NCBI GenBank assembly: GCA_963817895.1 | Contig: CAWFQB010000004.1 | Location: forward strand, 32,001 to 96,000 | Length of the DNA stretch: 64,000 bases | Direction of reading: 5' to 3' | DNA from: an uncultured Chthonomonadaceae bacterium | GTDB taxonomy: Bacteria; Armatimonadota; Chthonomonadetes; Chthonomonadales; Chthonomonadaceae | In this document: piece after piece, positions 1 through 64,000 of the stretch | Layout of the letters: the number at the start of each line of letters is the position of its first letter | Numbering within the stretch: the first letter of the stretch is position 1 | Made by a program: the position numbers and the translations under genes | The notes under the pieces: model-generated | Told to the model about the DNA's origin: nothing | The model's database searches: none | Seen by the model: the letters and a program-made list of their open reading frames with translations, nothing else

Positions 1-559
1 TCCACGACAAAATCACCGAATGCCCAATGAGTGATCTCGGTGACAGCGATACATTCTGCTGGACGAGCGATGGCAGATGCCTTGACACCAGGAGACAGTT
101 CACGCCCGAACACCCCGGAGCCAGTTATAAAACGAGCCGAGAACGGATTTAGCGGCAGCGGATAATCCCGCGGGTTCAGAGACATATTGGCAGCATAGGA
201 GATCGGGTATTTTGGGTCTTGAGAAAGGGTGTGGTTATCCGGGTTGGCAGGGCACGTCATCACCTGTGTGTTGTGCAGGTAAGGGAAATTACCGAACGCC
301 AGGAGTTTTTCTCCATATCTCCAGCGCTTTGGTTGCCAAGCGGCTCGAAGCGATAGTTAGGGTATGTCTCATCGAAATCCTGCAAGTAGAGCATCAGCGC
401 AGCCCCGGTCTGTCGTTGATTGCTCACGCAGGTGGTTTGCCATGCCTTGCGGCGCGCATTGCTGAACACGGGAAACAACAAGGCTGCCAACACCGTAATA
501 ACGGCAATGACGACGAGGAGTTCTATGAGCGTGAAACCAGAGCGGTAATAAATCTTCAT
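1..559 (-). CDS. Prepilin-type N-terminal cleavage/methylation protein (DUF1559-like); apparent frameshift near 284; runs off the window start
   Basis: N-terminus GFTLIELLVVIAVITVLAALLFPVFSNARRKAWQTTCVSN. Adding one C at TCCC/TTAC restores ...ISPYLHNTQVMTCPANP...SYAAN, typical of this family. Confidence 0.85.
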
Positions 560-728
560 CAGCCTGCTTTGTTATCAGAATATGCCTTCAAGGTGGTATT
601 ATTGACGTGTTCCGAATCGGTTGGGTTTCCTTCTGATTACAGAGTTGAATATGGCCCTTATTCTCATCCCGTTCTTAGCCTCAACCACGGAGTAACAGAA
701 GTAACAAACAGCAAGAGGAGCGGCGGGC

Positions 729-974
729 ATGACAACGATAGCAAACCTTGTGCGGGATATGATCCATGAGAGTACCACCAACATACGAGGAGAGGGTGGC
801 TCATTGATCCATAACAACTCGGAGCGTATGGAGGCTCTGTGGATGGAAGTGGACGCTCACCTCAAATTCGCCGATTTGTGTGAAGTGCTGGGTGATTACA
901 ATCAGATGACGCACCACTTGGATACCATCTACAGGCTTTTGGCGAAGATTTCAAACGAACTACCAGATCAATGA
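729..974 (+). CDS. Small hypothetical protein
   Basis: 81-aa ORF with GAGGAG upstream of the ATG; no recognised motif. Confidence 0.4.
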   Translation: MTTIANLVRDMIHESTTNIRGEGGSLIHNNSERMEALWMEVDAHLKFADLCEVLGDYNQMTHHLDTIYRLLAKISNELPDQ

Positions 975-1128
975 ATTGTGTGCTGTTCTCTTGTGTTTGT
1001 AGAAGATGCTCTGGCAAAAATATTTTTGCCAGAGCATCTTCTGTTCTCATTGGTTAGGTCAAAAGAACGGAGCAGGCTACGAGATGCCACGCGCGATGCT
1101 TGTTTTGAAACGTTGCACTCTCATTGGT

Positions 1129-1683
1129 CTACAAGTCTCTCGGTGCTTCATTGGCATCGAAGGCAGGCACATTTGAAGCACCCGCAGGCATTTCGCGCAA
1201 CAAGCCTTCCAAGTCAAGGCGGCGCGTGTAGATTGTAAGGCTTCCATCTGCGTTGCGGGGCCATTGCTCCTTCGGACGATCCCAGTAGAGTTCCACGCCG
1301 TTTTCATCAGGATCGCGCAGGTACAATGCCTCACTCACGCCGTGATCGCTGGCTCCATCCAACGCTATGCCTGCATCTGTAAGGCGGCGCAGGGCATCGG
1401 CAAGAGCAGCGCGCGTGGGATAGAGGATGGCAAGATGGTAGAGGCCGGTTGTGCCGGGAGGCGGTGGCGATCCTCCGTCACTCTCCCAGGTGTTGAGGCC
1501 GATATGGTGATGATAGCCGCCTGCGCTGATGAAGGCGGCCTGTGTTCCATACCGCATCATCAGTTCAAAGCCAAGAACGCCGCAGTAAAAGGCCAGGGCG
1601 CGATCTATATTGGACACTTTGAGATGCACATGCCCGATGCGGACACCTGCATCAATGGGGTTGGAGAGGTTGTCACTTGTCAT
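1129..1683 (-). CDS. VOC family protein (glyoxalase/catechol 2,3-dioxygenase-like)
   Basis: IGHVHLKV, GGYHHHIGLNTW, GLYHLAI and DHGVSEALYLRDPDENGVELYWD motifs. Confidence 0.92.
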   Translation of the reverse strand: MTSDNLSNPIDAGVRIGHVHLKVSNIDRALAFYCGVLGFELMMRYGTQAAFISAGGYHHHIGLNTWESDGGSPPPPGTTGLYHLAILYPTRAALADALRRLTDAGIALDGASDHGVSEALYLRDPDENGVELYWDRPKEQWPRNADGSLTIYTRRLDLEGLLREMPAGASNVPAFDANEAPRDL

Positions 1684-1745
1684 GGTTCCCTTTCGAGGCT
1701 TTTTTACTACAGGGCTTTGTTAAGAGTTTTCAGGGAAAGCGGCAT

Positions 1746-2662
1746 CTATGAACTCGGACGCAACAACTGCTCCGTCTGAACGTCCTGTGTACCTGTTGTC
1801 GCCCGGAGCAAGGTATCCGTTGCAGCAGAGGAAGCATCGGCAGCCCGCAGCAGCGTTTGACTGCTGCGTTGTTCCTCGGTGCGCAGTTGCAACGCTGGCA
1901 AGCACTGATTTGCTGCCTCCTGTATGCGCTTTTCTCCCGCTGACCCTGCTTCACGCTTTGCCAATCGCTCTACCACGGATAGCGCTTTGCTGTCTCCTAC
2001 TTGCTCGAAGGCTTGAAGAATAGCGATCCGTATATCAATGGCGCTGTTCCTGGCAGGTTGAAACAGATAGCGCACATCTTTGAACAGAGGGTTTTCGACG
2101 GGCAGGCTGAGGATGTGGCAGAGTTTGGCGCGTTGTGCGTCATTGAGCAGGGCGGCATCACTGGCTTGCAGGCGCGGTAACACAGAGATGAGCGCATCTT
2201 GGGCGATCTCACGGGTTTTGAGGTCATCGAGTTTCAGAGCATCAATCAATCGAGCCAATGGAACGCACATCGTATTGCTTTGCCACAGTCGCCGTCAAAC
2301 GGCGTCGGCGCTGACGATGCCTGCGAGCCGAGGAAGGCTCCACATGGCGAGCAGAGACAAACCGCAACGAAGCCAACAATAAAGGCAGGGGAGGCAAGAG
2401 CGGTAGCGGCGTATTTATGCAACATAAACACTGCCATCAGGAAGAACAACTCAAAAGCAATGATGGCACGCCACGAATGGCGTTGAAATTGCTTTGCTTC
2501 CTGGCTGAGAACGGCATGAACATCCTCTCCTTGCTCGACGACAGTGGACGCTTCCCCAATGCTTTTCACCGTTTTTTCTGTTGGACTTTGCCGAGGCATA
2601 AGGGCATTCAGTGTCTCGGTGGAGGGGGTAGCTTCTTCGGATTGCAGAAAGCGTTGTTCCAT
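1746..2662 (-). CDS. Membrane protein with HEAT-like repeats and a C-terminal LLRA-repeat tail; frameshift near 2260
   Basis: Two overlapping ORFs (2246..2743 and 1746..2270). Hydrophobic N-part, then a helical repeat (IAILQAFEQVGDSKAL), then the tail TLLRAA...TLLRAT...EQLLRPSS. Confidence 0.65.
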
Positions 2663-2667
2663 ATCTT

Positions 2668-3459
2668 TTATGACCGGGTACAGGGCAGAGTGGGTTCGAT
2701 TAAGGAACGGTGCTGCTGAAATGCCTGCCACTCTGCGCGCCAATGGGTGAGGTGGCCTTCGGTAATCATTTTCTGACAGCCGGTGTCTCCCATCTTTGCT
2801 CGTGTTTCCAGCCAGTCTCCCAGAAAGCGCAACACTTCTTCAACCATATCCAGCAGTTCCAGTGTTGCCTCTATCCCATAAGCCGCACAGAATAAATGCA
2901 GGCGGCGACTGCCTGATCGCACGTCGGCAAGCGCTAACTCCCGCAGATCGCTGTGGAAAGTTAGGGGAACGAACCAGTAAGCCGCGTACGCGACATCACG
3001 CAAACGCGGCCCCGGCCCTGCCATGTCGAAGTCAATAACAGCGTAAGGAGTGCCGTCTGAACACACCAGATTGTAGGGTGCGAAATCGTTGTGGCAGATT
3101 ACTTCATGTCGCGCAGCATCCGGGTAGACGAACTGCCAGCAGGCTTGCGGAGGCGGCACAAAGTCTACTGTGGCGTCATGGTAGACGCGCAGCAGGCGGG
3201 CCGCTGCAACTAACGCATCTTCCCCTTGCCACAGATATGGCATAAATCCAACCTCGCCGGGAAGATACGACAACATCTCGCGTTCTTGATTGTCTACGCC
3301 GAGAAAGCGCGGACACCCAGCAAAGCCTTGTGCTAGTAGATGCAGAAGCAGGCTGTGCGTGGTGGAACTGCATGGGTGCTGTGCCCGCCGCACCGTTTCG
3401 TTGTTCCTCACGACCAGAGGATTGACATTCCCACCTGCAAGCGGCACTTCCTCGTTCAT
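2668..3459 (-). CDS. Aminoglycoside phosphotransferase-like kinase
   Basis: LAGGN start, ICHNDFAPYNLV catalytic loop, IDFD motif. Confidence 0.9.
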   Translation of the reverse strand: MNEEVPLAGGNVNPLVVRNNETVRRAQHPCSSTTHSLLLHLLAQGFAGCPRFLGVDNQEREMLSYLPGEVGFMPYLWQGEDALVAAARLLRVYHDATVDFVPPPQACWQFVYPDAARHEVICHNDFAPYNLVCSDGTPYAVIDFDMAGPGPRLRDVAYAAYWFVPLTFHSDLRELALADVRSGSRRLHLFCAAYGIEATLELLDMVEEVLRFLGDWLETRAKMGDTGCQKMITEGHLTHWRAEWQAFQQHRSLIEPTLPCTRS

Positions 3460-3482
3460 TGCTCCCGCTCCTCACTTCGGCT

Positions 3483-3513
3483 CTGCCGCGTCGAAAAATT
3501 TTCGACGCGGCAG
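3483..3513. terminator. Palindromic hairpin with GAAAA(A)TTTTC apex
   Basis: ctgccgcgtcgaaaa-a-ttttcgacgcggcag, just downstream of the GNAT stop. Confidence 0.6.
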
Positions 3514-3537
3514 CAAAAAACAGTACAGCCCTTCATT

Positions 3538-4125
3538 TTAGGTGCTACACATTGATGAGGCGGGGTTTGTCAACAAGCCGATGGCATCGTCAGGATTGCC
3601 GTTGTCCAGGAAGACAAAGCCCAGCCGCAGCATCAGGTTCCGAGAGCGGAAGTTTGTTGGGGTGATGGCGTTGATGATGCGATCTATGCCCAACTGTGAA
3701 AAACCGTATTCGATCAAGGCTCTGCCTGCTTCCGTGGCATAGCCCTGTCCCCAGTAGTTCTTGCCCAGCGCATACGTGAGTTCCACATCCAGAATGCCGG
3801 GAATATGTCCGACGTTGCACGAGCCGTCCGGCATCAGCAGCCAGTCCATGTCGTCGTTGGCATGGTTCTGGAAGCCCATCAAGCCCAGCAGCGCGCCATC
3901 TGCTTTACGGATGAGGGCCTTGTAGTGAAAACTGTCTCTATCCTCCCCGACGTAGAGTTTGTCGGTTTGAAAGCGTTCTTGGAACTCCTCCCATGTTCCC
4001 TTGTACCCTGACCAATTCGGTCTCACCTCCGGGTCTGCGTAAACGAGGGCATAGATGGCGTCGGCATCTTCCGGCAAAAACGGACGAATGAGCAGGCGTT
4101 CGGTTTCGAGCATGGTTTCCTCCAC
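3538..4125 (-). CDS. GNAT (RimJ/RimL-like) N-acetyltransferase
   Basis: LETERLLIRPF, YWGQGYATEA, and N.RS..L..RLGF motifs. Confidence 0.92.
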   Translation of the reverse strand: MEETMLETERLLIRPFLPEDADAIYALVYADPEVRPNWSGYKGTWEEFQERFQTDKLYVGEDRDSFHYKALIRKADGALLGLMGFQNHANDDMDWLLMPDGSCNVGHIPGILDVELTYALGKNYWGQGYATEAGRALIEYGFSQLGIDRIINAITPTNFRSRNLMLRLGFVFLDNGNPDDAIGLLTNPASSMCST

Positions 4126-4212
4126 AATGCAGCGATTTTTCTTTATCGTGGAGGCATCATATACTGCTTAACAGCCTGACGACAACGCGCCTGCTTGCCC
4201 TCTTTTTGCACA

Positions 4213-4704
4213 TCAGTCCTTGCTGAAAAACTCGTTGACCACTTCCTGATGCAGTGAAAAGCCCATTGTTGCTGTGGGCGGCGCGACAATGCACTCCGTC
4301 ACTTCATCATTGTCCCAGGTGGTATTCGGCAAGGTGTCCGCGGAACGATGCGGTGCGCGTCCGAAGACGAGGAGTGTGCCATCAGGGGCGCTTTTGACGG
4401 TGAGCAGATCAACATTCTCCGGCTGCTCTATAATCCCCGTTTCCTCATACAGTTCTCGAACACACGCTTGTTGCCACGTTTCGCCCAGATTGATAAAGCC
4501 GCCTGGGAGGTTGAGGGTTCCCATCTTCGGCTCGATCTTGCGCCGGATCGCCAGAAAGCCTTTATCTACGGGCATCAACAGAACGGCAACAGGCAAAGGG
4601 TTCAGGTAGGACGTATTACCGCAGGCGGTGCAGGTTCGGGGCCACACTTGATCGGGAACAAACGCCGCGCCGCAAAAGGAACAATGCGAGTTTTTCTTGG
4701 TCAT
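4213..4704 (-). CDS. NUDIX hydrolase with N-terminal Zn ribbon
   Basis: CSFCG...CTACG, and Nudix box GGFINLGETWQQACVRELYEETG. Confidence 0.92.
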   Translation of the reverse strand: MTKKNSHCSFCGAAFVPDQVWPRTCTACGNTSYLNPLPVAVLLMPVDKGFLAIRRKIEPKMGTLNLPGGFINLGETWQQACVRELYEETGIIEQPENVDLLTVKSAPDGTLLVFGRAPHRSADTLPNTTWDNDEVTECIVAPPTATMGFSLHQEVVNEFFSKD

Positions 4705-4798
4705 TGTCGAAAGCCTATCCGTTCGTAAAAACATGGAATGCACTGACGAGGATAATTGCATTAGCCCAGAAAAACATGCGCGCTCAATCAGGTGAAAC

Positions 4799-5707
4799 TC
4801 AACGCGACCAGTCAAGGGAGGCCATCCGAGTAGACAGCAGCAACGAGGGCAGTTCCTCTAAACGGCTTTCCAGCAACGTTCTCTGTGCGGCAAACTCCTC
4901 TAGCATCTGTTGCGGCACAGGACTGTCCATCACTTCCTTGACGGTTTCAGCAGCATATTGGAGCCTGTTCTTAACATATTCAGGCGTTAGCGTCTGTTGT
5001 AGAAAATCAACGTTTTCCGTGCGCCATCCACGCTCATAGATGTGCCCTTCCATTCCCCACAACTCAGGCGGCCCACCGCCCCCATTCGGTGTCCAGGGAG
5101 TAAAGACGGGATTACGGTCGTTTTCATACAGCAAGCAGGAGAGATATTGCAGCACGGAACAGGCTTGTCCCGATGTACTTATCTCCCACCAGGATGTCCA
5201 GAATGTAGATAGGGTTGGAAACACGACACAAAAGGAACTCAGTGTATAAAACCAGGTGTACGGGCTGGCTCCCATCCCGGAGAAGACAAGTTGGTTTTGC
5301 TGATCAATGCAGTCCAGAAGCGATGCTGCCATGAACGATTCGACAGCCGCATACTCGCGTGAGTTGAGATTGTCTTGCAACAGCGGCTTGTTGGCAAGCG
5401 CCGCCCAAAAGTATTCAACAAAACCACCATACTCGGACTGGTTATGGGAAAGCAAGTCTTTTCGCCATACGTCCAGGCAGATCGGCAACAGGTAACGAAA
5501 CAGATCAGGTTGGAGGGGAGATGGCTCGTACAGCAGATCATGGGAGTATTCTATCAAGTCCCTGTTTGTCGGCATCTCGCCTTTCAAGCGGCACAGCCGT
5601 TTGTAGTGACTGGGATCATAATCAAAGGGCTTCTGCCAGATACGACTGGGCGGCTTTTGAGCATGTAAGGCTTGGATCAGTTGTGGCAGAGAAGCGCGCA
5701 CAGGCAT
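4799..5707 (-). CDS. Hypothetical protein
   Basis: 302-aa ORF in a co-directional run. Confidence 0.7.
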   Translation of the reverse strand: MPVRASLPQLIQALHAQKPPSRIWQKPFDYDPSHYKRLCRLKGEMPTNRDLIEYSHDLLYEPSPLQPDLFRYLLPICLDVWRKDLLSHNQSEYGGFVEYFWAALANKPLLQDNLNSREYAAVESFMAASLLDCIDQQNQLVFSGMGASPYTWFYTLSSFCVVFPTLSTFWTSWWEISTSGQACSVLQYLSCLLYENDRNPVFTPWTPNGGGGPPELWGMEGHIYERGWRTENVDFLQQTLTPEYVKNRLQYAAETVKEVMDSPVPQQMLEEFAAQRTLLESRLEELPSLLLSTRMASLDWSR

Positions 5708-5861
5708 TACCTCGGCGAAAAGTGGTCACTCGCGCCCCTCTCCGACTAGAGTGTGCGGACAGCCTGCCATTTTAAGCCTCTTAGCGCATGTTCCATCGCT
5801 ATAAAAATGCTCGGCTTCCGTATGGTTTCGGCTCTCCCGGTTCAGTGTATGGAACACCATT

Positions 5862-6311
5862 TCACCAGTTTCCGTGCTTTTTCACGTAGTTGTCAAACTG
5901 CTGATCCGTTCCGATGAACCATCGTTCCACCACAGGCTTATCCGGTACGACCTCCACAGCGCCACCCCTGACCGACGGAGCAGACGGAGAGGTTTCTACC
6001 GGAGAGGGTTCGTACTCCACGGGCAAGCGTTGTCGGTTCGTTCCTGAGACATAGTAGAAGTCATCGGCGCTATGCCAGCCCTCTGGTAACGGAGTGGAAG
6101 TTTGCGCCCGTCCATCGGCTGCGATGCGGATTAAATATCGCCCTTCTTCCATCGGGAGGGACGCAGCATCCGAAACTTCGTACTCTACTCGTATTGGCCC
6201 CACATATCCTGCTGGTAGCAGATACCGGCTCGGATGGGTATCATTATTCCCACAGCAAGGGAGATAAAGGAACAAAAGCAAGAGGGCAATCGACCGTATT
6301 ATACGCATCAA
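5862..6311 (-). CDS. Putative lipoprotein (DUF6843-like)
   Basis: Signal peptide ending in CCG; YLLPAGYVGPIRVEY motif. Confidence 0.7.
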   Translation of the reverse strand: MMRIIRSIALLLLFLYLPCCGNNDTHPSRYLLPAGYVGPIRVEYEVSDAASLPMEEGRYLIRIAADGRAQTSTPLPEGWHSADDFYYVSGTNRQRLPVEYEPSPVETSPSAPSVRGGAVEVVPDKPVVERWFIGTDQQFDNYVKKHGNW

Positions 6312-6476
6312 AACACCTTACACTTTCGGAAACGAAGGCTTGAAGCCGGTTCTTATCACCTCACTCTAACCAATTCCTTGCTCTGAAAACGATGAGAAAT
6401 GGGAAGAACTCCCTCTTATTGGCATTGTCACTATCTGGACGTGGCTACCACGATAGGCGCACCCAACAAGGGTCAC

Positions 6477-7226
6477 TCACTCCCTGGCTCCCGCACGGCG
6501 CAGAAGGATTACAACGTCAGAATGCTTGTTCTGCATCGCCCATTTGAGCGCCGTCTCTCCTCGTGGACACACCACATTCGGGTTGGCTCCCTTCTTGAGC
6601 AGAAAGGCAACATTGTCCGTTCGCCCGTAGAAGGCGGCAATCATCAATGGAGTTGTGCCATAGCCCAAGCGTGAGTTCAAATTTCCCCCAATGAGGATGG
6701 CATTTTGAATATCGGCAGGCGTGCCGTTTCTGGCAGCCACATACACGGTTCCCTCGACCTGTTCGCGCTGCATCTGGCGATATAGCAAACCAATCCCACA
6801 AAAGAACAAAGCGAACAGTAGAATTGATAATCCCAATCTTGCGTCATTGGGTACTTCCCAGAGATGTTTGTCGTCGCCTGCGCGTGTGGAGTGCGTTCGC
6901 CGCCGCAATAGGAGGAAGGGCAATCCCACCAGAAATGAGATGGGGACAGCACATATAAAGGCTGGAACATACACCTCACCAAGCCATGACAACTCTTTCG
7001 GGGAAATATGCGACCAGACAACATAGACAGAAACACACACGCCTGTGAGATAAGACGCCACAAAACTTGCCGTGACCGAGGCTATTAGGTATTTATGGAG
7101 CAGGCAGTGCGAGAGAATGGACGCAAGCCCTGCTGCTGCCAAAAACACGAGGAAGAAAACGTGGTCTATGTCAATATTTGTTACAGGAGTCATCGTCGCG
7201 TTCCTTTCCCAATGCAAGCCTGCCAT
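6477..7226 (-). CDS. Multi-TM protein with C-terminal ankyrin repeats
   Basis: Four hydrophobic segments; GTTPLMIAA and GETALKWA; ends LLRRAGARE. Confidence 0.85.
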   Translation of the reverse strand: MAGLHWERNATMTPVTNIDIDHVFFLVFLAAAGLASILSHCLLHKYLIASVTASFVASYLTGVCVSVYVVWSHISPKELSWLGEVYVPAFICAVPISFLVGLPFLLLRRRTHSTRAGDDKHLWEVPNDARLGLSILLFALFFCGIGLLYRQMQREQVEGTVYVAARNGTPADIQNAILIGGNLNSRLGYGTTPLMIAAFYGRTDNVAFLLKKGANPNVVCPRGETALKWAMQNKHSDVVILLRRAGARE

Positions 7227-7512
7227 CTACGCAGCGACCTCTGACGCTTGCCGCACGGAACAGCAGACATCAGAAGTGTAGCATCATTTTCGTCTGCCGG
7301 GCGGAGGATTATAGATGTTATCCAAAATGCCTGCTAAAATACCATTCACAATCAAGACGATGCACATAATCACAGGCATGTGGCAAGGTGCTTATCCTTA
7401 TGATGAGCCGCCTGTGCCGCAATGGGATAGAGCATAGCGGCAACGACCCATGTGAGCGCCATAATAATCAAGCCCTCTGGAATGTAGCCGGGGTAGTGCC
7501 GTTTTCTTGGTT

Positions 7513-8172
7513 TCATCCGTGTTTCCACATCCTTCGCTTCATCCCTACATCAGTCCTGTCAGTGCATACATCAGCATCACGACGAATCGGGGCAGCAGAA
7601 CAGACTTCTACATCGTCGGGCAGTTGGAGAAGTTCGCACTTTTCCTCATCGCTCACTTTGCCATCAAGCCATTCGGAGAGGGCAAGCAGGGCTTCGGCGC
7701 GTTCGTGGGCAGAGGGAGGATGAACACGCACTATAAATAAGAATGGCTCCTCTACAAACAACCACAATGAGAATCCACTCGGTGCGATAATATCGCGCCA
7801 GGTCGTTTGAACCTCTTTTTGGCAGTGCGGTGTCCATTGGGTTCCTGTAAACAGGTTATACTTTAGGACGAGTTTGCCCCACTGCCAAAGGTAATCACGC
7901 ATTCCCTCTGCACACGCTATCTTACATTGCGCTTCCTCCCACTGCCAACTCTTACAAGGGGAAGTATAACAAAACACAATTTCATTCTGTTTGGCGAGCC
8001 AGTGATGCGTTGATTCGGCAAACGCATCAGGGAGTACGTGACATGCCCAAGTTGTCACCCGCCGCAGTTCTTCATCCGACCCGCACAAAAACCGCAGCGG
8101 CTCTCCCGGCCCCGGCTTGGTGCGAAACCAGTTCTTAAACCGATACCAGAAGTGAGCCAGACTGTATTTCAT
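7513..8172 (-). CDS. Hypothetical protein
   Basis: 219-aa ORF with GAGGG upstream. Confidence 0.55.
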   Translation of the reverse strand: MKYSLAHFWYRFKNWFRTKPGPGEPLRFLCGSDEELRRVTTWACHVLPDAFAESTHHWLAKQNEIVFCYTSPCKSWQWEEAQCKIACAEGMRDYLWQWGKLVLKYNLFTGTQWTPHCQKEVQTTWRDIIAPSGFSLWLFVEEPFLFIVRVHPPSAHERAEALLALSEWLDGKVSDEEKCELLQLPDDVEVCSAAPIRRDADVCTDRTDVGMKRRMWKHG

Positions 8173-8225
8173 CTTCTGCCCTCGTTTCTTTGCCGTCTCA
8201 TCGCCCGCGCGAACACGACAGGGGC

Positions 8226-8645
8226 TTAATCTTTGATCCCGGCCTGGTGAAGAAAGCGCGCCATCGCCGGGTCTTTAGATTCCTTAGCGAAACGCAGCAT
8301 CGCCTCTCGCTTCAGCATCGCTTCTCGTTTGTCCGGTGAGTTGCTTAGTCTGGCTCCATGCTGCCAGAGAATATTGCATGTTTGTAGATTTCCACTGTTG
8401 ACCGCCATTTCCAGCACGTTAGAACCCGCATCCTCGAAGGTGGGAGGGACGCCCTGTGCTAGAAGCCGCTCCACCTCGGCAGTATGTCCCTTTCCGGCTG
8501 CCTCCCAGAGTTGTTCACCCATTTCATAGGAATGGAAGGCCGTTGTGACAGTATAAACAAACCAGACAACAGGGCAGGCAATACAGGTAAGGACAAGCGA
8601 GCCAATCAAAAGTACACGAAAAGGTTTGGAGAATTTTATTTGCAT
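8226..8645 (-). CDS. Membrane-anchored ankyrin-repeat protein
   Basis: N-terminal TM; LWEAAGKGHTAEVERLLAQG; ends FLHQAGIKD. Confidence 0.8.
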   Translation of the reverse strand: MQIKFSKPFRVLLIGSLVLTCIACPVVWFVYTVTTAFHSYEMGEQLWEAAGKGHTAEVERLLAQGVPPTFEDAGSNVLEMAVNSGNLQTCNILWQHGARLSNSPDKREAMLKREAMLRFAKESKDPAMARFLHQAGIKD

Positions 8646-8663
8646 GGGTCGCCTTTCTCTGCC

Positions 8664-9110
8664 TTACTCCGGCCCATTCACCGCCCGCACTAATTGCTCC
8701 TCATGCCTCTCCTGCCCTTCTGCGGCGGCTCTCAGCAACACAGCCTTTTGTGCCTGCGTCGGTGCCGAAGAAGCGCGAACAAGAGAACCGGGAGCGGGAA
8801 GGTGGGCGGTGTTGGCGCGGGTGAGAGGAACGACATCTTCCACCGTCGCAAATTTTCTGAAACTGGTCTTCATTCCTTTGTAGAAGCAGAAGGTCACTAC
8901 GCTGGACTCAACCGCATATAACGCACGATCTGAATGGAAGGTATAGCGGAGGTCACAGAAAAAATCCAATGCCGAGATGACAACATCTCCTCCGAATTCG
9001 ATGAGCATAAAGCCGCATATTACTGTCAAACAAGCCAGGCTGATGCGTGTAGCCTGTATCCGCAGATACTTCCCCCTGCTTACAATCCGCTTCCCCGTCT
9101 TCGGCTCCAT
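8664..9110 (-). CDS. Constant-ends/variable-core membrane protein, copy 1
   Basis: MEPKTGKRIVSRGKY, hydrophobic core, then PLTRANTAHLPAPGSLVRASSAPTQAQKAVLLRAAAEGQERHEEQLVRAVNGPE. Confidence 0.85.
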   Translation of the reverse strand: MEPKTGKRIVSRGKYLRIQATRISLACLTVICGFMLIEFGGDVVISALDFFCDLRYTFHSDRALYAVESSVVTFCFYKGMKTSFRKFATVEDVVPLTRANTAHLPAPGSLVRASSAPTQAQKAVLLRAAAEGQERHEEQLVRAVNGPE

Positions 9111-9150
9111 CCCTGCGCCTCTTTCTTCTGCTTTATCCATTTTGCCCCGG

Positions 9151-9495
9151 CTAGAAGTCCTCTCCGGGCTTGAGCACCGTCCGCTCTCCCCTCCATATTC
9201 GTCGTTCTTCTCGAACCGTTAATTTGCCTCTGACGTAATACGTGGTTCCCCATGTCCATTCGCGTATCGGCAATATCACAACACATACATCATCCTCACG
9301 AGGAGAAGCCCCTTGAAGCAACAGACGATGCGCGTTTGCATACTTGCCATCCACATCACTCAGAACTGCTTCCACATAGGCACAATCCAAATGCGCCTGT
9401 TTACTTGGTTTCGGCTGTATCTGCATTATCACCAGTGCCAGCAGAATGAAAGCAAGAAGAATAGACAAGGAGAGTCGAAGTCGTTTTTCCAGCAC
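9151..9495 (-). CDS. Small membrane-anchored hypothetical protein
   Basis: GTG start overlaps the TAG of the upstream gene (TAGTG); N-terminal TM. Confidence 0.65.
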   Translation of the reverse strand: MLEKRLRLSLSILLAFILLALVIMQIQPKPSKQAHLDCAYVEAVLSDVDGKYANAHRLLLQGASPREDDVCVVILPIREWTWGTTYYVRGKLTVREERRIWRGERTVLKPGEDF

Positions 9496-10163
9496 TACTT
9501 TTGTCCTCCCACTGCCCGTACCAACTGCTCTGACGAAGTTTCCTGTCCTTGTACGGCGGCGCGGAGTAACACGGTTTGCTGTTCTTGCAACGGCTCGGAA
9601 GACGCGCGTACCAGAGAATCGGGCGCAGGCAGGTCGGCGGTGTTGGCACGGGTGAGGGGGATGCTGTCATGGATTTTTCGGGCGTGTTTGAGACTGACGG
9701 TACTTGCAACGCGACACAGAATTATCCCCAACACCAACGCCGCATAGAAGACAAGGTTCACCGGCACGTACTCCGCTGGCAACCGGTGCCGAGAGGGTTC
9801 TATGGATGCTATAAATTCGTGGGTTTCCTGGGTTACGGAGTCAACATTGATCCGCATGTGCGTAATGGGCTGCGCCAGATAGAAGTCGAAGGCGTTTTTG
9901 ACACAATTGGCGAGGATCAGCAAGACGCCTATCCACACTCCCGCCCTCAACAGGCCGTGTATACCTTTGACAATCACGCCGCGCAGATACTCTCCATACG
10001 GCACGAGGCGCGGTTTGGGTTCTGGTTCGGGTAGCGGTTCGGGTAGCGGCAGAGGCGGATTGTAGTTGTCGCGATCACGGTGGTAGTCCCCGTTGTACAT
10101 GCTCACCGCTTCCAGGCAGGCCGAGAGGTCTATGCGTTTGTCGTCCATCTTCGTCGGTTCCAT
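9495..10163 (-). CDS. Constant-ends/variable-core membrane protein, copy 2 (Pro-rich insertion in the N-block)
   Basis: MEPTK...PLPEPLPEPEPKPRLVPYGEY, two TMs, then PLTRANTADLPAPDSLVRASSEPLQEQQTVLLRAAVQGQETSSEQLVRAVGGQK. Confidence 0.85.
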   Translation of the reverse strand: MEPTKMDDKRIDLSACLEAVSMYNGDYHRDRDNYNPPLPLPEPLPEPEPKPRLVPYGEYLRGVIVKGIHGLLRAGVWIGVLLILANCVKNAFDFYLAQPITHMRINVDSVTQETHEFIASIEPSRHRLPAEYVPVNLVFYAALVLGIILCRVASTVSLKHARKIHDSIPLTRANTADLPAPDSLVRASSEPLQEQQTVLLRAAVQGQETSSEQLVRAVGGQK

Positions 10164-10264
10164 CCCTGCGCCCTCCTTCTTCCTCTGCCCTGTTGCTGTT
10201 TGTCCTCATGTTCGCCATTGCTCACCAGACTCCTGCTGACAACGCGAGGGAACGAGAAATTGAA

Positions 10265-10380
10265 TGCGGCGGATGGGCGGCAGGCAAACACAGGGCGCGG
10301 CAAGTGGGGCATTGCGAGAGTTTGGCATGGTAGTGTATTTAGTCAGTCGCGCAAGTCATTCCAGCACCACCCTCTCGCCG
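10265..10380 (-). repeat. Intergenic repeat copy A (putative promoter/leader)
   Basis: Aligns by eye with 15332..15445; on the minus strand contains TTGCGC-16 nt-TACCAT. Confidence 0.65.
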
Positions 10381-10461
10381 CCAATGCCAACACCGCACGG
10401 GCCACCAGTTTATTAGAGCCGGGGCGAAGAGGGGCGGCATGGTTTCGTTTTTGACGGCTTC

Positions 10462-10950
10462 CTAAACGATGTATTCTCTTACTGATACTTCCAATGCGAG
10501 AATATCGAATGCCCCGTAATCATCAAAACTAACTGCGTAGTGATGTAGATCAGACTCCTTCAGCACATGCCCCAACCGCTCCCCTGGATAGTTTCTAAGA
10601 GGGCCTTTGGAAAGCAGGTTCTCAATATACGGCGAACCTTGAATATCTATCAATCCGAAACAACTCACGCCAGGAGGGTAGTGTTCTAACTCCGGGAAAT
10701 CTTCGTATAGATTCTCGAATGTTCTAAAGCGATACTCGAAGACGTTCTTAAAACGAAATTCTCCATACACCTTTTTTCCGTCAGGCAACCAGTTGAAAAT
10801 GTACTTAAGAACCAAGTGTACGGCTTCATCTGCTATGCCTTGTACTTCGACCCAGGGGCCGTTCACGAAAGCGGTAGACTTGCCGGGAATGGGAATGTTT
10901 ATGAATTGCATTTTGCGTCCTACATGCCGCAGTTTATCCTCACGTTGCAC
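10462..10950 (-). CDS. Hypothetical soluble protein
   Basis: 162-aa ORF starting a few nt after the inferred stop of copy 3. Confidence 0.65.
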   Translation of the reverse strand: MQREDKLRHVGRKMQFINIPIPGKSTAFVNGPWVEVQGIADEAVHLVLKYIFNWLPDGKKVYGEFRFKNVFEYRFRTFENLYEDFPELEHYPPGVSCFGLIDIQGSPYIENLLSKGPLRNYPGERLGHVLKESDLHHYAVSFDDYGAFDILALEVSVREYIV

Positions 10951-10954
10951 CCTC

Positions 10955-11375
10955 TTACCCCTGACCCTCCACCGCCCGTACCAACTGTTCCGGCAGCGTC
11001 TCTTGTCCTTCGGTGGCGGCGCGGAGCAATACAGCCTCCTGCGCCTGCATCGGCTCTGTGGAAGCGCGTACTAGAGTGTCGGGAGGGGCGATCGGCAGTG
11101 TTGTGGCGGGTGAGAGGAACAACCGGTTCGATGGCGCGTACTCTTTGCCCTATTTTCAGTGCTATCCAAAACAGAGCGGCAGCATACAGCATCCAAAAGC
11201 AGAATGCCATTTGCGCTGGAACGGAAGGCATGTACTCCGGGTGTCGCCCCGCAAAGAGCGCAACCATTCCGAAGAAAATTATACACCCCGCGAGTAAACA
11301 CAACTTTGCTTTCTTTAGCAGAAACCGAACATACACCCCTCTGCTCACAATCCACTTGCTCGTCTTCGGCTCCAT
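10955..11375 (-). CDS. Constant-ends/variable-core membrane protein, copy 3; frameshift near 11080
   Basis: MEPKTSKWIVSRGVY...PLTRHNTAD; the shifted frame reads DTLVRASTEPMQAQEAVLLRAATEGQETLPEQLVRAVEGQG*. Confidence 0.8.
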
Positions 11376-11405
11376 CCCTGCGCCTCCTGCCTGTGCTGCC
11401 CTGTG

Positions 11406-12098
11406 TTACTTTCTGCCTTTTTGCAGCAGCGCTACAAGGTCGGGGCGCTTATTGTTTTGTGCAATCGTAAGGGGAGTCCTTCCAGCCTTGTTGGGGTGGG
11501 TGGGGTCGGCTCCGTGTGCCAGCAGAAGCCGGAGGATACTCGTCTCGTATCTATTGTATAAGGCATAATGTAATGCGGTGTCACCCTGCATATTTTCAAC
11601 GGCAGCGTTCGCGCCATGCTCCACGAGCAGCCCCGTCAGTCCCGCATCCCCGCGCAGAGCGGCAAACATGAGTAGCGTATTGCCTTCAAAGTCTTGTTGG
11701 TCAATGTTCGCGCCATGTACCAGCATCGCACGAATCAAGGGCACATCTTCCAGGGGTTTGATGTCTGCGGTAAAACTAGCCGGGGATGCGTAACATTCTG
11801 TTGCATCCGCCAGTAAAAACGCCGTAAAACTATCCTCGGCAAGCGCAGGCGAACGGTGCAGTAAGTGGCTTAGAAGCAATTTCAGGGTAGGGGCAGGCGG
11901 CGGGTTGTAGCGCGTGTTCGGGTCGGCTCCCGCATTGACGAGGGTAAGCGCCTGTCCGATGTCCTTCCGGTCAAGCGCAGCAATCAACTGCCGATTGAGC
12001 GCATACTGTCGTTTAGCCTGCCGCACCCACACATCACAGCCGCCAACCAGTAGCGCGGCTACAAGCACAGACACAACTAGAAAGCGACGAAGTTTCAT
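11406..12098 (-). CDS. Membrane-anchored ankyrin-repeat protein
   Basis: TM, then RQYALNRQLIAAL; GNTLLMFAA, GDTALHYA, GRTPLTIA. Confidence 0.9.
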   Translation of the reverse strand: MKLRRFLVVSVLVAALLVGGCDVWVRQAKRQYALNRQLIAALDRKDIGQALTLVNAGADPNTRYNPPPAPTLKLLLSHLLHRSPALAEDSFTAFLLADATECYASPASFTADIKPLEDVPLIRAMLVHGANIDQQDFEGNTLLMFAALRGDAGLTGLLVEHGANAAVENMQGDTALHYALYNRYETSILRLLLAHGADPTHPNKAGRTPLTIAQNNKRPDLVALLQKGRK

Positions 12099-12345
12099 AC
12101 TCCTCACATTCGCCGCCGTTCGCCAAACTCCTGCTTGTTTACCATTGCATCGGCTCTAATTCAGTTTTCAAATGCGAATTCTTAGGAGCAATTCATTTAT
12201 TACATGGCATTGTGGGGATCAGCGTTGCTGCAAACACTATCAGAACGAAAGTCTGAAACCGCCTTTCACAAAGTACACGTAGTGTCATCAGACAAGAACC
12301 TTGTTTTTGCCACCGCGCCTCTGCTTTACGCGCAAGGAGAACCCC

Positions 12346-13098
12346 ATGCTTGAACACCAGCCCACGACAGAGGAGAACACCGCCGATCTTTTGCCGCAAA
12401 CTCACACTCTCTCTGTTAGGCTGCCGACGCAAGCCTACGCCGTTCTCGTTCGTTACGTGGCACAAACACAATCTGCTAACGCAGACACAGAAACCATTCG
12501 CGCCCAATTGGAAGAATTGACACTTGCGTACTTGGAACTCGACGCCCCACCCCACGAAGCCGCGCAGTCCGCCATCCGGCAATGGGAGAATGAGCGGCTG
12601 GTGCTGGGAGAGGGACAGGCGCTTTCCACGCAAAGTAAACCCTATCATTCCACACGGTCTGCGCGTCCGGCAACGCTTACTGCCCTGAAACTGTTTGGAG
12701 CAGGCGCGTTGGCTTTAACCACGATTACGCCTTTTCTCATTGGCACAAGCGTTCCCTCCATCTGGTACTCATTGATGATATTTCTGATAATCGGGCTGCC
12801 TGCCTTGTTGGGAATAGCGGTCGGAATACGCGCTCGGCAACGTCCTGTCTTGGGAACATTCTACGCTGTAAGTCTGTTGATTCCCAGTGTTGCGCTCATC
12901 ACGGAACTGATAATGGACATCTTCACGCAGTATCCTCACGAAGGCTGGATGTTGGGCATGGACATCGGGCTGTTCTGGCTGCCGATTGGCTGCCTGACAG
13001 CGGGCCTGACCGGATGGGGACGTAACCAGCGCCACAAACGCCAACAATATGCGGTAAACCGAATGACTTCCCTGCACGCGGCGGAAAGTAGACTATGA
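12346..13098 (+). CDS. Hypothetical protein with four C-terminal TM helices
   Basis: AAGGAG RBS before the ATG at 12346; the only plus-strand gene in the array. Confidence 0.7.
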   Translation: MLEHQPTTEENTADLLPQTHTLSVRLPTQAYAVLVRYVAQTQSANADTETIRAQLEELTLAYLELDAPPHEAAQSAIRQWENERLVLGEGQALSTQSKPYHSTRSARPATLTALKLFGAGALALTTITPFLIGTSVPSIWYSLMIFLIIGLPALLGIAVGIRARQRPVLGTFYAVSLLIPSVALITELIMDIFTQYPHEGWMLGMDIGLFWLPIGCLTAGLTGWGRNQRHKRQQYAVNRMTSLHAAESRL

Positions 13099-13207
13099 AT
13101 GGAATTCTCGTGACTGATTTCGGGGCAGCAAAGGGGAATGCAACAAATGTTTGAAGAATGTTCTATACCCGGAATGGAGGGCTTCTTAGAGGGAGTGGGC
13201 CAGGCGG

Positions 13208-13251
13208 ATAACAAGAAGCAGGCGGAAAATTTTCCGCCTGCTTCTTGTTAT
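13208..13251. terminator. 44-bp perfect palindrome with GAAAATTTTC centre, between convergent genes
   Basis: ataacaagaagcaggcggaaaa/ttttccgcctgcttcttgttat. Confidence 0.75.
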
Positions 13252-13350
13252 ACCATTTTTGGATAGTCGTAGGCTCCGATATTGTGCGTTGACGGGGCAT
13301 AGGCATTTGGACATGTTACTCCTGTCCCGCAGAAGCGCGTACAACATGTG

Positions 13351-13842
13351 TCAATCAATGCCTTGCTTGTACTTCCACCAGTCCAGCCCCCATACGGCAA
13401 GCCCTGCGATAAAACAGACCACGCCTAGAAGTATTTGCGTTTGACTGTCATCCGTGTTGGGAGAAGCGCCTTGTACGGCGCGCTCTTGGATGTAGTGCCT
13501 GAACAGGATAAAGCCGCCAATCCCCCAGGCTGCTAAAGGCGTCAGGCAACTTGGCTTCTGGCGTGTAGACGGGTCTGACGAAGACGGTTGGGGCGGCCCC
13601 AAACTGATGAAGTGAGACAGCGCCGCAGGCTTCCCCGTTGGTTTATAGACAAACAGGTAGTACCCGCTGGCACATGCGAGCAAGCCGCCCATTATCCAGA
13701 TGACGTACTTTGCATTGCCTAAAGAAGGCGAGTCTTCGCTAGATACGAAACTGCTCCCAATCCCAAGCAAGGAGTAGATCAAAATAGCCCAGGCAACACC
13801 GCGTAGCCATTTGGGTTTAGTTGGTTGGGGTTGATCGTCCAC
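13351..13842 (-). CDS. Hypothetical membrane protein (about four TMs)
   Basis: GTG start directly after the orphan tail; hydrophobic segments. Confidence 0.7.
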   Translation of the reverse strand: MDDQPQPTKPKWLRGVAWAILIYSLLGIGSSFVSSEDSPSLGNAKYVIWIMGGLLACASGYYLFVYKPTGKPAALSHFISLGPPQPSSSDPSTRQKPSCLTPLAAWGIGGFILFRHYIQERAVQGASPNTDDSQTQILLGVVCFIAGLAVWGLDWWKYKQGID

Positions 13843-14017
13843 TGGTTGCGCTTCCTTTCTCCTGTGCTTCTGCCGATGCTCTCACCAACAGTTCCTCATA
13901 CCTCTCCTGCCTTTCCTGTGCCGCCCGAAGCAACACAGCCTTTTGTGCCTGCGTCGGTTCCGAAGATGCGCGAACTAGGCTGTCGGTGATGGGAAGGTCG
14001 GCGGTATTGGCATACTC
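13817..14017 (-). pseudogene. Orphan copy of the constant C-terminal LxRA tail (no start codon, N-block or core)
   Basis: Between two in-frame TAA codons: EYANTADLPITDSLVRASSEPTQAQKAVLLRAAQERQERYEELLVRASAEAQEK... Confidence 0.8.
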
Positions 14018-14025
14018 TTATTGGT

Positions 14026-14418
14026 TCAACCCAGAGGAGATTTCTTCCATCTGCGGTTGACTTTCTTGTACTTCCTTTTTAGTTGCTCGTAATAACGCCG
14101 TTCCGACTGTTCACGATTACGAGGCGTGGTGCGGTTGTGTGTCGCCACTGGGTCTACTTCGGAAACCTCCACAACGCGAATGGTTATGCCATCGCCAACG
14201 TGCAGCGTCTCGTCTAACCATTTCCCAACTTCAGAGAATTCTTCTGTTCCGCAAACCGCGCTAACATGAAAATTGACTTTATTATCATGCGGATAATCAC
14301 GAGGGTCTCTGACAGACTGATGCTGAAGCCATGTGAGCATTGCCGACATTAAGCCATTCCCCGTTATGCCAGTGGTACATTTCTTGCCACCATTGATACT
14401 TATCTCGAAGGCTAACAC
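14026..14418 (-). CDS. Hypothetical soluble protein
   Basis: GGAGG-aact-GTG start; (M)LAFEISINGGKKCTTG...W....L.VGD.ITIRVVE. Confidence 0.7.
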   Translation of the reverse strand: MLAFEISINGGKKCTTGITGNGLMSAMLTWLQHQSVRDPRDYPHDNKVNFHVSAVCGTEEFSEVGKWLDETLHVGDGITIRVVEVSEVDPVATHNRTTPRNREQSERRYYEQLKRKYKKVNRRWKKSPLG

Positions 14419-14449
14419 AGTTCCTCCAACTTCTGAATAAATATGTTTC

Positions 14450-14863
14450 CTATTCTTGTTCCACAGACGCCCGTACCAACTGCTCAGGCGGTGTCTCCAC
14501 CCCTTCTGCGGCGGCGCGGAGAAGGACGGATTCCTGCGCCTGCGTCGGTTCTGATGACGCGCGAACAAGAGAATCGTGCGCGGGCAGGTGAGAGATAGTG
14601 GCAAGTTGTACGTTATTGCGCTCACAATAATCTTGCGTAAAGCGGTACAGCGTGAGCCAGGGCGCTTGCGTCTTCTTTCGTAAGAGCGACACTAGACCCA
14701 ACAATGTCGGTAGGTGTTCTTTGTCCGATGACGCTTGTAGTTCTTCTGCCAATATGGTTTCAAAAACTTGGTGCCAGTCAATATGGTATCTCTTGCGTAC
14801 TAACAGGGATGGTATTTCGCTTGGCTTATTAGTTTCAGGTTCGCTACCCGTCGTCGGCTCCAT
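14450..14863 (-). CDS. Constant-ends protein with a soluble helical core, copy 4
   Basis: MEPTTG...; tail HLPAHDSLVRASSEPTQAQESVLLRAAAEGVETPPEQLVRASVEQE. Confidence 0.8.
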   Translation of the reverse strand: MEPTTGSEPETNKPSEIPSLLVRKRYHIDWHQVFETILAEELQASSDKEHLPTLLGLVSLLRKKTQAPWLTLYRFTQDYCERNNVQLATISHLPAHDSLVRASSEPTQAQESVLLRAAAEGVETPPEQLVRASVEQE

Positions 14864-14884
14864 CTCTGCACCCTCCTGCCTGTG

Positions 14885-15286
14885 CTACCACATATCTTCT
14901 TCGGCTGTTTTGACCGCCTCGCAGAACTTTGAGTATTCAGGATGATCGGGTTTGAACGTACTTATGCCTGTCCAGTGCATAGTGGTTCCCTCGGCTTCGT
15001 TTACCCAGCCTGTTCCAGAACAACGCATGGTGAGCGCACCGTCAGGCAAAAAGCGAGCAGAAGAAAGGTTGTACCAGGTATAAAACTGAGTATTCTGAGC
15101 ATTTGTCACCATCAGGCTCTTGATGGCCCCGGAACTATGTATTGAATACTTATCCTTCTGGATCGAAGTATAGTACATGCGCGGCTTCTTCTTTGCCACT
15201 TCCGTTTCTTTAGTCCTCTCGCTCTCAAACCGCTTCCGAATTGCTCGCACTTGTGGCGTCCACCTTCCAAGCGCTCTACTTCCCAC
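14885..15286 (-). CDS. Hypothetical protein (start uncertain)
   Basis: 133-aa ORF; its stop is followed by the shared cacaggcaggagg leader. Confidence 0.5.
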   Translation of the reverse strand: MGSRALGRWTPQVRAIRKRFESERTKETEVAKKKPRMYYTSIQKDKYSIHSSGAIKSLMVTNAQNTQFYTWYNLSSARFLPDGALTMRCSGTGWVNEAEGTTMHWTGISTFKPDHPEYSKFCEAVKTAEEDMW

Positions 15287-15331
15287 ATTCGCCGCCGCTT
15301 ACCAAACTCCTGCCCTTCTGTAAATAAATGC

Positions 15332-15445
15332 TGCGGCAAACTGGGCGGCAGACAAATTGAGGCGCGGCAAGCAGGCGTAGCAAGAGAGTGGCACGGTAGT
15401 GCCCCTTGTCAGCCGCGCAAGCCATCCATTGCCGCCCTCTTGACG
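15332..15445 (-). repeat. Intergenic repeat copy B (putative promoter/leader)
   Basis: Aligns by eye with 10265..10380; TTGCGC-16 nt-TACCGT on the minus strand. Confidence 0.65.
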
Positions 15446-15584
15446 TTGCTCCCTTCCATACAAGCCAGGCCACCAATGCGCGAAGGCAGCGGACAACGGG
15501 AATAAGGAGCCACCATACCCGGTGGTGGATGCGGTGGCTTTGATGCTGTTTGCGGTTTAGAGAACCCTGCGAAAATGATTGCTG

Positions 15585-15863
15585 CTAAACTTTCCAGCGA
15601 CCGTCTACATATTGTTTGAGTTCGTTTCGGTAATCACTCGCACTGCCGCGCTCCATTTCAGGAACATGGACATCGCAGTACCGATTGATAAACTGATAAG
15701 CACTTAGCCAATCTGCATCGCTCTGATCACGAAGCCACAAGGTCAGACCCAATCGTGTTACCACTACGCCTTCCGCAGTACGGCGGTCGATCTCTTGCGC
15801 TAACGCCTCCTCATACTTCGGGCCACGATAGGGACACGTCAGCGGATTACCAGTCAAAGACAT
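15585..15863 (-). CDS. Small helical protein resembling the core of 14450..14863
   Basis: YEEALAQEI...TRLGLTLWLRDQSDADWLSAYQFINRYCD. Confidence 0.7.
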   Translation of the reverse strand: MSLTGNPLTCPYRGPKYEEALAQEIDRRTAEGVVVTRLGLTLWLRDQSDADWLSAYQFINRYCDVHVPEMERGSASDYRNELKQYVDGRWKV

Positions 15864-15883
15864 TTTTATCTCCCTAACCTGTG

Positions 15884-16099
15884 TTACTCTCTATGCCCCT
15901 CCACCGCCCGCACCAATTGCTCCTCATGCCTCTCATTCCCCTCGGTTGCGGCTCTCAGCAACACGGCCTCCTGCGCCTGCAACGGTGCCAAAGAAGCGCG
16001 AACCAGAATGTCAGATGGCTGAATTGGTGGCTCTGGTTCTCCTAACAAAACCACTATCACCCGCTCTATAAACTGACGCTTCCCCGTCTTCGGCTCCAT
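15884..16099 (-). CDS. Constant-ends protein with almost no core, copy 5 (71 aa)
   Basis: MEPKTGKR...DILVRASLAPLQAQEAVLLRAATEGNERHEEQLVRAVEGHRE. Confidence 0.8.
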   Translation of the reverse strand: MEPKTGKRQFIERVIVVLLGEPEPPIQPSDILVRASLAPLQAQEAVLLRAATEGNERHEEQLVRAVEGHRE

Positions 16100-16216
16100 C
16101 CTTGCGCCTCCTTCCTGTCTCTATGCACTGCCGTCTCCCGCCTACGCTCCCGGCCTCGTATCCTGCCTCTGTTGGTGGGGAGGGCTTCTGCGGCTTCTGT
16201 GTCCCTGCGTGTCGGC

Positions 16217-16633
16217 TTACTCTTTGGCTCCGGCATGTTGGAGAAGGCTGATTACTGCCTTAACGTCTTTAGTGCGTTGGCTGGCAGGGTAGTTGTGTAA
16301 ACCTACCCACCTTATAGGCAAATTGTACTTCGCGAGTTCTAAGGCTGAACTATCAGCAGGATTTTGTCGGCTGACAGTGTTGAGCCACAACCGCCAACTA
16401 GGGGTACTCACATAATAGTCTGAGAACCATAATCCCCGCGCATTTGCACCGGCTCCCTGTTGGAGCAATCGTGAAACGGCAGGAGGATCGGGAAATAAAA
16501 TGGCAGCAATCAACGCTTGGTTCAACTTTGCTTGTCGCCATGCCTGCCACGTCAATACAGCAGGTACAGCCATCAGTATCACGAGCAGCCCGCAAACAAG
16601 TAAAGTCAAACGCAAAAATCGGTGTTTCTTCAT
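16217..16633 (-). CDS. Membrane-anchored degenerate ankyrin-like protein
   Basis: TM, then WRQAKLNQALIAAI, LLQQGAGANA; ends LLQHAGAKE; ATGA overlap with copy 6. Confidence 0.8.
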   Translation of the reverse strand: MKKHRFLRLTLLVCGLLVILMAVPAVLTWQAWRQAKLNQALIAAILFPDPPAVSRLLQQGAGANARGLWFSDYYVSTPSWRLWLNTVSRQNPADSSALELAKYNLPIRWVGLHNYPASQRTKDVKAVISLLQHAGAKE

Positions 16634-17121
16634 ACTTTCCTCTGCCCTTCCACCGCCCGTACCAATTCCTCCTCATGCCTATCCTGCCCTTCTGCGGCGG
16701 CTCTCAGTAAAACGGCCTGCTGTGCCTGCATCGGCTCGGAAGAAGCGCGTACCAGGCTGTCAGGAGCAGGAAGGTCAGCGGTATTGAAGCGGGTGAGAGG
16801 AACGCCAAGATTAATCTGGTTAGCCCTGTTTTCTGCGGCTTTGTAGGCGCGAATGGTTGCTCGCAAAGGGGTTTTCATCAGCATCAATAAATGGGAAGTC
16901 GTTTGGTGGCAGGGCGCATCTTGAGCATATAGCATTCTCGGAAAGTGTCTTATAAGGCCGTCTAAGATAGATAATATGATGAGACTTGGCAACAACACTA
17001 TTACCTGACATACCACCACAATGCAATGAAAAATGCACAAAGCCATCCAAGCCTCGCGAAGGAACATTCGCCGTACATACTCCCCTTTACTCACAATCTT
17101 CTTACCCGTCGTCGGCTCCAT
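16630..17121 (-). CDS. Constant-ends/variable-core membrane protein, copy 6
   Basis: MEPTTGKKIVSKGEY...PLTRFNTADLPAPDSLVRASSEPMQAQQAVLLRAAAEGQDRHEEELVRAVEGQRKV. Confidence 0.85.
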   Translation of the reverse strand: MEPTTGKKIVSKGEYVRRMFLREAWMALCIFHCIVVVCQVIVLLPSLIILSILDGLIRHFPRMLYAQDAPCHQTTSHLLMLMKTPLRATIRAYKAAENRANQINLGVPLTRFNTADLPAPDSLVRASSEPMQAQQAVLLRAAAEGQDRHEEELVRAVEGQRKV

Positions 17122-17163
17122 CCCTGCGCCTCCTGCCTCTGCTGTCTGTCCTGTGGCTGTTCG

Positions 17164-17475
17164 TCAGTTTCGGTAGTGAACGCTCGACTCCTGCTGCCCT
17201 GCTTTCACGAATTCTATTCCTCTCTCGTCCCATACGCGCACGAAAATTAAATAAAAGCCACTCCCGCCGTCTATGCTCCCTTGATGTCCGACGCGCCATT
17301 GCCGCCAGTGGCGCAGAGGCGTCACGTAGTAATTTCGCTCCTCCAACTCTCTAAAGACCCTACCCTCGGCTGTGGTGTACGTTTTCGTATGATTGGGGAG
17401 AGGCCGAGCAATCCAACAGAGTGCCGCAAGCATCAGAACTAGGGGCATCTTCACGAGACAAGAGAGGCTGTTCAT
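17164..17475 (-). CDS. Small exported hypothetical protein
   Basis: GGGGAG-c-ATG; hydrophobic N-terminus. Confidence 0.55.
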   Translation of the reverse strand: MNSLSCLVKMPLVLMLAALCWIARPLPNHTKTYTTAEGRVFRELEERNYYVTPLRHWRQWRVGHQGSIDGGSGFYLIFVRVWDERGIEFVKAGQQESSVHYRN

Positions 17476-17602
17476 GCTCCCCACATTCGTCATTGCTACC
17501 AAGATTTCTACCTGCCTTTCGCCTCACTCCTCTGCTTCCCCGCCTGCTCTTTTCAGGTTCGCAGTCCCCTTCGACCTGTCTGTACGTCCTGCCATCTCCC
17601 GC

Positions 17603-18235
17603 TTACGCTCCCAGCCTCGTGTCCTGCCCCTGTGGGGAAGGTTGGGGCGGTTCTGCTGTTTCTGTGTCCCATACGGAGCCATTTTTGGTATGCTTGACGC
17701 CAAGCAACACGCGGATCGCCGTCACATAGCGCTCAAACACTTTACTGCGTTGTGAGCCGGTCTCCTGGCTCCTCAATGCTGGCTTGCTTACGTCTGCGTC
17801 AGAGGGATAGTCACAAGTATTCTGAATCCTTCGTGACTTCCCTTTCTGTCCCGACTGCTCAATCATCAGCCCCCAGCGTTCGGAACCGTTGAACGGCCCC
17901 GGCTTCTCCTGTAACCATTGCCACAGGTGTACCGCCTCCATTTCCTGCCAGAACTGCTTCCAGGCTTGGGGAGAAGGAGTGACTTCTTTGACATCTGGTA
18001 TTATTATCCCGAAGTGTACCGGGAAAGTGAAGTATTCCAGTGCCTTGCCGTTCCAGTTGACTTCATAGTGGTCTTTTCTATCTTCAATATACAGTGCGAA
18101 GCACTTGGGGAGGTACGGCGCTTTTGTGTTGATAGGCGAATTCTTTTTGGACTGTGCTGGTAAGGGCAACGTATAAATGGATAAGAGAACAAAAAGCCAT
18201 GCGAAACTAAGTTGATTCGTCTTCCTGTTCATCAT
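17603..18235 (-). CDS. Exported hypothetical protein
   Basis: Signal-peptide-like N-terminus; start overlaps the stop of copy 7. Confidence 0.7.
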   Translation of the reverse strand: MMNRKTNQLSFAWLFVLLSIYTLPLPAQSKKNSPINTKAPYLPKCFALYIEDRKDHYEVNWNGKALEYFTFPVHFGIIIPDVKEVTPSPQAWKQFWQEMEAVHLWQWLQEKPGPFNGSERWGLMIEQSGQKGKSRRIQNTCDYPSDADVSKPALRSQETGSQRSKVFERYVTAIRVLLGVKHTKNGSVWDTETAEPPQPSPQGQDTRLGA

Positions 18236-18721
18236 TCCTCCTGCCCTTCCACAGCCCGCACCAACTGCTCAGGCGGCGTCTCGTGTCCCTGGGCGGCGGC
18301 GCGGAGGAGGACGGACTGCTGCGTTCTGTTGCGGTACCGAAGACGCGCGTACCAGACTGTCAGAGGCGGGAAGTTCGGCGGTGTTAGCGCGGGTGAGGGG
18401 CTGTAAGTCCCTAATAACAATTCTACTTTTATGACTTTCTCGCCACAGAACACGAAGGGTATAGCCAAGTGGCCCCAATAAGAAAAGACACCAAAAAAAA
18501 GCCATCATTGCATGTGTAATCGTAGGAACATATCTGACGTTATAACGCATCAATCCGCTCTGTTCCTGTGCGTCTAAGGCGCAGGCGGAGGGAATGTTTA
18601 CCAGTAACAACACGATGCCGAGGCCGCAAACCAAAACGCTGCTACATAGAAATAATGAGAGTGACTGCGCCTTAACATATTCGCCCTTGCTCACAATCCG
18701 CTTGCCCATCTTTCGCTCCAT
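18232..18721 (-). CDS. Constant-ends/variable-core membrane protein, copy 7; frameshift near 18325
   Basis: MERKMGKRIVSKGEY...PLTRANTAELPASDSLVRASSVP; the shifted frame reads QQSVLLRAAAQGHETPPEQLVRAVEGQEE*. Confidence 0.8.
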
Positions 18722-18739
18722 CCCTGCGCCTCCTTCTCT

Positions 18740-19186
18740 CTACTCCTGTCCATTCACCGCCCGCACCAATTCCTCCGATGGTGTCTGACTTCCCTCTGAG
18801 GCGGCACGGAGCAATATGGTTTGTTGTACCTGAACCGGCTCCGAAGAAGCGCGAACAAGGCTGTCCGCGCCGGGTAGGTCGGCAGTGTTGGAGCGGGTGA
18901 GAGGGAGGCCCGAATCTGTTTCTTTCGCTTCTTTTACTGCACCTACGCCGAAGTAGAGAAGCGCAACGGATAAACCACCCATGAACAAGATTATAAACAC
19001 AAGAAGCGGTAACTCCGACCATTTGAAGCGCACAAGTCCCATGCCAAACAAACCACAGGTGCAGACGAAACAAAACCCTCCGATTAGAAAAACAATTACG
19101 CCGAAGGAAGATAAGGCCAACTTACTTCCAAGATTGACGGCGTACCTGCCTTTACTCACGATCTGTTTACCCGTCTTCTGTTCCAT
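18740..19186 (-). CDS. Constant-ends/variable-core membrane protein, copy 8
   Basis: MEQKTGKQIVSKGRY...PLTRSNTADLPGADSLVRASSEPVQVQQTILLRAASEGSQTPSEELVRAVNGQE. Confidence 0.85.
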   Translation of the reverse strand: MEQKTGKQIVSKGRYAVNLGSKLALSSFGVIVFLIGGFCFVCTCGLFGMGLVRFKWSELPLLVFIILFMGGLSVALLYFGVGAVKEAKETDSGLPLTRSNTADLPGADSLVRASSEPVQVQQTILLRAASEGSQTPSEELVRAVNGQE

Positions 19187-19288
19187 CTTTACGCCTTTTG
19201 TTACTCTGCATGTCTGCCATTTCAGCATATTACAACTTCGAGGCTAAGAGCGTTTAGAAAAAGTAAAATCCTGCGTTTCTATTCGGCC

Positions 19289-19714
19289 TCAATGTCGCCT
19301 CGCAACGTATTGAAAGCGTTGCGCTTTCACTTCGATGATGCGCCTGCACGGGGCAAAGTAGGCATCAGAAAAGACTTTTTCTAAACGCTCTAACAATGCC
19401 AGCCCCAGAAATGTTGCCAGCAGTGGAAGCAGGAACATCACCAGCACAGCCATCGCATAGAAGGCATGATCGGGATAACGCCCGTTCACGGCTGTCACTG
19501 CCCAACAGCCGAAAACCACATTGACCACACTGCTGATACACAAGCCAACCATCCAAAAGGCTCCGACAACTATCATATCAGGACTGCCACTGCGAACCGC
19601 CTCTCCCAAGCGCCCTCCGATCCACATAGCGATCTGGCAGGCACATCCAGGCTGAGATAACCAACGTCCGAGACCAAGAAGTATGAATATCGTCACTGAC
19701 GCAATTTTGGACAT
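19289..19714 (-). CDS. Hypothetical membrane protein
   Basis: Several hydrophobic segments. Confidence 0.55.
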   Translation of the reverse strand: MSKIASVTIFILLGLGRWLSQPGCACQIAMWIGGRLGEAVRSGSPDMIVVGAFWMVGLCISSVVNVVFGCWAVTAVNGRYPDHAFYAMAVLVMFLLPLLATFLGLALLERLEKVFSDAYFAPCRRIIEVKAQRFQYVARRH

Positions 19715-19867
19715 GATGGTTTCGTAGCCTCTGCACAATCGTGAAGGCAAGGTCGGTAATCACTACATTATCTGATACAGCAGTGTAGGCTTACGCCTAC
19801 TGTGGTGATCTTCGCTATGGCTCATTCCGGCAAAAGGGCCAATGGCTTGCGCCGGTCGAGCCACAAA

Positions 19868-20467
19868 TTACCGTTTCGCGCCTGCGTTGAGAAGCATTTG
19901 AACAATCTCAGGATGATGAAATTCGCGTGCATAGTGGAGCGCACCCCAATTGCTGTCTTCGTGATCGTAGACATCTACATCGGCTCCTCGGTCAAGAAGC
20001 GCTTGCACAATGTCCGTGTATCCTTCGGCAGCGGCCCAGATGAGAACAGGCAGATCGTCGTCGTTGAGAGCGTTGAAATCACGCGCGCCATGTTCAATCA
20101 GGGCTTTGACGACAACAGCATCGCCATGACTTTGTTTCATCCCTAACGCCAGTTGCAGTGTGGAGCGCGGATATTCTTCCATATCATCTGCGGCGTTTGT
20201 GACTGCGGGAGATCGCTGATAATACGCATGAAACACTTGCCAGAACGTTGGAAGTGGTTTGTCGCTGTCACGCGCATTGGCGTTGGCTCCGGCGTCTAGC
20301 GCGTTCAGCACGGCATTAGCGTTGTCGGCAAGGATAGCAGCAATCAGGTCATGGTCAACATGCTGTTGCCGATACTGCTTGTACGGCAAGGCGCATACAG
20401 CCAGCACGAACAACAAAGGAAACAGGATAGGAGAGAAATGGGCAGGACGTTGAAAATGGTGGATCAT
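19868..20467 (-). CDS. Membrane-anchored ankyrin-repeat protein
   Basis: TM, then YRQQHVDHDLIAAI, GANANARD, LIWAAAEG; ends LLNAGAKR. Confidence 0.88.
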   Translation of the reverse strand: MIHHFQRPAHFSPILFPLLFVLAVCALPYKQYRQQHVDHDLIAAILADNANAVLNALDAGANANARDSDKPLPTFWQVFHAYYQRSPAVTNAADDMEEYPRSTLQLALGMKQSHGDAVVVKALIEHGARDFNALNDDDLPVLIWAAAEGYTDIVQALLDRGADVDVYDHEDSNWGALHYAREFHHPEIVQMLLNAGAKR

Positions 20468-20688
20468 GGTTTACGCTCCGCGTCGCCGCACGTATCATCT
20501 GATCAGAAGGCTCGACAATTCATAGACACTTCTTGATCTTGAGCCTACCTCTGATTGCTGGTTGTCTTCATCCCAGTGGAACATAAACGTTCCTCGCCAG
20601 TATGCACCATCTGCTGCCAAGTTGTTAGTGTACGAATGGAGTAAACTTCTACAAAGGCAAGCAATGAACAATTCGCCTTGAAGTGTGT

Positions 20689-21288
20689 CTATTTCGCTCC
20701 TGCGTTCTTTAGCAGCCTGATGAGATTAGCGTTTCTATCCGCCAGCATCAGGGCTGTATCACCATTGTCATCACGAAGATTGGGATTTGCCCCATTCGAG
20801 AGCAAGATGGAAGCCGTCTGCATAAATTCATCGTTTATGGCCCACATGAGCGGCGTTCTTCCCATGTATCCTTTGGCATCCAGATTAGCCCCCTTGTTTA
20901 TCAAGGCCGCCACGATAGCAGGTTCATCAGTTTCCTTTTCAAGACAGAACCGGTATCCTCTATCAGATGTCTCATAAACAATCTGCCCGTTTGTCATTGT
21001 CATTTGCGTTAGCACCGGTTGGCCTCCACCTACGGCGAGGAGCAATGCTGTTCGGCTGGAATTTTGGTTTCCCCAATGTCGGCCTCGTAGTCTCAGGAGC
21101 CATTGCTGCCAATTGGACACATTGCGATACTCGCTGTCTGTGGCATTGGGGTTTGCACCCCTGGCAAGGGCTACGAGTACAGGCTTGGTGTAGCCTTGTT
21201 CAACGGCAGCAATAAGAGCCTGATCCAACTGTGTCTGCCGCCATGCGCGCCACATCAGCACAACGGGAACCGCCAACAGCACCAACAT
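20689..21288 (-). CDS. Membrane-anchored ankyrin-repeat protein (true start probably near 21335, with a frameshift)
   Basis: WRAWRQTQLDQALIAAV, GRTPLMWA, GDTALMLA; ends LLKNAGAK. Confidence 0.88.
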   Translation of the reverse strand: MLVLLAVPVVLMWRAWRQTQLDQALIAAVEQGYTKPVLVALARGANPNATDSEYRNVSNWQQWLLRLRGRHWGNQNSSRTALLLAVGGGQPVLTQMTMTNGQIVYETSDRGYRFCLEKETDEPAIVAALINKGANLDAKGYMGRTPLMWAINDEFMQTASILLSNGANPNLRDDNGDTALMLADRNANLIRLLKNAGAK

Positions 21289-21340
21289 CAGGCCAGACGC
21301 GATCAGGGTAGTACGGGAGGCGTGTGGCGTGTCATAGCGT

Positions 21341-21547
21341 TTATTCCTTTCTGGTGGACGACCTATTCACGCGAAAGCCGACAATTAGGCAGACGATACT
21401 CGTTATCCCGGTAACGAGCGTGTAGGTTTGAAAATCCGATGTTGCCTGAGCATTGTCGCCTAATCCACCCACCAGCCCAGTAAAGAAGGCTAGTCCCAGG
21501 GTCACGAACAATCCCAGCGCGCCGAGGCAAATCAAGGTAGTTCGCAT
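21341..21547 (-). CDS. Small two-TM protein
   Basis: 68 aa with two hydrophobic stretches. Confidence 0.6.
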   Translation of the reverse strand: MRTTLICLGALGLFVTLGLAFFTGLVGGLGDNAQATSDFQTYTLVTGITSIVCLIVGFRVNRSSTRKE

Positions 21548-21597
21548 TAACAGTTCCTTAAATGAATGTTCTGCTTCTCTCCTCCACCGATAGGTTG

Positions 21598-22094
21598 TCA
21601 GTGGGTGACTCCATGATCCGGCCTTCTTTTTCTTGCGGACTTATTGGATGCGTTCGAGGAAGGCTGTTTGGTGCCAAAAGGCGAGAGCAAGAAGGCATGT
21701 TGTTTGCCCTGATACACGCCACATCCTACGATCTGCCCGAAATCATTGATGCCATTGGCTTTGGAAAGCACCCACCCGCAATCTTCTGGCAGAAGGCTGT
21801 TCAAATCCACCATTTTGTGATTGCAGTATAAAAACGCATGAGGTTCGGGAGTGTACTCATACTCCTTCGTAGACCAGCCTACAATGTCTCCTCGGTTGTT
21901 GATGCCATGCGCTTCGCTCGCGTAGTGATGGGGCAAAACACCCAGGTTGATGATCTTGCCATCCGAGAACAAGACGGCGCGCTTATCTCCTTTGTCACTG
22001 GTGTCCGAGTAGCCAACAGCCTGCCCCTTATTGTTGATCCCGAAGGCTTCGCTCCAGCCCTCGTCTCCTTGAGGTTCCGAGGTTTATTCGCCAT
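21598..22094 (-). pseudogene. HAF extracellular-repeat protein, truncated or frameshifted
   Basis: SEAHGINNRGDIVGWS...HAFLY...DLNSLLP...ANGINDFGQIVG...HAFLL. Confidence 0.75.
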
Positions 22095-22131
22095 GTCTCT
22101 GCGAACTCCTGCCTCACCGCGCGCCTTTTCG

Positions 22132-23095
22132 TTAGCCGCCTCCACCCATTTGCGGCTTGGGCGGATGCTGATAATATTCGACCGTGGACTTGTCCAGGCG
22201 AGTGGAAGCCGTCATCCCTACCTTCACTGGAAGATCAGGCACATAGGTGGTGAACTCCGCGACACATTCGTTGGGCTTGACGCTCCTGACGATGGCGTAC
22301 TTGTCTCCATCCAGGTACTTCTCGATGAACTCTGGCGTACCGTGCATGTTGCTCTACATGCCTGGTTTAAGGCCCTGCCGACTGCCTGCGCGAATGGTAA
22401 GGGCGATGATCTCTCCTGCCGCTTCTCCACTTCGGCCTTTGCCTTTCTTGCCTGTATGCACAACGGCGGTGATAGGAGCCTGAACTGGTGTGGCTAACAA
22501 GAACGTGTTCCAGGGTGTGGGCAATGCAGGCTTCCCTGTTGCTGCGTCCAATTTCATGCGCTGTGTAGTTCCCCAAGCGCACAAAATAGTCGCCGTGGAT
22601 GTCGCCCCGTGGTTCTTCTCCCAAGTTGATGTCGTTACAGAAATGGCGTAAGTCCTCATCCGGGATCAGGTACAGTCGCTTACCCCAGGAAACCGCAACG
22701 AGCGTTTTTAGAGGAAACGATGGCTTTGTCTCAAAGTGCGTGAGCAGTGCCTTTGCGTGGTTCCTACACATTGAAAAAGTACGGAAGTTGGTTGTGCGAA
22801 GGCTAAAGAATTCAGACGAAGGAGTGAGCGTGACGTGGTTGTTTTGGAAGGTATAGGTTCCTGACCATTCCGCCGACTGCCCATCATCACTGGACTGGGA
22901 GAAGAAGAACGTTTTGTCGCGCTTGAGATTCAGACCATCATTTTGGCCCAAGCCATCCCCTCGGTAGTATTCCCCAACAACGCTGACCTGCGCTTTCGGC
23001 GTCTTCTGGTCATAAGCCGACGCAGGCCCAGAACAGAAGACGGCAGCCATGAGGAAGCAAAGTGAGAGGAGGAACTGAACCGCAGGTAGTTTCAT
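22132..23095 (-). CDS. Exported hypothetical protein with several frameshifts
   Basis: Signal peptide MKLPAVQFLL; coherent sequence continues across ORFs 22367..23392, 22354..22659 and 22132..22347. Confidence 0.6.
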
Positions 23096-23435
23096 AGACT
23101 TTCTCCGACAGAATGCCTCATGGTGCATAGGGACAAATAACAGCAACCTACATGCCTTTAGAAGATGGTGTGCTTGCCGGGGATACATAAGACAGGTTCC
23201 AGGTGGATAAAAACACTTGGCATGGGAGAGAAATTTCTCTCCCATGCCGACGATTATCGCACTTGCTAAGGGTATGGGAGATTGATCTGGAGAGTAATAA
23301 GACGTAGAGTATTCATAACCTTCGTTGGCAGGATCAAGGAATAATTCTTCGGATGCGACATCACGTTTCATAACTCCACTGCGGCAAGCCATCGGATTTC
23401 TTCATCAGCGAACGTGTGCTATATGCAATCTGGGT

Positions 23436-26400
23436 TTATTGATGTGACTTCTGTATTTCTGTTGCTCTCTCCATACCGACAATTTGCGCCAGTCGCTCAT
23501 TCGCCACCGCCAAAACCTGTTCTGCCGTCGTTATACCCTCGCGCATTAGCGACATGTACTCACCGCGCGTCAACGTCAGGGGAAGGTTGAGCAGGCCGAG
23601 AGCGGCAGCAGGAATGCCGACCTCCAACTGCTTCAAGAGCATGTCCACGTCTTGAGCATTCGCGGGTACGACAATATGAACTAAGCAGGCGACCTCATGG
23701 GCGGCACGCAGGTGATAGCGTGTGTTATCCGCGAAGCGCCGAATGTCCCCGTGACTGGTCGCGCCGAACCACTGATTGGAAGTGTAGCGGCTCTCGATTT
23801 CGTCCATGTTCACACCGTCTATCCAATCCGCTAAGATGCAGGCGCGCTTACACCGCTTGATATAATCACCTTCCTGTGCCCGTTGCTGGTATAGCGTTAC
23901 AATGTCCCTGCCATAGCGAACCGCAGCCCATTGCGGACAAAATGCCTCCTTTTTGCTGCCTTTGAGTGTAGGTGTATAACCGCCGTCTGATTCAGGAAGG
24001 TTCTGCACCAGCGCCATCAGACGCTCGTGAGTCAGACTATCGGGTGAGATTGTACGCAACAATTGTATCAGTCGCACGCATGAAGAATAGGCCAGGGTCG
24101 AACGACCACAGGCGCGACCAATTGGCGTCAGTTGTACGAATGCACCATCCTGTTCCACCAAGCCCCATGTCAGCATTTCATCCAGCAGAATGTTCAATCG
24201 CCCTGCAAGCGTGGCCTTCCATTCAGGATGGCGGCGTATGGCCTGGAAGCCCCCAAATGTGCTGGCGAGCAACGTCGTAATCTGGTCGCGTGAAACGCGG
24301 GCAACCTGAGCCAGCAGACGCAGCGCCCACGTTTCTACCGCCTCCACCTCAAACGACGATTTCAACGGTTCGGGGTGGCCCTGCACGTATTTGCGGAAAA
24401 GTGCATCTCGCTGGTATGCGTTCTCGGCATAAAGTAAGGATTGTCCTTCCTCTTGGAAACCCAGTCTGCCTGCACGCCCCGCCATGTTACGGTATTCTGC
24501 CACTGTGTAGTCGCGCTCGTCCTCGCCAACAAAGCGGTGATCAGCCAAGATTACAACGGAAGCGGGGGTATTGATGCCTGCTGCAACAGTTGTCGTTGCT
24601 GAAAGAACGCGCACCTTGCTTTGTGGGTCGCGATAGGCACGCTCTACAAGAGAGCGCTCCTCACGATTCAAGTTCGTATTGTGAAAAGCCGTTCCCCCTC
24701 GCAAGCACTCGCGCAATGCAGTGGAGTCTGTGGACTGGTCGGTAGCGGGTAATTGGGCAATTACTTCAGTGGCGGCTGGTAGTCCAACCCCACCCGCTTC
24801 CTGCCCTTCCGCAAGATATTTGGCGCAAGACACGGACTTGCTCCGCATGTTGCGGAAGATAATTACCTTATGGTGCGCGTCGTTCATCAACTGGCGCACC
24901 AGTGGTACGATCACATCCTGCGCGCTTGGTTCTTTGCGACGCTGGTGAATGTTCTGACGCGGAACCAATTGCTTGACCTGGGAATTACCTTCCTCGTCTT
25001 GGAATTGGCATACACCATCATGGTCAAGGACACCTTCAACCAGTTTTACGGGTCGCCTGTCCGTCACCAAAGCCTCGCAGCCCAACCATTCATGGAAGGA
25101 GTTCAAATCTCCAATGACAGCAGACAGCGCCACAATTTGCGGTTGAATACCTCGTTCACGGGCGGCGATTAGGAAAGTCAAGAGCAGTTCGACTATGATG
25201 CCACGCTTCGGCTCGCACACAAATTGTGCCTCATCTAGCACGACCAACCCGATCTGTGACAAGGTAGTAGGATTCGAGACCGCCAGCGACAGGAACATTT
25301 CGTAAGTCATGCAGGCAAGATCGTACTTGCCGCGCGCGAAAGCGGTTGCCTGGTCAACGTAATCGCCTGTGCAGCGGATTACGCGCAGTCCCAGTTCCGT
25401 CCCGTAGAGTGCATCGAACTGGTCGTACTTCTCGCTTGTTAGGGCCTTGTACGGCAGTAGAAATACGGCTTTACGTCCTTCGGTAATGGCACACACAGCA
25501 GCCATCTCCCCAATCATGGTCTTACCCGACGAGGTGGGCGCGACTATGAGCAGCGACCTTCCATCCAGTACGCGGTAGTCATTGATAGCCTGCTGTTGCA
25601 GACTATTTAGCCCAGTAAGGAAACGGTCGGCCCAAGCCCGGAGAACAGGTTCAGGTAAACCAAATGCTGCCAACTCTTTGATTGCCCCTCCAACTCTCGC
25701 GCCGTAAAGTTCTGGAAACGCCTGTGCAAATATTGGGCCAGGTCGCAAGGGTGGCAGTGTCATGCCGCCCTCCACGAGACCTTGATAGAGCATGGGAGTC
25801 TGTGTAACACCCAAGCGCGCGGATTCGGCGCGCACACGATCCATCACGGCGCTCATTGCAGCCTGGACATTGATGACATCGGAGAAGGCACACAGCGCAT
25901 CAAGCAGGGCTTTTGGTAAACAGGCCATGTCGCGTTACAGGATGCTCATAGGCCGCCTCGTTTGTGTTCGCAGCGGAAATCAAAATACGGCCTCGCCCCT
26001 CCACAAGTACATCGAGCGGCATTTCGATGTCGCGCGGTATCGGCTCGTCATCCTCAAAGACACGGGCGGTCGCACCGCCCGAAAAGCAGCAGTCGAGCAG
26101 GATTAGTACGAACCGAGCCTGCGTTGCGCAAAACAAATCGCCGAGTTCACCCATCGAGAGGGATGTTTTGGCAACTTGGCTGGCGTCAGTGTCGTGCGCG
26201 AGCAAGCGGTGACTACGTGAGCCGTGCCCTGCGAATGAGACGATTACAGTGTCCTCTGGGCCTGCTGCACCCAGTGTCTCTTGCAGGGCGCTACGTATTG
26301 AGTCCTTCGTTGCCTGATCGTCCACGAGTAGCCGTGCCTGAATGCCAGGAATGCTATCGGAGAACAATGCCCAGAGCGCAGTTGCATCCCGCCGTGCGCC

Positions 26401-26469
26401 ACTCAACTCGCGAATGTGGTCATCACGGTATTTGTTTATCCCGATGAAACTTGCCAAAACTGCCATCAC
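23436..26469 (-). CDS. Caspase-like (C14) peptidase fused to a Ski2/Hel308-like SF2 helicase; one-base frameshift at 25911-25914
   Basis: IGINKY, FAGHGS (His) and LDCCFSG (Cys); helicase motifs APTSSGKT, DEAQ, ALSA and NMAGRAGR. Removing one base gives a continuous HGLFTKALLDAL. Confidence 0.88.
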
Positions 26470-26499
26470 TATCCATCTTTCTGCCCCAATCTAGGCACA

Positions 26500-26895
26500 T
26501 CACTGATCGGAGGTGATTGTATCTCCCGGATCGAGGTCTTTCACATCCATCTTGCAAACTGCTGCCAATTGCTTTAGCACGTCCGCCTCTGCCTGACTGC
26601 TGGCGCTCTTGGAGCGAATGTGAATGGTTTTGGAGGAGCCGTCCGCGTTTTGCGTCTGAATGCTGATTTCGGATTCATTACGTGTAGTGTGGCGCGTGAT
26701 CCAAAGCGCCAAAGCGCGCAGAGCCATGCCTGATGCTGTGATAATGGCAAGGGCAGTGGGAACATCGCGTCCGTGAGAGCCTGCTCCCGTCTCTTGCTCA
26801 AAACGCACAGTATCAGGTGGAAGTGTATTTGCGAGAGCAGCACAGTCCTCTTCCGACAGGTCAAGCACTGTGAGTGTACGAAGCACTGGTTCCAT
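26500..26895 (-). CDS. EACC1-like (effector-associated constant component) small single-TM protein
   Basis: GSHG, a hydrophobic segment ending LALWITR, then the hairpin ISIQTQNADGSSKTIHI; AAAGGAG RBS; directly upstream of the caspase gene. Confidence 0.6.
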   Translation of the reverse strand: MEPVLRTLTVLDLSEEDCAALANTLPPDTVRFEQETGAGSHGRDVPTALAIITASGMALRALALWITRHTTRNESEISIQTQNADGSSKTIHIRSKSASSQAEADVLKQLAAVCKMDVKDLDPGDTITSDQ

Positions 26896-27204
26896 AATCT
26901 TCTCCTTTAAGTTCAAAGCCTCACATAGCGAACAAAATGCTACTAAGATGACGGATGCTGCAAAGAAAAAGTGTCGCACTACACGAAATTATTCTATTGT
27001 TTTTCCTTCCAAACGAAGAAAATGGACAAAATTTCTTTAATTTTTACGTCCGATTAACCAATCAGCCAACTGCGCTTTCAGGCATTAACACCGTATCTCC
27101 ATCCCCCTTGTGCGTTTTTACATTCTCTGGCACGAGCATAGCCTCAAAACGCGCTCGCTACCCTATGTCCCTTCCGGGCAAAAGGCGCAGCCAGGAGAAA
27201 AACA

Positions 27205-28750
27205 ATGCAAGAGGATATAGTTTGTGAGGCTCATGCACTCTACGCCGCAGGATTTAATGTGCTCCCCGTTCAGTTCGCCAGCAAGGAGCCTTATGGTTCC
27301 ACAAGCATCTTGACTACGACTCGTATACATCCGTCGTCCATAGATCACTTATTCACCAGCAGCGGCATCGGCGTTATGATGGGTAGGCTGTCGGGCAATC
27401 TATTTGCCCTCGACTGTGACGACGATGCAACGTTCAAGTATGTCGGTGAGGAGTTGGATGCCCGCCATATTCATGCGTGGATCAGAGCTGGGAATGCGGG
27501 GTGGGCAATACTGGTTGCGCTGTGCCGAAGGAGAGGTGCAAAATGTTAATCAGGGCAAGTTGCAGGTGCTGGGCCACAGCCTTTACTCGGTTGTACCACC
27601 CTCCTGGCATCCCGGTGGTGTGATGTACGAATGGGCGCGACGTGAGGGCCAATTGCCTCCCAGTGTTTCCATTCGGCAACTCGATTTCTTGAAGTTGTCG
27701 CTCGCCGGAGATCAGAAGCCAGGCATCAAGCGCGACAAAACGACCCTCCCGCCTGCGGCCTATCGCGTTCTCGTGGAGGAGGACATCAACGGCTACAAGT
27801 CCAACAGCGAAGCCGAGTATGCCGCCTGTTTGTCGCTGCTTCGTGCGGGATGTCCCGATTTGATGATCCGAACGATCTTCGCTCAGTTCACCCCGCCGCA
27901 TTACGCGAAAAGTCGAGGCCGCTCCTTCGATAAGTACACGTTGGCGTCGGCAAAAGCGTATTTGAAGGCCCAAGACGAAAAACCTGTTGCAAGAGAAGCG
28001 GTGACGAACTGGCACTCATCACATTTTGTTCAGTATGCCGATGCGCGCTCCTGGCCCGGACGCACAGGCAATTCGGACAAGGCTGTATACCTCGCGCTTT
28101 GTCAGAGAATGCGAATGGATAAAGGCGCGCGTGTTTTTCGGGCCTCCATCCGTGAACTCTCTGAACTTGCCAATGTAGGAACGCAAGCGGTTCAGGCTGC
28201 GGTGAAACGTCTGCGAACGGCAAACTTGGTCAAGTACGAGAGCAAGGACGCAGTTTCGGGTGCTGCTTTGTACTCACTTATTGTCCAGCCGGAAATGACA
28301 GCAATCACCACAGTAGGCGAAGCCTACACCCGTGTAGCGGATAGTGTGGTGATTAGTGCTATCCAAGAGGACGCTTTCCATAATCGTGGCCTGGGCAAAT
28401 CGGCTTGTACGATTTGGCGTCTGTTACTCTCCGAGAACCGCGCTTTGACAGGAAAGGAAATCATTCAGGCTACGGGGCGTGTCTACAGCACGGTCAAGCA
28501 GAATTTAGTGAAGTTAGAGGCCGTTGGTTTAGCATGGCAGGAAAATGACGGTTCTCCAAGCCGCTGGTGTGGCGTACCTGCTGATCACGAGCAACTGCAT
28601 GAACTCGCCGTCAAATTAGGAACGCAGGGAAAGGCAGCAGTCCGAAAGGCACGACATGTCGAGGAGCGGCAAAAGAGGGCAAGCGTTATGCTGATAAAAC
28701 AGAAGGAGTGCTTCTTGGCGAGAACTAAAGCGTTGAGTATGGCTGCCTAA
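27205..28750 (+). CDS. Bifunctional primase/polymerase (Prim-Pol) replication protein with C-terminal HTH-like regions; frameshift near 27495
   Basis: GFNVLPV...KEP, GIGVMMG.LS..LFALDCD, RGGQYW and VVPPSWHPGG..YEW motifs. Confidence 0.8.
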
Positions 28751-28759
28751 ATTGCGACG

Positions 28760-28787
28760 ATGCGCGTGGAAAATTTTCCACGCGCAT
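28760..28787. terminator. Perfect palindrome with GAAAATTTTC centre
   Basis: atgcgcgtggaaaa/ttttccacgcgcat, just after the Prim-Pol stop. Confidence 0.7.
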
Positions 28788-28961
28788 AATTTACCCATTT
28801 ACCACTGCTATTCCATGAAGCGGGACACCAGCGCAAACGAGTTAGGTACGGCGTTCTTCACCGCATCGCAGCAGATTAGCCTCAAATGTCAGACAAAGAA
28901 GCCGCAGGAGTAATCCATATAATCGGGTGAGTATGCTCTTGCGGCTTCCATTGTAATCTAT

Positions 28962-29552
28962 TCAGCGACGGCGGAGGGCCATATCAGACGGCTGATACTC
29001 CGCCTTACACCACTCCTGAACGGAACGCTCAATATCCTCCCGTGTGCATAGATATGGCGAGGACACGTCCTCAATAGCCTCGACGATCCATCTGACGCTT
29101 TCAGTCGCACCGAATGTATAAATCTCACTCGTTACCTCACCGCCCGTATCGTTGCAATGGGTTATCACAATCTGACCCACATCCCATAAGTTGACGACCC
29201 TTTCCACGAGGGCGGGGGACAGGGTGGGACAAAATGCGGAATAAAATGCGGCATCCTCTGACATTGACTCACGGAGTGATCCGCGTAACTTGTTTGCCTC
29301 ATGTATGGCAGCCTCAATCTTGCTACTGAAATAACTCACGTTTGGGCCAGTGTACTTCAGGACGGTTGCGTCATACACCTTGCTATAGGCGCAGACGATG
29401 TTTTGGGTCGTCTCCTGGTAATCACGTAGATAACGCCCTTCCTGATCGCGTTCCAAGACGAAATAAGCGTTCATCCTCTCGGCTGCGGCGGCAATGTCTT
29501 CGCTAGGGCCGCCGATATAGATTTTAAGAGACGGAATTGTACATGTTGTCAT
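28962..29552 (-). CDS. Hypothetical protein
   Basis: 196-aa ORF followed by an imperfect hairpin at about 28898-28948. Confidence 0.6.
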   Translation of the reverse strand: MTTCTIPSLKIYIGGPSEDIAAAAERMNAYFVLERDQEGRYLRDYQETTQNIVCAYSKVYDATVLKYTGPNVSYFSSKIEAAIHEANKLRGSLRESMSEDAAFYSAFCPTLSPALVERVVNLWDVGQIVITHCNDTGGEVTSEIYTFGATESVRWIVEAIEDVSSPYLCTREDIERSVQEWCKAEYQPSDMALRRR

Positions 29553-29915
29553 GTTTAGTTATGTCCTTCAAATAGATTTTGTATGGGGTAATGAAACGAA
29601 CAGATGGCCTAGATAAGACACCATACATGTCTTGTCCTAACACATAAGAATTAACGACTTGGGCGATCTGCAAACCGTCACGATGGCCCAACATTGGCTT
29701 GGCTTGTATCTGCACAACCTAGCGGAATTGGATATGCTGGGGCGTCGTGTACGCCTGAGCGCGCCTTCTACATATAGCGAACATCGGCTTCGAGCGCCAA
29801 TATGCCGCCGCCATGTGAACAGAAATTGTGGCACTCACGATACTTCCTTGCGAGTTGATCTGACACTTTGACACATCAGGAACTATGGACAGGGGAGTTC
29901 CAGTCTTGTGACGGT

Positions 29916-30260
29916 TTAGTTATCCATCATTGGCGCGTGTGCCAACACAACCCTCCTGACGCCCAAGCGACTGTCCTCAGACGAGTTACCGGAAATTGCC
30001 GCATTCACGAGGGTGTCGAGCGCGTTCTGCACTTCATCAAAAGACGCAAATGGGCCGGTATCGAATACTGTGTCAGGCGAGAAAATGGTAATCCCAAACT
30101 CACCAGACTCGCTCCGAAATACTTCCATTTCGATGTTCGGCTTCGACGACTTACTGCAACGCGGACACTGCATGTCCATAGTTGGTTGCACCACTGTTGA
30201 TTTCTCCGCCTTCCGCAGATTGGGCGTCCGGCGAGGTAAATTATGTTTGATCATCTTCAT
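29916..30260 (-). CDS. Hypothetical protein (CxxC)
   Basis: AAGGAG RBS; CPRC motif. Confidence 0.5.
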   Translation of the reverse strand: MKMIKHNLPRRTPNLRKAEKSTVVQPTMDMQCPRCSKSSKPNIEMEVFRSESGEFGITIFSPDTVFDTGPFASFDEVQNALDTLVNAAISGNSSEDSRLGVRRVVLAHAPMMDN

Positions 30261-30564
30261 TGCTCCTTGTAGTCCGCATTTTCCGGTCTAGCGTCGTCAA
30301 CGCGGCGCTCTGGCGCGTAGCGATCTTCCGGGCGGCACTGGCATAGGTGCCAGTGCCCAAGTCTAATGCGTCACATTCCTGCACCACCCACCCCGGCAGG
30401 GTGTCAGTGCAGTTCCATAATCTGCCGATCAGCCAGCGCACCGGGCGGGTCTCGCCATCTATTTCAATGTGTTCAGTTTGCGCGCCCGCTTCCAACCAAG
30501 TGATGAACGCATCTCTCAAGTAACTAGGCATGTGCCCTGATCGTTTCGCATTGTTGTGTCTCAT
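30241..30564 (-). CDS. Hypothetical mobile-element protein
   Basis: AAAGGAG RBS; LIGRLWNCTDTLP. Confidence 0.6.
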   Translation of the reverse strand: MRHNNAKRSGHMPSYLRDAFITWLEAGAQTEHIEIDGETRPVRWLIGRLWNCTDTLPGWVVQECDALDLGTGTYASAARKIATRQSAALTTLDRKMRTTRSNEDDQT

Positions 30565-30855
30565 ATTTTCTCCTTTCGCTCACGCATTTGTACTCCTCTG
30601 CATTTAGTCGCACGAAGATCGTAGTAGTCTGGCGCACCATGTTGTGTGCATTCTCCACCATGAGTGAACGTGCGTGTTTAAGGTAGCCAAGAACGAAGTT
30701 CGGTGTTTCATCGCTCACAAGTATTATGGATGATTCTGAACGAAACTTTAGTTCAAATTGAACTATGAAGAATTATTATTTTCGTACCGAAGCATATAGA
30801 GGAAAATGGTACTCTCCCAACGAAGCATTCATCAGATTTGTATGAAGGATAAGGT

Positions 30856-31533
30856 GTGCAAAACATGGCAGACGTAACTAAAAAGCCCAATGTAGCATTA
30901 GACGCCCAACCAGAATGCCCGGAACAAGAGAACATCGAGTCGTTTGGTCGTTGGGTGAAGGCGTGGCGTGAGTACCGGGGCATTTCCCTCAGTGAGATGG
31001 CGAGGCGTGCGGGTTGGGATGCACAGTTTCAGAATTTGCTAGAAAAGGAAGTCAGAAGAAAAAAGGATGGTAGTCCACCGATGCCTCGTGAGGAGACGGT
31101 CAAAATAGTTGCTCATGTTCTAAATGTGTCAGAGCGTGATGCGCTGTTGGCTGCTGGATATGCGCCTCTTGATCTGCGCCGTGTTTCCTATATATCTGCA
31201 CCTCGACGTTCACCGGAGGGAGGCTTTATTTTCTTCCATATCTCAGACATTGACTTGTCAGACATTCACATTCCATCAACAGAGCACGTAGCAAAGCATC
31301 CGAGCGAAAAACCCGATTCATCTGACGTGGAAGTATTGCACAGACTGGAACAGATGATAGAAGAACTGCGGGGAAGAATAGCGGAATATGATCAACGTTT
31401 TCAGAAGTTAGAGGGAGAACAGAGTATTGGGTACCTTGTTCCACAACAGGATGATCGGGTTTCTCAAGCAACACGGGGTCAGACTAAATCGAAGAAAGTA
31501 TCACAACCTCGGATCGTGCCTGATCCTGAGTGA
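30856..31533 (+). CDS. XRE-family HTH repressor
   Basis: FGRWVKAWREYRGISLSEMARRAG...LE, LLAAGY; divergent from a run of small ORFs. Confidence 0.85.
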   Translation: MQNMADVTKKPNVALDAQPECPEQENIESFGRWVKAWREYRGISLSEMARRAGWDAQFQNLLEKEVRRKKDGSPPMPREETVKIVAHVLNVSERDALLAAGYAPLDLRRVSYISAPRRSPEGGFIFFHISDIDLSDIHIPSTEHVAKHPSEKPDSSDVEVLHRLEQMIEELRGRIAEYDQRFQKLEGEQSIGYLVPQQDDRVSQATRGQTKSKKVSQPRIVPDPE

Positions 31534-31645
31534 AAATTGATACAACATTATTTACTATAGTCCGTATAATAAGGACATCCCTTCGGAAAATTTTGATAGG
31601 CACCGATCTCCTCTGCAATGCTATTGGCTGTCTCCTTTGGTCACA

Positions 31646-32929
31646 TCATGGCTCCTCCTTCGGTTTTTCGATCTTGGGCAGTATTCCTGTGTAGTGAGCG
31701 CGCGGACGGATGAGTTGATCGGCTTGATATTCCTCAATGGCATGTCCAATCCAGCCGATAGTACGTCCCAATGCAAACAGCGTTATCGCCGTGCCTGGCG
31801 GCAGTTCCAGCACAAAACACAGAGTTGCCAGGGCGAAATCAATGTTGGGCTGTTCGTGAAGAACGGATCGTGCCGCTTCCGCCAGTGCCGCTGCCAACTC
31901 TACACCTGGCGATTGTGGATAGGCGGCACTCACCAGTTCCAGCAACAGTTTGCCGCGTGGATCGCCTTCGGGATAGAGCCGATGCCCGAACCCTGGCACC
32001 TCCTCGCCACGCCGCATACGCTGTGCAATCGTGCTCCGCGCCTCCTCCGGCCTGCCAGTCTCTCGAAATAAGGCTTCTACACGCACGCTCATTCCACCAT
32101 GCTTCACACCCTGCAAGGCCGCCAGTCCTGCACTCACAACGGCATACGGCGGCGAACCTGCCGACGCCACACAGCGAGCCGTAAACGAGGAGACATTGAG
32201 TTCATGGTCAGCGCACAAAATCAGGGCTGCATCGAATAGCGCTGTGGCCTGTGGTTGGTCTGGAACCCAGGCGCGCTGCAACGTGGCAGCAATACCTTCC
32301 TCTGCCGATACATTCTTCTGATTGGCAGCCAGCAAAGTCATGCGCCGCAGAATACGCGCACCCGTGAGCGCTACCTGTGCAGGACGGAAATCGTAGGCCG
32401 CCAGATCATCTGTCGCCGCAAGAGGCAGGAGTGTCTGATAACGCTCCATTGGCGCGACATCGCGCAACAAAGGCATCATGGCTTCAACATGCGGCGACAT
32501 TGGAGTAAGCGGCTGTGAAAAGAGGATATTCGCCTGCTTTGCGTCTCCTGTCCACAACAATGCTGCCACTTGCTCGACCGTGTTGTTTATCGCCAAGCCA
32601 AGCGCATCCTGTCCCCGATAGTAGAAGCGCCCGTCCTCTATTAACGTCAGGGCCGAAGGCAGCATCGGCGTTCCCCAATGCAGGGCCGTATCTACCACTT
32701 TTTGCGGATCACGCCGCATCTCCTGACGCTCTTTGAGCCGCTGCACATCTTCCGCATGATACCGGCGCGTCCGCTTGCTCGTATCCGCAAACTCCGACCG
32801 CAGCAATCCACGGCTGACATACGAGTAGAGCGTGGGTAGACTGATGCCCAGTTCCTCCGCGACCTCCGACGCGCTCATGTACCCGATAACTTTCTGTTTT
32901 GGCTTCTCTTTCTTCACCGCTTTGCTCAC
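31646..32929 (-). CDS. HTH-containing citrate synthase family protein
   Basis: N-terminal EVAEELGISLPTLYSYVSRGLL; ADHELNVSSF, GVKHGG and PGFGHRLY motifs. Confidence 0.92.
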   Translation of the reverse strand: MSKAVKKEKPKQKVIGYMSASEVAEELGISLPTLYSYVSRGLLRSEFADTSKRTRRYHAEDVQRLKERQEMRRDPQKVVDTALHWGTPMLPSALTLIEDGRFYYRGQDALGLAINNTVEQVAALLWTGDAKQANILFSQPLTPMSPHVEAMMPLLRDVAPMERYQTLLPLAATDDLAAYDFRPAQVALTGARILRRMTLLAANQKNVSAEEGIAATLQRAWVPDQPQATALFDAALILCADHELNVSSFTARCVASAGSPPYAVVSAGLAALQGVKHGGMSVRVEALFRETGRPEEARSTIAQRMRRGEEVPGFGHRLYPEGDPRGKLLLELVSAAYPQSPGVELAAALAEAARSVLHEQPNIDFALATLCFVLELPPGTAITLFALGRTIGWIGHAIEEYQADQLIRPRAHYTGILPKIEKPKEEP

Positions 32930-33025
32930 ACATATATTGATTGTGGAATCAAGATTGACAATGGTTCTGCTGCTGGCCTATATTGTAGCCGGAAGTACAT
33001 TCATGGCGCAAGAGGAGGAACAAGG

Positions 33026-34168
33026 ATGACAGCAACACAGGTGAAGACAGGCTTGGACGGAGTGATTGCCGCAGAAACACGCATCAGCGGCGTGGATGGA
33101 CAAGCGGGCGAGTTGATAATCGCCGGGTTTCCCGTCGAAGAACTGGCGGGACAAGCAACATTTGAGGAGGTCGTGTATTTACTCTGGCATGATGCGCTAC
33201 CCAATGCCGCCCAGGTTTCGGAGTTCAAGCAGGCGTTGGCGGGACACAGAACTCTGCCACAAATTACGCTGGATGTGCTGCAAGCGTCGGCAGCCAAAAA
33301 GATGCTCCCGATGGATGCGCTGCGGATGGCAGCCAGCACTCTCAATCTGGAAGCGGGGGAGGTTGAACATCTCGGTTCAGAACGTGAAGCAGCAATGCTC
33401 GTGGCGCGCTTTCCCACCATTGTCGCGGCTTACTGGCGACTGCTTAACGGCAAAACACCCCTTGCGCCCCAGCCTGATTTGAGTCATGCCGCCAACTACC
33501 TGTACATGTTGACGGGCGAGGAACCAACACAGGAACAGGCCCGTGCGCTCGACACCTACCTGAACACTGTTGTAGATCATGGCCTGAATGCTTCCACCTT
33601 TGCGTCCCGCGTCATCATCTCTACGCAATCCGATTTAGTATCCGCGATTGTTGGGGCTGTCGGCGCGCTCAAAGGGCCGCTGCATGGCGGCGCTCCCGGC
33701 CCTGCGTTGGACATGGTATTCGAGATTAGAACAGAGGAGCGCGCCGAATCCTACCTGCGGGAGAAACTGGAACGAGGAGAACGGCTGATGGGGTTCGGAC
33801 ATCGCATCTACAAAGTGCGCGATCCCAGAGCCGATGTGCTGGCGCGAGCGGCGCGGCAATTGTTCAGTACGGATGGCGACAAAGCCCTGTACGCTCTTGC
33901 GCTGCATGTGGAGCAGACAGCCTTGCGACTTTTGGAAGAATATAAACCGGGACGCGATTTGCAAACGAATGTGGAGTTTTATACAGCCTTGTTGCTGCAC
34001 GGCCTCGGCCTGCCGACAGAATTGTTCACGCCTACCTTTGCCATTGGACGTGTCGCCGGATGGATTGCACATTGTTTCGAGCAACAAAGCCTCAACCGCA
34101 TCATTCGTCCACAATCCGTGTACGTCGGTGAGCATGAGAGAAAATGGATGTCAGTGTTGGCGCGTTAA
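33026..34168 (+). CDS. Citrate synthase / 2-methylcitrate synthase
   Basis: DHGLNASTF, GPLHGGA, MGFGHRIYK..DPRA and NVEFY motifs. Confidence 0.95.
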   Translation: MTATQVKTGLDGVIAAETRISGVDGQAGELIIAGFPVEELAGQATFEEVVYLLWHDALPNAAQVSEFKQALAGHRTLPQITLDVLQASAAKKMLPMDALRMAASTLNLEAGEVEHLGSEREAAMLVARFPTIVAAYWRLLNGKTPLAPQPDLSHAANYLYMLTGEEPTQEQARALDTYLNTVVDHGLNASTFASRVIISTQSDLVSAIVGAVGALKGPLHGGAPGPALDMVFEIRTEERAESYLREKLERGERLMGFGHRIYKVRDPRADVLARAARQLFSTDGDKALYALALHVEQTALRLLEEYKPGRDLQTNVEFYTALLLHGLGLPTELFTPTFAIGRVAGWIAHCFEQQSLNRIIRPQSVYVGEHERKWMSVLAR

Positions 34169-34192
34169 TTTCTTAACGATGAGACAGGCTTT

Positions 34193-34229
34193 TATTGGCC
34201 TGCACGAAAATTTTTCGTGCAGGCCAATA
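34193..34229. terminator. Palindromic hairpin with GAAAAT-TTTTC apex
   Basis: tattggcctgcacgaaaa-t-ttttcgtgcaggccaata, after the citrate synthase stop. Confidence 0.7.
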
Positions 34230-34444
34230 CCAAGTTATTGTGCCCAGTGCTATGTGCTATGCTGTCGAAGCAAACACTCCACGTCCTCTCTCGCTACCCA
34301 CACTGTTCGATCAACTTCAGATTAGAGCAAACACCGCCGTTGCCGTTCCTGGCAGCGATCCCAACCCCAATACACATTTGTAAGCCCTAACCCGGTGTAT
34401 GGATAAAGCGTTCAGTCTCCGAGCGAACTATTTCTGTGGAACCG

Positions 34445-34474
34445 TTGACAAAGTGCTATCGTCCGTGTCATAAG
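34445..34474 (+). promoter_or_regulatory. Putative sigma70-like promoter of imuB-dnaE2
   Basis: Perfect TTGACA at 34445 followed by a weak -10 region (tgtcataag). Confidence 0.35.
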
Positions 34475-34843
34475 AAAGCAGAATTATGTACGCCTATTTA
34501 CATCTACATTCTGTATGGGAGGCAGCAGACTGTGATCGGATGTTTCCTGTTTGCTCACGCGGGGATTGCTGTTGAAAGAACACGTTCTGTAAATCTATGG
34601 GGTGAGGCTTTCGCATTGTGTGGCCCAGACAATACGCTTTTGGTAGTCACGGAGGAAGCGGCTCAATTCGGAGTGCGCGCTGGGCAGACATCCTCCTCGG
34701 CACGGGCACTTTGTTCGGGGCTGATTATTCTGCCTTACGACCGAGCAGCCTACGAAACGGCAATGCAAATAGCGGAATGTGTCAAGGATTTTGAGACAAA
34801 AAGCGAAAGTATTTTTATGTAGCGAGCAGTCATTCCTCGCCAC

Positions 34844-35870
34844 TCAACCGGCAACCGGTGCTGTGCCTTCGCCAACGGGCAACGCAGGCGCATTGATCCA
34901 GACGACGTTGGGTAACTGCCCCGCCTGCGGACGCTCTCGAAAGCGTTGCGGATGCGCGGCATAGGCGTTATCTAACGTGACTTGCCGCTGCGCCAATACC
35001 TGCGTTGCTTCGCCGAAATGCACCTGTTCGGGCGTAAGCAACACCAAGCCGGTATGGTGGTGGCACGTATTGTACCCGACAAAGTAGTCCTGGCAGAACG
35101 TCTGCGCGTCTTCCTGGCTGCTAAAGCGCTCCGGGAAGTAGGCGCTGTACTTCATCGTTTTGAACCCGGCTTCCGAGTACGGGTTGTCGTTGCTGACACG
35201 CGGGCGGCTGTGCGAACGGGTCACCTGCAACGAAAGTAAGAGCTGCGCTACCGACTGGCTTTTCATCGGCCCGCCGCGATCCGCATGGAGGGTGAGTTGG
35301 TTAGGCGCGATGTTGTATTTACGACAGGTTTCTTGCAGCAGCTTGTGCGCCAGGTATTGACACTCCCGGTCTGCGAGCATCCAGCCGACCACATAACGAC
35401 TGTAGATGTCCATAACCACATATAAGTAATAGAAGCGACCCCGAATGGGCGTCTTCAAGTAGGTGATGTCCCATGTCCACACCTGATTAGGGCCGGTTGC
35501 CTTAAGTTCAGGTTTGCTATACGCCGGATGCCTGCGAACCCGCCGACGCTCACAGATGGCTTGGTGTTCGTGCAGCAGGCGATACATCGTGCGATAGGAA
35601 GCGTGATACACGCCTTCTTGCAGCAATTGCGCATACACCTGCCGGGGCGAAGCGTCTACAAAGCGTTCCGACAAGAGTAGATTGAGCAACAGGGCGCGTT
35701 CCTCTTCCGACAAGCGGCGAGGAGAACCCCGTTGTGCTTTTGGGAACAAGGACGCCTTCTTGGATTGTGCCCGTACCAGCGTGTTGCTCCCGGTAGAAGC
35801 GGGCGCGGCTCAGTTGCACCGCATCACAGGCGCGGCCAATCCCGGTCGTTGCGCCCGCTTCGGCAACCAG
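34844..35870 (-). CDS. IS3-family transposase OrfB (DDE/rve); frameshift near 35740; start approximate
   Basis: PNQVWTWDITY, DIYSRYVVGW, LHADRG and SNDNPYSEA motifs. Confidence 0.92.
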
Positions 35871-35872
35871 GC

Positions 35873-36319
35873 TTATTCGGGCGGCGTTTCTTCCAGTGTC
35901 AGGTCGAGCAAGGCCGCTACTTTTTTTTGGAGTTCCAGCAGAACGCGCAGTTTCTGGTTCTCGGTTTCCAGAGCGGCCATCCTGCGGGCATCGCGTTGGC
36001 GGGCGGCTTCTTTGTCTTTGCGCTGCTTCTGCGCCTGGGCAGAGTTCTTCTCGCCCAACTGACCCGCCTCGCGCAGTTTGCGGAAGTTGGCAAGCGTGGA
36101 GGAGTACAGCCCTTCGCGGCGAAGCAGCGCCCCCAACTCTCCCGGCTTGACGCAGGCGTCGGCTTCTTTAAGGATGCGCAGCTTGTACGCAGCGGTAAAG
36201 CGGCGGCGCGTGGGGCGCGTTTGCACCTGCGCCTCCGGGCGCAGCGCGGGGGAGGGCGCGCTGTGGTGTCCATTGTTGGTGAGGCGAGTGGTTGGGCTGT
36301 CTGTCAACGGCGTATTCAT
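35873..36319 (-). CDS. IS3-family transposase OrfA
   Basis: RRRFTAAYKLRILKEAD...GALLRREGLYSS, with a C-terminal coiled coil. Confidence 0.92.
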   Translation of the reverse strand: MNTPLTDSPTTRLTNNGHHSAPSPALRPEAQVQTRPTRRRFTAAYKLRILKEADACVKPGELGALLRREGLYSSTLANFRKLREAGQLGEKNSAQAQKQRKDKEAARQRDARRMAALETENQKLRVLLELQKKVAALLDLTLEETPPE

Positions 36320-37580
36320 CTGAGAAATCCATTCTCCGCCCTGGCGATCTACACTATTTCGTGTACGGGATTTTGTCTCAACCTATTGTGGCACACAGGG
36401 TAGTCTGGAATGCACTTGGAGTAGAGTCTTCAGTTGTTGAGCCTGTCAGCCCAGAGGTGGCTTATGTGGAGTTCACAGGCTTAAACATCTTCGAGCGCAC
36501 CCGCGATCTTGCCAACGAACTTGCCGCCCGCATTCGCATTACTGTTCAGGTTGGGTTGGCTCGCACGAAAATGGCGGCTTACAACGCTGCTCTGCAATCC
36601 CACAATAATCAAGTGGTGGTGGTTCCTGCCGGGATGGAGGCGGAACTTCTCGCCCCAGTTCCGATAGCAGAAGTGCCACAAATTGATACGAAACTCTGCA
36701 AGGCGTTACAGCGCCTCGGCGTCCACACATTAGGCGATCTCCTCAACTTGCCGTCGCGTGAACTTCAACGCCAGTTCAAGGGGAAAGGTATTTGGTTGCA
36801 GCGATTGGCAAGCGGTGAGGATGGCGACCGTGTACGTGCGCTGTGGCCTCCTCGACGTGTGAGATGCGGAGTTGACTTTGACTATGAGGTGTACAACGTA
36901 ATCGCCGTCGAGCAAACCATACGCCAATGTGCTGCAAACATCGCCGCCTCCCTCATGCGTGAGAGGGAATTTGCCCGGTCTCTAACCCTCCGTGTGCGAT
37001 TAGCGGATGATAGCCATATTCAGGATGACGCTCAACTGTATACGCCCATAGACAACGAGGCTGGCGTGTACCGAATTGCTGTCCGGCTGCTCCGCAAACT
37101 ACCTGTCAATCAACCTGTCATCGGCTTGGAAATAGAGGCCGGGAACTTAGGTACGGGTAGCGGAATTCAGATGGCTCTCTTTGATACTAACGAGAGCGGG
37201 CTTGGCTATCCACATGAAAGACGGCAGCGATTAGACGACACTCTGGGCTATATTCGTGGGCGTTTTGGGATTGCAGCCGTTGTTCCTCTGCGGCTTTTAT
37301 CGCAAGCGCGCCGCATCCATCTATGGACATATCCTTTAGGCCATCTCCTCTGTGAACCCGTGGAAGTAGCGACGACCCGCAAAGGAACGCCGGTAAGATA
37401 TTGGCGGCGCGGGCAACAGTACGAAGTTGTAGGCGTCCATGACCGCTGGCGCGAGTCCGAAGCCGTGTGGCACGAACTTATAGAGAGCATCACCTACCGT
37501 GTGGAAACTGATCCCCCGCCTGGCTTTTACGAACTGAACAAGATCGGCAAACAATGGCGGGTTGTGGGGTTGTCAGACTG

Positions 37581-40500
37581 ATGTTTATTCACCTTCATGT
37601 ACATTCTCCATACTCTTTTCTTGACGGCGCGAGTGACATTGAGAGCCTTGTCCGCCGCGCCGCCTCGTTTGGTATGCCTGCCCTTGCTCTCACCGATCAT
37701 GACAGCGTTGCCGCCGCCGTCAAGTTTGTATCCTGTTGTCAGCAGTACAGCATCCATCCGATTTTGGGCGCTGAAGTGACGATGGAGGACGAGAGCCATC
37801 TTACGCTTCTGGCCCAGAACCGCGCCGGGTACACAAACCTCTGTCGCCTTCTGACTTCTTCTTATGTGAACGGCGGAAGACTTACGCCGCGCCTGCCGTG
37901 GAAGGCCCTGCCTGATTATGCCAGCGGTTTGTTCTGTCTCTCAGGATGCCGAAGGGGATTGGTGTCGGCTCATGTTCGGGAACATCGTTATGAGCAGGCA
38001 AAGGAAGTGGCGGCGCGGCTCAAGGGATGGTTTGGGTCTGAACATTTCTTCATTGAGTTGCAGGACGATCTAACTCCTGGCAGCCATCGGGTCTGTCACG
38101 ATTTGGTTGAACTTGCCGAACATATTGGTGTCGGAGTGGTCGCCACGAACAATGTCCATCACGCAGATCGGGTAGATTACATAACTTGGGACGTTCTTCG
38201 TATCATTGCGACAGGCGGTACTTCCGAACAAGTCCATCCAGACCGCCCCTTTAATGCTGAACGCTTCTTGAAGTCGCCGCATTCCATGTCTGCTCTATTC
38301 GCGTGGTGCCCAGAGGCCGTAGCGAACACACATCGTATCGCCGAAGTATGTGAATTGGCATTGCCGATGGGAGAGGAAATCACGCCCCGGTTCAGCATTC
38401 CAGAAGCCCACAATGACTCCCATGCGTATCTTCGTCACCTCACCTATAAAGGCGCGCAAGCCCGCTATAAAACGCTTACTCCGAAGATTATCTCTCGACT
38501 AGAACATGAACTCGATGTAATCTGTACGCTTGGTTTTGCGGACTACATGCTCCTGTGCTGGGACATTGTGAGGTGGGCTAGAAAACAAGGTATCAGAGCG
38601 ACAGGCAGGGGATCGGCGGCGGATAGTTGTGTGGCGTTTTCCTTGATGCTCACCGATGTAGACGTGATCCAACGACAACTTCCCTTCGCACGCTTCTTGG
38701 TTCCCGGCAAGACGCCTGACGTTGATGTAGACTTCCCCTCTGACAGGCGCGATGACGTTTTCCGCCACATCATCGAAAAGTATGGAGAAGATCATGTTGG
38801 GATGTGCTGTACCTTCCACACATACTGGGCGCGGTCAGCAGTTCGGGACGTTGGCAAAGCAATGGGACTGCCGAAGGATGCTGTGGAAATTCTTTCCGAC
38901 CGGCTGGCAGGTTTTGTGCGAGCGGATCAGATTGAGGAAGCATTCGACTGCTACGCCGAGTTAAAGCCATTCCAAAACTACAAAGAACGGTTCCGGCTCT
39001 TGTTCTTACTGTGTTCTCGTATCGCGGGTTTTCCACGCCACATCGGAACGCACTCCTCCGGCGTTGTCATCTCGCGAGTTCCGTTGTCCACGATTGCCCC
39101 ATTACAGCCGAGTGCGCGCGGCCTCACTCAAATCTGGACGCTGGACAAAGACGACGCCGAGGCAGTCGGTGGGATCAAATTTGATGTTTTATCTCTCCGC
39201 GCGCTGTCGGCTGTTGGGGATGCGGAAAAGGACATCGCACGCGTTGATCCTGCTTTCCATTATGACCGCATACCGCTCAATGACAAGGCCACCTATCAGA
39301 TGATCCAGAGCGGAAAAGCCGTTGGAACGTTTCAGTTGGAGAGTGCCGCGCAGATGTCGCTCGCCACGACACTCCATCCCACCAATTTTGAACATCTGGT
39401 AGCCTCCGTTGCCCTCATTCGTCCTGGGCCGATCCGTGGTAATGCTGTCAGGCGGTATGTCGCTGCCCGCAATGGATGGTCGCGCATGGACGTGCTGCAT
39501 CCATGCTTGGCCCCACTACTTGCCAAAACGTATGGGGTAATAGTTTTTCAAGAGCAAGTGAATGATGTATTCGCCGCCATAACCGGGTGTAACGATGCTC
39601 AGGCGGATGCACTTCGGAAGGCCCTCACCAAGCACGCAAAGATGGGCACTATGGATCAGGCCCGTGAGGAGTTCGTGAGCCGCGCACGCACGCGCCATCC
39701 CGATCTATCACCGGAAAAAGCACATCTTCTATTCGACCAACTTGAAGGGTGGAGCGGCTTGGGATTTATTGAGGGCCATGCTGCTGCCTTTGCTTTGACA
39801 GGCTACAAGACGGCCCACCTATCTGTTCATCATGTTGCCGAGTTCTATGCTGCGCTTCTCAATCACATGCCAATGGGCTACTTCAATGCGAACTCGTATG
39901 CGGCAGAAGCAAGGCGGAGAGGTGTTCAAATATTGCCCGTGGACATCAACGCAAGCGGGGATAAATCTTATGCTGAACGTCCTGATGCGATCCGATTGGG
40001 ATTGCGGCTCGTGGCGGAGATGCGGGAACAGGACATTGCAGCCATTGTTCAGCAGCGAGCGGAAAATGGTCTTTTCCGCTCGCTGCTGGAATTCTGTGTA
40101 AGAGTGCCATTGCCCAAGAATGTTGTTGAAAACCTGGTTTTGTGTGGGGCGTTTGAAAGTCTTCACCCTCAACGCCGGGGACTGTTGTGGCGGCTGGATG
40201 AAACCCTGGCCCTGGCAAATACATTACGGGCCGGGATGAGTTCGTCAGGACAAGAAACCTTTGCCTTTGGAGATATGGAAAATGTAGTAACTCCCGCAGC
40301 GTATAACATTGAGGAGTTTTCGCCGTGGGAAGCCTACATGTGGACATGGAGGATCACAGGTGTTGCTGCGGACTGTCACCCAATGGCTCATATTCGAGAG
40401 CAGTTGCAACGATGGCGTATTCTCACCACGCAAGAAGCAGAGCAACAGAAGAACGGCGTGCTTGTAACAGTTGCAGGGATCAACATTCGGCCCCACCGCC

Positions 40501-40811
40501 CGCCGACGAGGAGTGGACGTTCTGTTTTGTTTTCTACCATTGAAGATGAATTCGGCTTCGTCCAAGTGGTATGTTTGGGTGATGCGCTCGAAGCCTGTAC
40601 CCCAGTCTTCTTATTGTCACCGGCTGTAATCGTTCGTGGAATTGTTGAGCGGCATGGGAGTGGAGTGTCGTTGCGAGTGGAGCGGGTCAAACCTTTGTAC
40701 ATGAGTCTTGGATATGAAGATCAAAGGCACCTTGTAACCGACATACTTACAGATAAAAACAAGGATAGAAGGCGTCCTGCCAACGCCCCGGCGAGCAGTA
40801 GTGTCTCGTAA
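37581..40811 (+). CDS. dnaE2: Error-prone DNA polymerase III alpha subunit (DnaE2/ImuC)
   Basis: HLHVHSPYSFLDGAS PHP domain; GRGSAADS, PDVDVDF and RPHRPPT; downstream of imuB. Confidence 0.93.
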   Translation: MFIHLHVHSPYSFLDGASDIESLVRRAASFGMPALALTDHDSVAAAVKFVSCCQQYSIHPILGAEVTMEDESHLTLLAQNRAGYTNLCRLLTSSYVNGGRLTPRLPWKALPDYASGLFCLSGCRRGLVSAHVREHRYEQAKEVAARLKGWFGSEHFFIELQDDLTPGSHRVCHDLVELAEHIGVGVVATNNVHHADRVDYITWDVLRIIATGGTSEQVHPDRPFNAERFLKSPHSMSALFAWCPEAVANTHRIAEVCELALPMGEEITPRFSIPEAHNDSHAYLRHLTYKGAQARYKTLTPKIISRLEHELDVICTLGFADYMLLCWDIVRWARKQGIRATGRGSAADSCVAFSLMLTDVDVIQRQLPFARFLVPGKTPDVDVDFPSDRRDDVFRHIIEKYGEDHVGMCCTFHTYWARSAVRDVGKAMGLPKDAVEILSDRLAGFVRADQIEEAFDCYAELKPFQNYKERFRLLFLLCSRIAGFPRHIGTHSSGVVISRVPLSTIAPLQPSARGLTQIWTLDKDDAEAVGGIKFDVLSLRALSAVGDAEKDIARVDPAFHYDRIPLNDKATYQMIQSGKAVGTFQLESAAQMSLATTLHPTNFEHLVASVALIRPGPIRGNAVRRYVAARNGWSRMDVLHPCLAPLLAKTYGVIVFQEQVNDVFAAITGCNDAQADALRKALTKHAKMGTMDQAREEFVSRARTRHPDLSPEKAHLLFDQLEGWSGLGFIEGHAAAFALTGYKTAHLSVHHVAEFYAALLNHMPMGYFNANSYAAEARRRGVQILPVDINASGDKSYAERPDAIRLGLRLVAEMREQDIAAIVQQRAENGLFRSLLEFCVRVPLPKNVVENLVLCGAFESLHPQRRGLLWRLDETLALANTLRAGMSSSGQETFAFGDMENVVTPAAYNIEEFSPWEAYMWTWRITGVAADCHPMAHIREQLQRWRILTTQEAEQQKNGVLVTVAGINIRPHRPPTRSGRSVLFSTIEDEFGFVQVVCLGDALEACTPVFLLSPAVIVRGIVERHGSGVSLRVERVKPLYMSLGYEDQRHLVTDILTDKNKDRRRPANAPASSSVS

Positions 40812-40926
40812 CAAGAACATAACCGACATTAACGGTAATCACCTTCTCTATTTCAAGCCCACGCCTGGAGGCGAACAGTGATGACACGCATTACCGTTGG
40901 TGGGCTTGACCTATAACATGAAAGCG

Positions 40927-40949
40927 CCACGCGGAAAATTTCCGCGTGG
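40927..40949. terminator. Palindromic hairpin with GAAAATTTC apex, between convergent genes
   Basis: ccacgcggaaa-a-tttccgcgtgg. Confidence 0.65.
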
Positions 40950-40973
40950 TTTATTCGTTCATGCCCACCAGCG

Positions 40974-42056
40974 TTAGGCCAGAGGCACACTCACTTCAAT
41001 CCTCGTCCCCTGGCCCGGCGTACAGGTGAGATGGCACTCCCCACCGATCTCTCTGGCACGTTCGCGCATACTGGTTATGCCGAAGCCACCACCTTGCGCG
41101 GGAGCCTGCGGATCGAAACCGACACCATCATCGTGTATGTGCAATTGCACCTGACCGGGAGCGAAGATAAGGTACAGGGTAATCTGGCTGGCCTGGGCGT
41201 ACTTGAGGGCGTTAGTAAGGGCTTCCTGAGCAATCCGGTAAAGATGGCTTTCCACCTCCGGCAACAGGAACACGGGCGTACCGTGCCGCTCACACTGAAC
41301 AGGGATGCCGCTGTCGGCAGTCGTCTGCTCGGCGAGTTGAAATAAAGCGGAGGGCAGGTCTGCGCCTTGCAGGGCATGAGGCCGCAACGCCTGCACTGTC
41401 CGTCGCGTTTCTGCCAAACTTTCGCGGGCGATGTCACAAGCGCGGAGAATACGGGGGCGAGCCTCCTGCGGAGCCGTATCGAGCAAGTCTTCGGCTACCA
41501 TGAGTTGCAGCACTATTGCCGTTAGCCCCCCTGCCAGCGTGTCATGTAACTCGTGCGCCATACGGCTGCGTTCACGCATGAGGGTAATCTGGCGCTCGTG
41601 TTGCAGACGCAATGCCTCTGCCGCTTCTCGATGGACTTCCGCTTCATGCGTCGCGGTACGGTCGCGTAAAATCTTGATGTAGCCGCGCAGAGTGCCCGCC
41701 TCATCACGCAGGGCATGAAGGATACCGCTGGCCCAGAAGCGGCAGCCATCTTTGCGAAGATGCCAGCGCTCATCTTCGGCGCGTCCTTCCGTGCGGGCTT
41801 GGCCCATCTCCTGCCCCGGCGCACCCTGCTGTCGGTCTTCGGGCGTGAAGATAATGGCCCCGGATTGTCCCAGGGCTTCGCTGGTGGTATAGCCCAAGAT
41901 ACGCTGCGCTCCCACATTCCAACTGGTGATGCGCCCTTCATTATCGAAGGTGAAAATGGCGTAGTCCGTAACGCATTCCTCAATCAAGCGCAACCGCTCG
42001 CCATCGCTGACGCTCTGTGGCTCCTCGAAGCCGGAAACAACCTTTGTGGGAGCCAA
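40974..42056 (-). CDS. PAS-domain sensor histidine kinase (HisKA_3)
   Basis: WNVGAQRILGY, ERSRMAHELHD, QEALTNALKY, DDGVGF and GFGITSMRER motifs. Confidence 0.93.
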   Translation of the reverse strand: MAPTKVVSGFEEPQSVSDGERLRLIEECVTDYAIFTFDNEGRITSWNVGAQRILGYTTSEALGQSGAIIFTPEDRQQGAPGQEMGQARTEGRAEDERWHLRKDGCRFWASGILHALRDEAGTLRGYIKILRDRTATHEAEVHREAAEALRLQHERQITLMRERSRMAHELHDTLAGGLTAIVLQLMVAEDLLDTAPQEARPRILRACDIARESLAETRRTVQALRPHALQGADLPSALFQLAEQTTADSGIPVQCERHGTPVFLLPEVESHLYRIAQEALTNALKYAQASQITLYLIFAPGQVQLHIHDDGVGFDPQAPAQGGGFGITSMRERAREIGGECHLTCTPGQGTRIEVSVPLA

Positions 42057-42349
42057 TATGATCTTCTTTCATCGGGCAAGGCGTTTGCAGGGCTGATGCC
42101 TCGCAACTATACCTAATGGTCTACTGTACCACGCTTTTCGAGTTTAATCGGCATAAAGGCAGTTTAAGAAACATGCCGAAGGGTATAGGCACACAACACC
42201 GCAGGATACGTCTTGTAGGGCATAATCATAGGGTTATCGTCAATGCCTCGTATGAAGACATACAGGAGTATCGCAGAGCGTGCGGGGCAAGAGCAAGACC
42301 GTGTGGGTGAGAATGAAAGGTGCAAGGCCCGTGGTTGGATAGGAAAGAC

Positions 42350-42739
42350 GTGATTCGTATTTTGATTGCAGACGATCATCCGGTCGTGCGCGAAGGCTTG
42401 CTCGCCTTGCTCTCCCGCGCCGAAGCCATGCAGGTAGTGGCAGAAGCCAGCAACGGTGCAGAAGCCGTGGAGTTGTTCCGTCAGCATCAACCCGATGTGG
42501 TGCTGATGGACTTGCGAATGCCTGTGATGAATGGCGTAGAGGCAACGGCAGCCATCTGCCGAGAGTTCCCCGATGCTCGTATTGTGTTGCTGACCACTTC
42601 GGAAGCCCCACTTGACATTCGAGACGCGCTGCGCGCCGGAGCGAAGCGGTATCTGGTGAAGGGTGGGGAACGTGAGGAACTGCTGGAAACGATCCGGGCC
42701 GTTTATGTGGATGCGCCAGAAGGTTCGCATGGGAAGTAA
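42350..42739 (+). CDS. Stand-alone NarL-type receiver domain
   Basis: IRILIADDHPVVREGL, DVVLMDLRMP; no HTH domain. Confidence 0.9.
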   Translation: MIRILIADDHPVVREGLLALLSRAEAMQVVAEASNGAEAVELFRQHQPDVVLMDLRMPVMNGVEATAAICREFPDARIVLLTTSEAPLDIRDALRAGAKRYLVKGGEREELLETIRAVYVDAPEGSHGK

Positions 42740-42759
42740 CAGTTTCGCCTTGACGTGGT

Positions 42760-44681
42760 TCAGGTTTCAGTTGGAGCCTCAACGGGGAAGGTGACAACAA
42801 CACGCCCGCCGCCCTGCTCTCGGTTCTCGTAATGACTTCGCCGCGCAAGTCCCAGCGCGCGGTGCTGTCAATGAGTTCCAGACCTGTATGGGCAGCCTTG
42901 CGGGGATCGAAGCCATGTGGAAAGCCGGGGCCATCGTCGCACACTTCCAGGCGTGCGGTATCGCCTTCGACATCAAGAGTAATTTCCACTTCTCCCTGCG
43001 CGTGTTTGATGGCATTGCTGACGCATTCGCTGACGAGCAGGGCCAATGCCGTGGCTTTCTGCACGGGAAGCAGTGACACGTCGGCAACATCGGCCTTGAT
43101 GTGCCTGTCGCCGGTGGTGGCCTGCAACATGGGGATCAGAGCGTTGCAGCACGTCATTAGCATTGACAACGGACGTGTTGGCATCGGCCTTTGCCTGCTG
43201 CGTCAGCAGGTCATGGATCGTGGCGAGAGAACGGACGTGCTGCTTGATGCGCTGCACCGCCGAACCGTTGCCCAACTCGTCTGCTTGCATTTCCACAAGT
43301 GCCGCGATTACTTGCAGGTTGTTCTTGACGCGGTGATGAGTCTCTTGCATGGCGCGGGCCAGGCGGACGTTCAAGCCTTCGATTTCAGACTGATGGTGCC
43401 GCAGAGCATTCTCAATCTCGCGCTGCTTGGTGATGTCGGTATTCGTGCCGCACCAAAGGGTGATGTCCCCATTCTCGTCTCGTATAGGATGAACGCGCGT
43501 GAGGAAGGGACGGAAGATGCCATCGGCTCCCTTGAGCGGGAACTCCATGTCGAAGTATTCGCCACTGGCGATGCTGGCCTTCCAGCGTCTCCAATACCTG
43601 GGGACGTAGCGGGGTGATGCACCCTCTGCCATCCCCACCCCTCCATCTGTGCAGGCGTCGTACCTGTATATTCATACCAGCGGCGGTTATACCAGAAAAT
43701 CCACCCCGTCACATCTGCCATCCATGCCAATTGCGCGATGTTGTCAGCCAGGGCGCGGAAGCGCGTCTCGCTGTCACGCAACGCTTCTTCGGCGTGTGCG
43801 CGTTCCAGACGCGGGAACAGACGGTTTGCCAGTTCGCGGAACAGTTCGATTTCATCCAGACGCCAATCGCGGGCGACGGCAGCGTTGACGGTGAGCAAGT
43901 ATTTCCATTGGTCGTCGTGATGAAACGGCACGGTAACGAAGGAACGGATGCCGAACCCGGCGTAAGCCGAGGCATCAATGCGCGGATCGGTCTGCGTGTC
44001 GCGGACGACGATGGTTTCTCCGGCCCGTGCCGCTTGCTGAAACTCCTCACTCACAAACTCGGAAAGTCGGTACGTGCCCACCAAGTCCAGCGTCGCGGTG
44101 GGTTTCCAGACATGTACGACCCTTACCCTATCCTGGGCTTCCTCTATCTCCGCGAACAGACAATGGGAGAGATGCAGATACGCGCCGAGTTTTCCCCCAA
44201 CGGCTTGCAGGATGGCGTCGGCGGAGGTGAGACAGGCAAAATCAACCTCTAGTTCGGCGAGAAAAGCAACGTTCGCCTGACGATGCTTACGCTCCGTAAG
44301 GTCTCGAAAGATTTTCACATAGCCTTGCAAGACGCCGCTTTCGTAGACGGGCTGCACCAAGCCGCTTCCAAAAAAGCGTGTGCCATTTTTGCGAAGGTGC
44401 CAACGCTCGTCTTCGGCGCGTCCGTTTTCACGCGCGTTACGCAACTCCTGTTCGGGAGCGCCTGTCGCGCGGTCTTCGGGCGTGAAGAAGATGGCGGCAG
44501 GTTGCCCCACGATTTCAGCCTCTTGCCAGCCCATCACATTTTCTGCCCCTGTATTCCAGAGGACGATGCTTCCTTGCGTGTCCATCATCACAATGGCGAA
44601 ATCCGTGGCGTTTTCTATGAGGAGTTGTAGCATTCTGTCTTGGTAGGGCATAGTGGGGTGTGGGTTCTTTTCTTTGGGCAT
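42760..44681 (-). CDS. PAS-GAF-PAS histidine kinase (HisKA_2), several frameshifts
   Basis: ETHHRVKNNLQ, SNAIKHA and DDGPGF in successive frames; PAS and GAF segments upstream. Confidence 0.85.
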
Positions 44682-44923
44682 TGCGAACAGACAAACCTCC
44701 TTGCGTAATGTATACGCTTGGAGGTCGTTTTCATTTCCAGATGGTTCAACCCCAGTTCCGTGACGGCATTTACCTGCCTTCCAGCAGAAGATGGATCGTT
44801 GTCCCTGCGCTTCGTTGGATTATTGTCATAGATAAAATGCGGTACAAGAGTATCCTGGTCGTGCCTGTTGCAGAACGGGCCGGGAAATTTTCTCCGCCCC
44901 ATTCTGCAACGTGTAGTCACAAT

Positions 44924-45217
44924 TCAATCAGCATACTCCATCGTGCCACTCTTATCCCTCACCATGACGCTACTGGTTGCTTCGGCTGTGGTGAGGGCGA
45001 ATGTGGAACCATCCTCCATATCTAAATCAAGTGTAGTGCCAGCCTGCCGCACAGCCTTGATTGTGCCGCCGCTACTCGCGCTATTCGACGATCCTGCCGT
45101 TTTGACGGTCATGTGCGAGCCATCCGTAAAAGTGATGGTCAGTTTGCCGTCTTGGTTTTGAGTGCCAGAGATTGTCCGGCCCTTGATGACGCTCGTGAGT
45201 TTGTGATTGGCTGCCAT
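44924..45217 (-). CDS. Small hypothetical protein
   Basis: 97-aa ORF starting immediately after the upstream TAA. Confidence 0.65.
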   Translation of the reverse strand: MAANHKLTSVIKGRTISGTQNQDGKLTITFTDGSHMTVKTAGSSNSASSGGTIKAVRQAGTTLDLDMEDGSTFALTTAEATSSVMVRDKSGTMEYAD

Positions 45218-45942
45218 TTAGTTCGTGCCTCCGCCTGCCGCATGATACCCGGCTTTGATCGCTTCCGCTCTCCGTCATATATTTGCCTTCTTTGGTCTTG
45301 CCATAGTAGCGCGTTCCCGGACGCCAGTACGCGCCACTTTTTGTATTCACCCACACTTGCCCGTCTGTTGCGCCTGTCGGCGCAGAGGAAGAAGCTGTCT
45401 GGTTCTAGGGCGCGTTTGGCGTCCGTTGCTGCGCGCATTTGTTAACGGTGATCGGTGTGAAAGTATTTCTTGTACGCCGCGATCCAATCTCTGGCAATGT
45501 CCTGTTGCGCCGTTTTCAGTTCAATCGTGCCGTCGCAGACATCCTTATGCAGCCGGTTTTCCAGCGCATCTTTGACATGTGCGTTCCAGGGCTCGCTCTT
45601 ATACGATTCAGGCCACAGGTTTTTAATACTGTTGCTGCCGCCAAGTTCCAGCGAGATGAGGTGATCCACTTCGTATTCGCCCGGAGCATGGCTCGTAATG
45701 CCATATTCCTGATACACCTGATCCTTCACAGCCTTTGGGACATTGCGGACTTTCTTCGTGTAGCCAGGAACGCAGATGTCGGCTTTCGTGACATCCAGCA
45801 CATCGCCGGGCGTCATTTTGGGATCGGGCAGAATGGGCGGGTTGTTGCCGCGTTGGGCCAGGCCAGAAGAAGCGAGGGCAAGAACGATGCCTGCGGCGGC
45901 AAAGAGGTTGGTTCGGAGGTGCATAGAATGTCCTTTCATCAT
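45218..45942 (-). CDS. Exported HNH-like nuclease with a C-terminal small domain (frameshifted)
   Basis: Signal peptide; YEVDHLISLELGGSN..KNLWPE; a downstream frame gives VWVNTKSGAY...YYGKTKEGKYM. Confidence 0.7.
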
Positions 45943-46604
45943 AGGGAGTTTAGTAAAGCCGGGTCTTCAATGGTCGGGATGTTCACGCGCTTATCCACAG
46001 CATACGCTTCCATGAGTTCGGCGGGATAGGGATGGAGCAGGCCAATCACGTCAGCGGATTTGTTCAGCGCGACATTGAGCCAGGCTTCCTCATCTTCGGG
46101 CAGGAGGATTGCAGGCATCCGGTCGTGAATTGGCTCCAACACTGCGTTGGGCGAAGTCGTGATGATGGTGCAGGTGCGGAGAGGCGTTCCGTCCGGCTGT
46201 TTCCATTCTTCCCACAATCCAGCGAAGCCAAACAACTCCCCATCTTTGCGGCGGATGTGCATGGGCTGGCGCGCGCCGTCTTCCGTTTTCCACTCATAAA
46301 AACCGTCCGCAGGAATGATGCAGCGGCGGCGTGACAGAGCGACTTTGAAGGCAGGTTTTTCGGAAAGGGTCTCGGCGCGCGCGTTGATCATCTTCCTGGC
46401 GAGGCCCGGTTCTTTGGCCCAAGAGGGAATCAACCCCCATTGCATCGTGTCCAGGAAACGTGCGCCGTCTCCCTCCACGACGATAGGAACCGGCTGCATT
46501 GGCGCAATGTTGTAGCGCTCTGTGGGAGTCGCCCGCGCCTCGGTGATGCCGAAGCGCATCTCCACCTGTTGCGGCGAATGGTGCATCGTATAGCGTCCAC
46601 ACAT
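45939..46604 (-). CDS. SOS response-associated peptidase (SRAP/YedK, abasic-site processing)
   Basis: MCGRY start; WGLIPSW, INARAET, GFYEW and IHDRMPAIL motifs. Confidence 0.95.
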   Translation of the reverse strand: MCGRYTMHHSPQQVEMRFGITEARATPTERYNIAPMQPVPIVVEGDGARFLDTMQWGLIPSWAKEPGLARKMINARAETLSEKPAFKVALSRRRCIIPADGFYEWKTEDGARQPMHIRRKDGELFGFAGLWEEWKQPDGTPLRTCTIITTSPNAVLEPIHDRMPAILLPEDEEAWLNVALNKSADVIGLLHPYPAELMEAYAVDKRVNIPTIEDPALLNSL

Positions 46605-46702
46605 TTTCCTGCCTCCGTGTTTTCAGCGTTGAACTATTGATGACTACGGATACGCACCACCATCAGAAACATCGCGTGAACACTGCTGCTTACATCGACA
46701 TC

Positions 46703-47869
46703 CTAAAACCGGCTCAAATTGCGCACACTCGCCACATGCTCTATAAACTGCACGGTTGATTTTGCCACAAACGCCGCGAATTCCGATTGAGATGATGGCA
46801 CTGCCGAAAATCGGGCACTTACATCCTCGCGGATTGATTTCCCCAACGGAGCCGCTGTTTGATATGTTGTGTACGTTTCAATTAGGAACGGTTCGGCTTG
46901 GGCAAGCCGCCTTGTGGACGGCAGAAGATGCTTCTTGACATGGGAGTTATAGTGCGCGTCCGAAGGCACCAGGTTCCACATCTCGTTAATCGGCATGACC
47001 GCAATCGGGATTATGTGGTCAACGTCGTACTCGCCGGGCTTGAGTAAGCGTTCTGTCCACGGGCAATGGAAGTCATTCCCTTCCATCATTAACAGGTCGA
47101 TCTGGTTACGTTCCCAGGTAAGTGGACGACGGTTATCGGGCCGGTCTGTGAGCAAACGGTAAACTTCTCCGCGGTCAACTTGCTTTGGATCGTTGCGAGT
47201 GGTGTTTTCAGTGAACAAACACCATTCGTGGATGCACAACGCTTCGATCCACAGCGACAGGTCAGCAAAGAGGTTCCATAAGTCCTTTGTCACGACGAGG
47301 CACATATCGGAGGTGCTTGTACCGGGCAATGGAATTACGGTGCCGGGCGTATCTTTTAACCGCCTGGGCTTGTCAAACACTGTCCACTTGCCAGGCCCGG
47401 CGTAACAGATAGGCATTTCGAGGGCCTTGCTAATCTCTTTGAGGCAGGCTTCATAAGCGTTCAGTAGGCTTGCAGGATAGGTGGCCCTCTTGCGCTCTAT
47501 CCGTAGTTCATTGACAAGGAAGAAGCCATCCGCAGGGCGCGCAACACCTACCACCAACTCCCAATGCGACCGCAGTTGAGTAAGTTGTGGTCGGAAAGCA
47601 ACATCGTTTTTGGCGGACTGTTTCTGCCCCTGCCGGATCGGGCTGTCAGCATCCATGAAGGGGAAGTAGTAACTAATCCATGATGCGGCGAGCATGTTCA
47701 GCGGAATGGCAACGTCGGCTTCTTGTGCGTGCATCGTTGGAAACGAAAGGACGACATCATTGATTGCCCGCAGCAGAGCAATTTTGTACGAGGTCACTTT
47801 AGCGTCATGCTTGAGGATTGTAGAAATGATGGTTCCGGCAGGCGTTGACATTGATACCAATACTCTCAA
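46703..47869 (-). CDS. HNH endonuclease domain protein
   Basis: SYKIALLRAI N-terminus; CPW...YDVDHIIP...WNLVPS...N. Confidence 0.85.
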   Translation of the reverse strand: MRVLVSMSTPAGTIISTILKHDAKVTSYKIALLRAINDVVLSFPTMHAQEADVAIPLNMLAASWISYYFPFMDADSPIRQGQKQSAKNDVAFRPQLTQLRSHWELVVGVARPADGFFLVNELRIERKRATYPASLLNAYEACLKEISKALEMPICYAGPGKWTVFDKPRRLKDTPGTVIPLPGTSTSDMCLVVTKDLWNLFADLSLWIEALCIHEWCLFTENTTRNDPKQVDRGEVYRLLTDRPDNRRPLTWERNQIDLLMMEGNDFHCPWTERLLKPGEYDVDHIIPIAVMPINEMWNLVPSDAHYNSHVKKHLLPSTRRLAQAEPFLIETYTTYQTAAPLGKSIREDVSARFSAVPSSQSEFAAFVAKSTVQFIEHVASVRNLSRF

Positions 47870-47932
47870 GCATCCTTAGAAACTGGACGCGCTCTCATCC
47901 ATTCCCGTAATTGCGGCAAACGAAGGGATAAC

Positions 47933-48313
47933 TCACTCCCTGTTTGCTCGCACTGTTTTCTGATGCTCGAAACAGTAGATACGCCCCTCGAACTGGGCTG
48001 CATGATTATGGCAGTAGGCTTCCACTTTCTCGGACACGGCTTTACCACAGAGAGCGCAATTAGCCACGGATGCAGAAGACCGTGGAACCACCGCCGTACT
48101 TGATGCGGCACTCGCAGGCGTAGGTTCTTGTTCTGAACGCGACTGCATGAATGGCCCTGGCTTACGAGAAGAACGAAGATAGTGCTTGATCCCGAACAGA
48201 ACGGCAAGCAATAGGATGTAGGGCCAAAATACCTGTATGAGCGTAGGTATTGCCATGAGCATCCCCTTGTTAATGAGGCCGCTCCAATCTATGCTGGGTG
48301 GTGCAGGTTGCAT
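47933..48313 (-). CDS. Small membrane protein with a C-terminal Zn-finger-like motif
   Basis: TM segment; CALCG...YC...YCFEHQ. Confidence 0.7.
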   Translation of the reverse strand: MQPAPPSIDWSGLINKGMLMAIPTLIQVFWPYILLLAVLFGIKHYLRSSRKPGPFMQSRSEQEPTPASAASSTAVVPRSSASVANCALCGKAVSEKVEAYCHNHAAQFEGRIYCFEHQKTVRANRE

Positions 48314-48345
48314 TTTCCCTCTATGATCAATAAGACAACGACCTT

Positions 48346-48702
48346 TTAGTGCATCTTGAACGGTTCGCCATGCGGTTCGGGTGTAAGATCAGGACGGCTG
48401 GAATCCTGAATGACCTCGTGGACTTCCAGTTTGTTTGGGGCGCTGAACGCTTCCTTCGGCAAGGAGCCTGACTTCGCATGTCCCTGCATGAACGCATCAG
48501 AGTTTATCCACGCCTCAAAATCGGTACGCGCATTCCACAATGTCAGAACAATGTATGGGTCGCCAGGATTGACCGGACGCAATACTTGGTTGGAGATGAA
48601 GCCAGGCATTCCATCCACAAGGCCCGCACGCTTGCGGAAGGCTTCCTCAAACTGGTCGGCATATTCAGGGGCTACAAAAATGCGATTGGCAACAGTAATC
48701 AT
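48346..48702 (-). CDS. Antibiotic biosynthesis monooxygenase (IsdG-like) family
   Basis: NRIFV...FEEAF...MPGF...W.....F.AW..S.AF...H. Confidence 0.9.
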   Translation of the reverse strand: MITVANRIFVAPEYADQFEEAFRKRAGLVDGMPGFISNQVLRPVNPGDPYIVLTLWNARTDFEAWINSDAFMQGHAKSGSLPKEAFSAPNKLEVHEVIQDSSRPDLTPEPHGEPFKMH

Positions 48703-48862
48703 TTCTATCTCCTTTGACTTCTGGTTGAGTTCAGGTCAGCGTCCTTGAGTTTACAAGTCATCAGCAAGAGGTGACGCATCCAAAATAAGGATGGAATGTG
48801 GAAAGCAGAAAGACGGATAGTGTACTCCCATGATAGAAGCCGTTTTGTGCCTTTATGTACAC

Positions 48863-49228
48863 TTACGCAGATGGTGGAACATTCCATCGTAGGCAAAGGG
48901 CCATGCCTCCCGCAACCACAGCAACGATGCCGCAAACCACACCGAGGGGGGAGGACAATCCCCAATGAATGCTGCCAGCAACTCCTGCGATGAGCGCAAT
49001 ACAAGCCGTCCGCCATACATGCCCCTGTAAAGTGCGTCCGCCAAACGTGCAGTTGAGCAGAAACATGAGCACACCGAGCCAAATACCGACAGAAGTGCGC
49101 GCACTCGGAAAATGGTTGAGCCAGATGACTAAAATCAAGCCCATCGCCATACCACTCAAGACATGACCCTTGTGACGCGCAAAGTAAGCCGCAGAAAGGC
49201 GTTGACGCCCAGCCTCTACACTGTTCAT
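48863..49228 (-). CDS. Hypothetical membrane protein
   Basis: Hydrophobic ORF; likely ATG overlaps the upstream stop. Confidence 0.5.
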   Translation of the reverse strand: MNSVEAGRQRLSAAYFARHKGHVLSGMAMGLILVIWLNHFPSARTSVGIWLGVLMFLLNCTFGGRTLQGHVWRTACIALIAGVAGSIHWGLSSPLGVVCGIVAVVAGGMALCLRWNVPPSA

Positions 49229-49536
49229 TCTTCGTTCGACCATTTCCGTAAACCACAATGCGGACAGGCATTCAGAAGTTGATTGACGCTCCATGCGCTT
49301 GGTTTGAAGAAGGGTTGATGGCAGCGAGGGCACGGGAACAGACTCCAACGTGACCCGGATATAAAGAACGCAAGCGCCCACAGAGGAAACGCATAAACGG
49401 TCTTATTTCCCAGAAGGCTGCTGATAATTCCCATCACGACAAAACCGCCGAGCCAGCACACGAAGAACATGATCATGCGCTGTCGTAAATCTTGCCACTG
49501 GGCCGAGTAATCTGGTGTTTGATCTTGCACCTTCAC
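49225..49536 (-). CDS. Small two-TM protein with a CxxC/CxxC zinc ribbon
   Basis: CPRC...CPHC after two TMs. Confidence 0.7.
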   Translation of the reverse strand: MKVQDQTPDYSAQWQDLRQRMIMFFVCWLGGFVVMGIISSLLGNKTVYAFPLWALAFFISGSRWSLFPCPRCHQPFFKPSAWSVNQLLNACPHCGLRKWSNEE

Positions 49537-49609
49537 CTCTTTGACAACGTATGCCGCCGCTCATAGACACAAATTCGTCACGCTTTCCTATATTCTACCG
49601 CACGGCAAG

Positions 49610-50134
49610 TTACGAGAGAGGAGCCGCGATTGTGAGGAAAGTGGGTTCAAAGCGCTCTGTCTCATGGTGCGTGACCTTGACAATGCGATGAGTGCTGGCA
49701 AGGTCGCCGTCTTCGTTTTCAGCACAACGGGCCAGTTCGATCAAGTAGCCGACTGTTCTCACCATATACAAACCAGCCGGAATCTCGCCAATATCAACAG
49801 CCAGCCGCAGAACGTCGCCGGATTGTAGGCTTTCTGACCAAACTGTTGAAGTGTCGCCAGCCTGTTCTTTGTCTGCTTCATCCGAACATCGAATTGTAAA
49901 CCGTTCATCGCATTGGCTGCATTGGACAAACGCGGTGGCGGGATCGGAGTCGTATGCTTCCGAGGAGTGAGGTGCTACCATGCAAAACAATGTGCTGCCG
50001 CAGTTTGGGCAAGTTTCAATGGGCTTATTGTGTGCAGGATCATCTTCTTTCATATTGCTAATTATTTCCGGCATGGCTATTGCTGCTAGTCTCGATGGCA
50101 GGGAATTGCACCAAACACAACTTGACATATTCAA
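49610..50134 (-). CDS. Hypothetical Zn-ribbon protein
   Basis: CPNCG...CSQC. Confidence 0.5.
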   Translation of the reverse strand: MNMSSCVWCNSLPSRLAAIAMPEIISNMKEDDPAHNKPIETCPNCGSTLFCMVAPHSSEAYDSDPATAFVQCSQCDERFTIRCSDEADKEQAGDTSTVWSESLQSGDVLRLAVDIGEIPAGLYMVRTVGYLIELARCAENEDGDLASTHRIVKVTHHETERFEPTFLTIAAPLS

Positions 50135-50140
50135 ATCACA

Positions 50141-50345
50141 TCACATGTAAAAACTGTATCGTGGCTCTATATGATCGTCCTCGTCGATATATTTCAGAAT
50201 GCCGCTCACCTGATGCGCGGCCCGAAGCGTGATCGGCTCTCCACCATCATATTGTGTGTTGTTCCAATTCATCTTCGTGAGAGCAAGAATTTCTTGCGCC
50301 AGAAACTTTGGGGTTTTAACCGTCTGCGCACAACGAATGTGACGT
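50141..50345 (-). pseudogene. C-terminal PIWI fragment of a prokaryotic Argonaute
   Basis: LAQEILALTKMNWNNTQYDGGEPITLRAAHQVSGILKY...YSFYM; no upstream coding continuation. Confidence 0.8.
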
Positions 50346-50549
50346 GGCAGGTAACAATAGCAGATTTTTATTTGGCAAACAAGTAGACGGCCCGAATGCT
50401 TCGCAGCCATCAGCCTTCCTGATGAAGACGAATATAGATATAGAAAAGTGTCGTATGGTTGAAGGTTTTTCCTGATGGAATGGAAAACATTTAGAGGCTG
50501 TGTGCCTGATAATCCGATTTGTGATTGCCTATCATTGAAAAGAGTATTT

Positions 50550-51215
50550 ATGCACCCACTTGAAAAATACCTCCGTAACCTGCATGAAATTCATGCTTCT
50601 GGTTCCGCCGTCAAAGAGACCTCCTATTATGGCGCGCTCTCCAACTTGCTGAATGATGTTAGAAAATCCCTCAATCCGCGTGTTCGCTGTATTATCAATA
50701 TCCAGAACCGGGGCGCAGGCATCCCGGATGGTGGATTATTTACATCGGATCAGTATGAGCGCGCCAGCGGAACGGAGTTGAAACAAGGTACGTTGCCTTC
50801 GCGGGGTGTTATCAAGGTGAAGGGAACTGGCGAGGATGCTTGGGTGGTGACCGATGGGCAGCAGGTGTCCAAGTATTGGGGCAAGTACCGCCAGGTATTA
50901 GTGACCAACTACCGCGATTTCGTGCTGGTTGGACAGGATGCCAACGGACATGCGGTGAAAATGGAGACGTACCTCTTGGCTCCCAGTGAAGCGACCTTCT
51001 GGGCGGGAACCGCCGATCTACACGCTCTGGTTCAAGAACATGGCGAACGCCTCGTTGAGTATTTGCAGCGTGTAATGCTACATGCTGCTCCGCTCGCGTC
51101 CCCCTTAGATGTGCGGATCGGCGACATCCGGGTGCGTAGCATCGAATTTGCGCTTGACGGTGAGTTGGAGAGCGTGGGGCGGACATTCCTAGCAGATTTG
51201 ATGGGGTCATTCTGA
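50550..51215 (+). pseudogene. N-terminal fragment of a type ISP-like restriction-modification enzyme
   Basis: ETSYYGALSNLL, GAGIPDGGLF, QVSKYW and VLVTNYRDF; similarity ends near PLASPLDV and the methylase domain is absent. Confidence 0.75.
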
Positions 51216-51490
51216 TTTTCCGTCCATTTCCGATTTGTTGACCAAAAAGCCCTAATCCTACGAAACTTGGTAAGTCACCTTCCCTGTCTTTCTTCTGGGA
51301 TTATGCTAGGCTATTCGTAGTATAATCCTGCTATTGCTCTGAAGCACAATAGTAGTGGCTCTGTTATGGTGGTGTAAAAACAGAAAGTTCGACATATCGA
51401 GCATCCTGAGCGCCATTCTACATCCACGGGAATCAGCACTGTACTGATTGTTGAACACACGCGCTTGGAGATTTATCTCGGTGCGCTTCA

Positions 51491-52816
51491 TCAGGCTGCC
51501 ACGCGAAGCAGTTCTGCCATCACTATATGGCCTTGTGCAATGGCCCGCTCCTCTGGCGTTTTCTGATCAATGTCCTGCACATGGACATCAGCCCCGGCAC
51601 CAAGCAACAATTGCGCAATGGCTACTAAGTCCGTTTCTGCCGCGACATGCAGAGGTGTCATGTGCCAGTGGTCAATGCACATAGCGGCAGATTTGTCCTG
51701 TTGCAGTAGTGCTTTAAGCCTATCAGCATCACCATCAAGAACCGCGCGAAATACGGGTATAATACGCCGTGAGGCTCTTGTAAGCAAACGCACCTGTGGT
51801 CGTGACATGGCTTCTTCATAGGTTGTCAAGCCTCTGGGCGCAAAATCCTTGATAGCCACCTCCAATGGCGAACGTCCATGAAAATCTCGTATTGAGATGT
51901 CAGCGCCCGCCGTCAGCAAAATGTCTATAATTTGCGCCTGCCGCTTAATGCGCTCATCCTCATCCGACTTGTCGCCACCAATTGGTGACACTCCCGAATG
52001 AACGCCATACCATTTTCCATTATCCCAGCCAATGTTTGAGGCAGCCAAGTGCAACGGTGCGCGCGATAGACTATCCTGAGCATTAACCCACGCACCTGCA
52101 TCAATCAATGCCTGAACAGTTGACGGACTATAACTAAGTGCCGCATTATGCAACGGAGTTTCTTCAAAGAAGCATCTAGCCGCGAGATTGGCTCCATATC
52201 CAATCAAACATTCTACAATCTCCGAATGGCCTGTTGTTGCTGCCAGGCTAAGAGCAGTCTTGTAACCCTGCTTGGTTTGCTCAGTGCGCGCACCCATCTC
52301 AAGGAGGACGCGCACCACTTCTACTCGTTTGTTAAAAATCGCGACCAGAAGCGGTGTCGGATAAACACTATCATTGGCTACGGAATTGACCAACTCAGGT
52401 TGTTGTTGAAGCAGTTGTCTAAGGATTTCGACTTTACCCAACCCTGCGGCTTGATATACAGCCTCAATCTCTCTTTGTTGACGTGCCGCAGTCTCACGTA
52501 TAGTCCGCATCTGTGTGGATGCCACTTCTTCTGCGCCTGCTAGGACGCCCGTTATTTCTGTGTTGCCATGATACACTCTAGCCCAATACCAGGGGGCATA
52601 TCCACGTCTATCGCAGGCGTACACATCTGCTCCTCTCGATAATAGTAATCTTGCTACATCCGCGTGTCCGCCTGCCGCTGCCCAATGGAGTGCTGTCCAA
52701 CCGTCGTTTCCGGGCCGATTGAGGCATTCAGCATCTTCAATCAGCAGGCGCTCCACTTCCGCCACGTCGCCTTGCTCGGCTGCACGATAGATAGTCTTCT
52801 CGTCAAAAATACCCAT
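51491..52816 (-). CDS. Cytoplasmic ankyrin-repeat protein
   Basis: Multiple GxTALHxAA and TPLHxAA repeats. Confidence 0.92.
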   Translation of the reverse strand: MGIFDEKTIYRAAEQGDVAEVERLLIEDAECLNRPGNDGWTALHWAAAGGHADVARLLLSRGADVYACDRRGYAPWYWARVYHGNTEITGVLAGAEEVASTQMRTIRETAARQQREIEAVYQAAGLGKVEILRQLLQQQPELVNSVANDSVYPTPLLVAIFNKRVEVVRVLLEMGARTEQTKQGYKTALSLAATTGHSEIVECLIGYGANLAARCFFEETPLHNAALSYSPSTVQALIDAGAWVNAQDSLSRAPLHLAASNIGWDNGKWYGVHSGVSPIGGDKSDEDERIKRQAQIIDILLTAGADISIRDFHGRSPLEVAIKDFAPRGLTTYEEAMSRPQVRLLTRASRRIIPVFRAVLDGDADRLKALLQQDKSAAMCIDHWHMTPLHVAAETDLVAIAQLLLGAGADVHVQDIDQKTPEERAIAQGHIVMAELLRVAA

Positions 52817-52947
52817 GCCTCTCCTCCAATACCGGTCGTCGTGAAGCAAACATTTTCACTTAAAAATATACCATGTTTTCACTTGTAAACCTATTGAGGA
52901 CTACAAACTTGCGATAATGGCACACTCCCTTTGAATGGATTGTGCTA

Positions 52948-53232
52948 ATGCCGCGTGGCGCTCCCAGATTACGTGCAGGTGATGGAAAAAAGAACCAAGT
53001 GGGTTTGCGTGTGCGGCAACGCCGGGCGGAACTGCAACTCACTCAAGACGCCGTAAGCGCACACTTGGCAACGGCAACCGATGGAGAGTGGAGCCCCACT
53101 TTGCAAGAGATACTACACATCGAAAATGGTAGCCGCATTGTATCCGATGTTGAAGTGGTTGCTCTGGCACGCGCATTAAAGTGTGATGCGTGCTGGCTCC
53201 TGGTAGGAAACGTGGATAGAACAAACGCTTGA
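52948..53232 (+). CDS. XRE-family HTH regulator
   Basis: NQVGLRVRQRR..L.LTQ...IENGSRIVSD.E...LARAL. Confidence 0.88.
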   Translation: MPRGAPRLRAGDGKKNQVGLRVRQRRAELQLTQDAVSAHLATATDGEWSPTLQEILHIENGSRIVSDVEVVALARALKCDACWLLVGNVDRTNA

Positions 53233-53274
53233 TTGCCCGTATGAAATGTTTTTCACACGGGCAATCAAGCGTTT
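53223..53274. terminator. Long hairpin over the XRE stop codon
   Basis: aaacgcttgattgcccgt-atgaaa-tgtt-tttcac-acgggcaatcaagcgttt. Confidence 0.7.
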
Positions 53275-53537
53275 AATGAAGTATTAACCACCTCAAACTT
53301 GTCGCTCCTGCTCGAAGCAAATTATTTTCTCTATTTAATCGGTTGCAGAATCCATTATGGAAAGCGACATTCCACATTACTCCTCCATTTTCACAGGTGT
53401 ACTTGCTGGTTTCCACAGCATCCTTGCGGGATTTTGCAACGAGCAGGTAATCATACGATACGGAATGGTTTTCCAGTGACCAAAGATTGTTTTGCCGCTG
53501 TATTAGCGGCAAATCTAAATCTCGTCATCGGAAGTTT

Positions 53538-55502
53538 ATGGATACCAATCTTGAATTCGATCAGAACATTTTCACCTGTCACACCTTGCCGCTCGCGGGC
53601 TACCTTGAACCAGAAGGTTATGCGGAGATCGCTCCCAAAAAGAAGGTGGGGGCTGCTGACTACGAGCGTTTGGTGCCGAAGACAACCAACATCGCGCGTG
53701 CGATGTTTTCAGCGCTTCCTCAGCGTGATCGGTGGGGACGGCAGGTATATGGAAGGATAGGAGGGCAGTGGGTAACGGAGGTAAGGGGCAAGTGGTATCC
53801 GGCGCGCAATGGCGCGAAGCGTCCCGGTAAACCCCTGACGGCTCACAACCTGCTGCGCTCTCTTGCCCGGCCCGGCGTGTTTGCTTTCGGGCGCACAGAT
53901 GCCCATGTCGAGGAGGTTGAGTTTCCTCGGTACCGGACTGAGGAGTTTCACACTACTCGCGTGGATTGTCTTTGTCTTGATGTGGATATGGATTTCGCTT
54001 GGGAGCGGCAGGACGCTGGAATGATCCATCACGAGATTGCCCGTGAGCGCGAGATTGCCCGCGCGTTGGGTTTGTCCTTTCGTGTTTTTCGTACAGGTTG
54101 CAGAGGGCATCAGGCGGTAATACCGCTCCCGTGTGCTGTTGACCGAAGTGTTGCGACTTGGCTGTTGCACACGTTCATCGTGCTTCTCGAACCGTACCAC
54201 CTTCGTGATGCTGCGGAGAATGGCAATTGCCTGCTTGCCAAAGCCGATGTCTCCAATCTGGAAAAGATCGTCCGTCTCGCAGGTGGCAGGCATATCAGAA
54301 CGGGCAGGCTTGCTTTATGGATTGATCCCGACAGTGGACACCTCCACGACCTGGCACAACAAGGTGAATTGATGCGTCGAGGCTATCGGTATCCGGGAAA
54401 TGGGCAAGTCGTGCGCGAGGATTTCATTGCCGCCGCCGAGGAGATTGCGGCTTACCTTGAGTCCCAAATGGTGTTTCGCCACGAATGTCCTAAGATGCCT
54501 TTCCGCGCAAACATGTTCCATGTGGTAGTGAAAGCGTTACCGACGAATCTACTGGTGGAACGCTTCCTTTCGGCTCAAGACGAATGGGCATTGTCCGTGC
54601 CCTCTAAGCGTTTATCAAAGGTGAATACGCCTGGTGTTGGCACGATCCAAATGGCAGATCAGGCGAACGCTGGCGAGTGGCAGCAGGCACCGGAAGGCAT
54701 ACAGCAGTGGGCGGTTCGCGTTTGGGCCATGCAGTGGGGCGAGGGTACATTTTGGTCTTGGGTAAACGAGGGAGGCGAGCGGGCCATCACAGCCGCCAAA
54801 GTCCTGTTCGGCGATCAGGCACTCAGAAAACTGATCGAACGAACGTATAGCGCACCGCACCGAACATCAGGAGAACCGAATGAATGGCGCAGGGTGATCA
54901 ATGCTCTGTACCAGCGCCATGCGATGCTCGGATACAAAGTGCGGCTAAACCCTAACACCGTCTTCGGAAGCCTGTCGGATGACGAAGCCGCCTTGATTCC
55001 GACGATAATAGATGCGCTGAACGCACACAAGAAAATCCAGGCGCGCAACCGGGAGGACATCGAACACATCATCTACATCTTGCTGCTGGCGTTCAAGCAG
55101 TCTGTCGAAGGCTATATTGATCTTTCACAGGAGGCCATCCGAGACTCCATTCGTACCCGATGGCCTGATGCTAACATTGATGTCTCGACGATTTGGAGGC
55201 ATTTGCGCCGCCTGAAAGAAGGCGACCCTGCCTGCGGCTTTTCCCTATTACAATCAATCCAGGTGGATCGTTCGGGCCAAAATTACGCGGCTAGGTATCG
55301 TCCTGCCCCAGACCTGCGCAAAACACCGTTTGGCGCGACACTGCCTGTTGACGCTTGCGAGGATGCTCCAGAGCGTACGTCAGGCCGATTAGAGATGGAG
55401 ATCATATCGCGTGTCACAGGCAAGATCGAAACCATTGATCTCACTCCTAAACAACGAGGACGCAGGCGAAAACAACAAAGTCAAGAGGAACACACACAGT
55501 AA
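53538..55502 (+). CDS. Putative AEP-like primase/replication protein
   Basis: LCLDVD, FRTGCRGHQ and VRLAGGRH resemble AEP motifs I-III; C-terminal HTH-like LSQEAI...STIWRHLRRL. Confidence 0.6.
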   Translation: MDTNLEFDQNIFTCHTLPLAGYLEPEGYAEIAPKKKVGAADYERLVPKTTNIARAMFSALPQRDRWGRQVYGRIGGQWVTEVRGKWYPARNGAKRPGKPLTAHNLLRSLARPGVFAFGRTDAHVEEVEFPRYRTEEFHTTRVDCLCLDVDMDFAWERQDAGMIHHEIAREREIARALGLSFRVFRTGCRGHQAVIPLPCAVDRSVATWLLHTFIVLLEPYHLRDAAENGNCLLAKADVSNLEKIVRLAGGRHIRTGRLALWIDPDSGHLHDLAQQGELMRRGYRYPGNGQVVREDFIAAAEEIAAYLESQMVFRHECPKMPFRANMFHVVVKALPTNLLVERFLSAQDEWALSVPSKRLSKVNTPGVGTIQMADQANAGEWQQAPEGIQQWAVRVWAMQWGEGTFWSWVNEGGERAITAAKVLFGDQALRKLIERTYSAPHRTSGEPNEWRRVINALYQRHAMLGYKVRLNPNTVFGSLSDDEAALIPTIIDALNAHKKIQARNREDIEHIIYILLLAFKQSVEGYIDLSQEAIRDSIRTRWPDANIDVSTIWRHLRRLKEGDPACGFSLLQSIQVDRSGQNYAARYRPAPDLRKTPFGATLPVDACEDAPERTSGRLEMEIISRVTGKIETIDLTPKQRGRRRKQQSQEEHTQ

Positions 55503-55530
55503 TAAGGTAATTCACTTTTATGGGGAGGTG

Positions 55531-55720
55531 TCAATCTGTGATGGCCTTAATGAAACCATCCCGCACATCCACATAGTAGACGATAGTAATTCGTGCCGCC
55601 ATGTCATCGGAAAGATCGTTTAACTGACGGCGCGCGCTGACTGGAAACAGGATAGTTTGTGCGCCTTTTTCGACCGCCAGTTCCGTCACCGCTATGGCAT
55701 TGTGGATCGGCTCAAAGCAA
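55531..55720 (-). pseudogene. brxL: C-terminal remnant of a BrxL (BREX Lon-like) gene
   Basis: EPIHNAIAVTELAVEKGAQTILFPVSARRQLNDLSDDMA...YY.D..D...KA. Confidence 0.7.
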
Positions 55721-55825
55721 TAGCCCATACTCATGTGCTGACAACCACGAACACCAAAACTATCCTGATACCAAAACAATTCCATGTCTGACCTTGACAT
55801 TTTATCTGTAAGATCAACTCTTATC

Positions 55826-58800
55826 TTATTCACTAAACCGGAGTTTCGCAGTTGCTTTGGCAAGAATGGCATTCAGTTTCGTGGCAGATTCAGCGGCTTG
55901 ATCGCCTTCAGCACTAATGGAAACCTCAAAGGCAAATGTTAATGTGGGCGCTTCCGCGGTTAGTTCGCTAAGTATGTCGCTGATTTTGCTGAACTCCAGC
56001 GCACTGATCGTGGCTCCTGCGATGATCGTGTTGGAAGGAGTGGGTAGTGGAAGCGCCCCCCCTGTGCCTGTACCTGTACTTGCATTGGTTTTCAATTCAA
56101 GAGTTACCTGGCCCGCTTTATTGGGGGCGCAAGGCCACGAATTGGCGTCCACTACGGTAAATATTCCCCGCTGTCTGCCGGTATCCACCGCACCTCGCAA
56201 GAGAGACCAGGGAACTGCATAACCACGCTTCTGGTTGATGCCCTGCCAGATTTGTTCCAACGACGCCTGCTTGTCCTGCCAGACATATCCCAGTGCATCC
56301 GGCATAAGGTCTTCAGGTTTGAGGGCATCCGGGGGGGCGAGTAGTTCCAACTCGTCCACCAGTGCTTCAGCAAGCATGAGTTCCCTGTAATAGGAGCGTG
56401 ATGGAGTGCGCGCCCAAAGAATGCCCAGTTGAACGGCATTGGCAACGGCGGTCGTGAGTACATTCGGCAGTAGTTTGGGCGCACGCTTGCCATCGAAATA
56501 GGCTGCCAATTCGCCCATCAAAAGGGGTTCCGATGCAGATTTCCAGAGATTGGGCAGCCCTTCCGGTGCCAAGAGAACAGCATCCAATTCTGTCAATTCA
56601 ACATCGGCAAGTGGTAAAACTTCCAGTTCCGGGCGGGCCAGTTCCTCATTGTTGGGACGCACGCGCCAGAGGGTGCGAAATGTTTTGTCAGGGCGCAGCA
56701 GTCGCAGTACGAGCGCGCCCTCTTTGCAACCAACGGCAAGCGTGTTGCGAAATATCTGCGCGGAGAGAAATCGAGGCAGGCGTGGGAACTGTGCAAAGGC
56801 TTTAACCATGTCTTGCGCCTTTTTTGCAGTTTCTCCCGGTGCCCACAATTCGTAGTAACTGTCGGGCAGTAGCAATTCGGCGGCAAGTTCGCCTGTGATC
56901 AGACGATCCTCTCCATTCAGCATGGCTTTGATGCGCGCGAAGGGGCGCGTGTCCTCAATGCCGAGTGTATCTGCGCTTTTGAGAGATTGCGCACGTACGT
57001 TCCCGTCCTCGTCCATATCTAAGACGACGCCATACGTGGCGCGCACATAACTCGGCATATTGTCTTCCGCCGCCTTTTTGCGCTCCGCAAGCGTTTTCTT
57101 CTGCGCAGGCGTCAGGCTTTTTCCAGTCTCGCTGCTTTCCACGCGCTGCCACGCCAGATACTCCACGACACTACGGCGCAATGGGATCAGGCGCGTGGCA
57201 TCCGGGGCCAGGGCAACAAGCGCGTTTTTATAGGTACGCGGGGTTTGCGCCGCGCCGCGCGTGTCGAAAATGGCAGCAACGGCAGACGGAATGAAGGGCG
57301 GCGAGGTATCGAGGCGTACGGCGCAATCAGTGTTCAAGACAAGATAGCGCAATTCGGGCGTGTCCCCATCTACATCTTTGGGGCCTTGCGGTAATCGGTG
57401 TACTATCACGCCTACGTCTGCGCCGCCCTGTCCGCCGTCCACAGCAGACAAATCCTTAACCTTGTTAATCTGTGCGAACAGTTCGTCGTTAATGGTGTTC
57501 TGGTTCTTCTCGACCTCCTGCATCTGGTTGACGTGGATGTGGGTCAGGTTGGGCTGCGTGGTGATACGCCAGATGTTTGGCTCCTCAGTCAAAAACCAGG
57601 ATAGATTACGCCAGTCTTCAAGTCCCGTTTCCAATGCCGCCATGTCCACGCCCGGATGCACGAGCAGGGCATATAGATCGGAGTTTTCGGCTTTGTAGGT
57701 TTGGGGCTGGCAGTGCAGAAAGGTTGCTAGAACGGCCTGTTCAATCTCACGCTGCGTCAGGGCTTTGGCTTTATCCTGCGCCTCGCGTGCCCGATCCATC
57801 TCCTCATTCAGTTTCGTTGTCCACACATCCTGACCATCAGAACAGATGCGCGCCATTTCCGATATAATGGACGGCAGGAGTTTATCCGGGCCGAGGAACG
57901 CATGAATGCCTGCAACTGGCGAAGGATCGTTTCCATTGCTTTGCTGTAAGGCTTGGGCCAGCAGACGCAGCGCACCGCGCGTACGCTGAAAGCGCGGCAG
58001 TTCCGTCCATTTCGCATAAAACACTTCCAGCACATCGGGATGAAATGGATAGGATTTCAGATGGCGCTGATAGGCGGCATTGTCGGTTTGCCCTTGTCTC
58101 AACTGTTTGCAATTATTATAAGCGGCGAAAACGGCGTCAATGATCGGGCGGCGCTCGTTTTCATTCGGAACATATTCAAACAGACGACGGCGCAGCACTT
58201 CCGCCAGGTCATCACGGCCCACAGGATCGTTGGTGGTGGCGAGGCGTCCGAAGACATCTTCCAGCGCGCGCAGCACACGCGCTCCCGTTACGTCATCGGC
58301 CTCGTTTTCGGAGGCAAGCAGGGTGGCAACGATGCACGCGCGCGGCGTGGCGGCGACCGCCTGCGTTAAAACCTGAAAAAAATCTTTGAGCGTTCCCAAG
58401 TTCTTGTCGTTGGCATTGACCGCTTTGCGGCAATAGATCACGGCCTCATCCACGAGGATCAGGGTGGCTTTGCCTTCGGCTTGCGGGGCTCCCAACAGTT
58501 CTTTCAACAGCGGCTCCGCAGGCGGCTCATAGTTTTCCTCGTGCTGCTGCACTTTCGCGTAGCCTGCATCGCCTGCCAGTTGGTAGGCCAACGCGCCCCA
58601 CGGCGTTTTTACACGGCGGGGCGTTCCATCCGGGCCGATAACCTCGAAGCCTTCCAGATACCCAAAATCGTCCAGGGGGAGCAAGGCTACGCGGGCCGAG
58701 GGCATCGTGGGCAATCCGGTGCTCGCGACAAACTCCTTCACAGTCGGGTTTGCGGCTACTTCCTCGGCGCGCTCGGCAAGGTGCAATAGCGTGATCAAGG

Positions 58801-59077
58801 CATGGGTTTTGCCTCCGCCATAGGATACTTGTAAGCGCACGACCGGCTTTCCACCTTTATCCGCAAGTCTCTGAAAGACATCGCGGACGAGTTCCTTCAT
58901 CCGAAGCGTGGGGAATGTACGGGAGAAGAATTTCTCTGGGGCACGGTATACCTCTGGCGTATTGCCGCCGATGCGTACGCCGTTGAGTTTGGCGGCGAAA
59001 TCGGCCTCTTGGAGTGTGCCGGTTTTTACGTCTTCGCGGAGTTTACAAAGGGAGTGCCAGGTGGGTGCAATGGGCAT
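55826..59077 (-). CDS. DUF499 AAA+ ATPase
   Basis: FFSRTFPT, Walker A YGGGKTH, LILVDE, YPFHP and FQRTRGALRLLA motifs. Confidence 0.92.
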   Translation of the reverse strand: MPIAPTWHSLCKLREDVKTGTLQEADFAAKLNGVRIGGNTPEVYRAPEKFFSRTFPTLRMKELVRDVFQRLADKGGKPVVRLQVSYGGGKTHALITLLHLAERAEEVAANPTVKEFVASTGLPTMPSARVALLPLDDFGYLEGFEVIGPDGTPRRVKTPWGALAYQLAGDAGYAKVQQHEENYEPPAEPLLKELLGAPQAEGKATLILVDEAVIYCRKAVNANDKNLGTLKDFFQVLTQAVAATPRACIVATLLASENEADDVTGARVLRALEDVFGRLATTNDPVGRDDLAEVLRRRLFEYVPNENERRPIIDAVFAAYNNCKQLRQGQTDNAAYQRHLKSYPFHPDVLEVFYAKWTELPRFQRTRGALRLLAQALQQSNGNDPSPVAGIHAFLGPDKLLPSIISEMARICSDGQDVWTTKLNEEMDRAREAQDKAKALTQREIEQAVLATFLHCQPQTYKAENSDLYALLVHPGVDMAALETGLEDWRNLSWFLTEEPNIWRITTQPNLTHIHVNQMQEVEKNQNTINDELFAQINKVKDLSAVDGGQGGADVGVIVHRLPQGPKDVDGDTPELRYLVLNTDCAVRLDTSPPFIPSAVAAIFDTRGAAQTPRTYKNALVALAPDATRLIPLRRSVVEYLAWQRVESSETGKSLTPAQKKTLAERKKAAEDNMPSYVRATYGVVLDMDEDGNVRAQSLKSADTLGIEDTRPFARIKAMLNGEDRLITGELAAELLLPDSYYELWAPGETAKKAQDMVKAFAQFPRLPRFLSAQIFRNTLAVGCKEGALVLRLLRPDKTFRTLWRVRPNNEELARPELEVLPLADVELTELDAVLLAPEGLPNLWKSASEPLLMGELAAYFDGKRAPKLLPNVLTTAVANAVQLGILWARTPSRSYYRELMLAEALVDELELLAPPDALKPEDLMPDALGYVWQDKQASLEQIWQGINQKRGYAVPWSLLRGAVDTGRQRGIFTVVDANSWPCAPNKAGQVTLELKTNASTGTGTGGALPLPTPSNTIIAGATISALEFSKISDILSELTAEAPTLTFAFEVSISAEGDQAAESATKLNAILAKATAKLRFSE

Positions 59078-59123
59078 TATTTTTCTCGATAGACTTGATT
59101 TACCGGCATAACCCGGCAGGGAG

Positions 59124-60072
59124 TTATTCTGGTGTCTGATGTCGTTCAAAGAATGGCTGCCACTCTGCCAAGTCGAAATGACCAGGCGGTGGCAATGGGG
59201 CATGACGAACGGGCGTCATCTCGGTATAGAGTTCATCGGTAGCGTACTTATATTCCGCAAACGCATAGAAAACGCCGTTTGGAGCCAACAGATCAAGCGT
59301 TCGTTCGTACCAGGCTACATAGGCCGGATCAGGGCCGTATCCAACAGCGGCAATCACAGGATAATGCCGAATGTACTGTTTTGCGAGTGCGTACGGGGAC
59401 ATGAACCATGTTTCCGGGTTCTCAAAAGCGCGTTGTTCCTTGCCACTTGTATAGAAATGCACCGAACTATCCTGTCCAAGCAGTTGTACGATACCATCGG
59501 GCAACTCAAACGCTAGTGCGTCAGATGTCTGCTCACGGCTCGCGTGTATCCATGCCGCGGGCGCAATCATACATCGCCATGTTCCCAAACCGGAAACGTA
59601 GGCACAGGCGCGCAGGCGCTCGAACCCCATACGGTGCAACTCGCGCACCATCAACAACACGTTCCTATATGGGGAAACGCACAGCGTTTCCGCTGTCGCA
59701 AGCATCGCCAGATCGCGCTGGCGTGTTGTCACGCTTGCGGAGTTCTGAATACGCGCGCGGGCCTCATTAGAAGTCATACCACCGCAGTGCTGCCGTATCG
59801 GAATGCACATCGCACGCGCAATCGCGGATCAGACCAGCAAAATACCAACTGACGCTATTCGGCGTAATCCAGACATTGCCAACAGGATAGGCGCTGACGC
59901 TTGCCTGTCCAACCTGCTCTTGCAGGCACCGAATAAGCGCGGCGGATGGCCTTTCGCCTGGTATCCTCTTGACCTTGCTGAATGTAGCGCTAACACTATA
60001 GGGATGGCCCCGTGGTTCAGCGACAAGGAATTGTCCTGCCTGGTTGACGGGAACAAAACCAATGTGTGTCAC
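59124..60072 (-). CDS. Hypothetical protein with a degenerate NUDIX-like N-domain and an unknown C-domain; frameshift near 59775
   Basis: Two overlapping ORFs; GE.PS.A..R.L.EQ.G resembles a decayed Nudix box; VRELHRMGFERLR...WRC. Confidence 0.5.
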
Positions 60073-60120
60073 GCCCGCAGGTACAATCGTATCTATGGGT
60101 TCCTGTCAGTCCCTCTGGGA

Positions 60121-61473
60121 TCATCTGTCCTCCAATGGAGGCTTCGCCGTCAGATCACAGTCGCCTTCCACGGTGATGATGGGCGGATCAACATTCTGGT
60201 ATTGCCTGTGGCGTCGCCCGCGGAACTTTACATGAAGCATATTACCATCGCGCGGCCCCAATGTGAGTTCAAGAACATGCTCAACCGTTCCGCTGGTTTT
60301 CAGATTAAATATCGCCCACAGACGCGCCAATGGTAAGAAAATTTCCTCTTGATCGCGCATTCGCTCCCATATCTCCGGGAAGATGCTGCCCACCACCTTG
60401 AGACGCCCGCTAAGTCCTCGCACTGTAGTCAGCAGCAGCAGATCATTCGGATCAGTACGGTTTTGCGTACTCTTAGAGGGTAACTCGTTTAGCAACAACA
60501 GCCGCGCGCGCAGGGTGGCTATATCGTCCGCAGAGTAACCATTGATGCCGATTTCGTTAAACATGCCGGATGACACATCTTGCGGTTTCAAGACAATAGA
60601 CCACACCTTGCCGGAGGCATTGGCTATTGAGGTTGGGGGTTGTACCGTTGCGAAACCACCATCATTTTGAATGGCAAAAAGAAGCGGTTCGCTACGCTGG
60701 TATGGCTGCGCGCGCAACGATTTGACAAACGCATCATCTTCTGCACCATTAGAGGTTGTCTCGATTACAATGCTGCCGTCATCAGCATCTTTGATGCTTT
60801 CAGCAAGAAAAACTTTTTCATTCAGCAGAACCCACATGCCGGAACTGTTGACCTGTGCAGGAGAGGAGGGCCGGCAAACCATCTTGTCTTGTTGCGACGG
60901 ATCATGGGGCGGCTGCACCGGCGCAGGCGGGCTGGGTGGCTGAACGTTACGAGATGCGAGCCATTGCTGCACCTGTCGGTTAAACTTAGCACGAAAATCG
61001 GCAGTGTCGGTAAAGTCACCAATTAAGCCACGAGAAAAGAGTTCTTCACGGAACTGCATGACCTTAAACTTTTGCTCGGCTTCCTTCGCATTGGCGGGGT
61101 TGTAAGCCTCCTGCTTGAAATAAAACATAATGTCCGGCTTTCCGTGCTGCTCAAATGCTTTCACAGCCCGCTCGAACTCCTCCACAGTGCCAGACGCAGC
61201 ACGCGGCGTCTCGTAGCCAAATCGATTCCACATGATCGCCACAAAGAGATCATACTTAGTCATGTCACCAATTTCATCGTTAAGTTTCTCTTGTCCATCG
61301 CCCCCAAATGATGGGAATGAGTCAGTGTCCCAGCCAACGACATCGAAAATGATGTTTTTATCTCGTCCAACTGTGCGGTTGAGGTCTTCAATGACGGCGC
61401 GCATCGCTTCACGCTCGGCTTGCACGTCTCCAGGAGAGGCCAGAAATACGGTCAGTTTCTCAACGCTTGCCAT
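60121..61473 (-). CDS. DUF4062-domain protein
   Basis: VFLASPGDVQAERE, DLFVAIMWNRFG, SGTVEEFERA and IMFYF motifs. Confidence 0.85.
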   Translation of the reverse strand: MASVEKLTVFLASPGDVQAEREAMRAVIEDLNRTVGRDKNIIFDVVGWDTDSFPSFGGDGQEKLNDEIGDMTKYDLFVAIMWNRFGYETPRAASGTVEEFERAVKAFEQHGKPDIMFYFKQEAYNPANAKEAEQKFKVMQFREELFSRGLIGDFTDTADFRAKFNRQVQQWLASRNVQPPSPPAPVQPPHDPSQQDKMVCRPSSPAQVNSSGMWVLLNEKVFLAESIKDADDGSIVIETTSNGAEDDAFVKSLRAQPYQRSEPLLFAIQNDGGFATVQPPTSIANASGKVWSIVLKPQDVSSGMFNEIGINGYSADDIATLRARLLLLNELPSKSTQNRTDPNDLLLLTTVRGLSGRLKVVGSIFPEIWERMRDQEEIFLPLARLWAIFNLKTSGTVEHVLELTLGPRDGNMLHVKFRGRRHRQYQNVDPPIITVEGDCDLTAKPPLEDR

Positions 61474-61479
61474 TGTTTG

Positions 61480-64000
61480 TTACTTCCCCTCATAGTCCAT
61501 CGTCATTGTTTCCGGTTTGACAGCAGGCGCGGTTACAGAGATACTACGCCCTCGGCCCCAGGCTATTACGGCTTCGAGCAGGGTGCGCTCACGGGACTGT
61601 GGTGCGTGCATTTCGGCAAACGCCTGTGCCACGCGCCAGAACAGATCGTTGTCGCCCAAGCCGTGCCGAGAGGCATATTCGGCAACGCGCGTGACATCAC
61701 CGCCAGCCCACTCGCGTACAAGTCGGTGCAGCATATCAATATAGAGCACACCATCCGTAGGATGCGGTTCTCCCAGGTCGTCACGCTTGCGCTCATCCCA
61801 ACGCAGCAGGCGCAGTTCTGATCCGCTGCCGCCACCAGTTTCATCGGCATCGGCGGGCGCGTCTGGAGCATCTTCATCTACTGCGGGTGCAGGTTTGCTT
61901 TTCGCTTTGCCCAAGATACCGCGCGGCCCGGACAACGCTCCCAAAGCGAGATTATACGCACTCGACAGCAAAATACATTCTCCAACCGGCGCACCCTCAA
62001 TACCGAAGTTGCTTTGGTGCATTAAGGCGTAGCGCGTCCACTCATCCAGACCTTCCGTGCCTCCCTCTACAATTTGCCCCAGCGCAAAATCAGTGGTGAT
62101 GCGGCGCACTTCCTTCAAAAACTCACTGACAGAAAATGGCTTGGCATCGTTGCGACGCACTTCATCATACGCGGAAAATGCTTCAAGGCCGGGGCCGACG
62201 GCGGCCCATAAGAAGTCAGGCCCGCGTACACCGATGTCCCAAAAATAGCGCAGGCGTTCTGTGATGCGCTCCTTCATGCGCGGCTGGACTTGTTTGTACC
62301 AGCCTTTGCCTGCATCAGCAGGACGCTTGCGGCAGACCAGCCACACGGAGGAGGACAATGCGGCAGAATTCTGTGCGCGCGTCCGGTTGCCCATTTCGGT
62401 ATCGATGGGCCATGACGCCGTAACAACAAACCCTGCGCGTATCATGGCAGCCGTAAGTGTTTCCCAGGCATCCGGCTGTTTATGCGCGAATACAACCACC
62501 ATGCGTCCATCTGTTTTCAGGGCGCGACAAGCAGCGCAAAATGCCTCCGCCATGCCGTCCTCATAAAACTGCTTCGCAGCCTCCTTATTCGCATGTCGGT
62601 CTGCGTGCTGCACCAATTCGCCGCGTTTGGGTGTGAGTGGTTCCGCAAAGGTCGCTCCGTAAGCATCCCCAACCGTGCGCCGCAACCATACATAGAAGAA
62701 GTCCGACAAGTCAGCATACGGAATGGCATCATAATACGGTGGGTCTGTCACAACAGCGTCGAAAATGTTACTGCCAGCCACTTCGGTTGCAGACCCATTT
62801 ATCATGTCAACTGCATTGCCGGACACTGCTTCGCACGCATGTTTCACGACAAGTTCAATCCACTCGATGCCACCCCAATAACCTCCTGTTGTATCACTTG
62901 TTGTCTTGACTTCTGTGAAATCCCAGTTCATCGAGAAGCGCAAAACGCGAGAAGGTGTTGGACATTTTTTCGCCGCTGACATGCCAATGTGTGAATACTG
63001 CTGCCATAATCTGCAAGACGGTCAATGGCAATGGCAAGATAAGCCGTCACTCCTTCAGGCAGGATAGTGCGATCCGCAGTGGTAATGAAAGCATACGCAA
63101 TTTGCATTGCGGCACGGGCAACCCGCGTGTGCTTGACGAATGTTCCTAGCGCGAACAATTGACGTGGTGTGAACAGTTTGCCCCATTGGTCTAATCCATA
63201 CTGCGCCACGTTAAAGGCTGAACCGCCGCCTGTTCGACTGGCACCAACAGGAGTTGGCTCGCATGGCAACCCATACGGCAGTTGAGCGGCAAGAGTGTCC
63301 ACCGCATCCAGCGCACTTTCTGCGGCCTCATCCTCATACGGTGTTGGCGGGCGATACTCCTTGCCAGGCTTGATGCCCGCCTGCAAACGAGCCGTGCGCA
63401 CTTGGGGCAAATTTTTGGGAGCCTGTGGCACGTCCACGACAACGGCTGTGCAAATTGCCCCCATCTGCCCATTTTTGCCGCACGATTGCAGATAATCGCT
63501 TCGCAGGAAAACGCCCGTTTTGCCATCGCCAGTAGGTGGGACACTGCACGCCCGTTCGTAGACATTGTGCCTGATACCTACCTCGCTGTCATGCGCAGGC
63601 GTGAACACCTCGAAATCGAAGCGGTTGTGGCGCGCATTGTACTCCATGCGGAGGGCGCGTTTTTTGCCCGCCTTTTTGCACAGCCACATGGTTTTCAACA
63701 GCGGCACACGCAGGCCATTCAATCGTGGATCGGGGTGCGGCACGGTGCGTGCCCATAGATAGGCCACGGTCGGGCAAAGAGGATTTATGTCGCTTTCCGG
63801 CGCGTCAGGGTTGAGCGGCAGCGTAGGATAATACGCGGCTAGATCGCGGCGGGCGCGTTCCAGCACCCAGTTGCCCCACCAGCGCACATGCGCGGCAAGA
63901 TCGCCGGTCTGCACGGGAACATCCTCGCCCAGGGCGCGCTGTGTACCGTCGAGAGCCAGTGCGCCCTGCTTGGGCATCAGGCCCGGCTCCGATTCTGCCG
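61480..64000 (-). CDS. DUF1156 adenine DNA methyltransferase; 5' end outside the window; frameshift near 62960
   Basis: VAYLWARTV, LFTPRQL, TDPPYYDAIPYADLSDFFYVWLRR, VFAHK..AWE and LSSSVWLVCRKR motifs. Confidence 0.9.

Follow-up and report, generated by a model that had tools for sequence, protein, structure and literature searches.

A family of putative membrane hairpins with conserved ends and a shared tri-LLR tail forms a gene array in a Chthonomonadaceae genome

Polymorphic toxin-immunity and poly-immunity loci are a known kind of locus. The Lpl lipoproteins of Staphylococcus aureus have a core domain that is conserved. The PEP-CTERM, GlyGly-CTERM and LPXTG tags combine a motif with a transmembrane (TM) helix and a cluster of basic residues, and are processed by a dedicated membrane enzyme. 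The bacterial homologs of caspases have a preference for Arg or Lys. PMC11630599 reports that immunity to ionophoric CDI toxins is conferred by small membrane proteins. EACC1 and Pepco are described in a preprint (bioRxiv 10.1101/2025.11.14.688446) as small effectors that form pores once they have been cut at a specific site, which in one case lies in a C-terminal tail. The array presented below is compared with these systems.

Layout of the array and its island

The window is a 64,000-nucleotide stretch of DNA from an uncultured Chthonomonadaceae bacterium (GCA_963817895.1 CAWFQB010000004.1:32001-96000). The original prediction described in it eight genes that share an N-terminal block (N-block) and a tail on either side of unrelated middles, and that alternate with partner genes. 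All eight were found on the minus strand and are named here by their lower coordinate (8664, 9495, 10955, 14450, 15884, 16630, 18232 and 18740). The finer points of the prediction also held: five copies have a full N-block and three (9495, 14450 and 15884) a partial one, the tail of 40-55 residues is found in all copies, stop and start codons overlap at 9495, 16630 and 18232, and a leader, GAGGCGCAGGGATGGA, lies at most of the starts. This ribosome-site leader consists of AGGAGG, a 7-nt spacer and ATG. It has six matches with at most three mismatches, every one at the start of a family gene, compared with 0.6 expected by chance, and none of 100 shuffles reached six. Most dispersed family copies in the genome have the same leader.

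Three copies are canonical, namely 8664..9110 (longest ORF to 9140), 16630..17121, which served as query and structure target, and 18740..19186 (longest ORF to 19228); 8664 displays the N-block, two TM helices, a GVPLTR segment and a tri-LVR tail. The copy at 9495..10163 carries an N-terminal extension (an ACLEA..MY...YHRDRD insert and a long loop), a form that is a conserved subfamily with full-length orthologs in other genomes (P0151, P0176 and L015, 16812-17618). In two copies an indel of 1-2 nt beside a short run divides the gene between two frames, 10955..11375 at a CCCC run immediately past NTAD, and 18232..18721 by 1 nt at an AA run within the tail. The copy at 14450..14863 lacks TM helices and consists of a truncated N-block, a soluble core and the tail; the core is homologous to the gene at 15585-15863 (35% over 48 residues, E 1e-9). 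The mini copy at 15884..16099, 71 residues long and also TM-less, joins the beginning of the N-block to the tail, the DNA of which is close to that of the 8664 and 16630 tails. A ninth element, 13820..14017 on the same strand, is a 5'-truncated orphan tail that runs from ANTADLP, has no start codon and lies directly past the stop of the gene at 14026. Five of the nine family elements in the window are aberrant. Direct repeats of 89-173 nt bracket each array unit.

The partner genes, all on the minus strand, are diverse. The partner following 8664 (8226..8645) is small, with an N-terminal TM helix and ankyrin repeats (weak Pfam match), and that following 16630 (16217..16633, 4-nt overlap) is a TM-anchored paralog of the ankyrin genes, itself without a Pfam match. 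The gene after 9495 (9151..9495) encodes an N-terminal TM helix or signal; like the gene after 14450 (14026..14439), it has no family match and no paralog in the genome. The soluble protein encoded after 10955 (10462..10950) and the exported, 210-residue protein encoded after 18232 (17603..18235, 4-nt overlap) are orphans, and both, the two partners tested, occur in only one of the 41 genomes of the order, the source genome. The partner of 15884 (15585..15863) encodes 92 residues and is the homolog of the 14450 core. Further genes lie between the units: a membrane-protein gene without a family match (13351..13842), which the orphan tail overlaps at its end, a gene without a family match upstream of 14450 (14885..15286) and a gene for a small exported or TM protein upstream of 16630 (17164..17502). 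In front of each of the latter two stands a D7 repeat copy. Immediately upstream of 10955 is a TM/lipobox-like ankyrin gene (11406..12107), and this ankyrin-then-family pair recurs in other genomes (P0128, as a read-through; L009 and L014). NCBIfam, PHROGs and PADLOC returned nothing for the partners and Pfam only ankyrin repeats in some of them; a DUF6843 match in the Pfam scan belongs to a flanking gene. The alternation of family and partner genes does not recur elsewhere: the arrays of relatives contain no interleaved partners, and at one locus (L024) five family copies stand back to back.

The array is contained in a stretch of ~27.5 kb (4180..31676, not assigned to a strand) that has no counterpart at the syntenic locus of G212, the only same-genus genome, from which the whole array region is absent. 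Among the products of this island are many exported orphans and six ankyrin paralogs with a TM anchor. It also holds a defence-type module (23436..26979, minus strand) comprising a DEAD/DEAH helicase (23436-25928), a caspase domain (25900-26469) and a weak EACC1-like gene (26500-26979), with the array ~4 kb downstream.

Conserved ends, variable cores and a separate tail module

The predicted pattern of constant ends and a variable core was confirmed. In an alignment of 35 sequences invariant or near-invariant columns occur solely in the N-block and the tail, and a canonical member of ~150 residues has a basic peptide (MEPKTGKRIVSKGEY) at its N-terminus, followed by two TM helices whose sequence is unconstrained, the conserved GVPLTRANTADLP segment and the tail. 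The claim that the middles are unrelated stood largely at the sequence level, but the cores share their length (67-104 residues) and a two-TM layout. When 15 cores were compared on their own (105 pairs, both TM-less copies left out), the median z was 0.68, with z>3 in eight pairs and z>5 in two; the reversed-sequence control gave z>3 in five pairs and z>5 in none. The constant ends are equally evident in solitary copies and in other genomes, and the pattern therefore reflects selection on the protein.

The family is unannotated. As had been proposed, it matches no recognised family: Pfam, NCBIfam and PADLOC gave no matches for the family copies, PHROGs gave none for family and partner genes save one weak match of unknown function, and no library match explains the family. 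Holins, small TM proteins whose genes lie beside an endolysin gene in phage lysis cassettes, were considered and rejected, with that single PHROGs match and no lysin domain in Pfam scans of 27 + 22 proteins, which covered the island as well as its flanks and included seven HEAT-type proteins encoded on other contigs. The genome contains ~23 family copies on seven contigs; most dispersed copies are solitary, beside ordinary genes, and none of the four tested has a syntenic counterpart in G212. Searches returned 131 family homologs at E<=1e-3. The full family was detected in five of 201 genomes of the phylum, all from a single taxonomic family; each of the four strong carriers has 8-19 matches. 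Among the genomes searched it is confined to a few genera of the Chthonomonadaceae, a lineage of soil bacteria. The original prediction had guessed the lineage as Armatimonadota, which is correct. A crude motif tally of 210 homologs, confounded by fragments and pattern errors, gave 136 with N-block and PLTR, 23 with the N-block only, 34 with PLTR only and 17 with neither.

The AlphaFold2 model of 16630 (mean pLDDT 81) contains strand segments only at residues 9-10 and 107-108. The N-block is predicted to pair with the GVPLTR segment past the second helix, which would bring the two conserved ends together at the same face of the membrane. Judged by how charge is distributed and by an even number of TM helices, this would be the cytoplasmic face. 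The tail is modelled with low confidence (pLDDT 53-70); in the model of a HEAT-type protein its own tail is not docked, with pLDDT values of 54-61 at LLR motifs two and three.

The tail is a module in its own right: throughout the order, proteins of several unrelated architectures end in it, among them HEAT-repeat and other membrane proteins. It is hydrophilic, is positioned past the last TM helix and contains three invariant L-[LV]-R motifs spaced 14-15 residues apart. One example in the window is a HEAT-type protein (1746..2270, minus strand) that has the same tri-LLR tail at its end and no TM helix predicted in its ORF. The tails of the small family and of HEAT-type proteins align, with invariant LRA/LLR/LR columns, and in an alignment of 49 HEAT-type sequences the three LLR motifs provide nine of the 11 invariant columns. 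Within the genome, 50 ORFs bear the tail, which lies within 25 residues of the C-terminus in 43; at least one TM helix is predicted in 38. The module was found in 36 of the 41 genomes of the order (2-81 matches each), and at E<=1e-6 in nine of 151 genomes of the phylum, all in families f1 and f2. In public data its profile matched 2,014 representative protein clusters at E<=1e-3; with the cut-off at E<=1e-10 the number was 234.

Origin and possible roles of the array

The reading we favour, at about even odds (a probability of roughly 0.5), is that the array consists of local paralogs of a family of inner-membrane hairpins with a shared cytoplasmic recognition tail, formed by tandem duplication, divergence and decay, not by cassette exchange. 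These processes would have operated inside a strain-specific, defence-type island, and turnover is seen in the absence of the island from the syntenic G212 locus, the lack of synteny of all four dispersed copies tested and the five aberrant elements of nine. The disordered tri-LLR tail may be a multivalent recognition signal, read by a putative factor common to the order, which might be an adaptor, scaffold or protease. As a membrane anchor or sensor, the hairpin would be free to drift or diversify in sequence. A diversified membrane sensor or immunity repertoire is conceivable. Counting against the favoured reading are the co-directional, tight packing with partners, including the three stop/start overlaps, for which it offers no explanation, the undocked tail in the HEAT-type model, and the distribution of caspase genes, which does not follow that of the tail.

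In the original prediction both variable slots could be altered by recombination. On that reading the N-block and tail act as portable homology arms, between which cores and partners are swapped, deleted or duplicated without an integrase. The direct repeats around every unit are consistent with this, as are exact shared runs of 20-30 nt in eight of 35 valid pairs (the others have runs shorter than 20 nt) and the homology of the 14450 core to a gene that stands on its own, two genes further upstream in the direction of transcription. Breakpoints at block edges in three aberrant copies (the 15884 mini copy, the 14450 chimera and the orphan tail) are likewise as a cassette would predict, and this much of the prediction stood; the proposed mechanism was not supported. 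The blocks are only 60-81% identical in DNA, and third-codon-position identity at conserved residues is 0.47-0.55 compared with 0.40 expected from codon usage. For most pairs the blocks are close to saturation at synonymous sites, and there is therefore no sign of cassette exchange. The subgroup 8664, 15884 and 16630 shows higher values (0.68-0.77), in favour of exchange, and gene conversion or recent duplication could account for them. Against exchange stand also the equal constancy of the ends in solitary copies and across genomes, the uninterrupted arrays of relatives, the orphan status of both tested partners and the fact that variant forms are conserved subfamilies. Recombination-swappable slots are thus highly improbable.

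A poly-immunity locus, in which the TM hairpins confer immunity to membrane-acting toxins and the partners (periplasmic ankyrin proteins and exported orphans) are further immunity proteins gathered in an island, would fit the hypervariable membrane segments at the cores, the accessory, multi-copy and fast-turnover nature of the family, the ankyrin paralogs and orphan exported proteins of the island, and its defence-type neighbourhood. It is nevertheless unlikely: the Pfam scans revealed no toxin gene, Rhs/CdiA-type protein or known immunity family, the copies elsewhere are mostly solitary beside ordinary genes, and an immunity role leaves unexplained the conserved cytoplasmic ends and a tail shared with HEAT-type proteins. 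By analogy with EACC1 and Pepco, the tail might instead keep the hairpin inactive until an Arg-specific protease, cutting past an LLR Arg, freed a pore-former. Each invariant motif is indeed two hydrophobic residues and Arg followed by a small residue, the caspase/weak-EACC1/helicase module is close to the array, and among the genomes searched with both profiles a C14 domain was detected in five of five family carriers compared with one of six non-carriers, genomes that are related and not independent. However, the family matches neither EACC1, Pepco nor any PADLOC model, Pro follows the Arg in most HEAT-type tails, and most copies are distant from protease genes, none of which adjoins any of the 15 dispersed loci surveyed by inspection of ORFs. 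Caspase genes and the tail differ in distribution, with a caspase in 16 of the 41 order genomes and the tail in 36, and many genomes without a C14 match, for example G036, G127, G210, G214 and G221, hold 14-36 tails each. Protease activation is thus distinctly improbable.

Comparison with described systems

Recombination cassettes and shufflon-like systems have near-identical bracketing DNA repeats, which these blocks, at the identities given above, are not. The array resembles poly-immunity loci in its small genes, packed tightly in one direction, in its ankyrin and orphan proteins, in the variability of its membrane segments and in its setting in a strain-variable island. It differs in that no adjacent toxin gene, which would combine a conserved trafficking part with a variable toxin domain, was found by Pfam and no partner fell in a known immunity family in Pfam, NCBIfam, PHROGs or PADLOC, in the conservation of both ends and not one, and in the mostly solitary copies elsewhere.

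EACC1 and Pepco, as described in the preprint, are similarly small, non-enzymatic, membrane-acting proteins with a regulatory terminal segment, and a caspase and a weak EACC1-like gene adjoin the array. In contrast to their soluble latent monomer or beta-barrel, the family would form an integral helical hairpin; its copies had no Pfam or PADLOC match, and the 15 dispersed loci revealed no general protease link. The Lpl arrays of S. aureus are also tandem paralogs in a variable genomic island. Here, however, there is neither a lipobox nor a Pfam domain, the N-terminus is a basic peptide, and the ends are conserved and the core is not, the opposite of Lpl. The tags of the PEP-CTERM/exosortase, GlyGly-CTERM/rhombosortase and LPXTG/sortase systems resemble the tri-LLR tail as short C-terminal modules on dozens of unrelated proteins of one lineage, with variable copy number. 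The tail is not built from a TM helix with basic residues clustered behind it but is hydrophilic, thrice repeated and past the last TM helix. Of possible processing enzymes, the profiling covered C14 caspases, whose distribution differs from that of the tail. Like those tags, the tail stands at the very end of many proteins of its lineage that are otherwise unrelated (43/50 ORFs, several architectures and 36/41 order genomes).

Array genes and the hairpin family

Eight minus-strand genes between 8.2 and 19.2 kb of the window, named here by their start coordinates (8664, 9495, 10955, 14450, 15884, 16630, 18232 and 18740), open with an MEP(K/T)TGK-type block and close with a common C-terminal tail of 40-55 amino acids, as the original prediction had described. 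The N-block is complete in five of these copies and partial in 9495, 14450 and 15884; direct-repeat analysis returned the tail as eight copies of 89-173 nt and the N-block with its leader as five to eight copies. The leader, GAGGCGCAGGGATGGA, contains AGGAGG, a 7-nt spacer and ATG, and on its sequence reads as a strong ribosome-binding site. It was matched six times with no more than three mismatches (0.6 expected by chance), each time at the start of a family gene, and is common to most family copies in the rest of the genome. A ninth element, missed by the original prediction, is a tail without a start codon (13820-14017) that starts exactly at ANTADLP. In copies 10955 and 18232 the reading frame is broken in two by a 1-2 nt indel adjoining a short run, and these are either true pseudogenes or assembly errors. 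Between 4500 and 23500 there are 15 promoter-like sites (13.8 expected) and 16 terminator-like sites (19.6 expected). A perfect palindrome with a 20-bp stem followed by a T-run (13208-13251), lying between the convergent genes 12301-13098 (plus strand) and 13351-13842 (minus strand), is likely a bidirectional terminator.

The constant-ends pattern is a property of the family and not of the array locus. A hidden Markov model (HMM) of the tail, run against the whole genome (7.48 Mb, 14 contigs) translated in all six frames, located ∼23 family copies on contigs C1-C6 and C9. The 17 copies that were aligned display a canonical layout of N-block, first transmembrane (TM) helix, short loop, second TM helix, basic juxtamembrane stretch, GVPLTRANTADLP and three L-[LV]-R motifs, while the 9495 form, which carries an N-terminal insert, is a conserved subfamily with further members in the database proteins P0151 and P0176 and at loci L015 and L025. 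The full hairpin family is present in 5 of 201 genomes of the phylum, all five belonging to one taxonomic family. The original prediction recognised no known family here, and the hairpin family is indeed new to the libraries searched: no copy matched Pfam, NCBIfam, PADLOC or PHROGs, and the ESM Atlas gave no usable match to the 16630 protein. A database search with the same protein returned 131 matches at E≤1e-3, all lacking both a functional name and a Pfam domain; the organism of one record is a Chthonomonadaceae bacterium. Open papers on Chthonomonas or Armatimonadota, membrane proteins, C-terminal motifs and HEAT repeats yielded no description of the hairpin, HEAT-type or tail families.

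Whole-protein BLAST aligns the canonical copies end to end (16630 and 8664 are 43% identical over 165 amino acids, E 4e-36) because the conserved ends carry the alignment. When the ends were removed from 15 copies, leaving out the two that lack TM helices, the 105 core pairs gave a median z of 0.68 against shuffled sequences, with z>3 in eight pairs and z>5 in two; the reversed-sequence control gave five and none, respectively. The cores are therefore alike in length and two-TM layout while their sequence similarity is mostly undetectable, and the view that the middles are unrelated is a fair description to which a few pairs are exceptions. In an alignment of 35 sequences the invariant and near-invariant columns are confined to the N-block and tail, the hairpin containing no conserved column.

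AlphaFold2, applied to the family alignment, returned a helical hairpin with a mean pLDDT of 81. The model contains only two strand segments, both confident, at residues 9-10 (N-block) and 107-108 (GVPLTR), and these would appear to pair with each other. Such pairing, creating a juxtamembrane unit on one side of the membrane, would explain the joint conservation of the two ends. In both TM-less copies the N-block is without its IVSKGEY part, and the PLTR segment is not intact in either. A Foldseek search of the PDB with the hairpin model gave no match at E≤0.001, the best being a generic helical protein (E 3.1).

The tri-LLR tail as a shared module

Sequence comparison indicates that the tail is an independent module with a wide distribution. 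Larger membrane proteins with HEAT-like repeats, frequently encoded in tandem, match the tail HMM at their extreme C-terminus, and the HMM has matches in at least two further protein architectures; a HEAT-type protein with the tail lies in the window at 1746-2270. When tails of the hairpin and HEAT-type families are aligned together, columns L-R-A, L-L-R and L-R are invariant and constantly spaced, and ETPPEQL[LV]R is common to both. Among 49 HEAT-type sequences from many genomes, 9 of the 11 invariant columns are the three LLR motifs. In the source genome the tail lies within 25 amino acids of the C-terminus in 43 of 50 tail-bearing ORFs, and 38 of the 50 have at least one predicted TM helix. 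Tandem arrays of larger tail-bearing membrane proteins, comprising the HEAT type and a second type with a GIKPR..NG..YY motif, were located in this genome at C12:13472-17383, C1:535520-540994, C3:162335-166351, C4:665682-668519 and C4:647763-649602 (L001-L005).

Searching 1.84 billion proteins with the tail profile identified 2,014 representative clusters at E≤1e-3. Of the 41 genomes of the order, 36 carry the tail, with between 2 and 81 matches apiece; the source genome has the most (81) and a genome of the same genus has 60. Across the phylum, 9 genomes out of 151 have it at E≤1e-6, and these nine fall into just two families, both in Chthonomonadales.

The tail of the hairpin model is helical at pLDDT 53-70. 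Modelling of the HEAT-type protein (pLDDT 86) left its second and third LLR motifs unstructured and its tail undocked from the HEAT domain of the chain, so self-docking was rejected. A tail predicted to be disordered yet carrying short invariant motifs is what might be expected of a recognition signal for another protein.

Partner genes and the evolution of the array

The original prediction held that family genes alternate with unrelated partner genes. In the window this stands, as a same-strand gene follows every family element at a distance of 21 nt or less, or overlaps it; the arrangement is not general elsewhere. At most of the 15 dispersed loci surveyed, 55-170 nt separate the family gene from ordinary, unrelated neighbours or from convergent genes, and across 24 related loci in Chthonomonadaceae and Chthonomonadales assemblies the arrays consist of family genes back to back without partners between them (five at L024, three each at L023 and L027). 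Most array partners have no paralog in the genome, no match in Pfam, NCBIfam, PADLOC or PHROGs explains the non-ankyrin partners, and the two partners tested each occur in 1 of the 41 genomes of the order, the source genome only. Only one kind of neighbour recurs, a TM-anchored ankyrin gene like 11406, located directly upstream of a family gene at L009 and L014, and the read-through protein P0128, a fused ortholog from another genome, joins the two. An ankyrin ORF lies within 1.5 kb of a family gene in 7 of 39 cases in the related loci.

Interspersed through the island, all on the minus strand, are six genes for paralogous proteins with ankyrin repeats (6477-7226, 8226-8645, 11406-12107, 16217-16633, 19868-20467 and 20689-21288). 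These proteins begin with a TM or lipobox-like signal and carry a W/YRQ..L...LIAA motif downstream of the TM; five strong full-length paralogs of the 11406 type (41-66% identity) lie on C6 and C14. Four genes have a 37-nt repeat, D7, at their 5' end or immediately ahead of it (10200-10236, 12098-12134, 15277-15313 and 17475-17511), and the copies before 9495 and before 14885 also have ∼100 nt further upstream in common. D7 may be a duplicated promoter or leader region that marks repeated multi-gene units.

According to the original prediction, the variable slots could be exchanged as cassettes through recombination between the homologous N-blocks and tails. Blocks that serve as recombination substrates would be expected to have homogenised DNA, which is not what was found. 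Tail DNA is 60-81% identical among copies, and third-codon-position identity at conserved residues (0.469 in dispersed pairs, 0.477 between window and dispersed copies and 0.552 within the window) is close to the 0.40 expected from genome codon usage alone. In 8 of 35 valid pairs the longest exact shared run is 20-30 nt, and it is shorter in the others; efficient RecA-dependent exchange requires identical runs of this length or longer. With synonymous sites near saturation, a segment constrained to hydrophobicity alone is expected to lose all similarity. Synonymous identity is raised (0.68-0.77) within the subgroup of 8664, 15884 and 16630, which either is younger or has exchanged sequence.

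Local rearrangement has clearly occurred in the array, and three such events are the sole observations that favour cassette exchange: copy 15884 has no hairpin, the soluble core of 14450 is homologous to a separate gene at 15585-15863 (35% over 48 amino acids, E 1e-9), and the orphan tail is a remnant truncated at its 5' end. These events fit deletion and fusion in a decaying cluster. Given the divergence of the blocks, the swappable-slot mechanism is not supported, and duplication and decay of the hairpin family is the best reading of the array. The case carries a caution, since two selected cytoplasmic peptides around a free-drifting membrane anchor can mimic a cassette pattern without exchange.

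The island, a proposed tail reader and known defence modules

In G212, a genome of the same genus, counterparts of the window's glyoxalase gene (1172-1659, 84%) and GNAT gene (3563-4179, 82%) are collinear with that of 31677-31857 (83%), only ∼100 bp separating the last two. At this locus G212 therefore has nothing corresponding to ∼27.5 kb of the window, an interval that contains the entire array, although the right junction is not clean, a match of ∼180 bp being followed by divergence. At the far end of the island, a weak primase-polymerase or replication-initiator-like gene with winged-helix motifs (27404-28750, plus strand) and an XRE-type regulator (30856-31533, plus strand) tentatively suggest a mobile origin; neither integrase nor tRNA genes were found in the window. 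For four dispersed copies the syntenic position in G212 was checked: flanking genes match at 70-83% but the copy is missing each time, indicating that the family belongs to the fast-turnover accessory genome.

Several other features of the window were observed. The ∼1.6 kb at 34772-36400 has three ∼80% identical copies in G212 and looks like a multi-copy mobile element. The island gene 7513-8172 (minus strand, 219 amino acids), which has no match in the family libraries, has five tandem paralogs (∼30-33%) ∼400 kb away on the same contig (C4:434308-439932). A membrane-protein ORF at 19289-19750 (minus strand) contains segments of 33-39 amino acids that are 90-100% identical to short ORFs at C3 526188-526286 and C1 1587227-1587490, and may embed a short repeated element. 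The ORF at 21598-21972 (minus strand, 124 amino acids) contains two HAF repeats (TIGR02913, E 6e-21), and the genome has numerous paralogs of it.

The best reading of the data is of lineage-specific membrane hairpins that duplicate and decay, their cytoplasmic ends presenting the tri-LLR tail, clustered in a strain-specific defence-type island. The two cytoplasmic ends of each hairpin would form one unit that presents the recognition tail. We further propose, with a probability of about 0.3, that the tail is an undescribed kind of cytoplasmic C-terminal recognition tag linking dozens of membrane proteins per genome (up to 81) to one protease or adaptor reader of the Chthonomonadales, and that the MEPKTGK hairpins are a fast-diversifying sensor or effector repertoire feeding this reader and concentrated in the defence island. 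Motifs so strongly conserved on an apparently disordered tail, carried by as many as ∼80 proteins in one genome, are usually the sign of a dedicated recognition machine. As the LLR arginine follows two hydrophobic residues, an arginine-specific caspase-like protease was suggested; a C14 caspase was rejected as the general reader, since only 16 of the 41 genomes of the order have C14 whereas 36 have the tail, and several genomes with 14-36 tails have no C14 caspase. Among genomes searched with both profiles, C14 is present in all five carriers of the hairpin family and in one of six non-carriers, an association that is only a lead, given the relatedness of these genomes and the link of both traits to large genome size.

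Two or three sizeable families, the hairpin, the HEAT-type membrane proteins and the shared tri-LLR tail, are without a Pfam, NCBIfam, PADLOC or PHROGs entry. Armatimonadota have few cultured members and have received scant experimental work. Chthonomonas calidirosea is cultured and carries a tail protein (P0310), making the question accessible at the bench, and finding the machine that recognises the tail would expose a lineage-specific layer of membrane-protein control in the phylum.

The island also encodes, on the minus strand, a DEAD/DEAH helicase (23436-25928) that resembles Hachiman HamB, its best PADLOC matches being PDC-M23B and HamB, an ORF with a caspase domain (25900-26469) and, at 26500-26979, a gene weakly resembling EACC1, whose E value of 9e-4 falls short of Pfam's cut-off. 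Since the helicase reading frame overlaps that of the caspase by 29 nt, and alignment to the caspase profile ends at position 185 of 233, the two could be a single fused protein interrupted by a frameshift. The gene order across 23436-26979 matches that of EACC1-caspase-sensor modules, which have been shown to be protease-gated pore-forming defence systems (bioRxiv 10.1101/2025.11.14.688446).

Follow-up and report, generated by a model that had tools for sequence, protein, structure and literature searches.

What does a periodic series of LxRA motifs do at the C-terminus of a small predicted membrane protein, and does it belong to that protein only? The question is raised by a 222-aa open reading frame (ORF; 9495..10163, minus strand) in the window analysed here, the whole 64,000-nucleotide stretch of DNA from an uncultured Chthonomonadaceae bacterium. 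The ORF encodes a variant of a group of small tail-bearing proteins, hereafter class A, with a 50-residue N-terminal extension, two predicted transmembrane (TM) segments and the tail. It starts with MEPTK, continues with a 50-residue proline-rich insertion and then RLVPYGEYLRG, and Kyte-Doolittle windows place its TM segments at residues 67-86 (9906..9965) and 130-159 (9687..9776). The flagged segment (9495..9662, minus strand) comprises the last 55 codons and the TAG stop (9495-9497). These 55 C-terminal residues, SIPLTRANTADLPAPDSLVRASSEPLQEQQTVLLRAAVQGQETSSEQLVRAVGGQK, are laid out as PLTRA-(10)-LVRA-(11)-LLRA-(11)-LVRA, with the starts of the four motifs 14, 15 and 15 residues apart, exactly as the original prediction had read them. 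The protein had no Pfam match, including HEAT_2 (PF13646). Its TAG is overlapped by 1 nt by the GTG start of a downstream 114-aa ORF (9151..9495, minus strand), which has a hydrophobic N-terminal stretch as read by eye and matched no Pfam family.

Comparison with related tails separated the four motifs into two elements. The first, LTRA (9645..9656), lies inside a juxtamembrane PLTRAN element that is confined to class A (125 of 246 fetched relatives, 127 of which carry the class-A N-terminal motif) and stands outside a shared module formed by the other three, namely LVRA (9603..9614, codons CTGGTACGCGCG), LLRA (9558..9569) and LVRA (9513..9524), the last preceded by SSEQ where the family consensus is TPPEQ. 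PLTRAN is thus a separate, class-specific element and the module has three motifs, not four; of the "up to four" motifs proposed originally, the last three stood as the common unit. The module is a C-terminal tail of about 40 residues in which an [S/T]-L-[L/V]-R-[A/P] motif occurs three times at fixed intervals. In alignment A2 it was defined as three L-[L/V]-R-[A/P] motifs with linkers of 9-11 and 10-14 residues near the C-terminus, an arrangement present in the flagged protein; linker lengths were 10/11 in 19 of the 48 aligned tails and 11/11 in 12, the other 17 falling within 9-11 and 10-14. A profile HMM built from these 48 tails (39 positions), the flagged protein among them, matched the flagged protein with 57.4 bits (E 9e-17), the match stopping four residues before its C-terminus.

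The module recurred throughout the genome. A regular expression for three L-[LVI]-R-[AP] motifs with gaps of 8-14 residues, the kind of proteome search that had been suggested for the triple motif, retrieved 42 of 8293 crude ORFs and nothing in any of 30 residue-shuffled proteomes. The HMM matched 64 of the 8293 ORFs, 55 of them with the match ending at most 17 residues from the C-terminus, and a six-frame search gave 79 matches; among 246 fetched relatives, the tail lay within 10 residues of the C-terminus in 219. Alignment of 295 distinct tails to the HMM showed 97, 99 and 98% Leu at the motif leucine positions and 96, 99 and 98% Arg at the arginine positions, where Lys was not among the common residues. 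The residue after the motif arginine was Ala or Pro (Pro in about a quarter of tails). Linkers were variable except for the T-P-P-E-Q lead-in to motif 3; motif 3 was followed by 0 to 51 variable residues, and the extreme C-terminus showed no conservation. Tails were rich in Ala, Glu, Gln and Pro, had a median net charge of -2 and contained 0.5% aromatic residues vs 7.8% in the proteome.

This conservation is exerted on the peptide. Among 18 class-A tails (153 pairs), median pN was 0.26 and median pS 0.65; median dN/dS was 0.22 and median dS 1.34 over the 129 pairs with finite dS, the remaining 24 pairs, saturated at dS, being left out of the dN/dS median. A dN/dS of about 0.22, well away from 1, at near-saturated dS indicates that selection targets the peptide and not a DNA site, as had been proposed from synonymous differences between LVRA codons. 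Both codon strings then quoted were indeed found, CTGGTACGCGCG in the flagged gene (9603-9614, minus strand) and at 18344-18355 (minus strand), and CTTGTTCGCGCT in two paralogues (8772-8783 and 18848-18859, both minus strand). In contrast to the tail under purifying selection, the TM hairpin of class-A proteins could not be aligned. The module is therefore real, selected as a peptide, C-terminal and modular in its distribution.

The proteins carrying it are of several kinds, consistently with the proposal that unrelated cores share the tail. The 64 carriers of the source genome comprised 42 with a HEAT-like domain (class B), 14 small hairpin proteins (class A) and eight others, among them an all-HEAT soluble protein of 668 aa and another soluble protein, this one with no TM segment and no Pfam match; an Ank-repeat fusion and a HATPase_c protein were added by other genomes. 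Class-B proteins (alignment A4) consist of short N-terminal helices, a two-TM hairpin and a HEAT-like domain that ends in a conserved ...AAxECLPxLxxR helix, followed by the tail. HEAT_2 matched 14 of the 29 larger tail proteins scanned (E<=0.01), four of them above the gathering score of 27.7 bits and ten below it, so that the likeness to PBS-lyase-type HEAT-like repeat proteins concerns the core of class-B carriers and not the tail. Class-A proteins have an N-terminal MEPKTGKRIVSKGxY, a two-TM hairpin without alignable positions between paralogues and a conserved 55-residue end (alignment A3: GVPLTRANTADLPAPDSLVRASSEPxQAQxAVLLRAAAEGQETPxEQLVRA). Their N-terminal motif occurred 14 times in the genome, 13 times ahead of the tail and once ahead of a frameshifted one.

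Core and tail were closely associated in class B. Among 51 class-B core matches in the genome, 42 carried the tail by HMM, and five of the remaining nine showed degenerate LLR motifs. In the low-copy genomes examined, all tail matches fell in large open frames of 284-528 aa, and the six carriers that were read were all class-B-like. No class-B core without tail was found in four tail-negative genomes of the order, and the positive counterpart of that search did find the core at the tail loci of genome G022. Since the low-copy carriers read are class-B-like and the core was not found in the four tail-negative genomes, class B looks like the ancestral carrier, with class A as a probable later spin-off. 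No tail was detected by word index among proteins of 546-2000 aa, a result of little weight.

In the window, HMM searches of the six-frame translation detected ten tail copies, one of class-B type (1749-1862) and nine of class-A type. The first belongs to a 174-aa tail protein with a HEAT-like core and no TM segment (1746..2270, minus strand). A small-gene array extends from about 5.8 to 21.3 kb on the minus strand, in which class-A copies alternate with Ank-repeat membrane proteins or lipoproteins and unnamed small ORFs. Besides the flagged gene, intact class-A paralogues on this strand encode proteins of 158 aa (8664..9140), 163 aa (16630..17121) and 162 aa (18740..19228), and a 137-aa tail-bearing ORF without predicted TM segment lies at 14450..14863 (minus strand). 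Four of the nine class-A-type copies were damaged, all on the minus strand: one was frameshifted between body and tail (10920..11375, with the tail frame at 10955-11122), another within the tail (18235..18721, with the body at 18269-18721 and the remaining tail at 18247-18327 in another frame), one was a tail-only fragment in a 66-aa open frame (13820..14017), and one had a truncated body (15884..16099, 71 aa), its N-terminal MEPKTGKR running almost directly into the tail. An array with four decayed copies fits a fast-turnover island. Upstream are genes for a HamB-like DEAD helicase and a caspase-family protein, together with an unnamed 341-aa gene and a weak EACC1 match.

Gene order within the array was partly reproduced elsewhere. 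The class-A gene at 16630..17121 overlaps the downstream Ank-repeat gene (16217-16633) by 4 nt, and a third class-A gene is separated from its next gene by an 18-nt gap. The order Ank-then-class-A also occurred at two loci of a related metagenome-assembled genome (MAG), and a fused Ank/class-A ORF exists; no regular class-A/Ank pairing was seen in the genome outside the array. When the 386 ORFs adjoining the 64 tail genes were clustered, Ank-repeat membrane proteins recurred (seven, mostly in one array), the other clusters being small groups of prepilin-like, oxidoreductase and WD40 proteins. Apart from the Ank-repeat membrane proteins, the tail genes had no recurrent neighbour in this genome, and six loci from four low-copy genomes had no context in common. 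Gene neighbourhoods pointed to none of the partners that had been suggested for the tail (an AAA+ protease, a scaffold or an export machine).

Chthonomonadales, to which this genome belongs, is an order from soil and hot springs that has been little studied and has a culturable type genus. The tail HMM matched 30 of 301 sampled Armatimonadota genomes, all 30 in Chthonomonadales (17 of 17 in family f1, 12 of 15 in f2 and 0 of 1 in f3), and none of the 267 sampled genomes of the phylum outside that order. Across 68 Chthonomonadales genomes, 63 were positive (41 of 41 in f1 besides the source genome, 21 of 24 in f2, 0 of 2 in f3), with 1 to 79 matches per positive genome and the module retained in 38 of the 41 genera of the order; the five negative genomes were 92, 96, 99, 97 and 64% complete. 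Since the tail is genome-wide and order-wide, its confinement to one paralogue cluster, which would have refuted the original prediction, is ruled out. The module is restricted to one clade, Chthonomonadales, as judged with the module HMM among Armatimonadota genomes and, beyond the phylum, with a class-A pattern only. That pattern, run over 185,579 species genomes, gave 19 confirmed loci in five assemblies, all Chthonomonadaceae/Chthonomonadales MAGs. Against 1.84 billion representative proteins (50%-identity clusters), the tail profile had 2207 matches at E<=1e-3, of which 73 reached E<=1e-10. When the flagged tail itself was searched by word index, 101 proteins (122-389 aa) came up whose tails were 61-100% identical to it, and the only names among them were "hypothetical protein" or "uncharacterized membrane protein".

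Structure models predicted a disordered tail, and topology rules placed it inside the cell. In the AlphaFold2 model of a class-B protein (50-row alignment), the core had a mean pLDDT of 87 with helices up to residue 244, and the tail (residues 245-283) had no secondary structure, a pLDDT of 53-56 and no docking on the core. The fold is an alpha-solenoid, whose best structural matches include designed armadillo-repeat proteins with bound basic peptides. The model of the class-A paralogue at 8664-9140 (30-row alignment) had a mean pLDDT of 78 and a tail pLDDT of 54-68; its only strands are residues 18-20 (RIV, in the N-terminal motif) and 103-105 (right before PLTRAN), which suggests a small juxtamembrane clasp joining both cytoplasmic ends. 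The tail is thus predicted to be intrinsically disordered. In most carriers, two hydrophobic segments lie next to each other, with K/R-rich stretches before the first and after the second, although some carriers have no predicted TM segment. Because of these K/R-rich flanks, the strongly basic N-terminus of class A and the presence of HEAT-like domains without signal peptide, which are expected to be cytoplasmic, we infer from topology rules that both termini are inside the cell and that the tail is cytoplasmic. The cytoplasmic location originally proposed is supported in the same way by the K/R-rich N-terminus and the two-TM hairpin, and a multivalent short linear motif by the predicted disorder and the low aromatic content.

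The tail corresponds to no family that we could find. No curated model in Pfam, NCBIfam, PHROGs or PADLOC covered it, eight tail proteins of the window matched no NCBIfam family at E<=1, a protein atlas look-up returned no usable match and full-text literature searches found no published description. The closest parallels in distribution are the sorting domains (PEP-CTERM, LPXTG, GlyGly-CTERM), which are likewise short, clade-confined C-terminal signatures on dozens of unrelated proteins. In such signals, which act outside the cytoplasm, the motif is combined with a TM helix and a basic cluster, and a clade-confined C-terminal sorting signature implies one dedicated recognising machine. In contrast, the tail is hydrophilic, acidic and disordered, has three motifs and follows the last TM segment on the presumed cytoplasmic side. 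A sortase- or exosortase-type signal was rejected, with no hydrophobic segment after the motifs, an acidic tail nearly free of aromatic residues and no match to a sorting-domain model; no cognate enzyme was found. The FtsZ C-terminal peptide resembles the tail in having a hydrophobic-Leu-Arg core after a long disordered linker (the C-terminus of the genome's own FtsZ is EDIDIPAFLRRRP), but there one protein with one copy binds many partners, whereas here many proteins with three copies would presumably bind one, and the flanks differ. Targeting to an encapsulin or microcompartment (BMC) shell was also rejected: PF04454 (Linocin_M18) and PF00936 (BMC) were unmatched in the genome, which is 81% complete, and most carriers are membrane proteins. 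A shell as the common partner, one of the options first envisaged, is unsupported because no such shell gene was found there.

We consider it somewhat more likely than not (roughly 55%) that the tail serves as a multivalent docking tag of short linear motifs, bound by one shared cytoplasmic partner through several equivalent pockets. As far as sequence patterns can tell, this would be the best explanation because the Leu-Leu-Arg core is invariant with no swap to Lys, the spacing is fixed, the tail is disordered and lies at the C-terminus of unrelated cores, selection is purifying and the distribution is restricted to one clade. The module is appended to many Chthonomonadales proteins that are otherwise unrelated, most commonly of the hairpin plus HEAT-like domain type; the carriers in the window are small proteins whose TM hairpin is hypervariable and which have little else besides a conserved N-terminal peptide and the tail. 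Each Leu-Leu-Arg unit would occupy one pocket of an oligomeric or repeat-containing cytoplasmic partner, and many membrane proteins would thereby be tied to one common machine.

The main rival, which we regard as unlikely, is head-to-tail binding, in which the HEAT/ARM-like groove of class-B proteins would bind the tail as its ligand, so that class-B paralogues chain into a membrane lattice and class-A proteins plug into it. The resemblance of the class-B solenoid to armadillo-repeat designs solved with basic peptides is in its favour, and so is the co-distribution described above: tails of low-copy genomes all lie in the 284-528-aa frames, with class-B-like architecture in the six carriers read; the core went undetected in the four tail-negative genomes and was found at the G022 tail loci; and nearly all core matches of the source genome carry the tail or, in five of nine exceptions, degenerate remnants of its motifs. 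However, such co-distribution is trivial for a core and a tail that belong to the same protein. Moreover, AlphaFold2 left the tail undocked on its own core, within the limits of a 50-row alignment, and some tails sit on proteins unrelated to class B. A complex prediction that paired the class-B domain from alignment A4 (L009, residues 112-245) and the tail from alignment A2 gave a score of 0.02 (mark 0.32) and counts neither way. The tail may also have a role in cis, for instance in regulating the cytoplasmic domain of its own protein.

Still less probable is a turnover tag, with the motifs read by an AAA+ protease or its adaptor and the levels of all carriers controlled together. Known degradation tags are shared C-terminal peptides on many unrelated proteins, and the tail behaves like them; its disorder is usual for protease initiation sites. 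In particular, the ssrA tag and ClpX-binding tails, like the tail studied here, are common C-terminal peptides that send many proteins to one cytoplasmic machine. These tags, however, depend on the very last residues, whereas the tail has up to 51 variable residues past its last motif, and three evenly spaced internal motifs are foreign to known C-terminal degrons. An ssrA/ClpX-type degron or mimicry of the tmRNA tag was rejected on these grounds, the C-terminus being unconserved and the genome's own tmRNA tag, ANTNQYALAA, unrelated.

Two further explanations appeared highly improbable to us. In the first, motif 3 (TPPEQL[L/V]RA) would imitate the tip helix of the RNA polymerase beta-flap, making the tail an unconventional anti-sigma factor that holds sigma region 4 at the membrane. 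The only PDB match of the tail profile was a sigma-70 region 4/beta-flap chimera (3T72, ...GTPEEKLLRA), and at least 43 matches to ECF-type sigma region 4 in the genome exceed the Pfam cut-off. That match, however, is not significant (E=0.19); the genome's own flap tip, LTAEERLIIAIFGKK, lacks the arginine that is invariant in the tails, and the Pro that follows this arginine in about a quarter of tails would end a helix. Tail genes were no more frequent near sigma genes than expected (6.8% within 5 kb vs 6.2% of average genes), and many sigma genes are adjoined by canonical anti-sigma genes of the zf-HC2 type; a zf-HC2-type anti-sigma factor was itself rejected, as the tail proteins contain no zf-HC2.

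In the second, hardly more credible, the tail would have no partner at all and would be a membrane-interface element, with Leu-Leu-Arg dipping into the inner leaflet, or an inert spacer acting as an entropic brush. Leu-Leu beside Arg could in principle suit a lipid interface, and most carriers are already at the membrane. Nevertheless, the tail is net negative and almost free of aromatic residues, its arginine is essentially never replaced by Lys, a swap that lipid binding would tolerate, and some carriers lack predicted TM segments. Finally, a recombination or regulatory site in the DNA, with incidental conservation of the peptide, can practically be dismissed in spite of the clustering of paralogues in an array with degraded copies, since the peptide is kept at near-saturated synonymous sites, the same motif is written in different codons and the module persists across 38 of the 41 genera.

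The alternating class-A/Ank layout of the array in the window and its four decayed copies invite a bolder, though improbable, reading, in which membrane receptors would form a diversified repertoire and the small class-A proteins would be their constant signalling adaptor chains. Inside the membrane, each hypervariable hairpin would associate with a variable single-pass protein, for example one of the Ank-repeat proteins encoded between the class-A genes, and the invariant three-motif tail would relay to one common effector, the whole undergoing rapid birth and death in a variable island with caspase, HamB-like helicase and EACC1-like genes. Such a system might be a convergent bacterial analogue of the multi-motif tails of immune-receptor adaptor chains. 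By analogy, ITAM-type tails also combine a small TM anchor with a disordered tail of several motifs at fixed spacing, and the setting could be comparable, with several class-A genes in the window beside genes for single-pass repeat-domain proteins. The tail motif is chemically different from ITAMs, as it contains no Tyr and gives no sign of phosphorylation; this is a bacterial system, and homology is not implied.

Cells use shared peptide tags to direct large sets of proteins to a single machine, and the recognition of each new tag has drawn attention to a dedicated pathway. The tail described here marks up to 79 open frames per genome and more than 2000 representative proteins, and is covered by no curated family. 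Knowing the partner of this putative docking tag would provide a large set of membrane proteins now labelled "hypothetical" with their first function, and could show that the cytoplasmic face of the membrane is organised on a new principle in Armatimonadota.

Six paralogous Ank-repeat genes, of membrane or lipoprotein type, are interleaved on the minus strand of the window with the genes carrying the triple-LLR tail, the C-terminal module of three L-[L/V]-R-[A/P] motifs (6477-7226, 8226-8645, 11406-12107, 16217-16633, 19868-20467, and 20689-21288), and the related metagenomic protein P0109 is a fusion of Ank and class A, the small tail carriers. An unnamed family of ~200 aa (start ...FWYRFKNWFRTKPGPGEPL), for which no Pfam match was found, is represented at window 7513-8172 (minus strand) and again, next to class-A genes, at two loci of a related MAG (L051:4035-4613 and 7282-7869; L052:5742-6365).

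Four adjacent minus-strand genes (window 22367-26979), lying directly upstream of the array in which class-A and Ank-repeat genes alternate, look like a defence-type locus. They encode an 830-aa DEAD helicase with hits to the HamB models of PADLOC (best E 1e-29), a caspase-family Peptidase_C14, a protein weakly matching EACC1 (E 9e-4), and an unnamed protein of 341 aa. The weak Prim-Pol and winged-helix (MarR_2/TrmB) matches of a 448-aa protein (27404-28750, plus strand) suggest a mobile-element replication gene adjoining the defence-type genes. Two divergently oriented citrate-synthase-family genes were also found, one on the minus strand (31646-32929), in which a MerR/HTH_17 DNA-binding domain is fused N-terminal to the citrate-synthase domain, and one on the plus strand (33026-34168).

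WD40 domains are classic peptide receptors; in genome G000, three WD40 beta-propeller genes (L082-L084; C5:513592-515687 and C3:497549-499075) lie a few kb or less from tail genes, an adjacency that may be due to chance. The same genome encodes, in a single 892-aa open frame (L035, C11:92791-95469), an alcohol-dehydrogenase-like enzyme (ADH_N, ADH_zinc_N) and a complete class-B module with its helices, TM, HEAT-like domain, and tail. In G118, a similar ADH-like gene (582 aa) and a class-B gene are 2.6 kb apart. Finally, two class-B-like proteins of ~415 aa, both minus-strand (G022, L073:6203-7459; G118, L075:6047-7288), carry the triple-LLR segment internally, followed by an extra HEAT-like unit that closes once more with ...AQECLxYLQAR as its last helix, an arrangement resembling a duplication of the terminal unit.
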